A DNA stretch of 64,000 nucleotides, taken from NCBI GenBank assembly GCA_963835565.1, contig CAWIGY010000075.1, positions 88 to 64,087 on the forward strand. Direction: 5' to 3'. The position numbers were made by a program, and so were the translations under genes. The number at the start of each line of letters is the position of its first letter. The stretch's first letter is position 1. Shown here piece after piece: positions 1 through 64,000 of the stretch. Under the pieces are notes generated by a model. The model was given only the letters and a program-made list of their open reading frames with translations, made no database searches and was not told the DNA's origin. This stretch comes from an uncultured delta proteobacterium (GTDB lineage: Bacteria > Myxococcota_A > Polyangia > Polyangiales > Polyangiaceae).

Positions 1-501
1 TCGATGCTCGGGCACCCTGCTCGACTCGTGCACCGCCCCAGTCCCGCGACAGAGTCACGAGCTAGGGGCGAGGCACGAGCTACGAATCCACGGTCAGCAA
101 GAAACCGATGGGCCCCCGCGCAGTGTCCAGCTCTAGCCGGTACCGGCACCGCTCCCGTACGTGGCACCGGCAGTGGATGCGGGATAATCGGGTGCAGCTG
201 ATGATCTTGACAGGCAGCACCTTTGCCAACGACTTGAGCACCACGGTTACCGGCCGCACGTTGGGGGCGTTGTACTGGACCTCAGCGCACAATGGCGGCT
301 GGTGTTGAGGTGAGCTCAGCTCGAAGTGCACCGAGTTCATCGGGCACCGCCAAGCTCTGCCGCTAAGGCCTTCCCGACCCTACCGAGTGCCGCCTTGTGT
401 TGCAGTTGCGCCGCCTGTAGGTGCTTGACTTCCAGAGTAGAAAGCTGGCGTAGTTTTTTCGGACTACTGCGAACATTTGGGGGTACGATTGGACCACAGT
501 C

Positions 502-2340
502 ATGCTCAAAATTTGCGCATTCTTCGGCGGATTCGTTTTGACCAGCGCCTGTAGTGGCCAGCCACCGAGTGTCAACTCCAATACTGGAGGGGGTCAAGGT
601 GTCGCTGGGGGCAGCACGGGTGTTGCGGGCACTAGCACCGCGGCTGGTACTCAAGGTGTTGCGGGCGGCACGAACACGACGGGTGGCAGCAGCGGGATTC
701 CATCGGGCTTGCTCGATCCCAATCGCACCACGACTTGGAACCCCGGGATCTTGACGGATAATCAACTGCATCTCGCACTCGGTAATGACGGACTGCCGGT
801 GAGAACCACCGTCTGTGCCAACCCAAAACCCGGTGACGACCTCAATGCGGCGATTAACGCTTGCACGGCGGGACAAGTGGTTCAGCTAGCTGCAGGAACG
901 TACACAATTTCATCCGTGGTCACGTTGACCAAAGGCGTGGTCTTGCGCGGCGCCGGCTCCCAAGGAGCGGCCTCCGGCGGAACCACGATTAACCAGACCG
1001 GTGGCAGCTCGGTGCTCGCGATAGGGACCAGCCAAGATCAAGCTTGCTACGCCAGTAACTATAGTACCGGCTACGCATTGACAAGTGATGCGGTCAAGGA
1101 ATCAACGACCGTCCAAGTCGGATCGAACGCCAGCCAATTCACGGCGGGAGATTTGGCGCTGATCGATCAGGTGGACGACACGACGGTGCAGGAGGGCGAC
1201 TGCCAATACTTCAAGCGAGTCGATCTACGCTCCGTCAGTGAGCGAGTTGAAGTGGCCTTGGTCAACACGTCGACTGGCACGCTTACGTTGAGCACGCCTT
1301 TGCATTGGACATTCAAGGCAGCCAGCCCTTATTTGGCACAGATTGCCAAAGCGTCGGGGCAGATTGTCAAATGGGCTGGGGTCGAAAGCGTAGCTCTAAC
1401 TGGCGGCAATAACCCCGGCTACGACGGTCAAATGGCGGGGGGCATCGACATCTCGAATGCAGCCTATTGCTGGGTCAAGGACGTCCAAACTGACGGCACG
1501 ATTGGCGGAATGCACGTTTCAATGACCGGGACCTATCGTTGTGTGATACGCGACGGCCATTTCCATAACTCAAACACTTACGGATTTGGCACGGACTGCT
1601 ACGGCCTGGTGCTCCGTTGTGGTGCGGCCGACAATCTCATCGAAAATAATATTGTTCGCTACATGAATAAGCCGATTTTGTTCAATGTGTCCGGAGGTGG
1701 CAACGTGATCGGTTACAATTATGCGGATAATTCCTGGGCAACGCCATCGGCCTGGCAAGAAGTCAACATCGACACCCACTGCTCTTTTCCGCACATGGAA
1801 CTGATTGAGGGCAACTACGCGCCGCACGTCGGAGCCACGATAACGCATGGCAATGCGGGCTACCTGACCTTCTTCAGAAACTATTCATCCAGTCAGTTTG
1901 CCTCGCCCGCCGTGTACGGCGCCACTGACGAGCAAACTGGCAATATCGTTTCGGTGCAGTTCGATACAGGCGATGTCAACATGACCGTCATCGGAAATGT
2001 ACTCGGCAGTTCCAAGGCGACGGATTTGGGTACGGCACCGGTCAGTACCACGTACATCGGTACTGATTCCAATACGCCTAGCATCTACACGTTTGGCAGC
2101 AACGGGACATCGGATGTGTCGTACACGAGCCTTTGGTGGCAAGGCAACTACGACACGGTCACGCCGGGCATCGTTTGGAATTCGTCCATCACCACACAGG
2201 TGTTGCCCGCTTCGCTGTACCTCTCTGCAAAACCCGCATGGTGGCCCGCAGGCGACGCCTGGCCCTGGGCGGGCTCCGATCTGAATCCAATGGTCGGGAC
2301 ATTACCCGCTAAGGCCCGTTCGGATTCACTGGGGCCATGA
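502..2340 (+). CDS. secreted lipoprotein with right-handed parallel beta-helix (pectin-lyase-fold-like) domain
   Basis: 612-aa ORF. Signal peptide with lipobox (FVLTSAC), then a Gly/Thr/Ala-rich linker. Beta-helix-type turns follow (NLIENNIVRYMNKPILFNVSGGGNVIGYNYADN). Confidence 0.6.
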   Translation: MLKICAFFGGFVLTSACSGQPPSVNSNTGGGQGVAGGSTGVAGTSTAAGTQGVAGGTNTTGGSSGIPSGLLDPNRTTTWNPGILTDNQLHLALGNDGLPVRTTVCANPKPGDDLNAAINACTAGQVVQLAAGTYTISSVVTLTKGVVLRGAGSQGAASGGTTINQTGGSSVLAIGTSQDQACYASNYSTGYALTSDAVKESTTVQVGSNASQFTAGDLALIDQVDDTTVQEGDCQYFKRVDLRSVSERVEVALVNTSTGTLTLSTPLHWTFKAASPYLAQIAKASGQIVKWAGVESVALTGGNNPGYDGQMAGGIDISNAAYCWVKDVQTDGTIGGMHVSMTGTYRCVIRDGHFHNSNTYGFGTDCYGLVLRCGAADNLIENNIVRYMNKPILFNVSGGGNVIGYNYADNSWATPSAWQEVNIDTHCSFPHMELIEGNYAPHVGATITHGNAGYLTFFRNYSSSQFASPAVYGATDEQTGNIVSVQFDTGDVNMTVIGNVLGSSKATDLGTAPVSTTYIGTDSNTPSIYTFGSNGTSDVSYTSLWWQGNYDTVTPGIVWNSSITTQVLPASLYLSAKPAWWPAGDAWPWAGSDLNPMVGTLPAKARSDSLGP

Positions 2341-2412
2341 TTGGGATTAGCCTGAACTTGTTGTCGTGACGGCACGCGGACGCACGGTGCGATAGCAGAG
2401 AGGTAGCAACGG

Positions 2413-5400
2413 CTAAACGGTACCCGATGCTGATGACACGCTGTCAGCAATTGTCTTCTTTTTGCTAAGACGTTGTTTGACGGTGTCCGAAACGACGTAA
2501 AATGCGGGAACGAATAGCAGGCTTAGTGCCGTTGACAAAGTTAGACCACCGAGAACCGCAATTGCCATGGGGCCACGGGTTTCGGCACCGGCACCCAGGC
2601 CCAGCGCCGAGGGAACGGCGGCCATCATGGTTGCTGCCGTGGTCATCAATATGGGGCGCAGTCGCACTGGACCGGCCTCTAACATGGCATCGCGTGCGCA
2701 GAGTGACTTAGCGGCGCGAACTTGGTTGGCATAGTCGACCAGGATAATCGAGTTCTTCTTCGTGATGCCCATGAGCAACAGGATGCCGATCATGCTATAG
2801 ATACTGAGCGTCTTGCCGCCCAACCACAGGCCAACGAACGCGCCTGCCACCGAAAGTGGCAAAATAGTGAGCACGGTCACCGGGTGGAGAAATGAATTGA
2901 ACTGGGATGCCAGGACCATGTACGCGACCGCGATGCCAAAGATCAGGGCGAACCCGAGACTTTCCATCGACGTCTGAAAGTCGCTGCTCTGACCGCTCAG
3001 AACGGCGTGGTACCCCAGTGGAAATCCTTGCGATAGGCGAGTGACCAGCGCCAGAGCTTCAGACTGGGAATGTCCAGGCGCGACATTGCCGAATACGGAT
3101 ATTGATCGCTCGCGATCTACGTGATTGATCGACTGTAGGACTGGCTGCTCACTCACGTTGACCATTGATGCAATGGGCACCATGTGTCCGCTCGAACTGC
3201 GGACGTTGATCTTGCCAATGTCTTCGGGTCGCAGCCGCTGAGTCTCAAGCATGCGCAAGCGAACGTCCAAGCGTCGACCCGCCGACGAGTATTGACCAAT
3301 CACGACTCCGCCCACCAGGGCGTTGATCGTCGTGGCTAAGTCCTGGATACTCTCACCCAAATCGGCGGTCCTTGCGCGATCCGGTGCGACCAGTACTTCC
3401 GGCAAACCGACCTGATAATCCGTATCCACGTCGGTTGCAACGCCGCTTTGCGCCAGGTCGTCTTTGACGCGCATTGCGTTTGTAATCAACGTGTTCCAAT
3501 CCGGTCCGCGAATCGACACTTCGATTGGATATCCCTTGGACGTTCCAATTCCCTGTTGTGACGGATCCTGAATCGAAATCTTGGCACCCGCAATGTTGAA
3601 TTGTTTACGCAGGCTGGTGGCGAACTCCTGTTGCGTCATTTTACGCTGGTTGGGTGGCACCAGGCTGACAGTCAGGGACGCCGAACCTGGGCTAACATTC
3701 GACATTACACTTTGAACTTCAGCGTGTTTATAGAGAATCTGTTCCACTTTGCGCGCGTATCGATCAGCTTCATTGACGTCGCTGCCGAGCGGTGCCGTAA
3801 GCTTGATGGTGAGGCTTGACTGGTCTTGTGGCGGGCTAAACTCGCTTGGCAGCAATAGCCCCACGGCAAGCGCCACGGCCATCACCAGGCTCGCAGCACC
3901 CAGGGTTGTCTTGGGATGTGAAAGGGCCAACCGCAAAGCACGCGCGTACGCTCGAGCTAGCCCGTGAAATGCGCGATCAATCAATTGGACGAATCTGCTT
4001 TGAGTGGCTTCGCCATGATGCGCCAATAACCGTGCGCAGCGCGCCGGGGCTAATGTGATGGCTTCGACGTAGGATATGGCAACCGCTACTGAAAGCGTGA
4101 CTCCAAACTGGTAAAAGTAACGCCCGACGACGCCTTGCATGAATACCACAGGAAGGAATATGGCAATCACAGCCGCGGTGGCGGCCAATGCGGCAAAAGT
4201 GATCTCTTTAGTGCCTTCCGAGGCCGCCTGAAAGCCATCCTTGCCCATCTCACCGTGACGGAAGATGTTTTCCATCACCATCACGGCGTCATCCACGACT
4301 AGCCCTATCGCCAGCGACAAACCGAGCAGCGTAAATGTGTTGAGCGTGAAACCTGCCGCCCAAATGATGGCGATAGTGCCGAAAAGCGACATCGGAATCG
4401 CCAACAGAACATTCAGTGTCGCCGAAAACGAACCCAGGAACAGCCAACAAACCAGGGAAGTCAGGAAAACGGCGAGCACGAGCTCCGTTTCAATTTCGTG
4501 CACGGAGTCCTGGATGAACTTCGTCGTGTCGAAAAGCACATCGAGTTCCATGCCCTGTGGCAGCGTCTTTTTGAGATCGGCAATCGCGGCGCGAACATTG
4601 TCGGCCACCGTCACCGCGTTGGAACCCCGCTGTTTCAGCACGCTCATGGCCTGTAGCGGAACTCCGTCGACGCGCGCAATCGTCAGCGCGTCTTCGAAAC
4701 CATCCTCCACCAGGGCGACATCTTGAAGGTAAATCGGGCCGTGGTTCTTTTCGCTGACCACAATGTGTTTTAGCGTATCAAGATCAGCCGCTTCGCCAAG
4801 CACCTGCACGGTGATGTCGCGCCCTGGCGTTTGAATTTGCCCCCCTGGAACAACTACGTGCTGTTTGGAAAGGGCTCCGGTGATATCGGATATCGTGACA
4901 TTGCGCTCAATGAGCTTATTGGCATCGACCCACAAGCGAATGTTTCTGTCCAGGTAGCCACTGGTCGTAATTTGTCCTACCCCGGGAACAGTCTGAAGTT
5001 TCTGCTGCACCTGGTAGCGCGCGACGTCCGCCAGCACTTGACGTGCAAACGGACCGCGTAACCCGACAGTCAGCAATGGTTGATCGTCGGGATTACTCTT
5101 GGAAATGGTGGGAGGTTCTACGTCGTTCGGTAACTGTCGTTGGGTCTGCGCCACCTTGGCCTGCACGTCCTGCAGCGCCAGATCGATATTGCGGCCGATG
5201 GCGAATACTGCGGTAAGCCGCGCGCTGCCGAGGCGCGCCGTGGCTTGAATTTGCTGGATTCCTTCCACTTGAGCCAGGGCCTGCTCGATCGGCTCGATGA
5301 TGCCGTGCTCGACCTCCTCAGGCGCAGCTCCTGGCCACAATAGGCTTACCGTTACGTTGGGAGAATCGACGTCGGGCATCTGACTTACACCGACGCGCGT

Positions 5401-5487
5401 AGCAGACACTAGACCAAAGAGAATAGTGGCCGACATGATCATCCATGCCAGAACGGGCCGGTGAATGCAGACGTCCGTGAAGTTCAT
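2413..5487 (-). CDS. RND efflux transporter permease (AcrB/HAE1-like)
   Basis: 1024-aa ORF with the 12-TM/2-large-loop layout. N-terminus is typical of the family (FTDVCIHRPVLAWMIMSATILFG). Its ATG overlaps the stop of the upstream adaptor gene (ATGA). Confidence 0.95.
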   Translation of the reverse strand: MNFTDVCIHRPVLAWMIMSATILFGLVSATRVGVSQMPDVDSPNVTVSLLWPGAAPEEVEHGIIEPIEQALAQVEGIQQIQATARLGSARLTAVFAIGRNIDLALQDVQAKVAQTQRQLPNDVEPPTISKSNPDDQPLLTVGLRGPFARQVLADVARYQVQQKLQTVPGVGQITTSGYLDRNIRLWVDANKLIERNVTISDITGALSKQHVVVPGGQIQTPGRDITVQVLGEAADLDTLKHIVVSEKNHGPIYLQDVALVEDGFEDALTIARVDGVPLQAMSVLKQRGSNAVTVADNVRAAIADLKKTLPQGMELDVLFDTTKFIQDSVHEIETELVLAVFLTSLVCWLFLGSFSATLNVLLAIPMSLFGTIAIIWAAGFTLNTFTLLGLSLAIGLVVDDAVMVMENIFRHGEMGKDGFQAASEGTKEITFAALAATAAVIAIFLPVVFMQGVVGRYFYQFGVTLSVAVAISYVEAITLAPARCARLLAHHGEATQSRFVQLIDRAFHGLARAYARALRLALSHPKTTLGAASLVMAVALAVGLLLPSEFSPPQDQSSLTIKLTAPLGSDVNEADRYARKVEQILYKHAEVQSVMSNVSPGSASLTVSLVPPNQRKMTQQEFATSLRKQFNIAGAKISIQDPSQQGIGTSKGYPIEVSIRGPDWNTLITNAMRVKDDLAQSGVATDVDTDYQVGLPEVLVAPDRARTADLGESIQDLATTINALVGGVVIGQYSSAGRRLDVRLRMLETQRLRPEDIGKINVRSSSGHMVPIASMVNVSEQPVLQSINHVDRERSISVFGNVAPGHSQSEALALVTRLSQGFPLGYHAVLSGQSSDFQTSMESLGFALIFGIAVAYMVLASQFNSFLHPVTVLTILPLSVAGAFVGLWLGGKTLSIYSMIGILLLMGITKKNSIILVDYANQVRAAKSLCARDAMLEAGPVRLRPILMTTAATMMAAVPSALGLGAGAETRGPMAIAVLGGLTLSTALSLLFVPAFYVVSDTVKQRLSKKKTIADSVSSASGTV

Positions 5488-6629
5488 GGAGCGCCCTTTT
5501 GGGCCTCGGTCGAAATATGGACCTTGGTTCCCTCGGCAAGCGCCTCGACGCCCCGAGTGACCAGAAGTACGCCGGCATCGAGTCCCGTTTGTACTTCCAC
5601 GAAACCGTCCGTCGTGTTCATACCCAGCTGAAGAACATGCTCGTGAGCGACGTCGCCCTGCACCACGTAAGCCAAAAAACCGTGGTCACTGGGGCGCGCC
5701 GCGCTTTGCGGAATCATCGGGAACTGTCGAGTTGACGTGAGTTTGATTTCAACTTGCGCAAAGGTGCCCGGGCGTAGCCAAAACTGGTGTTCGGCGGCAA
5801 TTTGCGCTGTAATTGGGACGAGACGTGATTCATCGTCGGCCGCTCCCGTGACGAGCGTAATCTTTGCCGAGTAGGTCTGGTGGCTCTCCTTCAACGTGAA
5901 CTCGACGGGCATGCCAACCTTTAGACGGGGAGCTTCCGCGGTGGTCACATTGAAGTGTAATAGCATGGGATCGCGACGCAGCAGCGTGGCGATGACCGAA
6001 CCTGCTTGCACATACTGGCCGGTTTGAATACTGCGCGTTTGGATGATTCCGCCACTCGGGGCCTTAACATTGGAGTCGTCTAAATTAAGCTGGGCCAGCT
6101 TGAGCGCTTCACCCGCTTGATCAGCATCAGCCTTGGCGGTACGAAGTTTTGTTTGATAGCTTTCTAGCTCCTCTCCCGGAATTAGACCGGGGTTGGTGGC
6201 ACTGGCCTTTTGGCGCCGATCGAGAGCCGCTTGTGAATCTGCGACTGTCGCTTGCGATTTTTCGAGCGCTGCGCGCGCCGTACTGACACCCAGCGCATAG
6301 CGGCGGCTGTCGATGTACGCCAGGACTTGACCGAGTTTGACGTCTTGGCCTTCTACAAATGTCACTTTGTCGACCACGCCGGATACGCGCGCGGTCACCT
6401 GAACATGCTCGAATGCATCGACCACCCCCGGCGCAGTCACGACTAGCTCATGCGGATGAGCGTCAACGCGAACGACTTCGACCGGAAAGACGGGTTGGCG
6501 TGAGCTACGCTTGGTGGGAGGTGCGGCGGACTTTTTGGCGCAACCCAGCGTGAATAGTAACTACGCAACCAGACAGGCCGAATCTCGGCGACGCCAGCGG
6601 ACTCGCCGCTGGCGGCAATCATTGCACAC
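5484..6629 (-). pseudogene. RND periplasmic adaptor (membrane-fusion protein) with an in-frame TAG inside its lipoprotein signal peptide
   Basis: HlyD/MFP-like body (VTARVSGVVDKV..., coiled-coil, beta-barrel). Hand translation upstream of 6440 gives V-CNDCRQRRVRWRRRDSACLVA-TAG-LLFTLGCAKKSAAPP in the same frame. The TAG lies at 6561-6563. Confidence 0.8.
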
Positions 6630-7956
6630 CGTCGATTGGAAAGAGCCCCATCGCTGCGCGCAGATCGAGTTCGGCTTGTCGCAGTGCCAGTTGAGCCGCA
6701 GCCATTCCTACCTCGGCCGTGAATCGCGTCGAGTTAGCATCGACCAGTTCAATCGCCTTTGCCAGGCCTTGTTTGTAAAGGACGTTGGTCTCGTCGGCAC
6801 TGCGTTTTGCGGCATCATAACCCTGCGTTGCGGCCTTGAGCGACGACTGCGCCGCCAGTAACTCGGCCACCGCCGTGCGGACGTCGGTTTCAATATGGCG
6901 CCACAGTGCCTGGTGCTGCAATTGGGCCGTGTCCAGAGCTGCCCGGCGGGAGTCCGCATCAGCGCTGCGAACGCCAGCATCCCAAATTGCCCAGGTTAAA
7001 GTAATCAACGCCGTCGTGTCTAAGTACTGGTTTCCGACAATGGCTTGGTCCGCGGCCCTAGCCTGCGCGGACGCCGTCAGTGTTGGCACAAAGCGCAGGC
7101 CGGGTTCGTCAGCGAGCGCTGAAGCGGCCGCGACTGATTCGCGAGCTGCCACTAAATCGGGACGTTGAGCCAGAGCTTTCGCAATTAGTTGATTCATTTG
7201 TAGCACGCTGGGAGACAACGACTGTTGCGGTCCCGTGAGTTCTCCATTCACCGGAGAATTGATAGTATACTCGAGAGTGAGCCGTGCCTGGTCGAGCGAG
7301 CTCTGTGCCTCGGAACACTTTGCTGCGCCGTATTCCACTCGATTTCTGATCGAGTTACGTCATTAGTGCTGACTAGGCCTGCCTGGGCGCGAGCCCGCGT
7401 GTCGTCCAAAGTAGCGTTGGCGAGATCCAATCGACTGCGGGCCGCCGCAAAAAGTCGCTGTTGCGCAATGACCCCGAAAAACGAGCGCGCCGCATCGAAA
7501 CAGAGTTGGCGTCGTTGGTTGACTTCGGTGAAACGCGCTGCTTCTCGAGCTGTGTTTGGCTCCGGAGTAAAGCGGGAATGCCGTGGCCGCGAAGAGTGGC
7601 TGGCTCAAGGTAAATGTGCCGTTCGCGGCGTTCGTCCGTCCAACGACCTTATTGGCGAGTTCCACTTGGTAAGGTCGCAAGGTTTCTGTCCCTACCAGCG
7701 TCAAGCTGGGCAAAAAAGCGGCGCGAGCTTTCGCGACCGCCGCACCAGCTGACTCGACGTTGAGCTCCGCAATTCTGCTTCTCTCGTTGCGCGTCAGGGC
7801 AAGCTGCACGGCGCTCGCCAGTGTCAGCTGCTGCGCTCTGACGTCATGGACCAACAGCAGGATCGCCGACAGCAGAAAGAGCCTGAGCAAGCCTCGAGTT
7901 AACACACTGCCATACCCACGCAATTTGCGAATTCCTTGCCGTAACGACACGCGCAC
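6619..7956 (-). pseudogene. TolC-family outer-membrane efflux factor, split over three frames (two frameshifts)
   Basis: TolC-like sequence runs through ORFs 7363-7956 (N-terminal ~135 aa), 7248-7430 and 6619-7338. Frame switches are at about 7545-7560 and 7335-7345. The gene lies upstream of the adaptor and pump genes. Confidence 0.8.
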
Positions 7957-8258
7957 GATTGGTGGAGGTGGTTCGCGCCCCCCCTTTGGGCAGTAATCCG
8001 AGACGATGCCAACAGGACTGACCCTACGCTAGAAATTTACATTTTTTCAATGCCAAATGAATCTAGGCGACTATCGCAGGCACTGATGAAATAGGCTGGG
8101 CGAACCGGCCAGGCGGTTCCGGCTGCAAGAGGTTCGGAAATGATACGAGTGTTGCGGGGTTGATTTTGACGGCCCAGATTTCAACACACGGTCTCGGGAA
8201 TGAGCAGCCGACATTGGATCACCCGATACAAAATCGAAGTTGATTCGGAGCCATCGGC

Positions 8259-10610
8259 TCAAATATCGAATCCGACATTTCCAAATGTCACACTGGGCCC
8301 GAATACGAAGGACCAATGATTCAGCGCGATAGGCACCTCTGCCCCAGTGCTGGTAGTAATCGGAAGCCCGCTTGCGTTTAGAGCCGGGGCGAATTCATTC
8401 CCCAGGCGGTACGCGGCCCAGGCATGAATGTTGATGGAAGCTTGCGTAGGCTGTCCCGCATTTCCAATTGGGACACCGACACCAAGCCCAAGCACAATGT
8501 TAAGTTGGCGCGTGGTGTCTGTGGCAAGCCCCATACCCATCACGCCGCCTTCGAGCCCCAGGATCCCTTCGGTGCCGTCCCGGGTTACCCAAGTAAATCG
8601 CGAAAGCACTCCGAGATTAAGCGACAAAGGTCCCGTGCCGGCACCGTTGGGATCATTCGAGAATCTGAATAGCTGAACGGGAATCGAGACGGTTGCGGAA
8701 AAACGCCAGCGCGTATTTTCCGTAATAATCGTCCACTTGGCTGAGGGAATCTCGAGGTGACCCGAGGCTCCCCGAATGTATTGCGATTCCTCCGTGACAT
8801 GCGTCAATTGCACAGTGATCTTGTCGAATTGGGATTTCACGCCATGCAGCCAGATAATGCGCGGTTCCCCACCATGACTCAGTATCATGCGTTGCGTAAA
8901 ATGACCGTCTGAACGGGTCGAGCCGCTGACACTGGTGACTTCAACGTCTACATCAAGGCGCTGTTCGCCATCCTCGGCGGGGATGCGCTCCGGGTGAACT
9001 ATCAGACGACAACCGTCGCGTTGTTCGAAGGGAATATGCAATGGCACGCCGGGAACCACGGCCAATGAATGTCCGGAAGCATCCGTGCATACTACTTGCA
9101 CGATGGGCGTCTTACTCGCCGTATCACCAATCGGCGCCGGCACGTTGACTTCCCGAAGCGCTCGTTGCACGTACCCCGTAAAGTGCGCCAAATCAGCCTG
9201 AGCCAGATGCCCAGGCAAACTTTCATCACGCAAGGCGAACCGCAGCAACACGTAACCGCCACCGGCGGTGCCGCGAATTTCCGTGTGGCCGTCTTGAACC
9301 TTTACTTCATAAGCGCCGTTTACCGGCAATGTCACGATTTTTCCGCGCAGATTGGGTGCTATCGCAGAAACAGTCACGTTACGGTTAGTGGGGATAAAAT
9401 CGATTTCACCGTATCCCGTGAGATGCAGCGATACGCGTAGCTGCGGTGGGGCGGCGGTTGTCATCGAAACCAATCCGATCACCGAAGCGTCAGAGGTGCC
9501 TCGCATTGCGGCAAGGGTCACCTTTTCACCCGTAACGCGCCCGAGACCGAGAAGCATGTAGACGAAACTGTCCTTGGACTCACTAGCAATGATGGGCACG
9601 TTGTTCCCGTTTGCGGTCCAGCGAAGACTGTCGTCATTGATCGCGCAGCGAGCGTCCACACGGACTACCACTCGAACGTCGTCCGTGTCTCGCAACGCCG
9701 CCGGTGACGCAAGTGTGACTGGGCAATACGTGATATCGAGAGGGATGCTGACGGATTGCGCAAAAGTATCACTACTGCGGACGTATACGCGCGGTGCTAG
9801 CCGCAATTTCAGGTTCAAGGTACGAGCCGAACTGGCGATTGAGCGCACACGAACAGCACCGGCGACAAGCTCACAGCGCCCCGTGTCGCATTCGACCGAG
9901 GCCACTGCCTTCGGGTGGCTCAACGCCAAATGGGCTTCCCCCGTCGAAAGATCGACGTGCCTCTCCGCCGTTAAAGTGCTCGCCACGATAATTCGCGCAG
10001 GGGTCACTGAGAATGACTCTTGATCGACGAGTTGGCCGGCGCCGTCGTAAATGTCTCCCCTGCTGCTCGCGCCCGCAGGCAAGAGCCGGAGCGTGACGGC
10101 TGAGGGATCTGCCGGTAGATTCTTGCTGACTGAATACGAACAACTTTGCTGACCGCCAGCCGTGGACGGCGCAATGCAAATGTCACTCCCATGTTCCCCT
10201 TTTACTTCCCATTCGAGTCGGCTACCCTCAAGATTCGTGCCCCGCAGATCCAGGTGACCTTCGTCTATCCACAGATCGACGCTGCGCCGGTCAACCACGG
10301 GGATCGGCCCGGACGCCACGAATACATCGGTATCCTTGCTCACTACGCATGCTGCCGTCGAAGACGCAACCCGAACGGAAGTTGACTTTCCAATCTGGGC
10401 GACATCCAAAGGGGGACGGATTTTGGTGCCCCTCGGATCAGGAATCCAGCTGCCACTTGTGTCACCGCACAAGACCTGTCCGTCAGGAAGAGGAATTAGT
10501 GCGCCGCCGACGGGAGCTGACAAAGTTACCCCGAAGCAAAGTTTCGACATCGAAACCAGTACCAGTGCCAACAGAAAGCTATGAACTAGATGAAGCCGGT
10601 GCATGGGCAT
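8259..10610 (-). CDS. large secreted protein of unknown function, possible C-terminal beta-barrel/anchor
   Basis: 783-aa ORF with an N-terminal signal peptide (FLLALVLVSMSKLCFG). The body is beta-rich. The C-terminal ~150 aa is Gly-rich with an alternating pattern and ends ...VTFGNVGFDI. Confidence 0.55.
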   Translation of the reverse strand: MPMHRLHLVHSFLLALVLVSMSKLCFGVTLSAPVGGALIPLPDGQVLCGDTSGSWIPDPRGTKIRPPLDVAQIGKSTSVRVASSTAACVVSKDTDVFVASGPIPVVDRRSVDLWIDEGHLDLRGTNLEGSRLEWEVKGEHGSDICIAPSTAGGQQSCSYSVSKNLPADPSAVTLRLLPAGASSRGDIYDGAGQLVDQESFSVTPARIIVASTLTAERHVDLSTGEAHLALSHPKAVASVECDTGRCELVAGAVRVRSIASSARTLNLKLRLAPRVYVRSSDTFAQSVSIPLDITYCPVTLASPAALRDTDDVRVVVRVDARCAINDDSLRWTANGNNVPIIASESKDSFVYMLLGLGRVTGEKVTLAAMRGTSDASVIGLVSMTTAAPPQLRVSLHLTGYGEIDFIPTNRNVTVSAIAPNLRGKIVTLPVNGAYEVKVQDGHTEIRGTAGGGYVLLRFALRDESLPGHLAQADLAHFTGYVQRALREVNVPAPIGDTASKTPIVQVVCTDASGHSLAVVPGVPLHIPFEQRDGCRLIVHPERIPAEDGEQRLDVDVEVTSVSGSTRSDGHFTQRMILSHGGEPRIIWLHGVKSQFDKITVQLTHVTEESQYIRGASGHLEIPSAKWTIITENTRWRFSATVSIPVQLFRFSNDPNGAGTGPLSLNLGVLSRFTWVTRDGTEGILGLEGGVMGMGLATDTTRQLNIVLGLGVGVPIGNAGQPTQASINIHAWAAYRLGNEFAPALNASGLPITTSTGAEVPIALNHWSFVFGPSVTFGNVGFDI

Positions 10611-10721
10611 GGTTGCTCAGGTGAATCGTAATCGTGAAAACAACCCAATACTCGGATTATTCCGCCATTGGCAGCGTTTTTTTTCGTTCCCGAGAAAAAC
10701 TCGTAACTTTTGAAATATGCA

Positions 10722-12584
10722 TTACGAAGTGCCAACTGACTTCGTTATGATTGGTTCGACCTGTCTCGATATCGAACGCATGTGTAAATAGGTTTTTGCG
10801 AAAGTCGCTTCATCGATCAGCCCAATCAGGTGTCCATCTTCATCGGTAACTGGAATTTCACGTACGCTGTGGGTCACCATGGCCTCGAGTGCACTGCGCA
10901 GACTGTCTTGCGGCTGGACGGATAGGGGCGTCCGCATCAAATCGACCGCGTTTGTAAGCAGAATCAGCTCAGGTTCCGACGACAAAAAAGTCAAATCGTC
11001 TACCGAGATTATGCCTACAAAATGCTGATGGTCGTCGAGCACGGGATATACATCCTGAGGTCGGTGCTCATGCCATGCGTGAAGCAATTCGTTGGCGGGC
11101 ATGGTTGCCCGGAAACTTATGAACTCAAGCATGTCGGTCAACATCGCAGAAACAGGCATACTTTCAACCGGGTCAGTTGGCGCGTGCGCCGCCAAATGAA
11201 TGCCATCCTGAGCCAGCAACGCTTCGTAGATTGGCATGGGACTAAAACGGCGCGCAATGACGTATGATGTCATGTTGGCGATCATGAGTGGAAGAATCAA
11301 CGAGTAGCTGCCCGTCATTTCCACCACGATGAGGACAGATGTCATCGGGGCGCGAATAATCCCGGCAAACATGGCCCCCATGCCCACGAGAGCGAAAGCA
11401 CCGACCGGATCACTCGAACTGTGAATGAACCTGTGGGCCAAGGTGCCTATCGAGCCGCCCAACATGGCACCTATGAAAAGAGCAGGTGCGAAAATGCCTC
11501 CGGCTCCGCCGCTGGAGTAGGAAAAGACTGTGGCCACCAATTTCATGCCACAGAGCACGAACATCACGCGCAGCGGCAAGAGGCCGTTCAAGGCTTCGCC
11601 CAATGTGGCGTAGCCGCCACCAGTAACACCGCGCGCGTTCATGGTGTAAAGTGCCGTTACAGCTAGCAGGCCAGTCACTAGTCCACCCACGGCGGGTCGA
11701 GTCCATTCGGGCATGAAGCGCATGCGACGGAAACGCTCGCGGAGTCTCAACAATGATCTAGTAAATGTGAGAGATACCAAGGCTGCGGCAATCCCAATCA
11801 CGAGACACAACAATAGTGATTGCAGCTGCAAGAAACTGTACGTTTGGTGAGCTGAAGTGGCTTCACCCAGGCAATTGCGCTCAATTACCGCTGCTATTGC
11901 GGCCGCGACGATTACCCCGGATAGCATGGCCTGGTCGAGATTTCCCAGCACCTCTTCGACGGTAAACGTCACTGCCGCAATCGGCGCGTTGAATGCAGCG
12001 GCAATGCCCGCGGCTGCACCGACCGGGATCAAACGCCGTAAGTTCTTCGGCGACACTCCGACCCATCTTCCGAGCGCGCTGGCCAGACCGGCACACACCT
12101 GCACCGTTGGTCCTTCACGCCCAAGTGATGAACCCGATCCGATTTGGATCGCCCCAATCAGAAACTTGCCGACCGAGTCGCGCATTCGCAGCCGTTCGCC
12201 GTTGCCTGCAAATGCAACCTTTACTTGAGGAATTCCGCTTCCGCGAGCGTTGGGAACCACATATTGAAGAAGTAAACCACAAACCGCCGCCCCCAGCGTT
12301 GGAGTCGCAATTGTCCAGCCTATCCACGACCGACCCCGTGCAGCCATGGACGGCTCTATCAGAAACTGTCCGACAATTTGAATTGCAAGATGAAATGCGA
12401 CTGCCGCCAGTCCGCAAACTACCCCAATTCCGACGGTCAGGGCGAAAAGTCTTTGAGACTCATTGGGCACCCAACGAAGCTCCGCCCGAATTAGGTACAG
12501 ACGACGGAGTCTTAAAAGTTGTCTTACCCGGTATGCAAAGTTGCGCCGCAATCGTCTTGCAAGCAATCCTGCGATTGAGTCCAT
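10722..12584 (-). CDS. ClC-family chloride channel/antiporter with C-terminal CBS pair
   Basis: Carries the ClC signature motifs GSGIPQV, GREGPTVQ and GGIFAPALF. The soluble C-terminus resembles a CBS pair. Confidence 0.9.
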   Translation of the reverse strand: MDSIAGLLARRLRRNFAYRVRQLLRLRRLYLIRAELRWVPNESQRLFALTVGIGVVCGLAAVAFHLAIQIVGQFLIEPSMAARGRSWIGWTIATPTLGAAVCGLLLQYVVPNARGSGIPQVKVAFAGNGERLRMRDSVGKFLIGAIQIGSGSSLGREGPTVQVCAGLASALGRWVGVSPKNLRRLIPVGAAAGIAAAFNAPIAAVTFTVEEVLGNLDQAMLSGVIVAAAIAAVIERNCLGEATSAHQTYSFLQLQSLLLCLVIGIAAALVSLTFTRSLLRLRERFRRMRFMPEWTRPAVGGLVTGLLAVTALYTMNARGVTGGGYATLGEALNGLLPLRVMFVLCGMKLVATVFSYSSGGAGGIFAPALFIGAMLGGSIGTLAHRFIHSSSDPVGAFALVGMGAMFAGIIRAPMTSVLIVVEMTGSYSLILPLMIANMTSYVIARRFSPMPIYEALLAQDGIHLAAHAPTDPVESMPVSAMLTDMLEFISFRATMPANELLHAWHEHRPQDVYPVLDDHQHFVGIISVDDLTFLSSEPELILLTNAVDLMRTPLSVQPQDSLRSALEAMVTHSVREIPVTDEDGHLIGLIDEATFAKTYLHMRSISRQVEPIITKSVGTS

Positions 12585-12850
12585 TGAGACCTATTATCCT
12601 GGCTCGCCTGCTGAGTCACGCGGTTCACCTGATGAAATAGCCCGCTGCCTTCCACCTTACGCTAAAGTATCCGTTCGGCCCATCGAATGAACGATCGCAG
12701 CATTTTACACCTATCAGGCAACGGAGAGCAATGTCGCCTCTACAATTCCCAATTGACGCCACAATATTCCGACTTTTAGCTCATTGCAGGTTTCAGAACT
12801 GCCTACAGTGCCGTTCCGCGTGCCGTAACAGCCAGATTCTGTTTTAATAA

Positions 12851-12916
12851 GTTTCCAGCGAAAAACGCTGAAGTACCGAAAGAATCCTCAACAATCGCCG
12901 CGCGCAGGGTCAGGGG
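12851..12916 (-). repeat. copy A of a ~66-nt intergenic element (partner at 13581-13646)
   Basis: Shares the blocks GTT(T/G)CCAGCGAAAAAC, AAT(C/A)CTCAACAA and GCGCGCAGGGTC with copy B. Lies 5 nt 3' of the cupredoxin stop. Confidence 0.6.
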
Positions 12917-12920
12917 GGAA

Positions 12921-13496
12921 CTAATTCACGATATTAATTACCCCCGCCATGGCTGCGTGGATTGAGCAGTCGTAAAAGAGGGTGCTCGGCGCTGTGGAGT
13001 CAACGACGAAGGTTACATTTCCGGTATCTGAGCCGTTGCCGGTTACGCCGGTATTGTAGGCGTTTGCGGTGCCCGTGCTTTGGACGGTCTTTATGTAGAA
13101 GGGATGCCCGCTGGCATTGACGGCAAAGGTGTACGTGCTACCTCGGCAGAAGGTCAACGTGGGGTTGGCCGTTTCATCAATAAGATAGGCGGTCATGGCT
13201 TGGTTGGTGACATTCAATGTTCCCGCCGCATGGCAGCTGGCAGTTGAGCCACCGGTTCCGGCTGGGCTAGTGCTGCCACCCGTTCCACCCGCGCCGGTCA
13301 CCGCGCCACCGGCGCCCAACGCAAACCCGCCGGCACCCGTCACGGTCGAGGCGCCCCCGGAGGAACTGCCACCGTTGGCGGATATTGTGCCTCCGCCACC
13401 CATCGCGCTGCTTGCTGGATTGCTGCCCGAGCAAGCGCCCATTCCGAATGCGCTAAAAAAAATGGTAAACGGTGCAAGGGGTCGACAGGCGTGCAT
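12921..13496 (-). CDS. cupredoxin-like (type-1 blue copper) lipoprotein
   Basis: Lipobox FGMGACSG followed by a Gly/Ser linker. Candidate copper ligands are His in ASGHPFY plus Cys, His and Met in YDCSIHAAMAG (an amicyanin-type C-x2-H-x2-M loop). Confidence 0.7.
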   Translation of the reverse strand: MHACRPLAPFTIFFSAFGMGACSGSNPASSAMGGGGTISANGGSSSGGASTVTGAGGFALGAGGAVTGAGGTGGSTSPAGTGGSTASCHAAGTLNVTNQAMTAYLIDETANPTLTFCRGSTYTFAVNASGHPFYIKTVQSTGTANAYNTGVTGNGSDTGNVTFVVDSTAPSTLFYDCSIHAAMAGVINIVN

Positions 13497-13580
13497 CTTG
13501 AATGCCTCCTCAATGGCAGGACATTATGTGGGGCCCAGGGTGCACGATGTGCAAGGTGTGACGCCTAAGTATTTTGTTTA

Positions 13581-13646
13581 GTTGCCAGCGAAAAACTTGT
13601 AGGTCTTCAACAATACTCAACAAAGAGGCGCGCGCAGGGTCGGGCC
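13581..13646 (-). repeat. copy B of the ~66-nt intergenic element
   Basis: See copy A. Lies between the Cys-rich lipoprotein gene and the cupredoxin gene. Confidence 0.6.
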
Positions 13647-13654
13647 CCTGCGCG
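13631..13654 (-). terminator. putative intrinsic terminator after the Cys-rich lipoprotein gene
   Basis: 9-bp GC stem CGCGCAGGG/CCCTGCGCG with a 6-nt loop. On the minus strand it is followed by CGCCUCUUUGUUGAGUAUUG. Confidence 0.45.
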
Positions 13655-13712
13655 TCACCGGACGAATCGCGTTCTTCGCCGAGAACTAGTTAATGATCTT
13701 AGCGGGTTATCC

Positions 13713-14270
13713 TTAGCCGTTGATACAGTCGCACTCGGGGGTGCCAATCCCCACGTACATGTAGTTAACGTAGCCATTGTTTAAGCAGCAACAAATACAA
13801 GCCGTGTCCGGCGAGGGCTGTGTGAGCGTGCTGCTGCAAATGGATTTGTCGAATTTATTACTACACTGGCAGGACGTGTTACCAACCCAGCCACTGGACA
13901 TATAGCTCGCGTTGGTACAACATGACGAACAGGCGTCCGAGCTTGCGGTCTGAGCCGCGCAGACGGTGACGCCGGCATCGGCATCGTTCATCGGGTTGGA
14001 ACAGGTGCACTGGTCGTTGTTAATGAAGCTGCTCACCGAGTAGCCGCCAGTAGTGCAGCAAGTTCCGCATTGATCGACCTTGGTTTGGTCGGAGCTACCC
14101 GAGATCGAAGCGCACAGAGTGATATTGATATTCGCGGGAGGATGGGCACTACACGCACCCGAGGTTGCCGGATTGTTGCTCGAGCTACTGCAGCCCACTT
14201 GCGCGATAATGCCGAGGAAAGGAATGAAGTACCGTATATTGCGAGTTATCATGATGCGCCTGTACGTCAT
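13713..14270 (-). CDS. Cys-rich lipoprotein with three internal Cys-motif repeats
   Basis: Signal peptide with lipobox (IIAQVGCSS). Contains three repeats of C-x(9-14)-C-x2-CC-x(3-4)-[GS]Y-x(9-11)-C-x-C-[SI]N. The start codon is uncertain (14270, 14252 or 14297). Confidence 0.6.
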   Translation of the reverse strand: MTYRRIMITRNIRYFIPFLGIIAQVGCSSSSNNPATSGACSAHPPANINITLCASISGSSDQTKVDQCGTCCTTGGYSVSSFINNDQCTCSNPMNDADAGVTVCAAQTASSDACSSCCTNASYMSSGWVGNTSCQCSNKFDKSICSSTLTQPSPDTACICCCLNNGYVNYMYVGIGTPECDCING

Positions 14271-14372
14271 TTTTGATCGAAAGCTTCCCCCAAACACTCA
14301 ATCTGCAGCACTGGCCAAATGGCCTGCCGCGGTGTCGCACACGGTTCCCAGTGAGCTGCTACGGTATCCAGC

Positions 14373-14873
14373 GTGCCGGTCCGCTTGATCTTAATGGGGC
14401 TGCTATTGCTAGCCCTGATTGTTTGGACTCTGCCGCCTGTGAGCGTTACGGCGCGTCGGCAAATCTCGCGCTGGGCAATTCGGATTGCCATTGGAGTGGG
14501 CTTATTAATTCTGCTGCGCCTGGGATTGCCGTGGTTGGCAGTCATTGGCACCGCCTTGGTTGCCGTGCTGCGCTTGGCAACGCCGATATTGGTTCGCCTG
14601 TTGCCGTTCTGGTTGGCCCGGCACAATCAGCCGAATGGGCCTGGAATTCCGGGGCAAAATGCGGGACCGGCGGGATTTCGCAGGCCACCCGACATGACCC
14701 GTGCGCATGCACTTGAGGTTCTGGATCTTCACGAAGGGGCTTCTCGCGACGAAATCCTCAATGCGTATCGAGAGCTTATCAAGAAGGTCCACCCCGATCA
14801 CGGAGGGTCATCATACTTAGCCGCAGAAGTCAATCGAGCGAGGGATGTACTGCTGTCGAAAGACACCCAGTGA
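14373..14873 (+). CDS. membrane-anchored J-domain (DnaJ-like) protein
   Basis: N-terminal TM helices. C-terminal J domain with an HPD motif (ILNAYRELIKKVHPDHGG). Confidence 0.8.
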   Translation: MPVRLILMGLLLLALIVWTLPPVSVTARRQISRWAIRIAIGVGLLILLRLGLPWLAVIGTALVAVLRLATPILVRLLPFWLARHNQPNGPGIPGQNAGPAGFRRPPDMTRAHALEVLDLHEGASRDEILNAYRELIKKVHPDHGGSSYLAAEVNRARDVLLSKDTQ

Positions 14874-14961
14874 TTGCGGTGCGTGCGATGCTTAGCGCTC
14901 ATGACTCTTGGATGCGTTTGCTGGCGTCGAGACCGCCGGCACTTTCAAGCGTGGTGCCCGC

Positions 14962-16230
14962 CTAAATATCCGACCGAACTCCCGCATACGGTAATGTATA
15001 ACAACGGGAAAGCAGCGACTCGACGTAGTCTGCTGGCAGAGAAGCGCAATACATCTGAAGACAATTGAGGTAATAGCTGACCTCGTCGCACGTCGTGCAC
15101 GTAAGCAGCGCATTCAGTCCGTCAATCCACGCAGAGTTGAGGGTCCCGACGCAAGCGATCAGCGAACTGTTGTTTGCCCAACCACAATATCCAATCGCCG
15201 ATTTGAGCCCCGTAAAAGAGCAATTCGACGAGCCACCCGTGCCTTGGACTGACTGCCCGCCGGTACCGGGGCGATACTGCCGGTTGTAGGCAAAGCGCTG
15301 GGGATCTTCCCAAATTTGGCGTAGGGTCTCATTGCGCAGATTGCCTTCAACGAATTCTGCTGGCAAAATCATGCACCCCTTGACGTCACCACAACTGGTA
15401 ATGCCCAAATGGCGAATCCCGGCAAAACAACCGAGCCAGCAACGCGACAGCGCCCCATCGGCTGAACGCAGCCGCGGATCGTCGGTGGTCCACCAGCCCA
15501 ATGCGTCCGTGATAATGGGTCGCAGCTTAGTTCTTCGGGCAAGCCGGCGCAATGTCGCGAGGAGTTCCGGCATGTCTTGTTCCTCCAAAATCAGAGGACT
15601 TCCTGCAGCTCGCCCCATCGGAAGCGTCGGTTGCAGCTGCCAACCAATGGCGCCCGCGCCGAGCAGCTCGTCGCCCATGGATTCAAGTTCTGGCAAGGAC
15701 ATGCGGTTGACTTGCGTGGTTACCCCCGCGGAGATGCGCGCCGCCCTCAGTGCTGAAATGGCTTTGATGGCCTGAGCATGGGCACCGACAGAACCCCGCT
15801 GAGCATCGTGGCTAGACCTCAGGCCGTCAACACTCACTGTGACTGAATTCACACCCGCGTCTTTCAGCTGACGCGCGCAGGTGGGGTCTAGACCTGTGCC
15901 TGATGTGATAACTTCGACAAGCATACGGCGAGCACGAGCCTCTTTGATGAGCCGCATGAGATCCGGGCGGCATAAGGGTTCACCGCCTAGAAAACTCACG
16001 CGCTGGCAACCGAGGTCCTTAAGCTCAGACAGCACGCGAAACAATTCGTCGGTGGTCAGCTCGTTGTCGGCGGCACGCCCGCAATTTGAGCCACAAGTGA
16101 CGCAACGACAAGGACAAGCCGTCGTAAGCTCGAATTCCGCTGCATCGAGATGTGGCTTGAGAAGTAGCGGCAACAATGCCTTAGAGTCGGGCTTTGCTTG
16201 CTTCGATTCATCGTTACCAGCGAATGTCAT
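14962..16230 (-). CDS. radical SAM enzyme with atypical SPASM-like C-terminal region
   Basis: CxxxCxxC motif in CPCRCVTC. The GGEP motif and CFAGIRHLGITSCGDVKGC match a first SPASM half. The distal cluster reads CTTCDEVSYYLNCLQMYC after a Gly-rich insert. The ATG overlaps the stop of the upstream radical-SAM gene (ATGA at 16227-16230). Confidence 0.85.
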   Translation of the reverse strand: MTFAGNDESKQAKPDSKALLPLLLKPHLDAAEFELTTACPCRCVTCGSNCGRAADNELTTDELFRVLSELKDLGCQRVSFLGGEPLCRPDLMRLIKEARARRMLVEVITSGTGLDPTCARQLKDAGVNSVTVSVDGLRSSHDAQRGSVGAHAQAIKAISALRAARISAGVTTQVNRMSLPELESMGDELLGAGAIGWQLQPTLPMGRAAGSPLILEEQDMPELLATLRRLARRTKLRPIITDALGWWTTDDPRLRSADGALSRCWLGCFAGIRHLGITSCGDVKGCMILPAEFVEGNLRNETLRQIWEDPQRFAYNRQYRPGTGGQSVQGTGGSSNCSFTGLKSAIGYCGWANNSSLIACVGTLNSAWIDGLNALLTCTTCDEVSYYLNCLQMYCASLPADYVESLLSRCYTLPYAGVRSDI

Positions 16231-17351
16231 GGAGAGTCGCTTCCTTCGTGAGCCGCGCCTTCTAACAGGCGCAAGCAATGCCGGTTTTCATAGATCGTCC
16301 CGGTCGTATAATAGGACATAATCGGGCAACCCGCGCGGCACAATGTTCCTAAGAGGCACCGCGCGCATCCCCCTGTCAAGCGGGTAGGATCGAATTGTGT
16401 GACGTAAGAGAAGCGCTTTTCGTCATTCCAAATATCGGCCAATGATTCATGGTGGAGCGATCCCGCGTCGAACTCAGCGGGCAGCCCCGAACAGCCACGT
16501 ACTTTGCCCGCGCAACTAATCGACAATAGTCGAACCCCGGCGTTGCACCCAAACCACATCATTGGAACGGTGCGATTGCGAATCTCAAGCTCCTGCCTCG
16601 AACAGTAACCGATGGTGTCTGTAACTTCGATTGGGGGAAATCGAGTGTGAGCGCGCCCTTGCACAATCAGGTCGGCTAGGGCCGGCAGTTGCTCAGGTGC
16701 GAGTACGTAGGGCCGACCGAGCGCTTGCACATGGGCATTGGGTATGGCCAACTGCAATTGCCAATGCTCAACACCGAGCGACCCCAATAACTCGCCGAGC
16801 GATTCGAGCTCAAGCCAATTATCCTGATTGATTTGCGTAATAATGCCAACTGGTAGATGCGGCAGCGCGCGCCGGATGCCATCGAGAGTCGAATCAAAAG
16901 CTGAAGTAGGATGCCCCGTGGGGGCAATTCGGGTTCGATTGTGGGTGTCGCGCAGCCCGTCAACTGAGACGCTCAGGCCATTGACGCCTGCGCGCAGAAG
17001 GCGTCCAATCATCGCATCATCGAGCCAGGTGCCATTGGTAATCAGCTGCACGCACAACCCCAGCTGCTTCAGGTACTTGCAGAGACCTTCCCAATGTGGA
17101 GACAACAAGGGCTCGCCGCCCGTCAGGTTAACCCGTCTACAGCCCAAGTCGCAGAGCTCATCGGCGACCTGCGTCATCTGCTGGAGCGAGAGTTCATTGG
17201 CGTGAGGAAACTTAGCATGCGTTTCGCAGTGGATGCATTCCAAGTTACACTGGTTCGTGATGGACCAAATGCATCGCTCTGGAATACGACGGATTGCACC
17301 TAACGGATGTCGCCACTGGTGGCCTTCATGTTCGTTCGATGCTGTCAACAT
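16227..17351 (-). CDS. radical SAM/SPASM-domain enzyme
   Basis: CNLECIHC (CxxxCxxC) and GGEPLL. SPASM region is canonical (GCNAGVRLLSISCAGKVRGC ... GGCARCLLGTLCRAGC). An AAGGA Shine-Dalgarno sequence lies 9 nt upstream of the ATG at 17351. Confidence 0.85.
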   Translation of the reverse strand: MLTASNEHEGHQWRHPLGAIRRIPERCIWSITNQCNLECIHCETHAKFPHANELSLQQMTQVADELCDLGCRRVNLTGGEPLLSPHWEGLCKYLKQLGLCVQLITNGTWLDDAMIGRLLRAGVNGLSVSVDGLRDTHNRTRIAPTGHPTSAFDSTLDGIRRALPHLPVGIITQINQDNWLELESLGELLGSLGVEHWQLQLAIPNAHVQALGRPYVLAPEQLPALADLIVQGRAHTRFPPIEVTDTIGYCSRQELEIRNRTVPMMWFGCNAGVRLLSISCAGKVRGCSGLPAEFDAGSLHHESLADIWNDEKRFSYVTQFDPTRLTGGCARCLLGTLCRAGCPIMSYYTTGTIYENRHCLRLLEGAAHEGSDSP

Positions 17352-17368
17352 AATTCCGCATCCTTGAA

Positions 17369-18115
17369 TCAAACAAGCCAGCGAGCGAGCGCAGTCGATA
17401 CGGCCAGCAGAACCTCTGGTGGAATTGCGTGTGATCCCGCAAAGGCCATCCAAGTGACGTCCCAACCGGACTCAACCAGTTGGGCCTGCAATTTCTCGGC
17501 GACAACATAAGGCAAGATTGGATCCAACTGTCCGTGGCTGAGCAAGGCGCGCATGCCAGCGCGCCGCCGCGCATTCTCTTGAAATCCATGGGTAACAACC
17601 ATGGCCCCACTCATATAAATAAGCCCAGCCAATGGGCGGTTATCGTGCAACACGGCGTCCAGGCACGCGATAGCACCCTGAGAGAAACCTCCGAGCACGA
17701 TTCGATCCGAAGCCAGATTGAACTTAGCTTGTATCGCGTCAAGCAGGGCAATCACGACTGGACGCGCGGCATAAACGCCATCGGTAGCGCAGCGCGTGGC
17801 CAATTGAACCTGCCCGGTTAACCTGGCTAAATGAAGATTACTATCTTTAGTTTCCCACCAGCCGCGAGCTCCAGCAAAGCCCGACCCCCTGGAATCGCCC
17901 AAGTCCAAGGGCCCTTCAGGAATCACGAACCAAGTACCCTCCGGCGCGTTAAGCTCGTTTGCAATCGATATTAAGTCGGTGCCAGCGACTCCGAAACCGT
18001 GGAGGAGCACCACCGCGGCGGTAGGCATTTGCCCAGGCGTCGCGGGACAAGATTTGATATGGACGTTACTGGGGAATCGCAACTGACAGTGGCTGCACTT
18101 CCTAATAGCAGCCAC
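17369..18115 (-). CDS. alpha/beta-hydrolase (phospholipase/carboxylesterase family)
   Basis: Motifs VVLLHGFG, the nucleophile elbow GGFSQGA, SHGQLDPILPY and GSHAIP. The start is uncertain. The 5' end overlaps the upstream ORF by 145 nt. Confidence 0.75.
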   Translation of the reverse strand: MAAIRKCSHCQLRFPSNVHIKSCPATPGQMPTAAVVLLHGFGVAGTDLISIANELNAPEGTWFVIPEGPLDLGDSRGSGFAGARGWWETKDSNLHLARLTGQVQLATRCATDGVYAARPVVIALLDAIQAKFNLASDRIVLGGFSQGAIACLDAVLHDNRPLAGLIYMSGAMVVTHGFQENARRRAGMRALLSHGQLDPILPYVVAEKLQAQLVESGWDVTWMAFAGSHAIPPEVLLAVSTALARWLV

Positions 18116-18516
18116 ACCGAAAGGCTCGGGCGTGATAGCCGCCGGGCTAGCGCGAGAAAGCTTCCCGGCGAAGATTCGGCTGCCGAAAGCCGCTCGCGAA
18201 TTTCGTCGAGCAGCGCACTGTGTGCTGCGTTCGACAAAACCTCGTTGTTTTGTGCGTCACCTTCAAGTCGCTCGCGCAGATCGCTTTGCAGCGCCTCCAA
18301 TAGTTCACGCATCGATTGCCAGAACTGGACGTCGGCGTGCCGTGAAACCAACAAATAATAGAATTGGTCCAACACCTCCCCAGCGGGTGCCCAGGGCACA
18401 ATTGGCATTCCTTGTTCAAAGAGAAAGCGACGAACTCGCAACAATGACGGCGGAACGAAGCTTAGCGGAGCGCTCAACTGCGGTGAGTCGTCGGACGTTC
18501 GATGCGGTGAGTCCAT
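17971..18516 (-). CDS. hypothetical protein, first gene of the radical-SAM operon
   Basis: ORF with a GGAGA Shine-Dalgarno sequence upstream of the ATG at 18516. The body is helical and acidic (QSDLRERLEGDAQNNEV...). The C-terminal ~50 aa look out of frame, so the 3' end is unreliable. Confidence 0.35.
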   Translation of the reverse strand: MDSPHRTSDDSPQLSAPLSFVPPSLLRVRRFLFEQGMPIVPWAPAGEVLDQFYYLLVSRHADVQFWQSMRELLEALQSDLRERLEGDAQNNEVLSNAAHSALLDEIRERLSAAESSPGSFLALARRLSRPSLSVWLLLGSAATVSCDSPVTSISNLVPRRLGKCLPPRWCSSTVSESLAPT

Positions 18517-18693
18517 TTGGATGTCTCCAAGCCAAAGGTACGGTGTAAGTGCAGCCAACCCGCATTTTTCACGCAAAGCGCGCGGCGCGCAAGGCTCAAC
18601 GGCACGGAAAACGCAAACGGTGGATTTTACTGCGTTGTGAAGGACTTGTTAGCGCGCTATGAACCCATTGCGAAACGGATGTTGGCTCAGACT

Positions 18694-19469
18694 ATGAAGT
18701 TTTCGAAGCGCACAGGGGTGCAGGTTGCGCTTCTGACGTCGGCAACCCTGCTGCTCGGCGCGCAATCGACGTCGGACTCAGCCGCCGATCCCACCATCGC
18801 TAATGATCCAAATGCGACGTCGCGCTGCCCCGCCGACATGCAACTCATTGCGAATGCGTTTTGTATCGACCGCTTCGAAGCGAGCACCGCCGAATTGACC
18901 CCCGACGGCAAAGTTATTGCGCATTCGCCATTCTTGCCGGTAACCGGCCTGCGCGTGAAAGCGCTGTCGCAAAAAGACGTCATTCCTCAGGCGTATATCA
19001 GCCGCAATCAGGCGCTGGCTGCTTGTGTAGAATCGCATAAGCGGCTCTGCACCGAACGCGAGTGGGTAGTCGCCTGCAAGGGCCCCGAGCGAACGACGTT
19101 CCCCTACGGCAATACGCACAAGCCGGGGTATTGCGTTGACACCAACCGCGTAAACCCGCTGATTAGCTATTTGAGGCGCTCGGCTCGGCACGTTACCAAT
19201 TTTCCACCATGAACGACCCAGGGCTCAACCAAGTTCCAGGCACGCTTGCCCCGACTGGTTCCTTTTCCCTCTGCACCAATGGGTATCACGTATACGATAT
19301 GGTAGGCAATGTCCACGAGTGGACTTCCGATCCGCAGGGCACGTTTCGCGGTGGCTTTTATCTGGATACCAAGCTCAATGGTTCCGGTTGCGACTACCGA
19401 ACCGTGTCACATCCAGCAACCTACCACGACTATTCAACCGGCTTTCGCTGCTGTACAGATGCCCGATAG
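18694..19469 (+). pseudogene. FGE/SUMF1-domain (formylglycine-generating-enzyme-like) secreted protein, one frameshift
   Basis: Signal peptide MKFSKRTGVQVALLTSATLLLGA. FGE hallmarks YDMVGNVHEWT and TGFRCC are present. The frame switches between about 19166 and 19210. Confidence 0.8.
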
Positions 19470-19586
19470 CCCACCTCGATGCATTCGTGCGGCGTCAACT
19501 TAGGGCCTTACGTCAACCGGCCTTCGCATCGAAATCGCCGGCTGGTGGAAGCTGTAGCGCATAAGCTCCCCCCGGGGATCACTCGC

Positions 19587-19916
19587 TCAAGCGACGGCGT
19601 CTTTAATCGATTTGATGGGCCGAGCCTTGACGGCCTTGCTGGCGGGCTTAGCCGCAAAGGTGGTGGGTTCTTTGGTGAATGGGTTGATGCCCTTGCGCGC
19701 TGGGCGCGCCGGCTTTTTGACCACCACGAATTTTGCAAAACCGGGAAGCAAGAACACGCCGTTCTTCTTGAGCTCCTTGTGCCCGATTTCGGTGAGAGTC
19801 TCGATTACGGTCTTCACGACCTTGCGCGATGCGTCTTCGCCGATGCCTTCAACGATGGCCTGGATTAAGCCGCTCTTGGTAAGCTTTTTCGATACTTTTG
19901 ATTTCTGCTTTGCCAT
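19587..19916 (-). CDS. HU/IHF-family DNA-binding protein
   Basis: 109 aa starting MAKQKSKVSKKLTKSGLIQAI. Beta-arm reads RKGINPFTKEPTTFAAKP. An AGGAG Shine-Dalgarno sequence lies 7 nt upstream of the ATG at 19916. Confidence 0.85.
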   Translation of the reverse strand: MAKQKSKVSKKLTKSGLIQAIVEGIGEDASRKVVKTVIETLTEIGHKELKKNGVFLLPGFAKFVVVKKPARPARKGINPFTKEPTTFAAKPASKAVKARPIKSIKDAVA

Positions 19917-20229
19917 TGGGGAACTCCTACTTCTAAAATGAGAATCCACAAAGAGCACCGATTGAGCCCAAAATCCAGACCAAAAGCGTTCAGGGCAGCA
20001 TAATGCCGTACCGGCCATTGGGACGTAGCCTCCCCCGGCTGTCTCTCTTGAGTCGTGAAAAACGGACGCCATACGTTCGCGCACTACGCCCAAGACAGAC
20101 TCTCGTTAAGCCAAATTTCCGTATAAGTAAGCAGTTCTTGAGTCGTGGATGTCAAACGAGGAGTTTACTGTAACGTCAAGTTGCGGGAGCCACGGGCATA
20201 ATCGGTAATAATTTGGTACCCTTCGCGCC

Positions 20230-20993
20230 GTGAAAATAGAGCCGATCCCCTGCCTGTCTGACAATTACGCGTACTTGATCGGGCGCGACGGTTCGCGCGA
20301 AGCGCTGATCGTTGATCCGAGCGAGTCCCTGCCTGTGATGCGCGCGCTGGAGGAGAGAAAACTTCGGCTCTCGGGGATTCTGTGCACGCATCATCATTGG
20401 GATCACATTGGCGGTGTGGAGGAGCTTTGCAGTGCTTACCCGGGCTTGCCCGTGTTTGCTTCGGACACTGACGTAACCCGCATCAATGGCGTGACTCGCG
20501 GTATCAGTGATCATGAGTCATTTGATTGCTTGGGTCTTCACTTCAACTGCCTGAAAGTGCCGGGGCACACGCTGGGAGCGCTTGCGTATTGCGTGAACGA
20601 TGCCGTGTTCACGGGTGATACGCTGTTTGGGGCCGGCTGCGGTCGATTATTCGAAGGCACTCCGGCGCAGATGCATACATCGCTGATGTCGTTGGCGGCA
20701 TTGCCAGCGCAGACTAAAGTCTATTTTGGCCACGAGTACACGCGCTCAAATCTCGCATTTGCTCGCCGCATTGAGCCGCAAAACCAGGCAGTGCAAGCAC
20801 GCCTGCACCGTGCCGCCGTGCCCAAAATAGCTGCACCACACCCAGCACCATTGAAGAAGAGCGCGCCACCAATCCATTCTTGCGTTGTGCCGAACCCGGC
20901 ATAAAAGCCACGCTCGGGGCTGCATTTGCCGAGTCTAACGACGTCGAGGTATTTGCCGAAGTGCGGCGGCGCAAGGACTCGTTCCGGGCATGA
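20230..20993 (+). pseudogene. gloB: hydroxyacylglutathione hydrolase (glyoxalase II), C-terminus in another frame
   Basis: Metallo-beta-lactamase motif THHHWDHIGG. The canonical C-terminus PSTIEEERATNPFLRC...RRRKDSFRA is read only after a frame switch at about 20810-20835. Confidence 0.85.
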
Positions 20994-22036
20994 ATTTCAA
21001 AGGTTCATCCGCAAGCGCATTCGGGGCGTGGCGGCACCGGCTGCGAGGAGTCGCGTTAGCATTGCTGCTCGCGGGCTGCAGCGCCCATCGCTGTGGTGGC
21101 AATGATGATGTCGCGGCGGCACGCGCCAGTTGGGTAATACCCAAAGCTTCGGTTGCCCCAATGGCGGCGTTATCTCCGTCGAATGACGCAGGCGCGGCGC
21201 ATGCACTCAAGCAGGGCACTGAGGAGCTCACTTGGACATTTGATCAAACTGCTTTCGGTCGCATTGATGTGGTTGTCGTGTTGCCGGATCGGCTGCAAAA
21301 TGAGCGCTTCCCACTACTGATCGCACTACACGGTCGCGGCGAGGCCATGAAGGGACCCGTGCGTGGCGCGCGCGGTTGGGTGGACGACTATGCGCTCGGA
21401 CGCGCGATTCGACGCCTGGGAATGCCACCGCTAAAACCTGAAGACTTCGAGGACATCGTAGATTCAAAGCGACTTAGCCTTCTGAATTCAATGCTTCAAT
21501 CACAGCCCTATGCGGGACTGGTCGTACTTTGCCCGTACACACCGGACATGCTCGCCGGCGAACGGCCGTTCGAGCGCGCGCTGCCTTATGCTCGATTCTT
21601 AGTGGAAACTTTGCTCCCGCGCGCAAGCCGCGAACTGCCAGTGCTCGGCACGCCGGAGGCGACAGGCATTGACGGGGTCAGCCTAGGTGGTCGCGTAGCG
21701 TTACTGTCCGGCCTTTACCAGCCGCAGGCCTTCGGAGCGATTGCAACCTTGCAAGCGGCATTCGATTCAAGTGACGCACCGCGACTGGCCGCGCTCGGAA
21801 TAGCAGCCAAGAAGACAAATCCCAAACTCCAGTTTCGATTCCTTACCAGTGACGGCGACTATTTCTTAGCGGCCAATCGCGCGATTGATGCAGCCTTCTC
21901 ATATTCACACATTGAGCATGAGTTCGTGGTAGTTCCCGGTCCCCACGACTACATTTTCAATCGGGGCCCCGGCGCGCTTGAGATGCTCCTTTACCACGAT
22001 CGAGCCTTGCGCGGGCGTAAAGTGCAGGGAGAGTGA
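20990..22036 (+). CDS. lipoprotein esterase (putative-esterase / esterase-D-like alpha/beta fold)
   Basis: Lipobox LLLAGCS. Motifs LIALHGRGEA and GIDGVSLGGRVAL (GxSxG). Confidence 0.65.
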   Translation: MNFKGSSASAFGAWRHRLRGVALALLLAGCSAHRCGGNDDVAAARASWVIPKASVAPMAALSPSNDAGAAHALKQGTEELTWTFDQTAFGRIDVVVVLPDRLQNERFPLLIALHGRGEAMKGPVRGARGWVDDYALGRAIRRLGMPPLKPEDFEDIVDSKRLSLLNSMLQSQPYAGLVVLCPYTPDMLAGERPFERALPYARFLVETLLPRASRELPVLGTPEATGIDGVSLGGRVALLSGLYQPQAFGAIATLQAAFDSSDAPRLAALGIAAKKTNPKLQFRFLTSDGDYFLAANRAIDAAFSYSHIEHEFVVVPGPHDYIFNRGPGALEMLLYHDRALRGRKVQGE

Positions 22037-22473
22037 GGCTTCGGCAGCCCAGTGATAGTTGAATAGAGTATGTTTGCTTTAAGTGGAAGGGTTCCTTTTC
22101 TTTCTGCCGTGCCGACACTTGGACACAGCTCATGTTAAGCGAGACGCTGTGACGACAAACTTTCTCGCAAAGCTCGATTTCATTGCCACGTGCGCGAGCC
22201 CCCGAGTTTTGTGGCGACTCGGTGGCCACCACGCAACAAGCCGCTCGTGGTCCGAGGCGAGAAACGTACCGGAGCCAGTGGAATTTGCTACGGGCAGGAT
22301 GGTATCGCGTTCAGACTTGGGGCCGGCTCAACAAACATTCACGTGACGAGGCACCTTTCTGCGGTCTGTTCATCGGTGACGCCTCTCGGGTTCGGTGCTA
22401 TACACTGTAAGGAGCGTTTTGATTACACTTTACACCTTATGCGGTTGCCAAATTCTGCCACAAGGAGGCTAAA

Positions 22474-23250
22474 GTGTTTGCAGGCTATCTTCTTTTGTTT
22501 GGTTTGAATCGCAACGCTAGGCGTACTGCTGCAATCAAATTACTTGTCCAAGGTTTAGCACTCGCGTCGAACGGGGGCTGTTGGCTAGCTTTGGATGGCT
22601 GCAGCGCACTTGGTGGAGCAACCCAATGCTCGGTAGGTACGAGTCAATGTACAATAACCGGACGGCAGACGTGTCAAGATACCGGCACTAGTGGTATTTG
22701 GGTAGACGCGCCATGCCCTTCCGGCCAAACTTATTGTGTCACTACCAATGTTTATTCCGCCGAATGCGCGTCAACTCCCCACTGCGCTTCTACCGCTACC
22801 GCCTGCGGCTCCTCTGGACTTTGCGCTGACGGTCCAAACGGGTGCGTTGCAACCGAAGCGGGCTGCGCCAATTCGACCAGTTGCCCAGTATTCGGCACCT
22901 GTGGTTTCGACGGCGAGAATTGTGTCACGACTGCAGCTGGCTGTTTAGCCTCGCAAGACTGCGTGTCAAACGGACTATGCGGTTTTAGTGCTGGTAGTTG
23001 CGCGAGTACAGACGCGGGATGTGTAAACTCTACGGGTTGCAAGACTAATGGCCTGTGCGCGGTCTCGCCAATAAATGGCTGTGAAGCTACTGTGGAAGGT
23101 TGTGCGGCATCTGACGGATGCATTAATTTCGGGTTCTGCGGTGTCTCTGATTCAAGCTGCGTTGCAACTGCCGAGGGCTGCAAGAATTCTACTCGCTGCC
23201 AACAGGCCGGCGTATGTACATTGGCAGGTTCGGTTTGTGAAGCAAGTTAG
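22474..23250 (+). CDS. secreted Cys-rich repeat protein
   Basis: AAGGAGG lies 5 nt upstream of the GTG start. Contains about six ~26-aa repeats of GC-x-NS-x-C-x3-G-x-CG-x5-C. Confidence 0.6.
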   Translation: MFAGYLLLFGLNRNARRTAAIKLLVQGLALASNGGCWLALDGCSALGGATQCSVGTSQCTITGRQTCQDTGTSGIWVDAPCPSGQTYCVTTNVYSAECASTPHCASTATACGSSGLCADGPNGCVATEAGCANSTSCPVFGTCGFDGENCVTTAAGCLASQDCVSNGLCGFSAGSCASTDAGCVNSTGCKTNGLCAVSPINGCEATVEGCAASDGCINFGFCGVSDSSCVATAEGCKNSTRCQQAGVCTLAGSVCEAS

Positions 23251-23375
23251 ATGAAGTCCTTGTGCGCCAGGACGCAGACCGATATCTTGTCCCAATGATT
23301 TTGGCGGCTACGGACACGGAACTGCTGCAACTTCGAATTTTTGCCTAGCTTCCCCAAACGTCGCATCAGCCAGAA

Positions 23376-24297
23376 TTAATTGATGGTTATCGGCGTGTTG
23401 CGTTTGATAGACCGGATTGGAATCGAATTGTTGCCCAGAACTCGCGCTAGTTCTTCAACTAGCTTTTCAAAGCTGATCTGCTTAGGGTCGGCGCCGACGG
23501 TCAATGTCCGAGTGTCAGCGTCAAAGGTCACGCTGCTAACTCCGACGATTTCGGCCATAGCAGTTTCAGGAATGACTATGGCTTCAACTTCAATTTGGCA
23601 TTCGATGCTTGAAGTTCGCAATGTGGACAGCGCATTTGAAGACTCGATTCTCCCTCGCCCAATTACGGACAACTCATCGCAAAATGGCTCAAGCATTCCA
23701 ATATGCCGGCTTGTTATGATCGCCGTCATGGCACCGCGATGAGCCCGAATGAGACGTTGTATTGAATGAATCGTCTTTTCGCTTTGCCCCAGCATGGGGT
23801 CGTCCAGAATGATAATTGGGGGCGATCCCAGAAACGCTTGTGCAACCCCTAGCTGGCGAAGCATCTCGTCCGAGATATCTCCGAATCGCAACGGCTTCCA
23901 AGGCAGACCACCAACGGAGTCCAACACCGAATCGACGGCTTTGGGTGCAGCAGGCAGTCTTTGTAAGTCGGCAAGGTATGCGAAATATTGACCAACCTTC
24001 TGTTCCGGGGCGAATCTCAGAACCGTTCAAATACGCGCCAATATGGCCCACGAGCCTCGCGCTACGCGGACGCTCGCCAAGCACCGTAATCTCGCCTGAA
24101 TCTGGCCGTGCAAAGCCAGCTGCCATCGAGAGGATCGTGCTCTTGCCCGCTCCTGATTCGCCCAGCAACCCCATGATCATGCAGTCACTCACATTGAGAC
24201 TGAAATCCTGAAGCACGATTTTGCGACCATAACGCTTGTTGACTCGGCTGATGAATATCGTAGCGGCACCGGATTTAGTACATTCCACTTCTTTCAC
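23376..24297 (-). pseudogene. ABC transporter ATP-binding protein, one frameshift at a homopolymer
   Basis: Walker A GESGAGKST is in ORF 23689-24297. Walker B IIILDDP and a degenerate signature ISDEMLRQ are in ORF 23376-23927. The junction resolves to CGC-CCC(C)-GGA at the G4 run at 24007-24010. Confidence 0.8.
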
Positions 24298-24306
24298 CTG
24301 TTCGAA

Positions 24307-25116
24307 TCACACTTTAACCCGATTGAATATGTGTGCAGCCGCTGACAGGACAACGATACTCCAAATACAAGCAACAGCAATGCCCACAAAACGCTGACCA
24401 ACATTGCGCCCCAGTAGGAGTTCATCAACCGTTCCCGGCAAGCAGGTGAGGAGTTTACCCAATGGTGGACGTGACTCGTGCAGCGCTCGGCGCAAGAAGC
24501 CCATTACGGAAATCAGCCCAATACCGACGACAAATGAAACCCACGCTCTTCTAAAGAAGCAGCTGACGAGTATCCAGATGCTCACGAAGGCGATAGCCTG
24601 GATAAACATGACACTGTATAGTCGTCCTCCCCAGGTCAAGGCTTCAAATCGCAAGCCTTTGCTACGGATAATCTCTGCTAACCAAACAGGAGAATACGAC
24701 AATAAGCAGATTCCGGCATAGACCGTCCAAATTGCAACACTTTTACCAATGATGATCGAGGACCACCTGGCTCGCATGCAGCTAAACCGGAGCGTTCCTA
24801 ATTCACGCTCCCGCGCAATAGTGTCAAAGGCAAGAATAAGCGTGGCCAAAGGCAACGCGGAAAACGTAATTATGCCCGAAATCACCAAGGCAGAGGGACA
24901 TCCAGCGAGTTCCCGCATTACGCTGAAATTATACAACCTCATCAGTGTTTGCGCCTGAGCACGACCGCCAAGCTCAAGCGGCTGCTCGCCAGATACAATT
25001 ATGAGACCTGGCAAGGTCGCCAAAATGAGCGTCAATAGAAGCATTGACAATCCCCTGCCACCTCGTACCAGGTTAATCGTGGTAAACTTAGCTACAGTAA
25101 CGATGGCACGGATCAT
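24307..25116 (-). CDS. ABC-2-type transporter permease
   Basis: 269-aa ORF with about six predicted TM segments, directly upstream of the ATPase gene. Confidence 0.6.
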   Translation of the reverse strand: MIRAIVTVAKFTTINLVRGGRGLSMLLLTLILATLPGLIIVSGEQPLELGGRAQAQTLMRLYNFSVMRELAGCPSALVISGIITFSALPLATLILAFDTIARERELGTLRFSCMRARWSSIIIGKSVAIWTVYAGICLLSYSPVWLAEIIRSKGLRFEALTWGGRLYSVMFIQAIAFVSIWILVSCFFRRAWVSFVVGIGLISVMGFLRRALHESRPPLGKLLTCLPGTVDELLLGRNVGQRFVGIAVACIWSIVVLSAAAHIFNRVKV

Positions 25117-25250
25117 AACACCCTTTTAGGGAACGACGCGGATCATGGATCGTGAAACCTGCGACCCTTAGAATCGCAGATGTGTTTGCGGAATTTGCCC
25201 ACCGGGATCGAACGCGCTAAATAGGCGCATCCGATCACTTCGATTGCAAT

Positions 25251-25538
25251 TCAGTTTATTATCTGCGAGAAGCAGCATCCAGAACTGGGATCGCAAATCA
25301 GGCCTCCGGGACAGGTACCGTTGACGCATGGCGTTAAACACGAAGTGCCACCGTCTCCCGCACCCGCATCTACAGGTGCTACGGCCGTTCCAAGAATTAG
25401 TCCCTGAATGGGGTACGGCAAAATCGATTTTGTACTTGGATCACAATTACCCATCACAAAGTCGTACGTGTTAGCCCCCGGGCAGGTTTGGTAGCGCGAA
25501 CATGGCAACCAGGTCGTCCAGTGCCTGACGGCTACCAC
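25251..25538 (-). CDS. possible small Cys-rich peptide upstream of the ABC-2 transporter (weak call)
   Basis: The ORF ends ...GGTSCLTPCVNGTCPGGLICDPSSGCCFSQIIN. It has no clear Shine-Dalgarno sequence or signal peptide. It fills an otherwise empty 370-bp gap. Confidence 0.25.
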   Translation of the reverse strand: MVAVRHWTTWLPCSRYQTCPGANTYDFVMGNCDPSTKSILPYPIQGLILGTAVAPVDAGAGDGGTSCLTPCVNGTCPGGLICDPSSGCCFSQIIN

Positions 25539-25945
25539 CCAGTAAGAAAGCGCACCTGGGGAATAGTGGGGTTATCGCTACTAGGGGGTGGATACGCAAC
25601 AAGTGCTATAACGGGCCTCGCGATGTTGACGGCTTGTGACATTCCGATTGGGGTGGAGGCGACAACAATAACTGTCACAAGTCGCCTTCAGATGAAAGTT
25701 CCGCTTTGCTACTGATACCGATTGCCGGACCGTTTGTCGCGCTGACGCGTTCCGACATGCACGACGGAGGATCCGTGTTTTGGTGCACGACATTGGGCAC
25801 TATGCAAGTCGTTGGTGCGGGTCTGCTGACCTACTATTTTGCAGCGCCAAAATATCGCTTGGAGAAAATCAAGGAGGCACGCGTGATTCTGCTCCCCGTT
25901 TTCGACCGTCACATCCAAGGGCTGTCGCTTAGCGGGCGTTTTTAG
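25488..25945 (+). pseudogene. small membrane protein, apparently frameshifted near 25700
   Basis: Two abutting ORFs (25488-25715 and 25706-25945), each with TM segments. The motif is W-x-PG-x-PVP-x-GY followed by a TM segment. Confidence 0.4.
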
Positions 25946-26176
25946 GCTGAGACGCTTTACGGAACCAGGCGGCATTTAGACGGTGAACTTCGGGTCCGGA
26001 CGGATCGTGGACGTTGGCTGCAACGTGCCGCTGTGCCCCAAAAAAGAATAGATGCGCGTCGTCCAGCTCGATCGATAATCTCGAGGCTTCAATCAGTAGT
26101 GAGCGACACTGAACGTCTGGCTTTGGCCTATCCGTGTTTCGGTGCTAACTTCTAAACGCGTACACTTGGTAAAAAC

Positions 26177-26392
26177 ATGAACAGCCGCATTCTATTAATA
26201 TTTGTTGCCACTATGAGCTGCGCTAGCACAGCGCAACCTGATCACGATTCGGGTGGTGGCGGTGCGGGTGGCAATGCGAGCCCCGGCGGTGCATCGAGTG
26301 TGTCCAACTGCGCTACCGGATGCGAATATATCTGCCAGGCGGGTGTAGGTTGCGACTGCGAATGTAGTGCGGGCACGGGAGGCAACGGGTAG
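26177..26392 (+). CDS. small Cys-rich lipoprotein
   Basis: 71 aa. Lipobox VATMSCA, a Gly-rich linker, then CATGCEYICQAGVGCDCEC. Confidence 0.45.
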   Translation: MNSRILLIFVATMSCASTAQPDHDSGGGGAGGNASPGGASSVSNCATGCEYICQAGVGCDCECSAGTGGNG

Positions 26393-26610
26393 AACGGCTG
26401 CGCGCACGCTGCAACATCTGAGCGCTCGACGCGGCAAAGGCGGCGCTCGTTTAGGGAGTCAGTTTGGGTGCGTGGGCCGCCCTAGTGTTCGGCCTACATT
26501 ATTCCGGATCCGTCGGGACGAGCCTTACGCGGCCGCAGATTACACTGAAAGCGATTTTGCAATCGGCTCGTTGCCGGAAAGCTCCAGCGTAATTACCCTT
26601 TGCTCCCTCG

Positions 26611-26952
26611 TCAGTACCTATCGTGATCCCGCAGCAATTCAGCCAAGACGAGCAGCTGATTTCCCGTTTGTGGCTGAAAATGCAGCCCGATGATCGCACG
26701 CGCTTCCGACTCGTTGCGAACCCAGGCCACACGGGCCGGCATTGCAAAAGGCTCCCAAAGGAAAGGAGCGGTCAGGGTAAGCTCGGCGAGGGCGCCCTCG
26801 GGCAATGGTTCATTGCAGCTTACTTGCGCGCCTTCCATGCCCAGGTCAATGAGCAGGCAAGATATGACTTCCTGGGTTTGCTGGCCCGAGATTTGGGCCG
26901 CCACGGTTACCCGGTATCGCTGCTGGGCGCGAAAATGGTCGAGTCCTGGCAC
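26611..26952 (-). CDS. single-domain PilZ protein
   Basis: RAQQR (RxxxR) and DLGMEG (a D-x-S-x-x-G variant) at PilZ spacing. Confidence 0.65.
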   Translation of the reverse strand: MPGLDHFRAQQRYRVTVAAQISGQQTQEVISCLLIDLGMEGAQVSCNEPLPEGALAELTLTAPFLWEPFAMPARVAWVRNESEARAIIGLHFQPQTGNQLLVLAELLRDHDRY

Positions 26953-27096
26953 GCCGACACTCTACCACATGTCCGATGCCACAAAGGGACGTTACCGTGG
27001 TAGACCCCGGTCACGAAATCAACTACTTGGGCATTACTGAACCTTCAAGTACGATGGTGGCGGCGCTTCCACCTACAATAAGAAGAGAGTCAATCC

Positions 27097-28725
27097 ATGG
27101 CCGAAAATACGCGCAAAGATCCGCGGGCGAAAGTGCTGAGCATGACAGTCCGCTACAAGAGCGCGACGCTGGACGAATTCATCGAGCACCATTCACACGA
27201 TGTCAGTCGTGGCGGCATGTACATCAAGACACCCCAGCCTTTTCCGCCTGGGACGCTATTGAAGTTTGAAGTAAAGATCGCGGCTGATCAGAAAGTCATG
27301 CAGGGTGTCGGTCGCGTCGTTTGGCGACGGGAAGCGGACGACGCATCCTCGGATCATCCAGCAGGCATGGGCGTCAAATTCATAAAGCTGGATGATGAGT
27401 CGAAAAACAATATTGATCAGCTGGTCACGGCGCGAATGGGCGACATCTCGGCTTTCGATGAAGTTGAGCCGGTGTCGGAGGGCGCGCTAGCGTCGGCACA
27501 GCCGCCCGTGACAGCGACCACGGACAGCGGCTCCGAAGGATTCTTCCCAAAATCCACCGAAAATATCCCGCAGCCGGCTCCCGAAGATCGCACCGTTATG
27601 AAGCAGGCAACGGAGTTGCTGCAGGAAGCTTTGCGTGAGGTCGGAAGCGGCACCGCGGGTTTCGAAACATCCAATCGGACTGCGAGTGATAACGAAGCTA
27701 TCCCAAGAGCTCCTAAAGCAGCGTCAGTGACTCCGTCGCCCGCGCGTAGCGCTCGTGTGGGAGGACAGTCACCCTCGGACGAGCCGCCGCGCGTTCAAAA
27801 GACACCAGCTCCCGCCGCGGCGCCCAAAACTGACGTGAAATCGGTCTCACCCTCGGCACAAGCATCCAGGGGCGTCGCAGGCGCGTCTTCACGCAGTACT
27901 ACACCGGTTCAGGTCAAGAAGACTCCAGCGCCTGGGGCGACTGAATCTAAATCCGCCCAACTGGCAGGTGCCAGTAATGAGCAGCAACGCTTCGAACCCG
28001 TGAAGTCCGAGAGCGTTCCGAAAGTCACTAAAAAGCCGTCAGTCGAGCCCGCTTCCAAGACGGTGCCATCTAGCCCGATGGCGGCCCGTCGGGTTGCTCA
28101 AGTGGCGCCGGCTCCGAAGGTTTCGGATGAAGAGGACGATTACAAGCTCCCGATTCACAGGTCCATTCCTGCGGGACGTGGCATGCGGATTGGCATCATT
28201 CTATTGCTCGTGGGCGGGGCGGCTGCCGCTGTGTTGGCGCTGAGTCGCAAACCCGAGCCTGCTCCTGCCCCAGCTCCAACCCCCACACTTTCCGCGCCCA
28301 AGAAGATCGAGTCCGCGCCGGTCGTGCTCAATTTGGGGAGTCCGGCTCCTGAAGCGGGACCGGCGCCAACTGCCACTCCTTCGGCCGCAGCATCGGCTGC
28401 GTCTTCTGCATCGGCTGCAGCGGCCGCTGCCTCGATTCAAAAGCCTACTGAACCCGAAAAGCCGGCAGCTTCGGAGGCGCCCAAGGCTGAGTCCGCATCC
28501 AAAGTTCGGCAGGTCCCGGCGCGGCACAGAAGGGCGGATGCCGGTGCGGCAGCGGCGCCACCCTCGGAAAAACCTGATGATTTGTACCCGCCCACGACGC
28601 CCAGCAAGTCGGGCGCCGACACCCCTGGTTCTACGGAGTCAACCCCGCCGGCCAATCCCAAGTTGAAGTCCAAAGGTGCGTTTCCGCCCGCACCCGCCGG
28701 CAACGAAGAATCGAACCCTCTCTGA
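27097..28725 (+). CDS. PilZ-domain protein (myxobacterial TIGR02266-like N-domain) with Pro/Ala-rich region and one TM segment
   Basis: RKDPR ... DVSRGGMYIKTPQPFPPGTLLKF. A long low-complexity P/A/S region follows. TM segment is IGIILLLVGGAAAAVLAL. Confidence 0.8.
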   Translation: MAENTRKDPRAKVLSMTVRYKSATLDEFIEHHSHDVSRGGMYIKTPQPFPPGTLLKFEVKIAADQKVMQGVGRVVWRREADDASSDHPAGMGVKFIKLDDESKNNIDQLVTARMGDISAFDEVEPVSEGALASAQPPVTATTDSGSEGFFPKSTENIPQPAPEDRTVMKQATELLQEALREVGSGTAGFETSNRTASDNEAIPRAPKAASVTPSPARSARVGGQSPSDEPPRVQKTPAPAAAPKTDVKSVSPSAQASRGVAGASSRSTTPVQVKKTPAPGATESKSAQLAGASNEQQRFEPVKSESVPKVTKKPSVEPASKTVPSSPMAARRVAQVAPAPKVSDEEDDYKLPIHRSIPAGRGMRIGIILLLVGGAAAAVLALSRKPEPAPAPAPTPTLSAPKKIESAPVVLNLGSPAPEAGPAPTATPSAAASAASSASAAAAAASIQKPTEPEKPAASEAPKAESASKVRQVPARHRRADAGAAAAPPSEKPDDLYPPTTPSKSGADTPGSTESTPPANPKLKSKGAFPPAPAGNEESNPL

Positions 28726-28818
28726 ACCACAGGCCTGAATAGCCTATGGCGAGTTCAGAGCGTTTGTGAACGGCATCAATAATGGGATCAATTGGCCGTA
28801 TGTGCTCTCGGCCCCAAT

Positions 28819-30831
28819 ATGGCTTTCCCCGAGCCTCGGCTCCACGTTGCAGCGATTAATATCGTGACCGGCACCAATTCCGATCTCGACCCATTAGTGG
28901 GCACGCTATTGGCCGAACGCTACCGGCTATTCTCGTTGCTAGGCGAAGGCGGCATGGGGCGCGTGTACGCAGCAGAGCACGCTCTGATGCGCAAACGCGT
29001 GGCCGTCAAGATCCTGCACCGGGAGCTGACCCAAGTTTCAGAAGTGGTAGCTCGGTTTGAACGCGAAGCGATGGCGGCAGCCAATATCGATCATCCTAAC
29101 ATTGCCGCGGCGACCGACTTCGGGAAATTGCCCGATGGCAGCGTGTTTTTAGTCCTCGAGTACGTACAGGGCAAGAGCCTTCGCGAACTCATCGAGCAAG
29201 GGCCCCTCCCGGTGGAGCGTGCGCTCGGCATTGTACGGCAGATTACCTCGGCCTTGGTCAATGCGCACGCGCTTGGCATTGTGCATCGCGATCTGAAACC
29301 TGAGAACGTAATGCTCGTCGAGAAAAGTGGCGATCCCGATTTTGTCAAAGTGCTCGACTTCGGAATCGCCAAGGTTCCCGTTCAGGAAGTCTCCGAACGG
29401 GGTTCGATTCGACCCGCAAAGGTTATCACTCGCGTTGGCATGATATTTGGTACTCCAGAATACATGGCGCCCGAGCAAGCCCTGGGACAAAACGTTGATG
29501 CGCGCGCTGACCTATATGCGCTGGGAGTCATTCTGTTTGAAATGCTATCCGCGCGGCGTCCGTTTAGCGCAGATAGTCCGGTGGGCCTTTTGGGACAACA
29601 ACTTCAGGGTTCGCTGCCAACCTTTGCCAAGCGTGCTCCGCAAGTGAACGTGCCCTTTGCCCTGGAACAAATGGTATTGAGATTACTTGCGCCTGCGCCA
29701 GGGTCGCGCTTTCAAAGTGCCGTCAACCTTGCGGCGGCTATTGATGACATTCAGGCCCAGTTCGCGCTGGTAGCCAATCAATCGGCTAGACGCGCGCCAC
29801 TAGCATCCGGGCAACTCGGTCGCGCTTCGAGCCCGCTGCTAGGTGCAGTGCCAGATTCGTCTGTCGGGCGCATGCTTGCCGAGTCAAACAAGTTTGCGGC
29901 AGGCGCCGTCATGGACGACGCTTTAATCGCGTCAACACTTCCCGCGCCTGGCAACGACCAAAAGACCACTAAACTATCCCACGACACTCGCCGCGATATT
30001 GCGCCCATTGCGGTAAGAGCTGCTCGCATCAATCAACGTCGCATTTTCATTTGGGGAATTACCGGCACGCTCTTGTCATTTGTCGTCGTGACAGCGTGGC
30101 TCGCACTACGACCAGCGAAGCCACATCCAACGCCGAGCCTAGCCGCGCCTCCCGCAGCCCCACAATCTGGGGTGGCTGCCGCGGCCGCTGCGACCACTCT
30201 GGCCGCCCCAGAGGCGCAATTCTCGCAGGCGCGCGACGCGGGTCCCTCCGCACTCTCAGCATTGGCTAATCGCTACCCCAAAGATACCCGAGTCTGGGTG
30301 GAATTGGCGCGCGCCGAGCTCGGGGCAGGCAACGCCGCAGCCAGTGTGGATGCAGCCAAGAGCGCCTACTTAGCCGACAACGCTGCCAGCAAAGACGCTA
30401 AGCTTGCGACTATCTTGTGGAAAACGGCACAGAAGCGCGAGTCATCCGAACCAACCTTCCGACTGCTCGAAGGAGGCTTCGGTGAGCGTGGCGTTGACAT
30501 TCTGTATGACCTTGCAACCACTCGCGGGGTTCGGCGTGACATTCAAAATGCTGCATCGAGCGCACTGTACACGATGGCGGCGCAGAACGTCGCTTCACCC
30601 CCGCTCAAGGTTTTATTGGCTCTCGAACATGCCAAGACTTGCGAAGAGAAACTGGCTCAGTTACCGAGCGCGGAGCGAGACGCAGACGAAAGAGCGATGC
30701 CCCTCTTGTTAGCCATGCGTTCAGCGGCAGGCTGCGGAAGAAAGAAACGTAACGATTGCTATCCATGCCTGCGCCACGGCCTGCAGCTCGAGAACGCAAT
30801 TGCAGCCGTGAAGAAACGGGAGAGCTTGTAA
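28819..30831 (+). CDS. Hanks-type Ser/Thr protein kinase with TM segment and C-terminal helical-repeat domain
   Basis: Motifs GEGGMGRVY, VAVK, HRDLKPENV, DFG and GTPEYMAPE. TM segment is IFIWGITGTLLSFVVVTAWLAL. A TTG at 28792 is an alternative start. Confidence 0.9.
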   Translation: MAFPEPRLHVAAINIVTGTNSDLDPLVGTLLAERYRLFSLLGEGGMGRVYAAEHALMRKRVAVKILHRELTQVSEVVARFEREAMAAANIDHPNIAAATDFGKLPDGSVFLVLEYVQGKSLRELIEQGPLPVERALGIVRQITSALVNAHALGIVHRDLKPENVMLVEKSGDPDFVKVLDFGIAKVPVQEVSERGSIRPAKVITRVGMIFGTPEYMAPEQALGQNVDARADLYALGVILFEMLSARRPFSADSPVGLLGQQLQGSLPTFAKRAPQVNVPFALEQMVLRLLAPAPGSRFQSAVNLAAAIDDIQAQFALVANQSARRAPLASGQLGRASSPLLGAVPDSSVGRMLAESNKFAAGAVMDDALIASTLPAPGNDQKTTKLSHDTRRDIAPIAVRAARINQRRIFIWGITGTLLSFVVVTAWLALRPAKPHPTPSLAAPPAAPQSGVAAAAAATTLAAPEAQFSQARDAGPSALSALANRYPKDTRVWVELARAELGAGNAAASVDAAKSAYLADNAASKDAKLATILWKTAQKRESSEPTFRLLEGGFGERGVDILYDLATTRGVRRDIQNAASSALYTMAAQNVASPPLKVLLALEHAKTCEEKLAQLPSAERDADERAMPLLLAMRSAAGCGRKKRNDCYPCLRHGLQLENAIAAVKKRESL

Positions 30832-30902
30832 GTCGAATTTACCTGTTGGCGAGCGTTATTCCCTAGCCTCGAGTACCGAACGCTCGGCCCCGGTTCTGAC
30901 TC

Positions 30903-31652
30903 TTACCCTCCTGCAACGCAGTTTCTAGTTACCAATGTGCCCGTAGCTGGGCAGGTGCAGACGTAGCTAATCGTAACGCCAGCTCCTTCATTCCAAACGT
31001 AAGCGCAAGGGTCTGAGCCCGCAGTGCAAATTGACGCAGTCGGCGCTGATGTGGACGGGCTATCTGCGCATGCCGCGGGCGTAGTACTCGAAGAACCGCC
31101 AGTGCTTGTATCACCACCTGTTGCCGGCGCTCCACCTGTTGCCGGTGCTCCACCTGTTGCCGGTGCTCCACCTGTTGCCGGTGCCCCGCCAGTGGAAGAC
31201 GCTCCACCACTTCCGGTGCCCGTACCGGTGCCGGTGCCCGTTCCACTTCCAGTTCTGGAGCCCGTACCGGAGCCGGTGCCCGTTGTAGTTCTGGAGCCCG
31301 TACCGGAACCGGTGCCTGTTGTAGTTCTGGAGCCCGTACCGGAGCCGGTGCCCGTGCCGGTGGCGGTTGTAGTTCTGGAGCCCGTACCGGAGCCGGTGCC
31401 CGTGCCCGTTGTAGTTGTAGTTGTAGTTCTAGTGCCCGTTCCGGAGTTTGTGACCGTTGTAGTTCCGGAGACCGTGACCGTGCTAGTGGACCTAGTTCCG
31501 CCGGTTCCAGAGCCTGTTGTAATTCCGACAGTTCCCCCAGTGCTCGCGCCGAGACCGGAATCTTGCGAAGAACCGCAGCCAATCAGTAAACCCACTCCCA
31601 AACTGGAGACGGCTAGCCTGTTGATTAGCCGACGGTGATATGACCTAATCAT
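30903..31652 (-). CDS. Thr/Gly/Ser-rich repetitive lipoprotein with Cys-containing C-terminal domain
   Basis: Lipobox LLIGCGSS. Repeats GTGSGTGSRTTT and GGAPAT (x4). The C-terminus has 6 Cys. Confidence 0.7.
   Translation of the reverse strand: MIRSYHRRLINRLAVSSLGVGLLIGCGSSQDSGLGASTGGTVGITTGSGTGGTRSTSTVTVSGTTTVTNSGTGTRTTTTTTTGTGTGSGTGSRTTTATGTGTGSGTGSRTTTGTGSGTGSRTTTGTGSGTGSRTGSGTGTGTGTGTGSGGASSTGGAPATGGAPATGGAPATGGAPATGGDTSTGGSSSTTPAACADSPSTSAPTASICTAGSDPCAYVWNEGAGVTISYVCTCPATGTLVTRNCVAGG
31114..31185 (-). repeat. 4 x 18-bp perfect or near-perfect in-frame tandem repeat (encodes GGAPAT)
   Basis: Units CCACCTGTTGCCGG(C/T)GC(T/C) at 31114, 31132, 31150 and 31168. Confidence 0.9.
31252..31426 (-). 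repeat. 36/48-bp in-frame tandem repeats (encode GTGSGTGSRTTT)
   Basis: Units start with GTTCTGGAGCCCGTACCGGA at 31252, 31288, 31324 and 31372. Confidence 0.9.
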
Positions 31653-32160
31653 GTTGCCTCCTAAGAAACCACAGCCAACGATGCCTACCGAATGTCCACA
31701 GTGTTGGCTGGACGCTGGATCGGGTCAACGAGACCACGTTAAGGAGCGGTCCGGCATCAATTTAGGCGGGCCACCACTAGCCTAATCGCTCAAGACCCAA
31801 CGGAAATGGGCATCCGATGGGTCCTGATCGGCTGAGCCTGGAATTACTGTGCGGCCGTGAATACTTGGTCCTCCCGGGACCCCAGGCCTATCAGGACGAA
31901 CCTATACTCATTTGATTCATTTAGAGCTGGTGTTGCACCGGCAAATGCCAATGGCGGGAGACAAGGCAAGAACTGTCACCATTGTACCGGTGGGGAAAAT
32001 GTTGGTTAGGTCAAATGACCGAGCCGATGCCCGCGGCCATCGTTGGAGCAATGCTTTCTCTGGTGGTGACGCGGGCTGCGCTCAATGCGGCATCGCTCAT
32101 GGGTTGCGTATGCGAGCCATCGGGGTGAGCATTTTGCGGCCATCCGCGAGGACTGCGTTT

Positions 32161-33792
32161 ATGGACGAGCCATCACGTTCTTCTGATCCGGGTTACACGC
32201 CCGCGCGCAGTGAATTGGAGGCTGCAATTCACGCGCTGCTCGACGCTACGGATGACGAAGCCGCCAAGATCGAACGGGCTTTGGCGCGCGCTGGCGTTCC
32301 CGCCGCAGAGCGGGCTCAGCAAAGGTTGAGCGAGGCCGAGCCGGCAGCCCGCGTGCGCCTGCTGCGACTGATCGCTAGAGTGGCTCGGCTGAGCGGTGAG
32401 CAAACTCTGGTTGAAGAGTTGTGCGCGCGGCTTTCTGACAGCGATCCGAGCGTGCAACGCGCGTCCATCATTGGCCTGGGAAAACTCAAACACTCCGGTA
32501 TTGAAGACGCTTTATTGAATTACGCGGCCCGTGGCCACGCGTTGCCCGAGCAGCGCGTCCTCATCGAGGCCCTGGGAAAAGTCGGTGGGCAGCGCGCCGC
32601 GGTTTGGCTAAAATCACAATCGAGCGACGATGAGTTCACCACGCGCGTCATCGAGCGGGCCCGGCTCATGCTCACGCGCACCGCGAGTCAACCAGCGGCC
32701 GCGGTCCCGGTTCGCCTAGAGTTTGCGCTCAGCCATCCGCAGACCTTGCTATGGACCTGTCGCGACGGGCTTGAGTCGATCGTAGCTGAGCAAGTTCGCT
32801 CTCTCGGTGCGGTAGAGGTGGCTCGCGGATGCGTTTGCCTGCCAAACTTTAGCGGTGCCTTGGGTGACGCGCTCGTGGCACGATCGGCGCTGAGTGTGGG
32901 GATTCGGCTCCAGCTAGACACGGAGCGTTCAAGCATCGAAGCGGTGCTCAGCACCCTCAAGCGCGCCGAATTATTCGAATGGATGACGCTGTGCAGCGGG
33001 GGCGTTTCACGCGTGCGGCTGGAATTCATCGGGCAGGGGCACCAACGCGCCGCTGTGTGGGATCTTCAAACGCGCCTCGTCAGTGAACAGCTGCCCCTAA
33101 TTGCCGACCCGACTGCAGCCTCTTGGGATGTATGCGTGAATAGCTCACAAGGTTGGCTCGACATATTACCCAAGCAATTCGACGACCCGCGTTTTGCTTG
33201 GCGTGTGCAACAATTGCCGTCGGCATCTCATCCGACGATTGCGGCAGCCCTTGCCCACGTAGCCGGGGCGCAGCCTGACGATGTCGTTTGGGATCCCTTT
33301 GTGGGCAGTGGGCTTGAACTCATTGAGCGTGCCTTGCTTGGCCCTTATCGTGCCATGTACGGCACCGACACGGATGAGCATGCGCTCACGGCTGCTCGGG
33401 CGAATTTGGCGGCAGCCAAGATCAAGCATGTGACCCTTTACAACCGCGACGCCACTGCTGCACCGGTCCGCGATATCACTCTAGTTATCAGCAACCCGCC
33501 GCTAGGCGCCCGCTTGGTTCGCGATGGATCGCTCGGGGAATTGCTGGAGGCAACCTTGACGCACGGTTGGCGCGTGCTTCGCCCAGGCGGACGCTGGGTC
33601 TGGCTTTCTCCCATGCCGGCGCGCACGGCTTCAATCGCGCATCACTTGGGGTTCACTGTGAAATGCTGCGGGCTGGTCGATGTTGGCGGTCTGTCACCCG
33701 AGCTTCAGATCTATCGGGTGCCTGAGCGTGCTGCATCGCGGGCGCCACAATCGCCGCAAAAACCGGGACGCAAGCGGCGCATCGTAGGGTGA
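32161..33792 (+). CDS. HEAT-repeat / THUMP-like / SAM-dependent (RlmL-UPF0020-type) methyltransferase fusion
   Basis: HEAT-like DSDPSVQRASIIGLGKL. Methyltransferase motifs VWDPFVGSGLELIE and LVISNPPLG. The start is placed at the first plausible ATG, although the ORF is open from 31912. Confidence 0.65.
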   Translation: MDEPSRSSDPGYTPARSELEAAIHALLDATDDEAAKIERALARAGVPAAERAQQRLSEAEPAARVRLLRLIARVARLSGEQTLVEELCARLSDSDPSVQRASIIGLGKLKHSGIEDALLNYAARGHALPEQRVLIEALGKVGGQRAAVWLKSQSSDDEFTTRVIERARLMLTRTASQPAAAVPVRLEFALSHPQTLLWTCRDGLESIVAEQVRSLGAVEVARGCVCLPNFSGALGDALVARSALSVGIRLQLDTERSSIEAVLSTLKRAELFEWMTLCSGGVSRVRLEFIGQGHQRAAVWDLQTRLVSEQLPLIADPTAASWDVCVNSSQGWLDILPKQFDDPRFAWRVQQLPSASHPTIAAALAHVAGAQPDDVVWDPFVGSGLELIERALLGPYRAMYGTDTDEHALTAARANLAAAKIKHVTLYNRDATAAPVRDITLVISNPPLGARLVRDGSLGELLEATLTHGWRVLRPGGRWVWLSPMPARTASIAHHLGFTVKCCGLVDVGGLSPELQIYRVPERAASRAPQSPQKPGRKRRIVG

Positions 33793-33821
33793 CGTGAGGC
33801 GTGGCCACGTGCCGTGATGCC
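33789..33821 (+). repeat. 33-bp direct repeat, left copy
   Basis: GTGACGTGAGGCGTGGCCACGTGCCGTGATGCC. Matches 34805-34837 at 29 of 33 positions. Overlaps the methyltransferase stop codon. Confidence 0.85.
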
Positions 33822-33876
33822 AAGACTTGCCACGCCCGTTTGCGGACCCAATCTTCGGCGGATACCGCGATATCGA

Positions 33877-34413
33877 TCAAGCCTTTTTGGAAGGCAGTCT
33901 AATCGTTCTGCCCGCAACCATGAAAGCGCCCTTACCGAGATGGTGAAGAGTGTGCCAGTTCTTCCCGACCGAATCTATCCAAGCCTTGAGTACTTCCAGC
34001 ACGAAGAAGTTGTATTTATTCACCATTCTGGTGTCGACCACCTTGCATTCGAGATGGGCAAAACACTCCGCGATGAGCGGTGGCGTAACCAGGGATGCTG
34101 GCATTGGCGTCAAATTGAATTTCTTGAACTTGTCAAGCTGGTTCCCCGAGCAGTTACCTACACCCACCACCTGCTTCGCCAGATCCATCGCCGGGATATT
34201 GAGCACGCATTCTTGGGTCGCTCTCAGCGCGGCGAAGCTGTGATTGTTCCCGCTGATGACACAACCCACCAGCGGTGGCTCGAAGTCCATCATCGTGTGC
34301 CATGACAGGGTCATGATGTTCGCTATCCCCTTATGAGCAGTCGTTACCAGCACCACCGGTCCCGGCTCCAGCAGTCGGTAAACACGGGACAATGGTAAAT
34401 TTATTTTCGTCAT
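33877..34413 (-). CDS. flavin reductase-like (FMN-binding split-barrel) protein
   Basis: LLEPGPVVLVTTAHKGIANIMTLSWHTMMDFEPPLVGCVIS is typical of the flavin-reductase domain family. Confidence 0.8.
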   Translation of the reverse strand: MTKINLPLSRVYRLLEPGPVVLVTTAHKGIANIMTLSWHTMMDFEPPLVGCVISGNNHSFAALRATQECVLNIPAMDLAKQVVGVGNCSGNQLDKFKKFNLTPMPASLVTPPLIAECFAHLECKVVDTRMVNKYNFFVLEVLKAWIDSVGKNWHTLHHLGKGAFMVAGRTIRLPSKKA

Positions 34414-34421
34414 CGCTGCCC

Positions 34422-34442
34422 ATCCTTTGAAGGCGAAAGGAT
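34422..34442 (-). promoter_or_regulatory. hairpin overlapping the Shine-Dalgarno sequence of the flavin-reductase gene
   Basis: 7-bp stem ATCCTTT/AAAGGAT with a 7-nt loop. The 3' arm on the mRNA carries AAGGA, 11 nt upstream of the ATG at 34413. Confidence 0.35.
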
Positions 34443-34552
34443 CGAAGTTCGAAATTCCTGCGCGAATGTACCCGAATCAGAAATCCGCGCTAGCTCCCTA
34501 ACTTTCGCGTAAATTCGCCGTCGCACGATGGTCATCGTTATCGTTGACATGA

Positions 34553-34756
34553 CTAACGGGACTCCTCCCAGCCGGTTGCACCCAAGCTACTAATCCAACC
34601 TGAAAAGTCAACAAGCCGTGATTTAGATTTTCACTCCTAACCCGCAGGTTCGTCCCGATGTTTTGATTGTGTTGGTTGTCTGGGCCTCGGCCCAGACAAC
34701 TGCCTTGCCGAAAACTTGACTCAAACGCCAAAACTCTTTCGCCTTAAGGTCGCTAA
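34553..34756 (+). repeat. ~200-bp intergenic repeat element, copy 1 (full length)
   Basis: Starts CTAACGGGACTCCTCCCAGCCGG. Hairpin GTTGTCTGGGCC..GGCCCAGACAAC at 34675-34700. Ends ...CCTTAAGGTCGCTAA. About 85% identical to copy 4. Confidence 0.9.
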
Positions 34757-34804
34757 GCGCTGCTATTTTACAAGGTTGACGATGATTCTTGTCGGTTGTG
34801 TAGC

Positions 34805-34837
34805 GTGACGTGAAACGTAGCCACGTGCCGCGATGCC
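34805..34837 (+). repeat. 33-bp direct repeat, right copy
   Basis: GTGACGTGAAACGTAGCCACGTGCCGCGATGCC. Lies 12 nt beyond the stop of the DsbA-like gene. Confidence 0.85.
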
Positions 34838-34848
34838 CTAGGTTCTGG

Positions 34849-35533
34849 TTACTGGCAGCCTTGGTCCTCGCGGGATGAGTAATAGCTGCCTGCATCGGCT
34901 CCGCTGGTGACGGCCGCCTGCTGGGCAGCGTCGATCATTTTCAGGAAATCATCGAGTGATTGCGCGCCGACGAGGGCGACGCCATTGAAGAAGAAGGTTG
35001 GAGTGGCGTCCACCCGCGCATTTTGGGCAAGACTAACATCTGCCGCAATTCGCTCCTCGGGAGGGTCCGTGCTCAAGCATGCCTGCCAGGTGACCGTATC
35101 TAGGCCGATTTGTTGGGCGTAGTTGGCCAGGTCCGCATCACTTTGCGCGTCTTGGTTGGCATATAATAAATCGTGCATTTCCCAGGAAATGATTCTGGTC
35201 GTACGCACACTCGGCTGCAATTGCATCCGGCATGGCTCTGGGGTGAATGCTCGTAAGCGGCAAGTTCTTCCAGACCCAACGAACAATCCCGGGACGTTCG
35301 GCATCCACTTGCTTTACAGTTACTTCAGCTTCTCCGCAGTAAGGGCATTCAAAATCACCGAATTCAACCCCGGTAACCCAAGCGTCCGCCGGACCTCTGG
35401 TGGGTGAGTCACCTACGGGCACGACACAGTTTTGTGAAGTCGGCTGCACAATGCTGGAGCAGGCCGGCAGTGCCGCCAACGACAATAGTGAAAGATTCAC
35501 TTGAAAGCGCCTAATGCGCAGTAGCAAAGCCAT
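34849..35533 (-). pseudogene. DsbA-family thiol:disulfide oxidoreductase, one frameshift
   Basis: The CPYC active site (FGDFECPYCGEAE) is in ORF 35138-35533. The C-terminal half (WEMHDLLYANQ...TPTFFFNG) is in ORF 34849-35304. The switch is at about 35185-35200. Confidence 0.8.
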
Positions 35534-35585
35534 CGGGGCTCTTTAGCAAAGAGCGCCTGACTGAGCTAGCGGTTCATTGCCCAGG

Positions 35586-37002
35586 TTACTTGCCGTCATC
35601 CACTACGAATTCAACGCGACGATTCTTCGCGCGTGCGTCGATGGTCGTCCCGGCGATTAGCGGCTTATCCGGCCCGTAGCCAACCGCGCGTACCCGTTGT
35701 GGGGCCACTCCGTGCTGGACCAAGTAGTTTCGAACCGAAGTAGCGCGATCCTGGGAAAGACGAAGATTCAGATCACGGGGGCCGGTGTCATCAGTGTGAC
35801 CCTCGACCCTGATCTTTACATCAGGGTTAGCCTTGATCATCAAGGTGACTTGATCGAGCAGCGAGTGAGATTCCGGCTTTATATCGGCGCGCCCCGTCTC
35901 GAAATTGATGACATCGAGCACAGTAAACCTGCCGTTTTCATAAATTACGCGAGGATCGCCGGAATCAGGACAACCGTCGTCATCGTCGATGCCGTTGATG
36001 GTTTCCTTGGCATTCGGACAGAGATCCTTACTGTCCGGGACCCCGTCATGATCGGAGTCAGGTTCCTCTTCTGGGCACCCATCCCAGTCTGTATCGTTGT
36101 CTCGATCTTCCGCTATGTCAGGACAGGCGTCCTCAGCATCGGAGATTCCGTCGTGGTCCCTGTCATGCGACGTGGGCGCGAAGCGAACGCCGGCGAAAAA
36201 CCGCACCACCGGGACTCCGTAGCCTGATTCAAGGCCGGCTCCGGGCCCACCGAACAGCTCCCACTCATCGGACAAGGCCTGCCTCAAAATAACCGAATAT
36301 TTCCAAGGGTAGCTGCACGCGGTTCGTTCTTACTAGACCCACGCCACCGTTCAAATCGAGACCTATTTCGGTTCTCCCGTAGTTGCCCCCAAAGCGGTAG
36401 CCGATGCCTGCACCATATACAAACTCGCTGCCCGTATTAACGTTGAAGTAGTTGGTACTCTCGCGAATGGCCACGCCCAAATTGATACCGAGCCGTATTC
36501 CGTTCGCGAAGCGGTGGTCGAGTACGGCCTTGGGCACGAATTCGAACCCGGGATTGCCCGAATAATCTCCGGCGTTCGTAGGAAGCCGTAATTCGCCCAG
36601 CAGTGCGAGGCCTACGCCGCGGCGGTCGTCGAGCAACCGCACCTTCGGAACAATTCTTAGTTTGCCTAGGCCTGCCGAGGACGGATTGTAATATCCGGAT
36701 TGGAACAAGAAGAAAGGCAGGTCTACGCCTACTGCCACCGGTCTGAATAGCGTGACTGATCCCTGCAAATCCATGCCCAGGCGGCCGCTCACCACACTTC
36801 TGACGTAGTTGCCATTGGCATCCGTAATTACCAGTGGTCGATATCCGTAGTTGACCAAAAACCCGAATTCGAACGGATCGGCTGTTGGACGCACATCAGA
36901 ACCTTCGGATGTGACCCAACCATCATGAGTCACAGCTGGTTTGAACCGCTCCGCATCCACCTGCGAGAACGCAGGTTGAGCAGCCGTCATTGTGGCAATC
37001 AC
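35586..37002 (-). pseudogene. outer-membrane protein: N-terminal barrel, thrombospondin type-3 repeats and OmpA C-terminal domain, one frameshift
   Basis: TSP3 repeats DxDxDGxxDxxDxC (x4). OmpA-like RVEGHTDDTGPRDLNLRLSQDRA. The N-terminal barrel is in ORF 36265-37002. The switch is at about 36270-36285. Confidence 0.8.
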
Positions 37003-37051
37003 ACCAAGGCCCGCAAACTGTGCAGGACTCTTAAATAATTCCGAAATTCCA

Positions 37052-38708
37052 TCATCGTTCGCGCTCCCTCTTGTAGTTTCGTCCCAACAAGATTGCTACA
37101 CCCAGCAGGCTAAATAGGCCAAGTAACCTCTGAGCCCTGCCGGTGCCAGCACGACAAGCGCAGGCACCGCCCTGCAAGCGCTCACCGGGTTGCAAATAAA
37201 TTTGACCCGCGTCGCTGGGCACCGTTCCAACAACGCAACGGCCGTCGGGGCCACACACGTATCCAGTGCCGCAGGCGGCATCATTGGCACAAACCGCGCA
37301 CTGACCTTGTACACAGACAAACCCATTGCACATGTTCGAATTGGTACAAGCTGCCCCAACGCCAGCGACACAACGGCCATCGGCGACGTCACATACGAAA
37401 CCGGTGCCACAGGCGGCATCAGTGACGCAAGCCGCGCACAGGTTTTGTACACAGATAAGCCCATTGCAAGTGTTCGAATTGACACAAGCTGCGCCAACGC
37501 CGGCGACACAGCGACCATCGGCGCCGCACACGAAACCAGGGGCACAGTCGGCATTATTGCCGCAAGCCACGCACGCTCCCTGCAAACACACAAGCCCGTA
37601 GCAAGTGCTGGCATTGGTACAAGGTATTATCCCGTTGCCTGCGATCAGACAGCGGCCATCGGGGCCACACACAAACCCGGGGCCGCAGGCGGCATCGTTG
37701 ACGCAAACCACGCACTGACCCTGTTGACAGATCAGCCCGTCACAGTTGCTCGAGTTGACGCAGGGGGTCCCGCCGATAAACACGCAGCGCCCAGTATCAC
37801 AGATGTAGCCCGCGGCGCAGTTGGCATTCACCGCGCAGGGCTGCGCTAAAATGCAATTTCCGTTATTGCAAACACCCCCGTTGGGGCACTCGGCGTTAGT
37901 CGTGCAACCAGCAGGAGGAACTACGATAACGGGCACATTGGTGTTAGGAGCTACGGTAGCTACACAGGGCTCCTCCGCGCCAACAACTAAGTCACCCGCA
38001 CCCAAGTTTACGGTTTGGTTAGTCGAGCGAACGAACAGGTTTGCTTGGCATGCTTGAGCTACACCAACCAGTGTGAGGTCCACCGAGGACTGCAAGTAGC
38101 CATGGACAAGTTCATTCACGCGTATCGGGTCCAAGTCAAAGTTGGTCTCGGTAAGCACTTGAGCAGGCTGAGTCGCAATAGTCGTATAGGTCCGAGTCCC
38201 ATTGTCGTATTGAAATATCGAACCCGTGGCAGTGTTGTTCGGCAGTTCGCTGAACCTTGATTACGTAATCATAACCACCGCTGGTAGTATCCGTGGTGAA
38301 ACTCGCGTCAAGTTCGGCGCCCGTGGCGCTTCCACCCGTTGCAGTGTTTCGATCAGCATCAATGAAGACGTAGGTACTTACAAGCCCCGGCTGCGCATTA
38401 GCAATCGAAAAGTAGACCCTCGAATAGAACCGCGCAGCATCAGTCGCGACGTACACGGTGCGAGCATCAATGGCTTGTTCGGGGAGCGTAAAGTTATTGA
38501 GGCCATCGCCGGCTACGTCTTCACTACCCCAGGGCCAATTAGTTTCGCCGGTCGCGTCAATCGTAAGTATCTCATTCAGTGCCGGGCCAGCCCGATTGCC
38601 GACCCAAGTCTGGGCTTGGGCGTTGGCGGGACTCAGCATCAGCGATAACGTAACGGGTCCCAATAACGCGAGACTTCGAAGATTGAGTAACGTTGACATG
38701 AGATACAT
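37052..38708 (-). pseudogene. secreted Cys-rich repeat protein with MYXO-CTERM-like sorting tail, one frameshift
   Basis: GGAGGG Shine-Dalgarno sequence, then signal peptide MYLMSTLLNLRSLALLGPVTLSLMLSPANAQA from 38708. Four ~42-aa repeats of C-x-NS-x-C-x-G-x-C-x5-C-x-C-x3-D/A-C-x-G-x-CG-x-DGRC. The tail is GGACACRAGTG...LLGVAILLGRNYKRERER. The frame switches at about 38160-38250. Confidence 0.7.
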
Positions 38709-39113
38709 GTGAATTCCCTCCGTCATTTCGCTCAGTAAGGGTACCAAATATTTCTTCAAATGGGCCAATATGCAGGGTAATTTGTGGCAGCATTTTACGC
38801 TGTGCTCGGTTTGTTCCAGCCCGGGCACATTCCAGGGCCTCGCGCTCTTACCTAAGCCTACCCGCGCAACCGCGATTTTATCGCGCGAAATGAAGCAATG
38901 GCGTTCGGTGATTGGCGAAGCAGAATGTGCCGTTTTTGGGGTTGGGGCCCCGAAAATCAAACCGATTAAAAAATCGCAACGAACGTGAGGGTTAGAGACG
39001 AACGACCCTTGGAGTACCGATTTAACCTCGCTAAGATGGGATTGCGCTAATCTTGTGAACAGGGAAGACTTTCTCGGCAGAAGATCCCAATAATTAGTCC
39101 GGTTAGTCATCCA

Positions 39114-40040
39114 ATGAAGTCCATTTACCTGCCCGAACTCAGACGAGACGTTAGTCGTATTGGCATTGGGAGTCTTAAATTCAATACTGAGTTTGCAGCA
39201 GAGACCGCAAGTCTCCTGGATGCCTATCAAACAGCGGGTGGCAACCTGATTGACACGGCTGAAATCTATGGTCGGGGTAAGTCAGAAGAAGCAATCGGCC
39301 AGTACTTGTGCAATCGCAGGTCCCGCTCGGATTGGATCATCCTTACTAAAGCCTGTGTTGAAGCCGACCTGGTGCGTCCTGACTACATTCGAAAGGCAGT
39401 TCCGAGAAGTCTCGATCGATTACAAACCGATTATATTGACTTGTTCGTCTTGCACCGGGATGACCCCTGCGTGCCCGTCGGTGAAATCGTTGATGTTCTC
39501 AATAAGCTGGTAAGTGAGCGTCTGATACGCGCGTTTGGTGGATCGAATTGGACGACAAACCGGCTAGATGCTGCCAAACGTTACGCTGAGCGCAATGCTT
39601 TGATCGGACCTTGTCTCTCAAGCCCTCATTTGGGACTTGCTACTCCCAACGAGCCCACTTGGCCAGGCTGTACCCACGCTTCTGCAGCTGACCTCGATTG
39701 GTACGCCGAGCAAGGCATGCCGGTATTCGGGTGGTCGGCGCAATGCCGTGGTTTCTTCTCGGCGGAATCGAGCCCATCTAACACATCGAACTCTGAAATT
39801 GTGCGCGTCTATCACTCCGCCAAAAACTTCGAAAAATTGGCTCGCGCCCGCGAATTGGCGAATCAGCGCGGGGTCGAGCCGGTCCAAATTGCATTGGCTT
39901 GGGTGCTCAATCAGCGGGCAACCACCGTGGCGCTGGTGGGACCTAATTCAGTAAAGGAGCTTCTGATTGCGGTTGGAGCGGTGGACATTCAGCTAAATTC
40001 AGATGAAATGGCTTGGCTTTACAGTGACGAGGGTTCATGA
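39114..40040 (+). CDS. aldo/keto reductase
   Basis: 308 aa. AKR-like motifs GNLIDTAEIYGRGKSEE and LFVLHRDDP. Confidence 0.85.
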   Translation: MKSIYLPELRRDVSRIGIGSLKFNTEFAAETASLLDAYQTAGGNLIDTAEIYGRGKSEEAIGQYLCNRRSRSDWIILTKACVEADLVRPDYIRKAVPRSLDRLQTDYIDLFVLHRDDPCVPVGEIVDVLNKLVSERLIRAFGGSNWTTNRLDAAKRYAERNALIGPCLSSPHLGLATPNEPTWPGCTHASAADLDWYAEQGMPVFGWSAQCRGFFSAESSPSNTSNSEIVRVYHSAKNFEKLARARELANQRGVEPVQIALAWVLNQRATTVALVGPNSVKELLIAVGAVDIQLNSDEMAWLYSDEGS

Positions 40041-41179
40041 GCTATACTGACCTTATGCATCGCATCATATCCAAGAATTCGATCGGCTGGGGACATCGAA
40101 CCGTACCAATAGCTCCGCTGTTAGTCAGCGCATTGCTTTGCGGTGAGAGCTGTTACCCCGGTGGCATTTTCGGACCAATGGGCGCTACTTGTCCGGGACT
40201 CAGTTCGCCTGATCCACTTAGTCTGCGCTACTCACAGAACGCGATCGCGGATGGGAAAATCAAGACCTTGCTTGCAGCATCCCACGACCTGATCTCATTG
40301 TCGGCGCAAATGGAAAATGAGGTCTTGGACGCATGTCGGCGCATGGCTTTTGACCTCGGTGTGAGCCCGGCCGAGATGACGCCCAGGAATTCTGATCAAG
40401 CTGGCGCGGCCGCGCAAGCCGCCTGCGCCGCGGTAAGCTACCACATCGACGCGATACTGAGGCAAGGGATTCAGGTCCAAGTTCAAGTTACGCCACCGAT
40501 GTGCCAAGCTAATCTACAAGCGAAAGCGCATTGTGACGGTGCTTGCGCGGCGACGGTAGATCCAGGTCGCATCGTTGCCACCTGCGAGCCGGGGCGATTG
40601 AGCGGATATTGTAATGGAACCTGCCATGGCCAATGTGACACTAACTGCCAAGGCCAATGCCAAGGGCAATGTACAGGCCAGTCAAATAACGGTCAATGTG
40701 TGGGCCGATGTCTGGGCACGTGCAATGGTAGTTGCGACGGTACTTGTCACGCATATTGCCAAGGCAATTGGCAAGCACCCCAATGTCAAGGCACGATTAC
40801 GCCTCCGAGCGCGGACGCTGAGTGTAATGCAAGTTGCAATGCGCAGGCCGAATTTCAGGCGTCTTGTACGCCAGCGCAGGTTCTGGTCCGGTCCGGACAG
40901 AATGCAGAGCTTGCCGCAAGACTTGTCCGGACCTTGCAGGCCAACTTGCCTGAATTGATTCACGCCGAAGTTGCGCTTGGCAAACGGCTGACCGGAAGTG
41001 CCCGGGTTATTGTTAGCGTGGGTTCGCAATTGCCCAATGTAATCGGAAACGCAGGGGCCGAGGCAATGGCCTGTGTCGCAGCTGCCAGCAGCGCTACTGC
41101 AACGGCGTCGATGCGAATTGACGTATCAATCCAAGCGAGTGCCAGCGTAACCGGGCGAGTTGGCGCTTCAAGTGGTTAA
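40037..41179 (+). CDS. Cys-rich secreted/lipoprotein of unknown function
   Basis: ATGA overlap with the AKR gene. Central block is CNGTCHGQCDTNCQGQCQGQCTGQSNNGQCVGRCLGTCNGSCDGTCHAYCQG. Confidence 0.55.
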   Translation: MSYTDLMHRIISKNSIGWGHRTVPIAPLLVSALLCGESCYPGGIFGPMGATCPGLSSPDPLSLRYSQNAIADGKIKTLLAASHDLISLSAQMENEVLDACRRMAFDLGVSPAEMTPRNSDQAGAAAQAACAAVSYHIDAILRQGIQVQVQVTPPMCQANLQAKAHCDGACAATVDPGRIVATCEPGRLSGYCNGTCHGQCDTNCQGQCQGQCTGQSNNGQCVGRCLGTCNGSCDGTCHAYCQGNWQAPQCQGTITPPSADAECNASCNAQAEFQASCTPAQVLVRSGQNAELAARLVRTLQANLPELIHAEVALGKRLTGSARVIVSVGSQLPNVIGNAGAEAMACVAAASSATATASMRIDVSIQASASVTGRVGASSG

Positions 41180-41193
41180 GTCCACGGCTTCAT

Positions 41194-42879
41194 CTAAGCG
41201 CTAGACTCGCTGATGAGTCCGAGCACTTCATAGGTCATGACTGGCTCAATTCGGCCTTTCACGCTAAGGGCTCTGATCGGTCGCGCCCGAATTGTGTCCT
41301 TAGTTTCTTGGTAGGTCGATTCACTGATTAGAACATTTACGCCCAGCTCTTTGGTACTACTTTCAAGTCTGGATGCTACGTTGACCGGGTCACCAATCAC
41401 CGTGTACTCCATCCGTTGCTCGCTGCCGATGTTCCCAGCGACAACCTCGCCGGTGTGAATTCCTATCCCGGTTCTCAGTGGTTGCGCTCCGCGGGCGACC
41501 AGTCTTTCATTAAGTTGCGCTAGCGCGCCGCGCATTTCGACTGCTGCATGCACGGCACGCGCAGCATCATTTTCACTAGGTACTGGAGCTCCGAAAATTG
41601 CCATAATTGCGTCACCGATGTACTTATCGACCACGCCTCCGTGCCGCATAACAATAGTGACCATTTCCGTGAAGTATTCATTGAGAAGCCCAACCAGAGC
41701 TTGTGCATCCATTGTTTCACTGATGCTCGTAAAGCTCCGAATATCACTGAACAGAACCGTAACCTTCAGTGTGTCACCCCCCAGCGCTATTTTGCCGCTC
41801 AAGAGATGCTGCAGTACTGATTCGGTCATGTACTTGCCAAATGTCGTGCGCAATTTGTCTCGCTCTTGTAGGCCATCGACCATTTGATTGAAACCCGTGG
41901 CTAGTAGCTCAATTTCATCGTTAGTCCGAAGCACTGGGACACGACTGTATTCATTGTTGGCCATTTTCTTGAATGCGCCGATCACCTGCTCTAGGCCCTT
42001 TGCCATGATTCCCGCGACTCGCGCTCCCATTGCTACCGCGGCCAGGGCAATTACCAACAGCATTCCCAGCATAGCGTACAGATGGCGACGGACACTGGCG
42101 GATGTTTTGGTGACTTCTACAGCCGCCACGACATGTAGCCGCTTAGCGGCGTCAACCGTCGCGATCTTTGGAAGAAACTGTTGCGTAGCCCAGGTACGCC
42201 CGTGTAGGTCAACGAGATTCGTGCCGGCCTTCGCGAGCAAGGCAAGCTCCGCTGGGAAGTGTTGGGTCGATGAAAGCAGCTGGTTAGCTTCATTAGCGAA
42301 AGCCAGCTCCATTTGCAGCTTGCTGGCCGCGTTTTCGAGGTAACCCGCGTCCAAAGGTTCGCAGGCGAGAACCCAGCCATCGGTCAAAATGGGCTCGAGA
42401 ACCGCCTGGGCTGGCGGAGCCCCGCGGTCCGGGCCTGCGCATCCACGTGTGAGGAACAGATAGCGTTCCGAAGTGGATTGAAGGCCGCTAAGATCAGTGA
42501 TTTCGGCCAGGTTATTGGGAATGTCAGTGGGTCCAACATCCCCAAGTACTCGACCGTCGCGCTTAGCCAGAATAATATCCAAGCGAGGGTAGAGTTTAGC
42601 GAACACGTTGGCCACCTCCAAGGCTTCGCGTGCTTCGTGGTCATGCAGAGCACGCGTGGTCGGCTCGGCGGAGGCAACTATGCGCGCAGCTAAATGCAGA
42701 TCCGCGAGATCATCGTCCATCTCCGCTACGAACGCACGCTCGGCGTCCTGTACTTGGTCATCCGCTGAATCCATCAGATCGGCATGTTGAACCGCCGACA
42801 AGATAGGTGTAACCAAGCCCGTCAGCACCATCGGTAGTCCAACTATGAGGGTCAATTTGGCGCGAATTGAGAAGGACAC
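41194..42879 (-). CDS. class III adenylate/guanylate cyclase with 2-TM sensor region and HAMP domain
   Basis: Cyclase core VTVLFSDIRSFTSISE ... DKYIGDAIMAIFGAP ... GIHTGEVVAGNIGS. A HAMP-like segment follows the second TM segment. Confidence 0.9.
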   Translation of the reverse strand: MSFSIRAKLTLIVGLPMVLTGLVTPILSAVQHADLMDSADDQVQDAERAFVAEMDDDLADLHLAARIVASAEPTTRALHDHEAREALEVANVFAKLYPRLDIILAKRDGRVLGDVGPTDIPNNLAEITDLSGLQSTSERYLFLTRGCAGPDRGAPPAQAVLEPILTDGWVLACEPLDAGYLENAASKLQMELAFANEANQLLSSTQHFPAELALLAKAGTNLVDLHGRTWATQQFLPKIATVDAAKRLHVVAAVEVTKTSASVRRHLYAMLGMLLVIALAAVAMGARVAGIMAKGLEQVIGAFKKMANNEYSRVPVLRTNDEIELLATGFNQMVDGLQERDKLRTTFGKYMTESVLQHLLSGKIALGGDTLKVTVLFSDIRSFTSISETMDAQALVGLLNEYFTEMVTIVMRHGGVVDKYIGDAIMAIFGAPVPSENDAARAVHAAVEMRGALAQLNERLVARGAQPLRTGIGIHTGEVVAGNIGSEQRMEYTVIGDPVNVASRLESSTKELGVNVLISESTYQETKDTIRARPIRALSVKGRIEPVMTYEVLGLISESSA

Positions 42880-42936
42880 TGGATATTTGCCTCGAGCCTA
42901 TCAGATCGGCCAGGGACGCCAAAACCTAACACTGCT

Positions 42937-42957
42937 GATGGGACTTCTCCCAGCCGG
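42937..42957 (+). repeat. solo copy of the left-end module of the repeat family
   Basis: GATGGGACTTCTCCCAGCCGG versus the consensus CTAACGGGAATCCTCCCAGCCGG. Lies about 55 nt upstream of the cyclase start. Confidence 0.6.
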
Positions 42958-43101
42958 AAAGCCATGGCAACCGGGCAATGCCGCCGGATGCTATGAATTC
43001 GAAAGAATTTGGGTCAGTTGCTAACAATCGCCCACTTTCGTGCTAGGCGAGGGCTCGCAAAAGTCGTGCCGTCTGATTGATCGACCCTAATCACGTCGCC
43101 A

Positions 43102-44268
43102 TTGTCCGTGGCTGACTTCTTTTTGCGGTTGGCCTTCTTCTCCTTGGCGCCCGTAGCAATCGTGTTTGCCGCGGAGCTATTCCCCGTGCGCGGGGCCATT
43201 ATCGATGTCGGACTAGCGCTCGGGCTGTTCATTGCCGGGGAGGCTGTGCAGCGATGGGCCTCACAAACGCGATTGGTCAAGGGATTCTTGCGTCAGGCCC
43301 TCGCCTTTGAAGCGTACTATCGAAGTCGCCCACCGCGTCCGTTCCTATTTTATCTCGCCTATCCACTGCTATTCCCGTATTGGATTCTCAACAAGGACGC
43401 GCGGCGAGAGTTCCTGCTATTTCGAGGGTACACATTAGGCGGCCTGCTCATACTGCTAGTTTCATTAGGCTGGCAATTCTACGACTCCTGGGCCCCTGAG
43501 CTCAGTATTCGCCAGTATACGCCCTATGTCCTGATTACGCTGGGCGTCGAGACGCTCCTCGCCTTAGCACTGCTGATGCCAATTGCGACCACAGTTGTTT
43601 GGTACCATAGCAGCCGGCGTCGGGGTCGCCTGGTTATTGTGCTTTTGGCAGGGCTCGCGTCAACGGGCATCGTATCTTACAAGGTGATGAGTCGAAGATC
43701 TCCCGTTGTTTCATTTGCCACGCGTGAAAGGGTCGCACTTCGTACGCAGGCCTCCAAACGCAAAGCCCACCAGTCCTTGCTAAATGCCGTTCGCGCTGCC
43801 AATAAGAACATGGCGAAAGCGCCCGCCATCGAGGGTGACGGCACGGTGATGGGAGAGCCGCTGGAAAAAGCCAGCGACACGCTGGAGCACTTTTATAAAC
43901 GCGACGAGGCTTGCGCGTTCAGTCTCTGGGCTAGTCCACGGCGCCATCCGAAGGTGCTCGTCATCTATTTTGAAGCGCGCCGCAAACAGCGCCCGATTTG
44001 GGTAGCGATCCGAGGTGACGGCACGGAAATTCGAACGCCGTCGCAATTGCCCAAAGGCGCATTCAATGCGATGCTGACCGCATCCGAAGCTGACGATGAT
44101 TTCCTGGAAATGTGGCCCGATGCGCTCGATTTGCCAGAATCCGACGACGCAACGCGCCACGGCAAAACAAGCCCTGCTCAGCCTGCCAAAGCAATCCCCG
44201 CTTCAAGTTCGCGAAAGTCCAAACCGCTACCGTCCGCCACTTCGCACACTCGCGCACGCCGCGATTAG
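43102..44268 (+). CDS. membrane protein of unknown function (about 6 TM segments plus a soluble C-terminal domain)
   Basis: 388-aa ORF with a hydrophobic N-terminal half and a basic/acidic C-terminal half. No motif recognised. Confidence 0.5.
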   Translation: MSVADFFLRLAFFSLAPVAIVFAAELFPVRGAIIDVGLALGLFIAGEAVQRWASQTRLVKGFLRQALAFEAYYRSRPPRPFLFYLAYPLLFPYWILNKDARREFLLFRGYTLGGLLILLVSLGWQFYDSWAPELSIRQYTPYVLITLGVETLLALALLMPIATTVVWYHSSRRRGRLVIVLLAGLASTGIVSYKVMSRRSPVVSFATRERVALRTQASKRKAHQSLLNAVRAANKNMAKAPAIEGDGTVMGEPLEKASDTLEHFYKRDEACAFSLWASPRRHPKVLVIYFEARRKQRPIWVAIRGDGTEIRTPSQLPKGAFNAMLTASEADDDFLEMWPDALDLPESDDATRHGKTSPAQPAKAIPASSSRKSKPLPSATSHTRARRD

Positions 44269-44465
44269 CGCGTTTATGTCGCTACTCATTGAGCCTGAAC
44301 CAATTTTTCAGTATGCTTTGTTGTCTGGGCCAGGACCCAGACAACCCACACAATCAAAACGTCGGAACGAACTTGCGGGTTAGCAGCGGAACGCTAACAT
44401 TCGGGTTGCCGACGTGTCAGTAGAGAATTGAGACGTGAACCGCACCGGCTGGGAGGACTTCCGCT
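44265..44465 (-). repeat. ~200-bp intergenic repeat element, copy 2 (full length, inverted orientation)
   Basis: The reverse complement carries the left module AGCGGAAGTCCTCCCAGCCGG. It also carries the core TAACCCGCAAGTTCGTTCCGACGTTTTGATTGTGTGGG. Hairpin at 44320-44345. The terminal CGCTAA overlaps the TAG stop of the 43102-44268 gene. Confidence 0.85.
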
Positions 44466-46192
44466 ATTCCCTATCCAAGCAATGAATCGCCGCGCTCAGC
44501 ACTTCACGAAGTTGTTCGTAGTGCAGCGGGTTGTAAGCACCCCAAGCGAAGGCGGCGATTCCGATGGGAATTTGATCGAATTCGAGAGGGGAGATTACCA
44601 TCGTTTCTTCTTGCTCCAGCATCGGGTCGAGTCCCAGATCCTTTCCAAGCAAAAAATCGGTAGGATTCGAGCCAAATCCCGAGGGAATGTCGGGCTAAAA
44701 CCTCGAGCGTTGCATCCTGGTCGCTGCCTTCGCTAAACCGCGAGATTGAGTAGGCCTTGATGCCCATTTGAGGCAGATGCTCCTGCAAGGTACTCGCCAA
44801 ATTGGCCACTTTGCCCTTGCCGGAAAGTGCCAGACAGGCCTTGATAATGAGTCGTAATCGACGGTTGAGCAGGCGTTGATGGTCCTTGTCGAAATCCGCT
44901 CCCAGGCGAGCCAACGTCATGCGCGCCGCTTGGAACAAATCTTCCACGCGCGGACGGCTCCCGGGCTCCACCGTGGTGCAGGTGACCGCTTGCTGGCGCA
45001 AGATCGTAATGACATCGTGACAAGTATTAATATCGCCACCGGTAGCCATGTGCCGCCGTGCCAAATTTTCAACCTCAGTCATGAAAGCTGCCGCATCGCT
45101 GGTCGCTAGATCGCGCACCAGTGAATCCAATAGCCGTGACTCCCAGCCGGTCATGCCAACGATGCGTCCCGCAGCAGCCCGCGACATTTCCGCGGTAATC
45201 GTCGATCGTCTTTCGATGAGAGCTAAGCGACAAGAGCGTGCGAGTGCCACTGACGCAGGTGCCAAGTCAACCGTATCGTTATGGAAGTGAACTGCACAAC
45301 CGCAGGAAACGCGAATGACAGGTTCAGACTCGATGCTAAGCGTTTTCGGTTTTGGACCTCCTTCGAGGAAGCTAATTAGAATTTGCGCGGCAGTAAATGT
45401 CTGGTGGTCCACTCGCTGATTGACGGTGGTTAATGGCGGATTAGCCGTGCGCGCACTCGCGGCGTCATCGAAGCCGACCACCGCGATTGAACTTGGAACA
45501 GCTATGCCGCGGCGTGAAAGTTCTACCAGAGCTCCCAAGGCTACGTCATCGTTGGCACCGACGACGGCATTGAGCGTGGCCGGAGTAAAATGGCGCCCGT
45601 CCAACAATTCTGCAACCGACAGGGCTCCGTCTTCACGACCGAGGCCACCTGCATCCAGAGCTAACCCGCCTGCCACAATCAATCGCTCGTCGGGTATCAG
45701 ACCGTGATCGCGCAGAGCACGCGTGTACGCGTTTCGCCGCGCTAAGATCTCGGGGCTGTCCGTGGTTCCACCCACGAAGGCAATTCTATGGCGCTGATGC
45801 TTTTCGATCAAATGGCTCACGACTCCGTACATGCCCACTTCGTTATCCACGAAAACGCTCGGAATCTCGGGAACATCGAGGCCTGCCGTTACGATTGGAA
45901 CGTGCCGGAAGCGCTCGATCCATTGGATGAAGCGTCGTAGGCCACAGGCATTGCTCAGACTGCCGGCCATGATGACAATTCCGTCTAGGCGTGCCGCCGC
46001 CAGCAAATCGTAAATGAAGTTACGTGAGACTGGCTCTGCATCGGAATTGCCCAGCCAGCCACCGGTAATTATGAGCGCTTTGACTCGCGCAGAATGCGCA
46101 GCGCGCACGACGCCGCGCACTACGTCTACGTGATAGTCAGACTCAATGTGATCGATGAGAACGGCGATTCTTAACTGCCGGGATTCAGGCAT
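44464..46192 (-). pseudogene. periplasmic-binding-protein type 1 (LacI-type sugar-binding fold) domain protein with unknown C-terminal domain, C-terminus frameshifted
   Basis: PBP1-like LRIAVLIDHIESDYH ... AFVGGT ... VVGFDD. It has no N-terminal HTH. The last ~60 aa are read in ORF 44464-44652, with a switch at about 44650-44700. Confidence 0.55.
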
Positions 46193-46284
46193 AGTTGTAG
46201 CGGCTCACACTCACGAGAATCGAATAGCAAAGGTTCACGCAGACTTATCGGCCGGAAAGGTAGGAACTTAATAGCTTCCCATTA

Positions 46285-46417
46285 CTAACGGGAATCCTTC
46301 CAGCCGGTAAAGTCCTGTTTGCCGTTCCTAATTGAATTGCCGGCACGCGGTGCGCGTGGTTTCGTTGGTGACTCGCTCGTCCGTTCCGACGTTTTGATTG
46401 TGTTGGTCGTCTGGGCC
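46285..46417 (+). repeat. repeat element, copy 3 (truncated: left module, different core, right core, half hairpin)
   Basis: CTAACGGGAATCCTTCCAGCCGG ... GTTCCGACGTTTTGATTGTGTTGGTCGTCTGGGCC. The second hairpin arm is absent. Confidence 0.8.
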
Positions 46418-46900
46418 ATCGAGGCGTTCGCTCGGGGTCTACATGTGATTCTCAATGCACCCTGGGATATCATCGACTATGCCGAACAGGCTCGGGGCGC
46501 GGGCGCTGGCGCGGAGGCTGTGTCGTATGTTGCAATCGGATCGCCAGAACAAGCCGGAACATGGTTCGGTGTGGGCGAAGATCGGAATCTATCCCTTGCA
46601 CAAGTGATCCGTGCGAGTACGAATGCTGGCCGCATGCCGGACCTGGACAATGCTCACTCTACCCCTACGCCGGATGGCGTTCAAAAGCGAGTGGTGGAGC
46701 TCTGCGAAAGGTTAGAATTGTCACTTTCGTCTGAGGATGCGCGCTGCCGGGTGAAGTGCAATACAGAGTTGAAGCAACTTCGACGGCTCTGGCAAGAGCA
46801 TCCCTCGCTTTTTTCGACGGATACTATTCGGGCACTCAAGAACTTTGCCCAGCGACTAAAAAACACGCAATCGGTCACGCTGAGGACCGATGGGTACGAT

Positions 46901-48441
46901 ATGCAAACGGCCAGTGTTCGAGTGAGCGATCCGGACGAGGTCCTAAAGAATGTCTTCGGGTACAACTCGTTTCGCCCGGGTCAGCGGGAATTGATCAACG
47001 AAGTGTTGTCTGGGCGCGACGCCGTCGGGATCATGCCGACTGGTGCGGGAAAGTCGTTGACCTATCAGATCCCGGCTCGAATTCTGGCGGGCACAGCCTT
47101 GGTGGTGAGTCCTCTAATAGCGCTCATGAAGGATCAGGTGGATGCTCTCGCCGGCGTGGGACTTCGCGCGACATATCTGAATTCAAGCCTCTCTTACCAG
47201 GAGCGCCGTTCGCGGATTGACCGAGCAGCGGCCGGAGAATTCGAGCTAGTTTATGCGGCGCCCGAAGGCTTGGAGGCCTCCGTTGCTCAGGTGCTGGGGC
47301 GTGTCAACTTGAGTTTGATTGCGGTGGACGAGGCACACTGCATCAGTCATTGGGGACATGACTTTCGCCCGGCTTATCGCAACCTCGCCGGGCTCAAGCA
47401 GCGCTTGGGCAATATTCCCGTGCTAGCACTGACGGCAACGGCGACCGACGAAGTGACTCAGGATATCATTGAGCAACTGGGCATTTTGCAACCAGCGTTG
47501 TATCGGGGTTCATTCTTTCGCAGTAACCTTCAGCTTTATAGCTATGCTAAGGGCAGCCGACAGAGAGGGCTCTCTCAAGATTCCTCCGGTGCGAGAAGCC
47601 ATTACCAAGCTCATCACTGAACGCCCCGACGAAAGCGGCATCGTATATTGCCTATCGCGCAAATCGACCGACAGTTTGGCGGATTATCTCAGGCATCGTG
47701 GCATTCGAGCGAGCGCCTATCACGCCGGATTGGGGGCTGCCGAGCGCTCGAAAGTTCAGGAGGCATTTTCTCGAGACGACATCGACGTTGTGGTGGCGAC
47801 TATCGCTTTCGGCATGGGGATCGATAAGTCCAACGTACGTTACGTGATTCATCGCGATATGCCCCGCTCGATCGAGGGATATTATCAGGAGATCGGGCGT
47901 GCGGGTCGTGACGGTGTGTCGAGCGATTGCATCCTGTTTTATTCTTGGGCCGAAGTGATCGCTTATGACCGATTTGCGGCGCAAGCCCCGCCTGTAATCA
48001 GTGAGCGGATACGCAGCCAAGCGCGAGAGATGTTCCGTTTCGCGTGCGAGCCAGGCTGCCGACATCAGCGCTTAGTCGGATACTTCGGCGATCTTTTGGC
48101 ACAATGCGGGAGTTCCTGCGACCAATGCAGGCCGCGAAAATCTTTTTGCCTCTACCAAAAGGTTACACCGCGAACCTGCGAGTCGTGGTTCTAAAGCAAG
48201 TCGTTCGGTTGACAATGGCGAACCTGGTGGACTTTTTGGCCAATTGAAAACGCTAAGACGCAAGATAGCCGACGAACAAGGGGTTCCTGCTTTCGTGGTA
48301 TTCAGTGATGCAACGCTTCTGGAAATAGTTGCGCGCCACCCAATTTCACCGCGTGAGCTATTGGACGTACCCGGGATTGGTCCAGTCAAGCTCGAGCGTT
48401 ATGGGACGGCATTCCTCGAACTTTTATGCCGCGCGCGTTAG
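46901..48441 (+). pseudogene. recQ: ATP-dependent DNA helicase RecQ, split over three frames
   Basis: Motifs FGYNSFRPGQ, MPTGAGKS and DEAHCISHWGHDFRP. After a switch at about 47540-47600: VYCLSRKSTD, ATIAFGMGIDK, QEIGRAGRDG and the Zn-finger Cys residues. After a switch at about 48150-48245: the HRDC domain. The start is uncertain. Confidence 0.85.
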
Positions 48442-49379
48442 TTGTGTTTCGTTTCTTGTGTGGCTCGAAATAACTGCGTGCTGAGGTATTTCTCGCCACG
48501 ATCAGGCAGGATCATGACAATAGTGCCTTTTTCAATTTCTTGAGCAATCACTCGCGCTGCGAATAACGCAGCCCCGCTGCTCATGCCTACGAATAGTCCT
48601 TCTTCGCGAGCCAGGCGTCGGGCAAGCTCAAACGCGTCTTCTGATTCGATCATGATGTGTCGATCGATCTTGTTTGGGTCGTAAATAGCGGGGACAATCG
48701 CTTCTTCGAGGTTCTTCAGGCCCTGGATGTAATGGCCCCTCACGGGATGTGCGCTGACGATGCGCACCGTCGGCAACTTTTCCTTGAGTGCAAGACCAAC
48801 CCCCATCAAGGTGCCACTGGTTCCCAACGCGGATACAAAGTAATCAAGTTTGCCGTCGGTCTGCGCAATAATCTCTTGAGCGGTGCCTTCGTAATGTGCC
48901 AGTTGGTTGTAGTGATTGGAGAATTGGTCAGGCATGAAGTACCGTTCGGGATTCAGCTGCAATAGTTCCCTGGCTTTCATGATCGCCCCGTCAGTGCCAA
49001 GTTTTGCATCCGTGAGTGTCACTTTTGCTCCAAAGGCTTGAATCATTTCCCGCCGTTCCGAGCTCACCGCTTCGCTCATCACAATCTCGACTGAGTACCC
49101 TTTCACGGCACCGATCATGGCAATACTAATTCCCGTATTGCCACTGGTGGGCTCAAGGATCACCTTACCCGGCTTGAGCTCGCCCTCAGCCAGTGCCTGT
49201 TCGATCATCTTTAGGGCAATCCGATCCTTGATGCTGCCCGTTGGATTGAAGCCTTCAAGCTTGGCAAGCATCTTCACGGATGGGTTTGGATTGAGCCTGT
49301 GGATGGCCACCACCGGTGTGACACCAATTAGGTCGAGAATCGTAGGGGCGGGAGGGGGAGGCTTTAGCGAAGGCGCCAT
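48438..49379 (-). CDS. PLP-dependent cysteine synthase / cystathionine beta-synthase family enzyme
   Basis: GFNPTGSIKDRIAL (the PLP lysine) and TSGNTGISIA. Family-typical length if started at the ATG at 49379. Confidence 0.85.
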   Translation of the reverse strand: MAPSLKPPPPAPTILDLIGVTPVVAIHRLNPNPSVKMLAKLEGFNPTGSIKDRIALKMIEQALAEGELKPGKVILEPTSGNTGISIAMIGAVKGYSVEIVMSEAVSSERREMIQAFGAKVTLTDAKLGTDGAIMKARELLQLNPERYFMPDQFSNHYNQLAHYEGTAQEIIAQTDGKLDYFVSALGTSGTLMGVGLALKEKLPTVRIVSAHPVRGHYIQGLKNLEEAIVPAIYDPNKIDRHIMIESEDAFELARRLAREEGLFVGMSSGAALFAARVIAQEIEKGTIVMILPDRGEKYLSTQLFRATQETKHN

Positions 49380-49592
49380 AAGAGAATCCGAGCAGCAACC
49401 GAACTTACCATGACCGCCACTGCCGCTGCCCCCACAGCGTTTGCGTTGCACGGGAGTCCGCGAGGCAGCGTGGGCCTGGGTATTGACGTAAATCAGACGC
49501 AAACTAAGTCGCCCGATTGAGTGGGGGCCGAAAGACCTCGATCACCCCAATTCCACGCTTTCCTTGACAAGCGACAAGCACTATGGTTCTTA

Positions 49593-50426
49593 ATGAACAT
49601 GAAAGTCATTATCAATAACGTGATTGCGTGCGGGCTGCTTGCAACAGCCTCGGCGGGCGCAACGCCCATGGTGCTTCCCTTCAGTTACCCCAACGAAACG
49701 CTCCCCGAGGGATCCACAGAGATTGAGGCAATCACGGATGTAAACCCCTTGCGGGTGCCTGCGAGCGCCACTGATGCAACGTCGGGCAATCTCTGGGAAC
49801 CTGAGATGATACTTCAGACGGAGCTTGAGTACGGCATTACCGATCGCTTCGAATTGGGTTTCTACCAGCAGTTCAAGTCCGAGCCTCAGCCCGGAGGCGA
49901 AAGCACCTTCATATTTGACGGGCTAAAATGGCGATTACGAACGCGTCTTGCGGAACCGGGAGAGTGGCCCGTAGACATTGGGTTCTACTTGGAACTCGAG
50001 ACGATGCACGACGAACTGTCCCTTGAAGGTAAGGTCAATTTACAGAGACGCTTGGGGCACGCCTTGTTGCTGAGCAACCTGTGGGTTGAAGAGGAATTTG
50101 ATCGGCCTTACGACACCAAAGCGCACGGACAGCAAGCGCGCTTCATTGTCAATCCTACAGCGGGACTGGCGTATCAAATTACGCCAAGTTTTCACCCGGG
50201 GATTGAATTTTGGGCCCGCGGACAGTTGGTTGCATCGGGTGCAACTGCGCAAGCCATGGAGAACTCGCGAGTCCAATATTTCATCGGTCCATCGACGCAT
50301 ATCAACCTGGGTCGGCTCTGGTGGACGGTGGGCTTCTACTTTCACGCTAACAGTATGCGAAGGCCCCAGCCCGGTGACGCCTATGGGCCCTTCTGGCTTC
50401 GCACCATGCTCGGACTGGATTTGTGA
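49593..50426 (+). CDS. putative outer-membrane beta-barrel protein
   Basis: Signal peptide MNMKVIINNVIACGLLATASAGA. Beta-strand-like alternation is present. Ends with aromatic-rich strands. Confidence 0.45.
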   Translation: MNMKVIINNVIACGLLATASAGATPMVLPFSYPNETLPEGSTEIEAITDVNPLRVPASATDATSGNLWEPEMILQTELEYGITDRFELGFYQQFKSEPQPGGESTFIFDGLKWRLRTRLAEPGEWPVDIGFYLELETMHDELSLEGKVNLQRRLGHALLLSNLWVEEEFDRPYDTKAHGQQARFIVNPTAGLAYQITPSFHPGIEFWARGQLVASGATAQAMENSRVQYFIGPSTHINLGRLWWTVGFYFHANSMRRPQPGDAYGPFWLRTMLGLDL

Positions 50427-50485
50427 CGGCCATTGCATTCTGTTCTAGGACTTCGCAAAACAGCGTCCGCAGCGCTGCTATCGTC

Positions 50486-50755
50486 ATGAATGTGCTTCTG
50501 TTACTAGGCAACCTTTTCTTGATAAGTTCCTGCGTAATTCCGGCTCCGACGAGCAAAGTTGCTACGGGTGAGGACTTACCCATCATGCGTATTTACTACT
50601 CGCGTTGCGGGGCCTGCCATGTGCCGGTGAAACCGGGAACGCGAACGGGCCATGAACTCACTCGAGCGTTGGCCAAGCATCGAAAACGAGTACGACTCAC
50701 CGAGCGACAATGGGACGAACTCACTTTTGCACTGGCAGCTCCCGGTCGCACGTAG
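50486..50755 (+). CDS. small lipoprotein with a single CXXCH motif (possible c-type heme site)
   Basis: Lipobox LFLISSC. Motif YYSRCGACHV. The ORF is open from a GTG at 50423 that overlaps the upstream stop. Confidence 0.4.
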   Translation: MNVLLLLGNLFLISSCVIPAPTSKVATGEDLPIMRIYYSRCGACHVPVKPGTRTGHELTRALAKHRKRVRLTERQWDELTFALAAPGRT

Positions 50756-51056
50756 AGTCAAGTTGTCGCAGCGTCCGGGCGAATCGGGCGAGCTGACCTC
50801 GCCTAATCAGCGCAACTTTTTTGACTCGCGACAACTGCTTGATTGCAAATTCGAGTCGCAGCGCGTCGCCTTGGCTCTGGCAGCGTCGCTTGGCGCATAA
50901 TTCGAAGGGACCTCGCCCCGTTGTATAGCGAGCGCCACGACCTTCTTCATGCGCGCGAATTCTTGATAGTACGTCCCGCGCAATCCCTGTGTAAATTGTT
51001 CCGTCTCCGCAACGCAGCAGATAAACATACCAAGTATCAGGCGCTTTTATACTCAT
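50721..51056 (-). CDS. GIY-YIG domain protein (UPF0213/YhbQ-like) with C-terminal extension
   Basis: WYVYLLRCGDGTIYTGIARDVLSRIRAHEEGRGARYT. The start at 51056 lies 20 nt after the SDR stop. Confidence 0.75.
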   Translation of the reverse strand: MSIKAPDTWYVYLLRCGDGTIYTGIARDVLSRIRAHEEGRGARYTTGRGPFELCAKRRCQSQGDALRLEFAIKQLSRVKKVALIRRGQLARFARTLRQLDSTCDRELPVQK

Positions 51057-51075
51057 AGCCAGGGCGATTGCCCGC

Positions 51076-51774
51076 TTATCCACTCGCGTAGTCTTGCGCA
51101 CGGAACAAGACTCCGTGTACTTCGCCATCGACCAGGGCAGGCACTAATGCTCCGGGCATGACGGACTCTACCGAGTTCGGCGCATTTTGCCCCCCCAAAT
51201 CTGTTCGCAGCCAGCCGGGATCGAGCAAGTTCATCAAAACACCGGAGCCCCGCAAAGACGGCGTTGTGTCGCGCACGAATTTATCCAAGGCTGCCTTTGA
51301 AGCTGCATAAGCCATTAGTTCCGGCTGATCCTGTATGCCCGAGGTCACTTGGACAATGCGACCCCAGCGGCGTTGTCGCATACCCGGCAAAACTCGGTAC
51401 GTAATGCAAATGGGTGCAATGACATTGACCTCAAAGGATCGACGGTAGTCCTCGGCGGGGGTTGCGAGGTAATCGCTCCGAAAGGGCGTCATTATTGCGG
51501 CGTTATTATAAACGATATCGAGGCCTCCCGATGCAGCCAGCGCTTCATCCAACAGAGCCTCGACGGCCTTTTCATCGGAAAGTTCGGCTGCCAACCGAAC
51601 GACTTGAATGCCGGTGCCCGCCAATTCCGAAGCCAGTTTTTCAGTATGCTGAAGTTGTCGGCTATGCAATGCCAGATGACAACCCCGCTCGGCCAAGCCT
51701 CGCGCGATTTGCTGACCAATGCCGCGACTCGCGCCGGTTACCAATGCCCACTTGCCTTTGAGTTCGACTTTCAT
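51076..51774 (-). CDS. short-chain dehydrogenase/reductase
   Basis: TGASRGIG cofactor motif, NNAA, and YAASKAA catalytic Tyr/Lys. Confidence 0.9.
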   Translation of the reverse strand: MKVELKGKWALVTGASRGIGQQIARGLAERGCHLALHSRQLQHTEKLASELAGTGIQVVRLAAELSDEKAVEALLDEALAASGGLDIVYNNAAIMTPFRSDYLATPAEDYRRSFEVNVIAPICITYRVLPGMRQRRWGRIVQVTSGIQDQPELMAYAASKAALDKFVRDTTPSLRGSGVLMNLLDPGWLRTDLGGQNAPNSVESVMPGALVPALVDGEVHGVLFRAQDYASG

Positions 51775-51780
51775 ATGATC

Positions 51781-52005
51781 CTAACGGGAATCCTCCCAGC
51801 CGGTTATACCCAACTTGCTAATCCAACTTGAAAAGTCGACAAGCCGTGCCTTAGATTTTCACTCGTAACCCGCAGGTTCGTTCCGACGTTTTGATTGTGT
51901 TGGTGTTGTCTGGGCCCCGGCCCAGACAACTGCTTTCTGAAAACTTGACTCGAGATGTATGAGTTCGGGGCCTTAAGGTCGCTAACGGGAATGCTGCCAG
52001 CCGGT
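51781..52005 (+). repeat. repeat element, copy 4 (full length, 51781-51985) followed by a second left-end module (51982-52005)
   Basis: CTAACGGGAATCCTCCCAGCCGG ... hairpin GTTGTCTGGGCCCCGGCCCAGACAAC ... CCTTAAGGTCGCTAA, then CTAACGGGAATGCTGCCAGCCGGT. Begins 7 nt from the SDR start codon. Confidence 0.9.
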
Positions 52006-52259
52006 GCCGCCAACTATGCCATATTTCACCTGATAGGTCGGTAGGTCGCTAGCTGGCTATTTCCTCCGCCACAACGCTAGCGGACTGCGCCGCTGGGGTT
52101 GGGGCCCCGGCGGCCAACAAGATGAGAAAACTACGGTCTTGCTTCGGCATTGGCCTGCGCCATGGTGGCGTGAAGGGTTCGATCGCGGCCGGAGGTATTC
52201 CGAGGCATACAATAGGTCGATGGTTAGATTTGTGCGGTATCAACCTGGATTAGTTTAGC

Positions 52260-55200
52260 TCAATTCGCGACCACCTCAAGCGTGGTGGCGGCTGCGACGG
52301 TTTTTTGTGTCGGCTCGTAATAAAGGTGCGCTTCGGCTCCGCCGTCCGCGGCTTTTACGGGCATGGTCGCCTGCAAGCGATATTTGATCGACAGCGTCGA
52401 GCTGGGCGACAATGTCGAAAGATAGAGGATCAATTGCTTACCGGTTAGCTCGTATTGGGAAAGAATGTTTTGCTGCACATAGGCATCGAGATCTTCGGTC
52501 AGCACCTGGAAACCTGGAGGAATACCAAGAGTTACCAATACCATGTTCTGCGTCTGTGCACTTGCATTACTTAGATTCACAGCAGCCGTTACTATGTCAT
52601 TCAAGAATAAACTGGTCTTGTCGTAGCTTACAGCGATGCTGAGCGGCCCCTGCGTGTCGGGGCTAGCCTGATCCCAAGGCACGTTATAACCGGAGACAAG
52701 ATTGAAACTGACCTGTCCGTCACCCGTGAAGGTTAGATTGACGGCGTGGCTACCGACACTCGCCTGTGAGATGAGATCGACCGTCGTCATCACGTCCGAT
52801 TGGGACTCGGTGAGAGAAACCGTATTGAAAGGTTGTCCATCGACGAGTACTTGCAATGTGCCAACCGCTCCTTTGGTACCCTTGGTGGCTGCGAGCAGAA
52901 GAGTGCGCAGCGTCCACACGGTGGCCTGAGTGGAGCCGAAGTTGCCCAATGTGTCCTTGGATGCGGTCAGGAAATTGAGAGCGCTTTCGATGGTTTTGGC
53001 ATCACCGCCCGCCTGCAAAAGTGCCGATGTGACCAAGGCAGTGGTCGCGACCGTGCTATCGTTACCTGAACCGTAGAAGTTGGTTTGCGTGCCACCGCTG
53101 TCCCAGGAAACCTGGTCACCGTCGGTTTTTTTCAGCGCGTCCAAACGCGAAAGAACGTCAGTTAGCACCGAGTCGGTGGGAGCCGCCAAAGCAAATGCGT
53201 TGGCAATCAAGGCGAGCGTGTAGGCATCAGGCGTTTCGTCCGCGTAATGCGCTTTGACATACGCTACGCCGTTTCCAATAGCTGCACTTGTGATCCCAGC
53301 GCTGGCCAATGCCCACAGCGTAAATGCGGTATTTCGGACTTTGCTGGTGAAAAAGGAGAAAAACTCCGACTTGTCGCCGGTCCAAGAACCGTCGGATGCC
53401 TGCTGCGATATCAGCCAATTGCAAGTTCGACTCAACATCGCGTCGTCCACGGTCTGAACGGTGGCCATGTCCGCGAATTCCATGACTCCAAACGCCGTAA
53501 CCGAAAGGTAAGGCGCGGGGTCATTCGTGCCGAACCAGGAAAAGCCCCCGCCGGGATGCTCAAAGGTCAACAGGCGTTGATAGCCCGCCGACATGAGAGA
53601 TTCGGCTTTCATCTGAATCTCAGGCGTAATTTGCCCGGTGGCCTTCATGTATCGCGTCACGAGCACGTTGGGCCAAGTACTGGATGTAGTCTGCTCGAAG
53701 CAGCCGGTGGGTACTCTGAGAATGCTGTCCAGCCCCTGAATTACTTGCGAGGTATAGGCAGGATATACCTGCAAGTAGAGCTGTTGCGAGCCATCAATCG
53801 AGTTTACAGGAAATGTGACCGACTGGCTTATGCTAGTCGCCCCGAGCGAGCCCGACTGAGCGGAAACGTAAGCCTTGCCATCCGAGACAACATTTACAAC
53901 GCGCGCCACCGCGTCTGAGGCCTTGGACCCAATCGCCTGCACTGTCAGCGTCCCGAGCCCAACCCGGTCAACCTGAACTGGGAAGCGCACGCCTTTTACC
54001 TCCCCGGTTGTAGATCGACCGAAAGATTAGTCTGACCCAGCGCCGTATACCAATTAGCGGCCTGCAGCGATAGTTGAACTGTCTGCGGCGTGTCGAGATA
54101 GTTGTAGATGGAAATTGGAAACTCTACGTGGTCACCCCGTGTCAACGTCGCTGGAAAGTCGATATCGACGAAAAAGTCCTGATATACGAGCAAGCTTCCG
54201 GTGGCGCTGCCTAGGCGACCTTGTGCACTGTTCGCAAGCATTGACACTCGCCACTGTGTGATACTGTCTGCGAGAGGTAAATCCAGCACGGCCTTGCCAT
54301 CGGGTCCGGTGATGAGTTCCGGATTCACGTACAATGTTTCTGGAAAATCCTGACGAACGCGCGGGCTGCTGGTACTCGAATTCGAGATCGACACGTCGAT
54401 TGCCGCAGCTCCTCCGACTGCTGCGGCCACCATGTCAAAACCGCCCATCATCGGGACGGCCATAAGCGGCAGGCCCAGATCAGAGTAGGAAAAACTAAGC
54501 GTGACGTCGTCTGTTGTGCCCGCGATTTCATCGGGGCCGCGGCTGGTGAAGGTTAACATCGTGTTCCAGCTTGAACTGGTTGCGATAGTAAACGGATTGC
54601 CCCAAGCATCGTAGGCCACCGTGGATGCAGCGACAATTTCCCCAGCAATCCAGCCGTGGTTTCCCCGGCGTTGCCGCAAACTGGAGTAGAGACTGTCGAT
54701 GCTGCAACCCTGGCTCTTCAGTTGGGTTGCCGCGTCGGCGACACTTTGGGTCAATACGGTCTTCAGCTGGGCCGTCACGCCGGTGAAGTAGGGCTGAGCC
54801 AGCGTTTTTGCGTCGGATATAACGCTGGCCCAACTGGCATGGGCGATGCCCGTGACAGCACCTTGACCAATCGCGGAAAGCGATGCTTGCGCTCGATCTT
54901 GAGCGTCTTTGGCGGCCGCGACATCCGCAACGGTGGTGTCGTGAAACAGTAGATCGGTTAAGTTTACTTGAGGGCCTTCGATTTCATAGCTGGGATTAGC
55001 GTAAGCATCCTGAAGTTCGAAGAAAGTTTCAAGTAGCCCGGGCTTGGCATCAATCAGCGAATACACGGCTTCATCAACCACCTGCAGTCCCAGTGCAGCT
55101 ACCGCCGGCTGACCCTGTTCATCCTTTACATCGAACGTTAGATGAGCCGAGCTGCCCGGGGTATATGATGCCGAATCCGTCGTCAAAGTTACCGCGAGTG

Positions 55201-57211
55201 AGGTAGCATCACGAGCGAATACCGTGCGCCCCGCGCGCACAATGTTACCGTCGTCGTCAACCACATAGGCTTGGATCTTATTGGTTCCGAGCAGCGAAGT
55301 GTCTACGGGCATCGAGAAGCTTGCGACGCCACTTTGGGTCGTCAATGTGCGCATGTCGACGGCCTGCCCGTCGTTGAGCCAATCGACGTACACGTTGGGA
55401 GAATTGGCCGTGGAGAACACTTGGACATTAATCGTGTCACCCGCCTGGTAGACGGCCTTGTCCGTGCGAACAAGTACATGTTCCTTGCCTGTTTGCAATA
55501 CGACTGGCACCGTCTTTTGCAGAGTCGAACCACTCGTGGGCGTGACTTGCACGTTCAAGGAACTGGGCGCGTCGCTGCCCGGTGTCCAATTGATAACAGC
55601 CTGCCCGTAGACGTCCGTCGTTGCAGACAGCGAGGTGCCGTCAGTGAGCGGGATCATGACAGTGGTGCCCGAAACCGGCGTTCCTTGGGGATCGGTGACA
55701 AACACCAGGAGTTTGTTTTCGACCCCCGTCACGAGTTCACCGCTCTCTGGTACCACAACTACCTCTAGCGGTTGCGAAGCAACTGTAATGACTTGGTCTT
55801 TCTGGACTACCTGACCCGCAGTATCGGTAACGGTGATGTGCAGATTGATCAGAGCATTGCCTTGTTGCAGTGGTAGCCCGATGAGGGATTTCGGCAACGC
55901 GTAACTATAGGAAAAGTGTCCGGACGCATCCGCCTTACCGACGATCCGCCCCAGCGCAGTTTGGCCCACGTCGAGGGAGGAGACGTCAATCGTGACATCG
56001 CTGTTTGAGACGGGCTTGCCAAAGAAATAGTTAGCATCAACGCTGCCGAGGACGGTGTCCCCCGGCGAGTACCAGGTGTGATCAACTACAGCGGCAATCT
56101 GATATTTTGGCAAGGAGTAGCGCGACACTTCGACGGTCTTTTGCGTCGATTGCCCCTGCAGCGTACAGCTTACTGTGAATGTGCCTTGATTGAGCACGGC
56201 GCCTAATTGAAAGTCGGTTGCTGCAATTCCATAGCTGTCACTTTTGATCGATTTTTTGAACAGCTTATTGTTCTTGGCGTCGGAGATCTCAAACAGCGCG
56301 TCCGCGGCGGTTATTGGTGTGTTACCCACATTCAAAGCGAGCATGCGCAGGTGAATCACCTGTCCGGGTTGATAAATGGGTTTGTCCGTGGTCAGCAGCA
56401 CCTTCGAACTCGGATCTTGGACCTTGAGCGAATCGGTGACTCCGGCTACTATCGGGCCTTGCTGGGTGTTAGCGGCGATGCTGTATTGCCCAGCAACGGG
56501 AAGACTGAGCTCCTGTTCGAATACGCCGAAGTTGTCGCTGCTGCCTGAGTAAGTTGAAGCCGCCTGTCCGTCCTGCTGAAGAGTCAGCGTCACAGGAAAC
56601 TGCGCCAGTGGCTGGTGAGCAAGCGGGTTTTCAGTTACCATCCGGTAAACGGCTTTTTTATCGCTGCGCGGAGTCGATGGGCCTTCCAAGCGCAATTCAT
56701 AGGGCTGTGCGGCATACAGCAAGCTGCGCTTGATCGAAATCCCCTGATCGACCGCATCAACGCGCAGAACATATTGCACCATCGGTGCTTGGCGATTGAG
56801 ATCCGACGGCAAAGGAATTGAGGCGGCCAGCGCTTGCGGGGTACCGGCCGTTACATCGTAGGGAACTTGGACCTTAGTAACGGCCTTACCAGAAACCAAC
56901 TCTAACAATTGAATGGTGAGTTCTCCCGACTGCCTTCCATTCTGAAGGGCAATAGGAATGTTCAAGGCCAACTCACTGCCGGTTGCGGTTCCAACGATTT
57001 TGGATTCATCAATGCTCAATCCAGTTCCGCCAGGATTATCCGGTTCACCCAGGACCGTCTTACCTTTCGGATTGGCAGACTCGCGTTTCGCGGTCTCGGA
57101 GTCCTGCGACGAGCAGGCCAGAAACAAAAGCGTCGCCAGTAAGATCGAAGACGTAAAGGATCGCTTCCTGAGGGTGCGTACTTGATTCGAAACTAATGTT
57201 AAGGATGCCAT
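52260..57211 (-). pseudogene. bacterial alpha-2-macroglobulin-family lipoprotein with thioester motif, one frameshift at a homopolymer
   Basis: Lipobox LLFLACSS. Long array of MG-type beta domains. Thioester site PTGCFEQTTSS (CxEQ). The two ORFs join as ...DLQPG-EVKGVRFPV if one G is added to the G4 run (plus-strand CCCC at 54002-54005). Confidence 0.9.
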
Positions 57212-57487
57212 GTCAGTACTCCGGTCCCGCCCAGCTGTGCCAAATGCCGCGGGGCGGGATTACAACGCAAAAGATATTCCAGTCGAAGACCTGCGTGAAA
57301 CGCGGCTATTTGACAGATTCTTCGGCGAAGGTAATCTTCAGTTTGGCACAATATTTGTGCCAGGATTGGGGGCTGTTTCGGCACGCAGGAGCCGGGTGTC
57401 TCAGTGCCGCGCAAACCATCCAGTCTGCACAATCACACAACACTCGAATTTACACACACTGGCGCCGGCTAGCGCGCGGGGCAGGCT

Positions 57488-58178
57488 TCAATTTGAGCTA
57501 GCCGGGCCGCCCCCGGTGGAAGCGATGACTCCGTACAGAGCAATTGTGGCCTGACCGCCCGTGCTTGGTTTGCCACCCGTAGCTAGGTCACCAGTTGAGC
57601 CGCCGACATTATACATAACGCCGTAGTCGACCGTCACTTGGCCGCCCAAGGCGGCGTTGCCACCCGTTGGGAAACCCGCGTCGATGCCTCCCGCTGCACC
57701 GCTGGCGGTCGAGCCTCCCGGGGGACTCTTGGCTCCACCGGTGGCTGCCTTGCCACCGGTGGTCTGCGTGCCAGCCACGATCATCGGGCCGTACATGTAC
57801 TGCGCCATGCCGCCAGTCGCCGATGGACTGCCGCCGTCAATGGCGCTGCGTCCGCCCGTTGCCGAGCCGCTCCGCCGCCTTACCGTCGAGCCGCCCACTA
57901 TCATCGGGCCGTAGGCGGCACCTCCGACTCCCGAACTGCCTGCCGTCGGAACGCCCGAATTGATGCTGCTAGTTCCGCCGCTATTCTTATTCTGGGAGCC
58001 ACCAATGAGCGCCGGGCCGTAGTCGACGTTCACCATTCCCCCGGTCGCTGATGGTGTGCCCGCGTCAACACCGCCTGTTCCCGGCGAGCTGCCCGTGTTC
58101 GGCTCCGCCATTATCCGGCATGCCACCGCAGCCGATGAGCAAAGCGGAGATCGCTGCGGGATACCATCGCTTGTCCAT
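57488..58178 (-). pseudogene. Gly-rich repetitive lipoprotein, signal peptide out of frame
   Basis: AAGGAG Shine-Dalgarno sequence, then MDKRWYPAAISALLIGCGG from 58178. The body (ORF 57488-58126) has 4-5 repeats containing YGP(M/A)(I/L)(V/I)(G/A)G(S/T). The switch is at about 58110-58130. Confidence 0.55.
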
Positions 58179-58610
58179 AGTCGAACTCCTTAATTCGCCG
58201 CATAAGTAGACCTAAGCCGCGGCGGATTGAGGGAATATACACCCAATCGGGGTACTTAGCCCCTTGAAAGTTTTCCCGTCGGCCGTTCGTGAGGAAACGC
58301 GGGCCCGCCCGCTGACCTCTAGTCAGCCCGCACTCATGCGAACCGACTAAGTTGTCACTGATTTGGAACAGACCCCGTCATCAGCGAGGCTATTTTGACG
58401 TATGTTCCGGCCGCCCATCGCCACGGGTTCACGTCGAAGCGTGAGTATGACGAACGCATAACTGATCTCCGCATTGAGCCATGACAACCGGAACGTTTAC
58501 AGAAGTGCAAGTGACAAGCGCCGCGGAGCGCTGCCCGATGCAAGGGCGCCGTGGGTTGTGGTTTGTTGGGCGAGCCTGCCGTCAAGTTTATCGAGTGCCT
58601 GGCGGTCTGC

Positions 58611-60078
58611 GTGAATAGTCGATTCGTCACGGGCCGAAGCTTGCGCGGCTCAGTTGCCGCCTTGCTCATGTTATTGCCGGCCACCGTACGCGCGCAAGTC
58701 ACTGCCGCACCCAGGCCCGATGAGCAATTCGATATCATGAATTGGCTGACGCACAATGGACTGCACGACATCCAAGATGAAAGCTGGAACGCCTACGGAC
58801 AGTTCACCTGGATCTCAAGCTATAAAGCGCCCTTTTCCGCGCGATACACTAATCTGAACGGCAGCATCAACTCGCTTTTGACCCAGGGCGAGCACAGCTA
58901 TACGGGGACATTTACGGTCTTTCTTGGCGTTCGGCTCTGGCCTGGCGCCGAAGCCTATTATGTTCCCGAGGTCATTTCCGAAAAACCGCTGTCGAATCTC
59001 AAAGGGCTGGGTGCGGTACAGAATTTCGAGCTTCAAAAAGGCGGAACGACGACTCCACAAATCTATCGCTCGCGGTCGTATCTTCGGCAGACCATCGGGT
59101 TTGGAGGACAGCGAATCGTGAAGGATTCGGATCCGATGCAGCTCGGTTCGGTTGTAGACAGCCGGCGCCTGGTGCTGACAATAGGCAGCTTCAGTATTCT
59201 CGATTTTCTCGACAAGAACACATTTTCTGGCGACCTGCGTCGGCAATTCACCAACATTGTCTTCATGACGTATAACGCTTACGATTTCGGATCGGACGCG
59301 CGCGGTTATTCTTGGGGAGGCGTCGCCGAGCTCTATTACGACGACTGGGCGCTGCGCTATGGTCGGATAACGCCGCCCAAGAACCCGAATGTGCTGGCTC
59401 AAGAATTCCGACTCTACAAGTATTACGGCGACCAGGTTGAGCTCGAACACAAGCATCAGCTCTTCGGACAAGCGGGTGCGGTGCGGGTGCTCGGCTATCG
59501 AAACCGGGAAAATATGGGCCGTTTCGATGACGCCGTTGCGGCCTATCAGGCGGATCCCACGAAGAATGCTACCACCTGTACTAGCTACAATTACGGCTCT
59601 AATAATGCTACAGCGCCTGATCTTTGCTGGGTGCGCCGGCCCAACATCAAGCTTGGCATCGGGCTCAATCTCGAGCAGCACCTCACCGACGACATTGGCG
59701 TGTTCTTTCGAGGGATGGTACTCCGATGGACAAACCGAGGTCGATGCCTACTTTTCAACGGACCGATCAGTTTCTTTCGGGGCGCTTGCCAACGGAACTG
59801 CCTGGCATAGGCCTTTGGACGTTACCGGTGTCGGCACTGGCCTCGGCTGGATCTCAAAGGCGCACGCCAATTACTTGCGCATGGGTGGTGTCGATGGCTT
59901 CATTGGAGATGGCACCATTAACCAGGCCATGGAAAGCGTTATCGAGGCGTTCTATAGTGTGAACGTCGTGTCCTCGGTTTGGCTTTCGGCTGACTACCAA
60001 CACATCACGAACCCGGCTTTCAACGCGGACCGCGGCCCCGTCAACATCTATAGCGGGAGGGTTCATGCCGAATTCTGA
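58611..60078 (+). pseudogene. OprB-family carbohydrate-selective porin, one frameshift
   Basis: Signal peptide ...LLMLLPATVRAQ. OprB-like W..YGRITPPKNPN ... ends NIYSGRVHAEF. The junction GVFFRG|WYSDGQTEV lies at the G run at 59712-59714. Confidence 0.7.
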
Positions 60079-61126
60079 TCGTGCTAGAGTTTATTGCCGT
60101 TGCACGCAGACGAGGGCGCTGGCCCGTGCACGTATTTGGTTTGTTGTCACAGCTGCACTGGTAAATCTCTGGGCGATGGGAGCACGCGCCCAACTTCAAG
60201 CACAGGGTTTTGCCGTCGAGCGCTTCTATCCGTCGGCGCCGGGCGGCGGTTGGATGGTCATGGACGACCTTAGCATGCGCGGCAGGTTTGGCGGCGTCAA
60301 TCGCGATTTCAAGTGGCTACGCGTATAAGCCGCTGCACGTCTCAAATCGCGGCTCGCAATACTTGGCCGTCGTTAAAGCACGAGGCCTTCGCCGATGTCG
60401 GCGCTGCGGTAACCGTTGACCGCTATCGGTTTACCTGAATTTAACCACCCCACTGCTGATCAAAGGCCAGAGCGGCACGGTGGGCGCCTATCAATTCACA
60501 GCCCCCGACGTCAGTGTGGGCCGGGTCCCAGACCTTATCTCGGACGCGCGCATCGGATTCGACACCCGACTCATTGGCAATGCCAATAGTCCTTTCCGAT
60601 TCGGGCTCGGCGCGCAGCTCATCATCCCCAACGGCAACCGCAGTTACACCAACACTACCGATACTGAAGGCTATCTCCGCAATTACTACAGTTATTATGA
60701 CACGGACGGCCGTGTCCGCGGCATGCTTCGCGGCCTGGTATGCCGGTGATTGGGGCATTTTTGCGACCGCCGCACAGCTGGGTGTGCACATTCGCACGCT
60801 GAATGACTCGCCAACACCCGGTAGCCCGCGAGGCAGTGAGCTACTCTATGGCATTGCAGTGGGTCCCAAGTTTTCCTGTCACTCAGGACCATAGCCTCCG
60901 GGCCATAATTGGGCCCGAGATCTTCGGGGAAACTTCATTCCAATCATTCCTCGGCTCGACTAGCACCGCGCTAGAAGGGCTCATTACGGGACGCCTCGAA
61001 GGCACCGGGGACAAAGGCGCCCAACTGCGACTGAAACTCAGCACAGGCCGAGGCATTCACCAACAATTTGGCGCGCCTGATTGGCGGGTGGTCTTCGGGC
61101 TAGAGATGTTTGAGCATAATGATTGA
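60065..61126 (+). pseudogene. outer-membrane protein paralogous to the N-terminal barrel of 36265-37002, with three or more frame disruptions
   Basis: Coherent sequence is spread over ORFs 60065-60328, 60480-60749, 60514-60894 and 60803-61126 (GFAVERFYPSAPGGGWMVMDD ... GAPDWRVVFGLEMF). Confidence 0.45.
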
Positions 61127-61199
61127 GGGCAAGCGAAGTTAACCGCGGTTGGCCGAAATAGCAACCCTCGCGGCGCGCCAGCTCGCCATTAAGGTCTTA

Positions 61200-62216
61200 C
61201 TAATCAAGAGTAGGACAACCCGTCCTACACTGCCAAGTGGTTCCATTGAAAGAGCAAGGCATTCCCGCGCAATCTTGGTCGCTGGCACATCCGTCCGACG
61301 AAGTTGAGCAGTGGTACGCTATCACCGTTCCGAAGCACCCCAGCTCGAGACGACAGACTTGTCCCGCGCCGCAGTCACTGTCCGTTGAGCAATCAGCGGG
61401 AATGCAATGATTCTGCAGATCATCCTCTGAACAGGCGCAGCGCGAGCCCGCGCCGCAGTCGGCATCTACTGCACATTGGCTGTACACACAACGAGTAAAG
61501 AGGATAAACTTACTGCATTGACCGCCAGGTGCGCTCGTGCATTCCGTATCGAGCGCGCACGGCTGCTCAGGGTAATTGCAGTACCGACACGGGGCAGCCA
61601 TAATGCATTCGCCATCTGGGTAGCAATTGACATCACTCTCCGATGGCAGGCAGCTGCCTCCCGGCAGCGTCACGCAGTCACTGTTGACAGCGCATGACTC
61701 TATCTGACGCAGAGGGTAACTCGGGTAGGTGCAATAACTGTAGGGATCACCGCGGCAGGTACCGAATGCACTGTCTTGACAGGATTCCGGACCGCTACAC
61801 GTAGGCTGCAAGGTACAAAGTCGAACCGGATACGTGACGTAGTTGTAGTTAGGAGCTATCGAGCACGCTGCGCTCGGTAGTACGAGAAAGTCTTGCGAGA
61901 TTGGGCTTCCTTGGCAGCTAAGCGGCAAAACATTGTGCTCGCTGGTCAGGGGGGCAGCCAATGCGTCCCACGCTTCTTTGGTCATCGTGGCTGGGGGAAG
62001 TTGAATTGAAACCGGGCACGCTGGGTAACCGCCAGTGCCTTGTAAGCCGCCGTCAAATGACAAACCACCGACACTTGAAGCCCCGCCGACACTTGACTTT
62101 CCACCGAGACCTACGAAGCCGCCAACGGAGACGTCGGCGAAATTGGTACTTGAACCGCAGCCCACAGTGCACAGGGCGAGAACACATAGTGCGCTTGCGA
62201 TGAACTTGTCCCACAT
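61200..62216 (-). CDS. Cys-rich lipoprotein (Myxococcus-type Cys-rich repeats)
   Basis: Lipobox LCTVGCGSS, then a Gly/Ser linker. More than 40 Cys, including C-x-x-D-x-DCG-x-G-x-x-C repeats. Confidence 0.6.
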   Translation of the reverse strand: MWDKFIASALCVLALCTVGCGSSTNFADVSVGGFVGLGGKSSVGGASSVGGLSFDGGLQGTGGYPACPVSIQLPPATMTKEAWDALAAPLTSEHNVLPLSCQGSPISQDFLVLPSAACSIAPNYNYVTYPVRLCTLQPTCSGPESCQDSAFGTCRGDPYSYCTYPSYPLRQIESCAVNSDCVTLPGGSCLPSESDVNCYPDGECIMAAPCRYCNYPEQPCALDTECTSAPGGQCSKFILFTRCVYSQCAVDADCGAGSRCACSEDDLQNHCIPADCSTDSDCGAGQVCRLELGCFGTVIAYHCSTSSDGCASDQDCAGMPCSFNGTTWQCRTGCPTLD

Positions 62217-62287
62217 ATCGCGTGCCTCAATAATCAGCAGCCGACTGCAAGTATGCATCTACCGCTCAAGGCGTGCCACTGCTCGTG

Positions 62288-63448
62288 TTACTTCAAGGTT
62301 TGCACCAATCTGAAACCCATGCCCGGTCCGGATCGCAGGCTAGTGGCACCCGCGCCTTGGTTGCCGACTCGAAGTATGTTGGGCCATCCATTAAAAAAAC
62401 CGCCCCTCGTTTGTCGTTCGGAAGTGCTAGAGCTAGGAGTGAGCAAGCTGGTTGCATTGAGCTCTGCATCCCAGTCCACGAAAGGACCTGGCCCGTATGT
62501 CGCTGCTTCGGACTGTGTCCACTCACCAGCATTGCCAATGACATCATAGAGCCCCCAATCGTTGGGTAGCTTCTGGCCCACGGGATGCGTGTAAGGCCCG
62601 GCGTTGGCGCAGTACCAGGCAATGGGCAATAAGTGGGGCTCGTCGTAACAGGTGAACTCAACTTGGCCCGTATCCACGATATCTCCCGTGTACACGGTGG
62701 TTTTGGTGCCGGCTCTGGCGGCATATTCCCATTCCGCACCGGTAGGAAGACGGTATCCGGGGCAATCGTAGATGGAGGTGTACGTGGAGAGAACCGTGTC
62801 ACAAAGCAGCCCTGAGCCGAGTTCGCCCTGACAGTTCTCGAGGACATAGCAGGGTTGTATGCCTTCATTCTGGGAGAGCAGATTCGCGTATGCCAGCGTT
62901 TCAACCCAAGTTACGTTGCCTACAGGGCAGTTCTCGTCAGAACCGTCGCCGGTGCCGTCCGCCATGAGTCCAGAGGGATTCGGTAAACTTTCGGCCGTCC
63001 ATTGTTTTTGCGTGACTTCGAACTGTTGCATGCGAAAGCGATGTGTCAACGTCACCTGCGTTGGATTGTTCGCGAATGCCGCCCGGGACCACTGGCACCA
63101 GGAGTCACCCATGATGAAACAGCCGGGCTCAATCGTGCACCAGCCATTGGTGCAATTGGGAACGGCCTGTGGCTGGTCGCAAGGCGGCACATAATTGTCG
63201 GGTAGGTAGGGATCTCGATAACAGCCCGCATCCGCATTGCCGGCGTCAGCTAGACCGGCGCCGCCGGAGGCGTTACCGCCCCCGGCGCTCGCGTTGGACC
63301 CGGCGGAACCGAGACTGTTGGTTCCTCCAGATGAATTGTCCCCAGGCGAATCGACAGCCACCAGGCCGCAGCCCCATGCCAATAGGGCACCGAAACCAAG
63401 CAAGACTGCGCGATACCTATCGCTTAGCCCTGGGGACCAACCGGTCAT
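62288..63448 (-). CDS. FGE/SUMF1-domain lipoprotein
   Basis: Lipobox LLAWGCG. FGE hallmarks RLPTGAEWEYAARAG, NDWGLYDVIGNAGEWT and GFRLV. The ATG shares one nucleotide with the upstream stop (TAATG at 63446-63450). Confidence 0.85.
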   Translation of the reverse strand: MTGWSPGLSDRYRAVLLGFGALLAWGCGLVAVDSPGDNSSGGTNSLGSAGSNASAGGGNASGGAGLADAGNADAGCYRDPYLPDNYVPPCDQPQAVPNCTNGWCTIEPGCFIMGDSWCQWSRAAFANNPTQVTLTHRFRMQQFEVTQKQWTAESLPNPSGLMADGTGDGSDENCPVGNVTWVETLAYANLLSQNEGIQPCYVLENCQGELGSGLLCDTVLSTYTSIYDCPGYRLPTGAEWEYAARAGTKTTVYTGDIVDTGQVEFTCYDEPHLLPIAWYCANAGPYTHPVGQKLPNDWGLYDVIGNAGEWTQSEAATYGPGPFVDWDAELNATSLLTPSSSTSERQTRGGFFNGWPNILRVGNQGAGATSLRSGPGMGFRLVQTLK

Positions 63449-64000
63449 TACTCGTTTACCCCTTCATCATAAGCCCAGGTGTTGAAGCGCTGGTATCGAG
63501 CATCACCTGGTCCGCCGTTGTAATAGGACTCAGCAGCGCTATTTAGTGAGTTAAAAGTCACATTGGTATAATTGCTCGGGGTGCACTGGCCGCCGCAAGC
63601 AAGCTTGTAGATAGCGAAAAGGTCGAGCATCTGCGTGCGCGTTGCCGCCCTGCCACTGTCTTGTGACCCAATGTTGTAGTAGAATCGCATCCAATCGTAT
63701 TCTACACTTGTGCCATTGTAGCCACCGCCGCATTTTTTCATGTTCCACCGCAAATCGGGACCGGGGTTGTTATAATAATCTCCAAATCCATCCTTGGCCA
63801 TTGGCGGAGGTGCGTCGTCACCGGGCGTGGTCGAATTCGGAAATGGTTTGTAGTAAACAAACGTTGCGTTCGGTTGAGTATCTAAGTTGAACAGCTTGTC
63901 GCCATAGAACTGCGCAAAACCCTCTTTGGCGCCGATGTCCCATGGCCCTTGTGAGTTCAGGCAATGTGTCCCTTGCTCTGACGGAACACCGCTACAATTA
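63448..64000 (-). CDS. hypothetical protein, 5' end outside the window
   Basis: Hand translation shows the frame stays open from 63801 to the window edge (...WDIGAKEGFAQFYGDKLFNLDT...PPPMAKDGFGDYYNNPGPDLRW...). Translationally coupled to the FGE-like gene. Confidence 0.5.
   Translation of the reverse strand, partial: NCSGVPSEQGTHCLNSQGPWDIGAKEGFAQFYGDKLFNLDTQPNATFVYYKPFPNSTTPGDDAPPPMAKDGFGDYYNNPGPDLRWNMKKCGGGYNGTSVEYDWMRFYYNIGSQDSGRAATRTQMLDLFAIYKLACGGQCTPSNYTNVTFNSLNSAAESYYNGGPGDARYQRFNTWAYDEGVNE

Follow-up and report, generated by a model that had tools for sequence, protein, structure and literature searches.

How two coupled radical SAM (rSAM)/SPASM enzymes come to share an operon with an alpha/beta-hydrolase and no visible precursor peptide, and what such enzymes act upon, is the question raised by a locus in a 64,000-nt stretch of DNA (hereafter the window) from an uncultured member of the Polyangiaceae. 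All four genes lie on the minus strand: ORF A (17971-18516; 181 aa, ATG at 18516), the hydrolase (17369-18115; starting with the GTG at 18115 or alternatively with an ATG at 18028), rSAM1 (16227-17351; 374 aa) and rSAM2 (14962-16230; 422 aa). These coordinates bear out the arrangement in the original prediction, as do the ATGA overlap of the two rSAM genes, read directly at 16230-16227, and the Shine-Dalgarno sequence of rSAM1 (AAGGA, about 10 nt 5' of its ATG), while the distance from the hydrolase stop to the rSAM1 ATG is 17 nt and not 15. The hydrolase ORF and ORF A share up to 145 nt because ORF A continues out of frame beyond the end point of its relatives. No short ORF with a leader/core appearance was found in the operon flanks, again as predicted. 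Rather than a short peptide, a protein family fills the place of the missing precursor, and the operon in the window has been derived by deletion from the native form that the system takes elsewhere. The locus is best read as a protein-modifying rSAM/SPASM system that is partly degenerate here.

By homology, ORF A corresponds to no more than the front half of a partner protein of about 290 aa. It aligns with amino acids 16-146 of the 280-aa partner encoded at the related locus L006 (56% identity, E 1e-48) and has no match in Pfam or NCBIfam. A helical N-domain (aa ~20-125) and an internal lipoprotein-type signal (…RRLSRPSLSVWLLLGSAATVS-C146, Cys codon 18081-18079) are retained; past the lipobox Cys, ORF A runs into the hydrolase gene out of frame, and the linker, Cys-rich domain and Y-x-G-V tail are absent. 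Its AF2 model has a pLDDT of 86-93 at residues 20-80 and below 50 beyond residue 152. Thus, the proposal that the 181-aa ORF is a substrate stands insofar as ORF A belongs to the family that accompanies these enzymes everywhere, and falls short insofar as only the front half is present.

Across related cassettes, partner proteins measure 280-343 aa. A helical N-domain of ~125 aa comes first, and an internal signal peptide of the lipoprotein type, its Cys invariant, follows; a Gly/Ser linker then leads into a Cys-rich four-helix domain and, at the C-terminus, a disordered tail of the form C-x3-4-Y-x-G-V-R-Phi-x. AF2 models built on shallow alignments (16-19 sequences) show the N-domain, with confidence, and the C-domain as helical and the tail as disordered; Foldseek searches with these models returned no informative match. 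Clustered at 50% identity, the family falls into 233 groups at E<=1e-3, or 140 at E<=1e-10, and has no Pfam or NCBIfam model. The lipobox Cys and the tail residues Y, G and V do not vary among 35 diverse members. When the lipobox is defined as [LVI][ASTVI][GAS]C behind a K/R-flanked hydrophobic region, 120 of the 152 full-length representatives contain one internally (median position 135), preceded by an uncharged run (median 18 residues) after about 2 K/R. The signal does not stand at the N-terminus, since the conserved ~125-aa domain precedes the lipobox in the same frame. The 'lipo-invert' C-terminal anchoring domain NF058595 reaches 13-17 bits against a cut-off of 37 in two partner proteins, the alignments spanning only the signal and linker region. 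Three tail types occur (…Y-x-G-V-R-Phi-x, YKGVSFP and an acidic …DDDxH), and every tail type examined adjoins an rSAM/SPASM gene. At L006, a natural in-frame 375-nt deletion leaves only the N-domain, the signal and CDCSSIYNGVRMV of a partner.

At least 11 related cassettes come from uncultured Myxococcota/Polyangia, and in these an rSAM2-type SPASM gene always adjoins a partner gene (L006-8, L009, L010/11, L012/13, JGI 3300075153, L014, L015, L016, L021 and L022), as it does in every JGI locus with sufficient flank (L026, L028, L033, L036, L038 and L039). The native cassette contains one or two cytoplasmic SPASM rSAMs and one or two partner copies, with a second rSAM of the rSAM1 type and, in one clade, a carboxylesterase/thioesterase-like Ser-Asp-His Abhydrolase_2 enzyme as optional members. 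The genes flanking the cassettes differ from locus to locus everywhere, and a sigma-factor gene lies near only some of them (L009 and L016 among those with gene tables). The gene-neighbourhood comparison called for in the original prediction finds synteny strongly conserved in relatives, so the lack of synteny raised there as a counter-argument is not observed. No description of the cassette was found in the literature; it is conserved in Myxococcota yet so far undescribed.

The rSAM2 ORF joins two unrelated parts, an rSAM core (15268-16230, minus strand; aa 1 to ~321 of the 422-aa product) and a non-rSAM tail of ~100 codons (14962-15267, minus strand). The core matches PF04055 (E 8e-21, 75 bits; motif CPCRCVTC) and only positions 1-48 of the 67-position SPASM profile, with the first half C-x12-C-GDVKGC, and breaks off after …FAYNRQYR. 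Its homologues (343-373 aa) go on with CxxCx5Cx3C, which is absent from window rSAM2 in all three reading frames. This motif occurs in all 116 of the nearest homologues (P0002-P0116 and P0120) and, among the best 120, is otherwise missing only in the remote P0117-P0119 (27-28% identity). In characterised SPASM enzymes, the second-half cysteines lost here ligate auxiliary clusters. The tail shares homology with C-terminal domains of the partner family (60% identity to aa 189-277 of the L006 partner, E 2e-35; 38% to the L009 partner): a stretch of Gly-rich linker leads into the helical C-domain with its 8 Cys, and the product ends in …LPYAGVRSDI*. Relative to L006, the dN/dS of the tail is 0.17. 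Window rSAM2 alone among its 120 best homologues has a partner-type tail, the in-frame remnant of a second partner gene (A2).

Comparison with the closest intact relative, L036, places the deletion. The rSAM2 core is collinear with L036 7-482 at 82.8%, window positions 15267-14961 align to L036 1195-1498 at 73%, and ~712 nt are missing between them in the window. The junction (15262-15275, minus strand) reads …CAGTATCGCC-CCGG-TACCGGCGG…, and a 4-nt TCGC microhomology is present at both breakpoints in L036. The lost segment covers the last ~43 rSAM2 codons, including CxxCx5Cx3C, and the first ~180 codons of A2. The 422-aa chimera is identical in three more assemblies (L017-L019, four in total with the window), of which L018, with 98.6-99.5% DNA identity, comes from a slightly different strain.

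rSAM1 and the hydrolase remain intact in the window. rSAM1 matches PF04055 (E 7e-23, 82 bits against a threshold of 29.5; motif CNLECIHC) and covers positions 1-66 of 67 of the SPASM profile PF13186, with C-x10-C-AGKVRGC, CARCLLGTLCRAGC and a terminal HC. Both rSAMs carry CxxxCxxC and the first SPASM half, as originally reported, but rSAM1 in fact has the whole SPASM Cys array (C-x9-15-G-x4-C … CxxCx5Cx3C … C). It shows 69% identity to its L006 orthologue and 45-50% to orthologues in Polyangiaceae MAGs, and its best NCBIfam match is TIGR03913 (158 bits against a 592-bit cut-off). As an accessory paralogue, rSAM1 is found only in some cassettes. The hydrolase matches Abhydrolase_2 (PF02230; E 5e-24, 85.8 bits against a threshold of 23) and is a predicted cytoplasmic alpha/beta-hydrolase of the phospholipase/carboxylesterase family, its nearest solved structures being the carboxylesterases 4fhz and 1auo and acyl-protein thioesterases 1 and 2. 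It shares its fold family with PF02230 enzymes (1auo, 4fhz, APT1 1fj2), along with the GxSxG nucleophile and a Ser-Asp-His triad, here Ser145 (GGFSQGA), Asp198 and His229, which are invariant among cassette homologues. It differs in serving an rSAM cassette specifically, and some genomes encode it as a fusion with the rSAM. These hydrolase-rSAM fusions (601-602 aa; P0007, P0010 and P0012) tie the esterase to the rSAM, and its absence from the Polyangiaceae clade indicates that it is not essential for the core chemistry.

The assignment of the enzymes to the peptide- or protein-maturase class is upheld, as both rSAMs are SPASM-type and the nearest curated families are peptide maturases. For every cassette rSAM, TIGR04103 and TIGR03913 are the top curated families, with alignment over the full-length rSAM and SPASM regions; the window rSAMs score 148-194 bits and intact relatives at most 253, against cut-offs of 725 and 591.75, so the cassette rSAMs are not members. 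Both families, TIGR04103 (nif11-class peptide radical SAM maturase 3) and TIGR03913 (GDL-motif peptide-associated radical SAM/SPASM maturase), pair the enzyme with a long-leader ribosomal precursor, whereas the cassette partner is a ~290-aa lipoprotein-like protein and no Nif11-leader or GDL-motif peptide is present. Every cassette rSAM falls short of all curated NCBIfam cut-offs, and scores this low assign no known pathway, in agreement with the earlier failure to recognise one.

Pfam detects no PqqD-like or RRE domain in any cassette protein, and the rSAM core begins at about residue 30; an RRE-free core is as expected for protein-modifying SPASM enzymes. One such enzyme, QhpD, acts in the cytoplasm, where it crosslinks QhpC, a Cys-containing protein bound for the periplasm, while its leader is still attached; a serine protease cuts the leader off before export. 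The leader is required for enzyme binding, and enzyme and substrate share an operon (PMC7876137). The cassette likewise combines a SPASM rSAM without RRE and a Cys-containing protein partner in the same operon. It differs from the Qhp system in having no QhpA/QhpB dehydrogenase subunits, ABC exporter or subtilisin, in a 'leader' made up of a folded ~125-aa domain ahead of an internal lipoprotein signal, and in a hydrolase that is an Abhydrolase_2 esterase rather than a serine protease; no QhpD model is among the best 25 NCBIfam matches. By sequence, the solved structures nearest to the rSAMs are SkfB (6efn), CteB (5wgg) and PqqE (6c8v), with E-values of 1e-7 to 1e-15. SkfB and CteB (sactisynthase/ranthipeptide-type) and PqqE have the same rSAM and SPASM architecture, and Cys-rich substrates are a further likeness, but the cassette rSAMs are only remotely similar, lack an N-terminal RRE domain and have as candidate substrate a protein with its own fold and export signal. 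TIGR04133, which ranks among the top matches of the cassette rSAMs (119-151 bits against a 425-bit cut-off), presumably forms with TIGR04134 a 'radical SAM with lipoprotein' pairing of an uncharacterised SPASM rSAM and a predicted lipoprotein. The cassette departs from that pairing in that its lipobox is internal, not N-terminal, and its partners have no NCBIfam match.

The account we favour, and hold to be rather probable, is that the locus is a deletion-rearranged copy of the cassette, that the partner is the rSAM substrate and that the system in the window is most likely crippled. In the native cassette, the partner protein, which is probably the substrate of the cassette rSAMs, would take the place of a short peptide. 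Its N-domain would act as a large leader or docking domain, keeping the protein cytoplasmic while the rSAM or rSAMs install a crosslink, possibly a thioether or C-C bond, in the Cys/Tyr/Val-containing tail or the C-domain, and the hydrolase may contribute an accessory ester, thioester or trimming step. The internal signal would then direct export, and Lgt and signal peptidase II would act on the partner, cleaving ahead of the invariant Cys, so that the N-domain is stripped off and a modified lipoprotein remains. In the window, the upstream partner copy (ORF A) has lost everything beyond the lipobox Cys, and a single ~712-nt deletion took the auxiliary-cluster half of rSAM2 and, from the downstream partner copy, its N-domain and signal, producing an rSAM2-deltaSPASM::partner-C-domain chimera. 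Since both partner copies and rSAM2 are damaged, the system in this genome is most likely crippled. Against the proposed mechanism, co-translational export would leave little time for modification of the tail in the cytoplasm, and a ~125-aa N-terminal extension ahead of a lipoprotein signal is unusual. It is possible, and we suggest it tentatively, that the cassettes represent an unrecognised class of rSAM-matured lipoproteins, in which a folded cytoplasmic pro-domain ahead of the internal signal holds the protein back for crosslinking of its tail, with signal peptidase II as the 'leader peptidase' that removes the pro-domain. If so, the invariant C-x3-4-Y-x-G-V tail would be the crosslink site and the window chimera a natural enzyme-substrate fusion.

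The chimera may also have retained or gained a function, as the reading frame is unbroken at the junction, all 8 Cys and YAGVR survive and the tail has a dN/dS of 0.17. It could be a new gene for an enzyme fused to its substrate, with the covalent tether standing in for the N-domain 'leader', truncated rSAM2 modifying the tail in cis or intact rSAM1 doing so in trans, and ORF A persisting as a separate membrane-anchored N-domain. An identical product in at least two slightly different strains, with rSAM1, the hydrolase and ORF A still open, is consistent with this. We nevertheless consider it unlikely, because the chimera is the sole protein with a partner-type tail among the 120 best homologues, and the sole one above 30% identity without CxxCx5Cx3C, whose cysteines have a cluster-ligating role in characterised enzymes. 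Moreover, without a signal peptide its tail has no route to the compartment that the Cys-rich domain seems made for, most of the low dN/dS dates from before the deletion, and the loss of the ORF A tail as well suggests general decay of the locus. That the partner is instead a membrane-anchored scaffold, sensor or regulator (N-in, C-out, anti-sigma-like), with the rSAMs and esterase acting on a small molecule or lipid, we regard as quite improbable. Its hydrophobic segment could be a signal-anchor, its N-domain is a generic helical bundle, the weak PDB matches include the lipid-modifying rSAM GDGT-MAS (E 2e-8), and the esterase family works on lipids and acyl groups. However, an invariant lipobox Cys and C-terminal Y-x-G-V are hard to explain in a mere scaffold, and tail classes vary by subfamily, each beside its own rSAM. 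The patchy occurrence of the sigma-factor gene and the proximity of the rSAMs to peptide-maturase families also argue against this reading.

Partner modification likewise accounts for the locus better than the alternatives in the original prediction, namely the triple-repeat Cys-rich lipoprotein as substrate, an anSME-like system with the FGE-like gene or a sulfatase, and an AhbC/AhbD/NirJ-type pathway, which together we rate as very remote. The lipoprotein gene lies nearby on the same strand and the FGE-like gene is divergent from the operon, but both recur only in contigs of the same genome and in no relative, including the closest, L036, so that synteny contradicts the one as substrate and the other as operon context; in addition, a DnaJ-domain gene on the opposite strand (14373-14873) intervenes between the operon and the lipoprotein gene. 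No cassette contains a sulfatase, and no anSME model is among the best 25 NCBIfam matches. The AhbD and NirJ models do align with E-values of 1e-25 to 1e-37, yet at 113-127 bits against cut-offs of 500-515 (85-127 against 500-650 when AhbC is included), and no heme-biosynthesis genes are listed beside any cassette. In the window the FGE-like gene is also split, having lost 1 nt at ~19164 by comparison with a 99.75%-identical contig.

The cassette consists of four minus-strand genes, ORF A (18516-17971), the hydrolase gene (18115-17369), rSAM1 (17351-16227), and rSAM2 (16230-14962). Open reading frames and Pfam matches bore out the original prediction of this layout, including the ATGA overlap between the two radical SAM (rSAM) genes and the CxxxCxxC motif and SPASM region of both enzymes. 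ORF A encodes 181 aa without a Pfam or NCBIfam match. The hydrolase belongs to the Abhydrolase_2 phospholipase/carboxylesterases (E 5e-24) and is intact, with S145, D198, and H229 invariant. The 374-aa rSAM1, which starts 17 nt past the hydrolase stop and is preceded by AAGGA, is likewise intact. Both it and the 422-aa rSAM2 score against Radical_SAM and SPASM, the Pfam SPASM profile being covered whole by rSAM1 and at positions 1-48 of 67 only by rSAM2. Scans for promoters and terminators gave no signal beyond chance level.

In NCBIfam, both enzymes score highest against TIGR04103 (nif11-class maturase 3) and TIGR03913 (GDL-motif peptide maturase), at 148-194 bits versus cut-offs of 725 and 592, respectively. 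The AhbD, NirJ, PqqE, MftC, and sactisynthase models score lower still, and intact relatives of both enzymes reach at most 253 bits, under every NCBIfam cut-off. The earlier view that no characterized pathway is recognizable thus holds, as neither the window enzymes nor their intact relatives reach a curated cut-off. The closest solved structures are those of SkfB, BlsE, PqqE, and CteB (E 1e-7 to 1e-15). Judged from these profile scores, rSAM1 and rSAM2 are SPASM maturases from an uncurated clade. Scanning the genome collection with rSAM2 retrieved only members of other enzyme families, at 28-31% identity (L001-L005). More than 100 rSAM homologues belong to the orphan clade, together with 233 clusters of partner proteins, most of them from uncultured Myxococcota/Polyangia.

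These partners form a protein family of their own. Homology connects the protein encoded downstream of rSAM2 in the related locus L006, window ORF A, and the proteins whose genes lie upstream of the hydrolase gene in loci L009 and L010, and members of full length (280-343 aa) are all built in the same way. The helical N-domain, ~125 aa long (FVPPSLLRVRxFLFEHGMPIVPWA…FWQ…; AF2 pLDDT 86-93 in its best-modelled part, residues 20-80), is followed by a K/R-flanked hydrophobic signal with a canonical lipobox at its end (…LLLLAGAATVS-C-GAR), a linker rich in Gly/Ser for which disorder is predicted, a C-domain of four helices with 6-8 conserved Cys, and a disordered tail at the extreme C-terminus (C-x3-4-Y-x-G-V-R-[MLF]-x). 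When 1.84 billion representatives were searched with a profile, 233 clusters matched (E<=1e-3), mainly over their full length. The internal lipobox is present in 120 of the 152 full-length representatives (median Cys position 135), and an alignment of 35 diverse partners contains nine invariant columns, among them the lipobox Cys and the tail Y, G, and V. In remoter members the tail is replaced by YKGVSFP or an acidic …DDDxH end. Six partner proteins scanned against Pfam and NCBIfam gave nothing above threshold, and Foldseek searches of the PDB with full-length and N-domain models returned only generic helical bundles (E >= 0.38). The combination of a large N-terminal domain, internal lipobox, and C-terminal Y-x-G-V lies outside Pfam and NCBIfam coverage, and no description of the rSAM/partner system was found in the literature. 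Residues ~110-166 of the L015 and L012 partners, spanning the internal signal and linker, match NF058595, the "lipo-invert putative C-terminal anchoring domain," at a sub-threshold 13-17 bits (cut-off 37 bits). The name hints at a related concept; a literature search found no account of this domain. The cassette had been thought to lack a visible precursor, which is correct for a short peptide and incorrect for the 280-343-aa partner family. The suggestion that the 181-aa ORF is a substrate candidate gains from homology and synteny, which identify its family as the cassette partner; a substrate role for that family is proposed.

In every cassette examined, a partner gene (A, or A1 and A2 where two copies are told apart) directly adjoins an rSAM2-type gene, while the flanking genes vary. 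The order A1-hydrolase-rSAM1-rSAM2-A2 occurs in L006/7/8 and L022, and the shorter A-hydrolase-rSAM in L009/L020, L010/11, L021, L026, and L028. In L012/13 and JGI 3300075153, a hydrolase::rSAM fusion of 601-602 aa is flanked by partner genes on both sides, and the Polyangiaceae MAGs L014-16 carry rSAM1-rSAM2 with A before or after and no hydrolase. All remaining JGI loci with sufficient flank have a partner gene adjoining the hydrolase and/or rSAM gene. Close partner alignment against the genome collection gave only three loci. A gene for a 438-aa rSAM/SPASM protein follows a YKGVSFP-type partner gene, and a DDDxH-type partner gene is convergent with an rSAM1-like SPASM C-terminus on one of the two too-short contigs on which the context of this subfamily rests, the second being uninformative. 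In L022 (Myxococcales bacterium fen_1139, 3904-4783), the rSAM2 orthologue aligns as two pieces, lacking ~24 residues and switching frame at about 4638/4640, so that either this rSAM2 is damaged too or the assembly is in error; this MAG also has a second cassette, which holds a single rSAM (L021).

The original prediction overlooked that rSAM2 is a chimera whose tail is a partner C-domain. The protein is ~50-80 residues longer than all homologues, which cover only ~76% of it. It is collinear with them (58-82% identity, 365-373 aa) through …RFAYNRQYR, past which the homologues read …SLSGPCANCKNAELCRGGC…, a CxxCx5Cx3C motif, and the window protein reads PGTGGQSVQGTGGSSNCSF…LPYAGVRSDI. In SPASM enzymes, CxxCx5Cx3C is the ligand motif for the auxiliary clusters. 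The additional 100 residues share 60% identity (E 2e-35) with the C-terminal domain of the 280-aa L006 protein, whose gene lies immediately downstream of L006 rSAM2. The origin of the fusion can be read from L036, a JGI metagenome locus and the closest intact relative, which has the same convergent DnaJ-domain gene downstream of the cassette and whose rSAM2 is 87% identical in protein and 82.8% in DNA. Window 15745-15270 aligns with L036 7-482 and window 15267-14961 with L036 1195-1498; since these two L036 segments abut in the window, 712 nt are missing there, with TCGC microhomology at both breakpoints.

A frameshift was considered as an account of the odd C-terminus, and the window does contain at least one single-base indel outside the rSAM2 junction. 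CxxCx5Cx3C is encoded in none of the three frames at the rSAM2 end, so the second SPASM half has not been shifted into an alternative frame. Three other assemblies, one of them from a strain that differs slightly, encode the identical 422-aa product, which counters both the frameshift and an assembly artefact and shows the deletion to be real. Within the 120 best homologues, the partner-type tail occurs in window rSAM2 only, which is also the sole protein above 30% identity to lack the second half of SPASM; CxxCx5Cx3C is missing as well from three remote homologues in this set (27-28% identity). The annotated 422-aa "radical SAM protein" is accordingly a deletion chimera, unsuitable as a family representative.

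ORF A is damaged as well. It matches its relatives up to the lipobox Cys (aa 146), beyond which it continues into the hydrolase gene out of frame; the window is without the ~66 nt that in L006 carry a short tail, stop, and spacer. A likeness of the post-Cys SISNLVPRR to the SIYNGVRMV tail was dismissed, this stretch being hydrolase coding region in another frame. The window thus holds a headless partner C-domain fused to a half-SPASM rSAM2, plus a tailless partner N-domain. Compared with L006, all five segments, chimeric tail included, have dN/dS values of 0.13-0.24, with dS saturated at 1.0-1.7, so that the ratio gives no date for the deletion and says only that none of the segments has been drifting neutrally for long. 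We consider it improbable that the chimera is a functional enzyme-substrate fusion. The four auxiliary-cluster cysteines of rSAM2 are lost and each partner copy is separated from either signal or tail, for which reason the ancestral function has probably been lost in this genome. The window cassette is a degenerate copy, and the intact relatives L036, L006/L008, and L009 are the best entry points for experiments.

To judge from these sequences, deletions seem common in cassette genes. A1 of L006 and L007 has a clean 375-nt in-frame deletion relative to L008, a locus otherwise 99.6% identical to them, so that the upstream partner gene encodes 159 aa (L006 7649-8128) versus 285 aa (L008 3497-4354). 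The linker and Cys-rich domain are gone; the N-domain, signal, and CDCSSIYNGVRMV tail are kept. Because identity falls from 99.6% downstream of the breakpoint to ~95% upstream, recombination is suggested.

Given the observed enzyme families, partner architecture, obligate adjacency, hydrolase-rSAM fusions, and invariant lipobox Cys and tail, the following route can be proposed. The partner would be the rSAM substrate, with its N-domain as a docking or leader module that holds it in the cytoplasm, a role assigned because Pfam shows no PqqD-like RRE in the rSAM enzymes. The rSAM enzyme(s) may form a crosslink in the tail or at the conserved Cys just ahead of it, for which options include thioether (sacti-, ranthi-, or Qhp-type) or Tyr/Val-centred C-C chemistry as with MftC. 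The esterase-like hydrolase could perform an accessory step. The internal signal would then send the partner to export, and a cut before the invariant Cys would strip the N-domain to yield a modified lipoprotein. The closest parallel already worked out is QhpD/QhpC/QhpE, in which the rSAM enzyme crosslinks in the cytoplasm, the leader is required for rSAM binding, and a serine protease cuts it off ahead of export (PMC7876137). The system is a variation on rSAM/SPASM protein maturation whose partner family is undescribed.

Should the partner prove to be the substrate, the cassette would represent a protein-scale RiPP-like pathway joining radical chemistry in the cytoplasm to the export of lipoproteins. 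SPASM radical SAM enzymes rank among the main sources of novel crosslinks in peptides and proteins, and such discoveries mostly begin with an enzyme-precursor pairing. The missing partner is now identified for a sizeable orphan rSAM clade, and natural variants are at hand in the form of three tail classes, cassettes that do or do not include the hydrolase and that hold either one rSAM or two, and deletions that preserve the frame.

Of the proposal that these are protein-modifying maturases, the SPASM type and the lack of a known pathway stood, and the ideas about a lipoprotein substrate and an FGE link did not. The triple-repeat Cys-rich lipoprotein (13713-14297), a cupredoxin-like lipoprotein, and the FGE-like gene are confined to contigs from the same genome as the window and are not part of the system. 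The first (minus strand) is a predicted 194-aa lipoprotein with three Cys-rich repeats (…C-x-x-CC-T-x-G/A-x-Y…C-x-C-S/N), without a Pfam or NCBIfam match, and is not found downstream of the L036 cassette. The second (12921-13496, minus strand) has 191 aa, a Gly-rich linker, and a C-terminal domain whose sequence resembles a type-1 copper (cupredoxin) site (…FYDCSIHAAMAG…), with no Pfam or NCBIfam match at E<=0.01. The FGE-sulfatase-like gene (18517-19469, plus strand), divergent from the cassette, is split into two ORFs (231 and 86 aa) by one missing base at ~19164. The 99.75%-identical L017 contig, with three gap openings in 5.6 kb relative to the window, encodes an intact 277-aa protein, and the split is either a sequencing/assembly indel or a strain-specific frameshift. 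Convergent to the cassette lies a membrane protein gene with a C-terminal DnaJ (J) domain (14373-14873, plus strand), which holds the same position in L036 (77% identity) and is absent from the other cassettes. The ORF list also contains a 258-aa ORF (22474-23250, plus strand) with many short Cys-rich repeats (…GC-x-x-S-x-x-C-x-x-x-G-x-CG…).

Follow-up and report, generated by a model that had tools for sequence, protein, structure and literature searches.

At several intergenic positions, the 64-kb stretch of DNA analysed here (the window, meaning the whole of that stretch) carries closely related repeats of about 200 bp, and the question raised by this locus is what kind of unit has come to lie beside so many unrelated genes. 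A sequence-only reading of the same DNA described a discrete repeat family with sharp ends and one strong hairpin, all of which is borne out below, and offered two possible identities for it: an IS200/IS605-derived PATE, or a family of structured small RNAs or leader RNAs. The explanation preferred here, held tentatively and given somewhat less than an even chance, is a non-autonomous mobile element that lacks terminal inverted repeats (TIRs), is specific for CTAA, is built of mosaic modules, and is not demonstrably an IS200/IS605 PATE. The association of the repeat with start codons and the mosaic, recombining character of its copies had no place in the sequence-only reading; the former, which links the left end of the repeat to start codons, is the most interesting unexplained feature of the family.

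Copies and modular anatomy

An nhmmer profile made from the three full copies finds these copies (c1 to c3) at E values of 1e-62 to 1e-67 and a truncated copy (c4) at 4e-21. The members and landmarks in the window are listed below with their coordinates, strand, and the basis of each assignment.

21029..21060, minus strand: left-end fragment (inverted repeat, 84% over 32 nt with 51981-52012; motif match)
34553..34756, plus strand: full copy c1, subfamily A (nhmmer E 7.5e-67; alignments)
34675-34700: counterpart of the P5 palindrome in c1
38929..39110, minus strand: old diverged copy c5 (nhmmer 39001-38929, E 1.6e-6; sequence; alignment)
42937..42958, plus strand: left-end fragment (motif match with 2 mismatches; nhmmer E 0.54)
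44265..44465, minus strand: full copy c2, subfamily C (nhmmer E 9.1e-62; sequence; 99% conserved in strain loci L017/L018)
44320-44345: counterpart of the P5 palindrome in c2
46285..46417, plus strand: truncated copy c4, subfamily B (nhmmer E 3.7e-21, model positions 1-135)
46418..46640, plus strand: leuA C-terminal remnant adjoining c4, given as context because it marks a rearrangement junction (LeuA_dimer domain)
51781..51985, plus strand: full copy c3, subfamily A (nhmmer E 1.4e-66; sequence)
51866..51903, plus strand: near-invariant core TAACCCGCAGGTTCGTTCCGACGTTTTGATTGTGTTGG, directly 5' of the hairpin (invariant columns in three alignments)
51905..51930, no strand assigned: P5 palindrome, or hairpin, of c3, GTTGTCTGGG-CCCCGG-CCCAGACAAC (palindrome search and covariation test)
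51982..52135, plus strand: diverged copy 3b, head-to-tail with c3 and with one common CTAA (nhmmer 51982-52062, E 1.6e-6; the rest by eye)

The copy coordinates given in the sequence-only reading are all correct, and in every full copy the right end reaches CGCTAA 55-56 nt past the hairpin, as that reading had it. Its tally of six copies in 17 kb gives way to at least eight members in 31 kb, all between 21 and 52 kb, with the copies at 38929-39110 and 21029-21060 (both on the minus strand) added; the other half of the window has none. Both left-end motifs that had been described as solo modules were correctly placed, but the one at 51982 is not solitary, being the start of the diverged tandem copy 3b. 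The left-end motif CCGGCTGGGAGGANTYCCG occurs seven times in the window at three or fewer mismatches, against 0.14 expected, and one of these occurrences (21037-21055) lies within an ORF.

The individual copies differ in their surroundings and in their state of preservation. Copy c1 is flanked by the 3' end of a DsbA-like gene (34849) and the start of a flavin reductase gene (34413), both recognised by Pfam matches. Copy c2 sits between convergent genes, and the TAG stop codon of ORF 43102-44268 lies inside its right end (TTAGCG on the plus strand); the 388-aa ORF that ends there was considered as a recombinase and set aside, as it encodes a membrane protein with no Pfam match. Copy c4 is severed at the centre of its hairpin and joined to the leuA remnant, and the LeuA_dimer domain begins at residue 34 of ORF 46319-47620. 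The tail of 3b, read by eye, has a degenerate hairpin (GTTGGGGCCCCGGCGGCCAAC ... GAGAAAAC) and a right limit at about 52135. The left end of c5 reads CTAACCGGAC at 39097-39110. The fragment at 42937-42958, which may reach to about 42990, is 58 nt from the start of an adenylate cyclase gene (42879). The fragment at 21029-21060 falls within codons 14-24 of an esterase lipoprotein ORF (20990-22036; Esterase Pfam match), in which the N-terminal WRHRLRGVALA, with its basic residues, precedes the lipobox LAGC and is encoded by the reverse-oriented left-end fragment. This N-terminus is a possible case of exaptation of repeat DNA as coding sequence.

In the aligned copies, the modules follow one another in the order left end, spacer, core, hairpin, CTGAAAACTTGACTC, and right end. 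The conserved left end is CTAACGGGAmTCCTCCCAGCCGG, and the spacer of about 60 nt sets the subfamilies: A (c1, c3), B (c4 and the metagenome loci L006 and L015), C (c2), and the type of L016 and L009. A 21-mer of the core is identical in the metagenome loci L004, L006, L009, and L015; CTGAAAACTTGACTC, 3' of the hairpin, is moderately conserved; and the right end is CGCCTTAAGGTCGCTAA. Conservation along the alignments is uneven, with the ends, the core, and the stem kept and the spacer variable. A conserved small ORF or type I toxin was rejected as the content of the unit, since a 2-nt insertion in c3 interrupts the hydrophobic frame ...VRSDVLIVLVVWA..., for which there is no conserved start. 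Integron attC sites, dif-like IMEX, and group II intron remnants are likewise unsupported by the anatomy of the element; an attC site has complementary R''/L'' and L'/R' boxes at its two ends that pair into one long hairpin, and here the ends are not complementary and the copies lie in both orientations.

Of the 11 left ends read, 9 have CTAA in front of CGGGA, and the right end finishes in CTAA in all five intact copies and in copy 4a of the sister-strain locus L017, so the copies read bear out the claim that this tetranucleotide flanks the left end and terminates the right. One CTAA only stands at c3|3b (window) and at 4a|4b (L017), the two tandem junctions seen. A single CTAA at a tandem junction is what is expected for insertion beside a fixed tetranucleotide; the CTAA pattern would arise equally by a 4-bp duplication of a CTAA target, or from a CTAA internal to the element. 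When the first 40 nt are aligned locally with the reverse-complemented last 40 nt, the score is 4-6, no better than shuffles (averages of 5.1-6.0), in agreement with the earlier statement that TIRs are absent.

GC content and skew are flat along the whole window, which shows no compositional island, and on this ground a genomic island was rejected. Other features of the window include two in-frame coding tandem repeats, one with an 18-nt period at 31096-31475 in a GC-rich ORF (30903-31652) and one of four 138-nt units at 37243-37794 in a gene for a DUF7107 protein. An outer-membrane efflux (OEP/TolC-like) gene is apparently in two ORFs (6619-7338 and 7363-7956), downstream of AcrB-/HlyD-type genes, and two neighbouring radical-SAM/SPASM genes at 14962-17465 suggest a peptide-modification cluster.

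Strain differences and relatives in other contigs

A sister strain, represented by ENA ERZ25039471 contig_47322 (loci L017 and L018) and reached through a protein cluster look-up, is 97-99% identical to the window over 23.9-51.9 kb and 57.4-60.1 kb. Copies c1, c2, and c5 and the 42.9-kb fragment are present in both strains. At c3, the parts common to both are the first 23 nt and the stretch from the hairpin spacer to GGTCGCT (98.6% identity). The window has a subfamily A interior at c3; that of L017 consists of subfamily B sequence together with a module of 87 nt, a further complete palindrome, and 15 nt of unrelated sequence. Past GGTCGCT the strains are unrelated, and synteny is lost exactly at the right end of c3. 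The strain-variable segment (window 51984-57371 versus L017 2628-9673) contains two alpha-2-macroglobulin-like genes on the window side (52260-53990 and 53996-57211) and about 7 kb with an IS66 (5284-7719) and small ORFs on the L017 side.

At the c4 locus, identity between the strains runs to ...CTCGTCCGTTC and resumes at CGGAATCTATCCC. Between these blocks, the window has the core, half a hairpin, and 165 nt of the leuA remnant, and L017 has a 116-nt module, the core, the hairpin, the right end, and a 19-nt second left end; c4 is thus a full copy plus a tandem fragment in L017 and truncated in the window. A tandem-dimer ancestor, followed by a direct-repeat deletion in the window and a microhomology deletion in L017, would yield both states. 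Two independent junctions fall at the centre of the palindrome, one in c4 of the window (46417|46418) and one in the c3 counterpart of L017, c3' (...TTAGAG|CCCCGGCCCAGACAAC). The leuA remnant is shorter still in the sister strain, and a distant relative, L002, has an intact leuA beside recQ. In the window, recQ appears as two overlapping ORFs (46319-47620 and 47469-48194), and in L017 as a single gene of 537 aa (13536-15149); the split may be either a long-read assembly frameshift error or a pseudogene.

An optional triple-hairpin module of 87-116 nt (L017 9809-9895 and 15320-15435; L009 6718-6812) enlarges the unit from about 200 bp to about 290-320 bp. It is inserted between ...CGTTC and CGACG..., with GTTC at both bounds, at the same position in L017 and L009. 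Of its three hairpins, one has a cUUCGg tetraloop and another, of A5-stem-T5 form, resembles a bidirectional terminator; the differences between L017 and L009 are compensatory. The module is in no window copy, was never seen outside the element, and may itself be a nested insertion.

Beyond these strains, an exact scan of metagenome contigs (JGI) with the core 21-mer returned 12 loci, four of them genuine members (L006 and L015 full-length, L004 and L009 partial) and eight chance matches (seven in one homologous coding sequence, one unrelated). The sole genome-contig match to a degenerate core-plus-hairpin pattern is a partial copy, L016, in the species-representative genome 'MAG: Myxococcales bacterium isolate fen_1139'; an exact 22-mer had no match among the genome contigs, and two patterns had none among viral contigs. 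The best named homologues of the SDR encoded beside c3 are from Sorangium and Anaeromyxobacter, and the host of the family is probably a myxobacterium. Short-read (Logan) contigs of a third strain (L019 1-67 and L020 7220-7304) stop inside c1 and c2, which indicates that the repeat breaks assemblies and is consistent with many copies per genome.

The sequence-only reading had taken the family to be undescribed, and covariance models from Rfam matched no family. The window and six related loci gave no match at gathering score, and in E-value mode, with E allowed up to 10, the best matches had E >=0.57 and 13-20 bits, compared with gathering scores of 45-83 bits. BLAST against PLSDB plasmids and phage records was likewise empty, and six-frame translations of the element had no match at E <=1 among 5.8 billion proteins.

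The hairpin and its possible roles

Within the window, the palindrome is confined to family members and occurs once per unit; its distance from the left end is about 120 nt, and from the right end 55 nt. Just one more perfect palindrome with arms of 10 bp or longer exists in the window, at 57735-57762 (CCACCGGTGG-CTGCCTTG-CCACCGGTGG), and it is unrelated to the family. The stem, GTTnnCnGGG/CCCnGnnAAC, has 10 bp and a 6-nt loop, and across 13 sequences 94.6% of its cells are paired. Six of the ten pairs have changed on both sides, and 0 of 500 shuffles match these values; the double changes include GTTTTCAGGG/CCCTGAAAAC in L009, GTTGCCGGGG/CCCCGGCAAC in L002, and GTTGTTTGGG/CCCAAACAAC in L017. 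The hairpin stem is under selection. G-U pairs occupy 1 of 129 stem cells, and this near-absence gives no ground for preferring an RNA to a DNA hairpin or to a symmetric duplex site.

Folding of the remainder of the unit is unexceptional. Four further helices predicted by RNAalifold on the strand used in the sequence-only reading are 82.2% paired, versus 79.9% when shuffled, and 35 of 500 shuffles are as good (10 sequences); the minimum free energy of the whole element has z values of -0.8 to -2.9 on either strand. The structured sRNA or leader proposed earlier is therefore not upheld as such, because only the hairpin covaries, the other helices equal the shuffles, and the fold of the whole is unremarkable. 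A simpler RNA would be the product of a multicopy sRNA gene on that strand, in which a TTGAAA-N18-TAGATT promoter drives an RNA of about 70 nt, the core serves as a single-stranded seed, and the GC hairpin acts as terminator. Copy c3 has a promoter-like site at 51828-51857 with 9 of 12 matches, TGAAA and TAGAtT keep a constant 18-nt spacing in subfamily A, L016, and L009, and conservation peaks between this site and the hairpin, whose compensatory changes and the presence of the module's cUUCGg tetraloop on this strand only would also suit an RNA. However, subfamily B (c4, L006, L015) is without an acceptable -10 element, a T-rich tail follows the hairpin in c3 only, and in module-bearing copies a strong terminator would end the RNA ahead of the core. 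The single G-U cell, the unsupported outer helices, and the empty Rfam search also tell against such a gene, which leaves the conserved ends, the CTAA junctions, and the link with start codons unexplained. As an account of the whole family it is improbable; an sRNA gene is possible for subfamily A and poorly supported for subfamily B.

The same palindrome, of 10-6-10 form (11-6-11 with the flanking bases), could instead be a duplex site for a dif- or lox-like site-specific recombinase, or merely a fragile palindrome, in which case the repeats would be recombination hot spots rather than transposons. Its two inverted arms of 10-11 bp about a 6-bp spacer, the two rearrangement junctions at its centre in c4 and L017 c3', and arm changes that are nearly always symmetric, with the lone G-U cell, fit this role. 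No recombinase gene lies nearby, however, and the partner sequences at both junctions, judged by eye, are unlike a half-site; moreover, arm variants differ within one genome (L017 c4' has GTTGTTTGGG), which a self-pairing hairpin fits better than the site of one protein. We regard a recombinase site or fragile palindrome as very unlikely to be the explanation of the family.

A hairpin of strict Watson-Crick pairing is also a feature of the PATE reading, in which the unit would be moved as single-stranded DNA by a Y1 HUH TnpA, with cleavage 3' of CTAA at each end. Like IS200/IS605-derived PATEs, the present family is small, non-coding, and TIR-less, with no obvious target duplication beyond the CTAA pattern, which a 4-bp duplication would also explain; one fixed tetranucleotide both flanks its left end and terminates its right end, and tandem copies have a single CTAA in common. 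In contrast to PATEs, which are defined by subterminal hairpins at both ends, the terminal 45 nt on the left and 55 nt on the right, folded as single strands in four copies, have z values of -0.6 to +1.0 and of +1.1 to -1.6, respectively, with no common hairpin. The sole hairpin is internal, at the distances from the ends given above, no related palindrome is common to the two ends, and neither tnpA nor tnpB, nor a Y1 or TnpB parent, was found in the scanned window ORFs or the related loci examined. Given the lack of subterminal hairpins and of any parent among these sequences, the PATE architecture claimed in the sequence-only reading is a label that has not been earned, and we consider this origin quite improbable.

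Several other classes of small repeat invite comparison. The REP, BIME, and REPIN sequences of proteobacteria resemble the family as GC-rich extragenic palindromes with conserved flanks that form mosaics with short motifs, lie between genes, and are recombination hot spots; unlike them, the present unit is about 200 bp long with one palindrome, no inverted REP doublets, and ends fixed by CTAA. The scanned window ORFs contain no RAYT gene or Y1 transposase domain, and the palindrome is never solitary in the window. The REP/REPIN definition therefore fails, with the palindrome found only within the 200-bp unit and neither inverted doublets nor a Y1 domain present, and that of a classical MITE derived from a DDE transposase fails for want of TIRs. 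BOX elements of Streptococcus pneumoniae, ERIC/IRU, and Correia/NEMIS elements are similar in being multicopy, 100-300 bp long, and modular with optional modules. Such elements are able to change the expression of neighbouring genes. TIRs are present in ERIC and Correia elements, and a TA duplication in the latter as well; the present family has neither, and shows no sequence similarity to BOX, ERIC/IRU, or Correia/NEMIS. The family matches nothing described in the resources searched, and its combination of features is found in no one described class, while its general nature, that of a small structured intergenic repeat, is already familiar.

Gene starts and the nature of the family

The left end is directed towards a gene start in 10 of 12 copies, and for four genes in three organisms only 6-13 nt separate it from the start codon; these genes encode an SDR, an aldo/keto reductase, a CopZ-like protein (L006), and a peptidase M15 (L015). 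The left end of c3 is 6 nt from the start codon of the SDR gene (51774, minus strand), a start confirmed by 99-100% homologue coverage, and in c5 there are 7 nt between the left end and the ATG (39114) of the aldo/keto reductase gene. By our own approximation, with a null of 6% per copy, 4-5 such close juxtapositions have a rough binomial P of 0.003-0.0003. The left ends of c2 and L016 point to gene 3' ends. Copies occur in both orientations among genes of mixed orientation, and the flanking genes are unrelated in function: flavin reductase, aldo/keto reductase, SDR, a periplasmic-binding-domain protein, and adenylate cyclase, and further peptidase M15, CopZ/Cu-ATPase, ExbB, HAD, and a sigma-54 activator. 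A riboswitch or shared regulon leader was rejected on account of these unrelated functions and the absence of any Rfam match. Consensus scans, which may not represent the promoter types of this host, found no conserved sigma-70-like promoter on either strand, with c3 alone reaching threshold, and sigma-54 and ECF consensus sequences did not fit by eye.

These positions raise a serious rival, or complement, to a mobile element: a portable 5' regulatory cassette that would supply promoter, 5' UTR, and initiation context to the gene past its left end. The functional strand would be the reverse complement, from TTAGCG to ...CCGGCTGGGAGGAnTCCCGTTAG, copied by recombination with no dedicated transposase. 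In addition to the orientation of the left ends and their closeness to four start codons, copies consisting of a left end only lie upstream of the cyclase gene and within the first 24 codons of the esterase ORF. Where an ATG is only 6-7 nt away from the left end and the opposite flank bears a divergent gene (c5, L015, L006), the genes at the left end would have to take their promoter from inside the element. The concept has a precedent in putative mobile promoters, highly similar upstream sequences that precede non-homologous genes and end near the start codon (PMC3575422), and the present family likewise has homologous sequence directly upstream of non-homologous genes. That class is defined by position only; in contrast, this family also has tandem dimers, a palindrome under selection, copies that face gene 3' ends (c2 and L016), and no recognisable promoter. 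Further points weigh against a cassette: no sigma-70-like promoter is conserved among copies on the required strand, the left-end GGGAGGA is 16-23 nt from the ATG and so beyond the normal Shine-Dalgarno distance, and the optional module would place a bidirectional terminator-like hairpin in mid-leader. Nor would a mere regulatory region be expected to form head-to-tail dimers or to have CTAA fixed at its two ends. A cassette of this kind is, in our estimate, unlikely but well worth retaining.

The preferred explanation remains the TIR-less, CTAA-specific mobile element. It draws on the discrete ends that occur in unrelated contexts in several organisms, the CTAA junctions, and the dimers with a single CTAA, and also on uneven conservation, strain-level remodelling, and absence from orthologous loci of more distant relatives. 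As to the last, the SDR orthologues in the relatives L001 and L002, at 84% identity, lack the element. New copies would be set 3' of a CTAA target, or would duplicate it, by an enzyme presumably supplied in trans from elsewhere in the genome, for which the conserved ends, core, and palindrome would be the required cis-acting sites. Given how often the left end stands, in a fixed orientation, 6-13 nt from a start codon, the element would supplant the 5' flank of the neighbouring gene and probably affect its expression.

Several observations count against this element. In the 64 kb and about 210 kb of related loci, no autonomous parent or transposase was found, the sole transposon seen being the unrelated IS66, and no transposase or recombinase Pfam domain occurs in the scanned window ORFs (most of those >=150 aa), as the sequence-only reading had said of the neighbourhood. 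No empty site was recovered; c1, c2, and c5 are fixed in both strains, and distant relatives (71-76% nucleotide identity) are not alignable in intergenic DNA. Simple transposition does not predict the association with start codons, which a regulatory cassette fits at least as well, and homologous or illegitimate recombination among resident repeats could produce the strain differences without transposition. A more specific proposal combines these elements into a new class of TIR-less site-specific cassette, in which a recombinase would insert the unit of about 200 bp at CTAA, preferentially by start codons and in one orientation, and thereby replace the 5' control region of unrelated genes; the 10-6-10 palindrome would be a recombination or processing site, and modules would be exchanged between copies. 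This proposal is doubtful, and we put it forward only as a rather unlikely one.

Even as a plain repeat family, the unit marks breakpoints of strain-level rearrangement and breaks short-read assemblies, and it creates spurious ORFs and false gene starts, which is relevant to the annotation of these MAGs. If it is a mobile unit that docks by start codons, a poorly known soil lineage would have in it a natural means of rewiring how arbitrary genes are expressed, and docking of this kind, if true, would suggest a transposition or recombination enzyme with an unusual choice of target.
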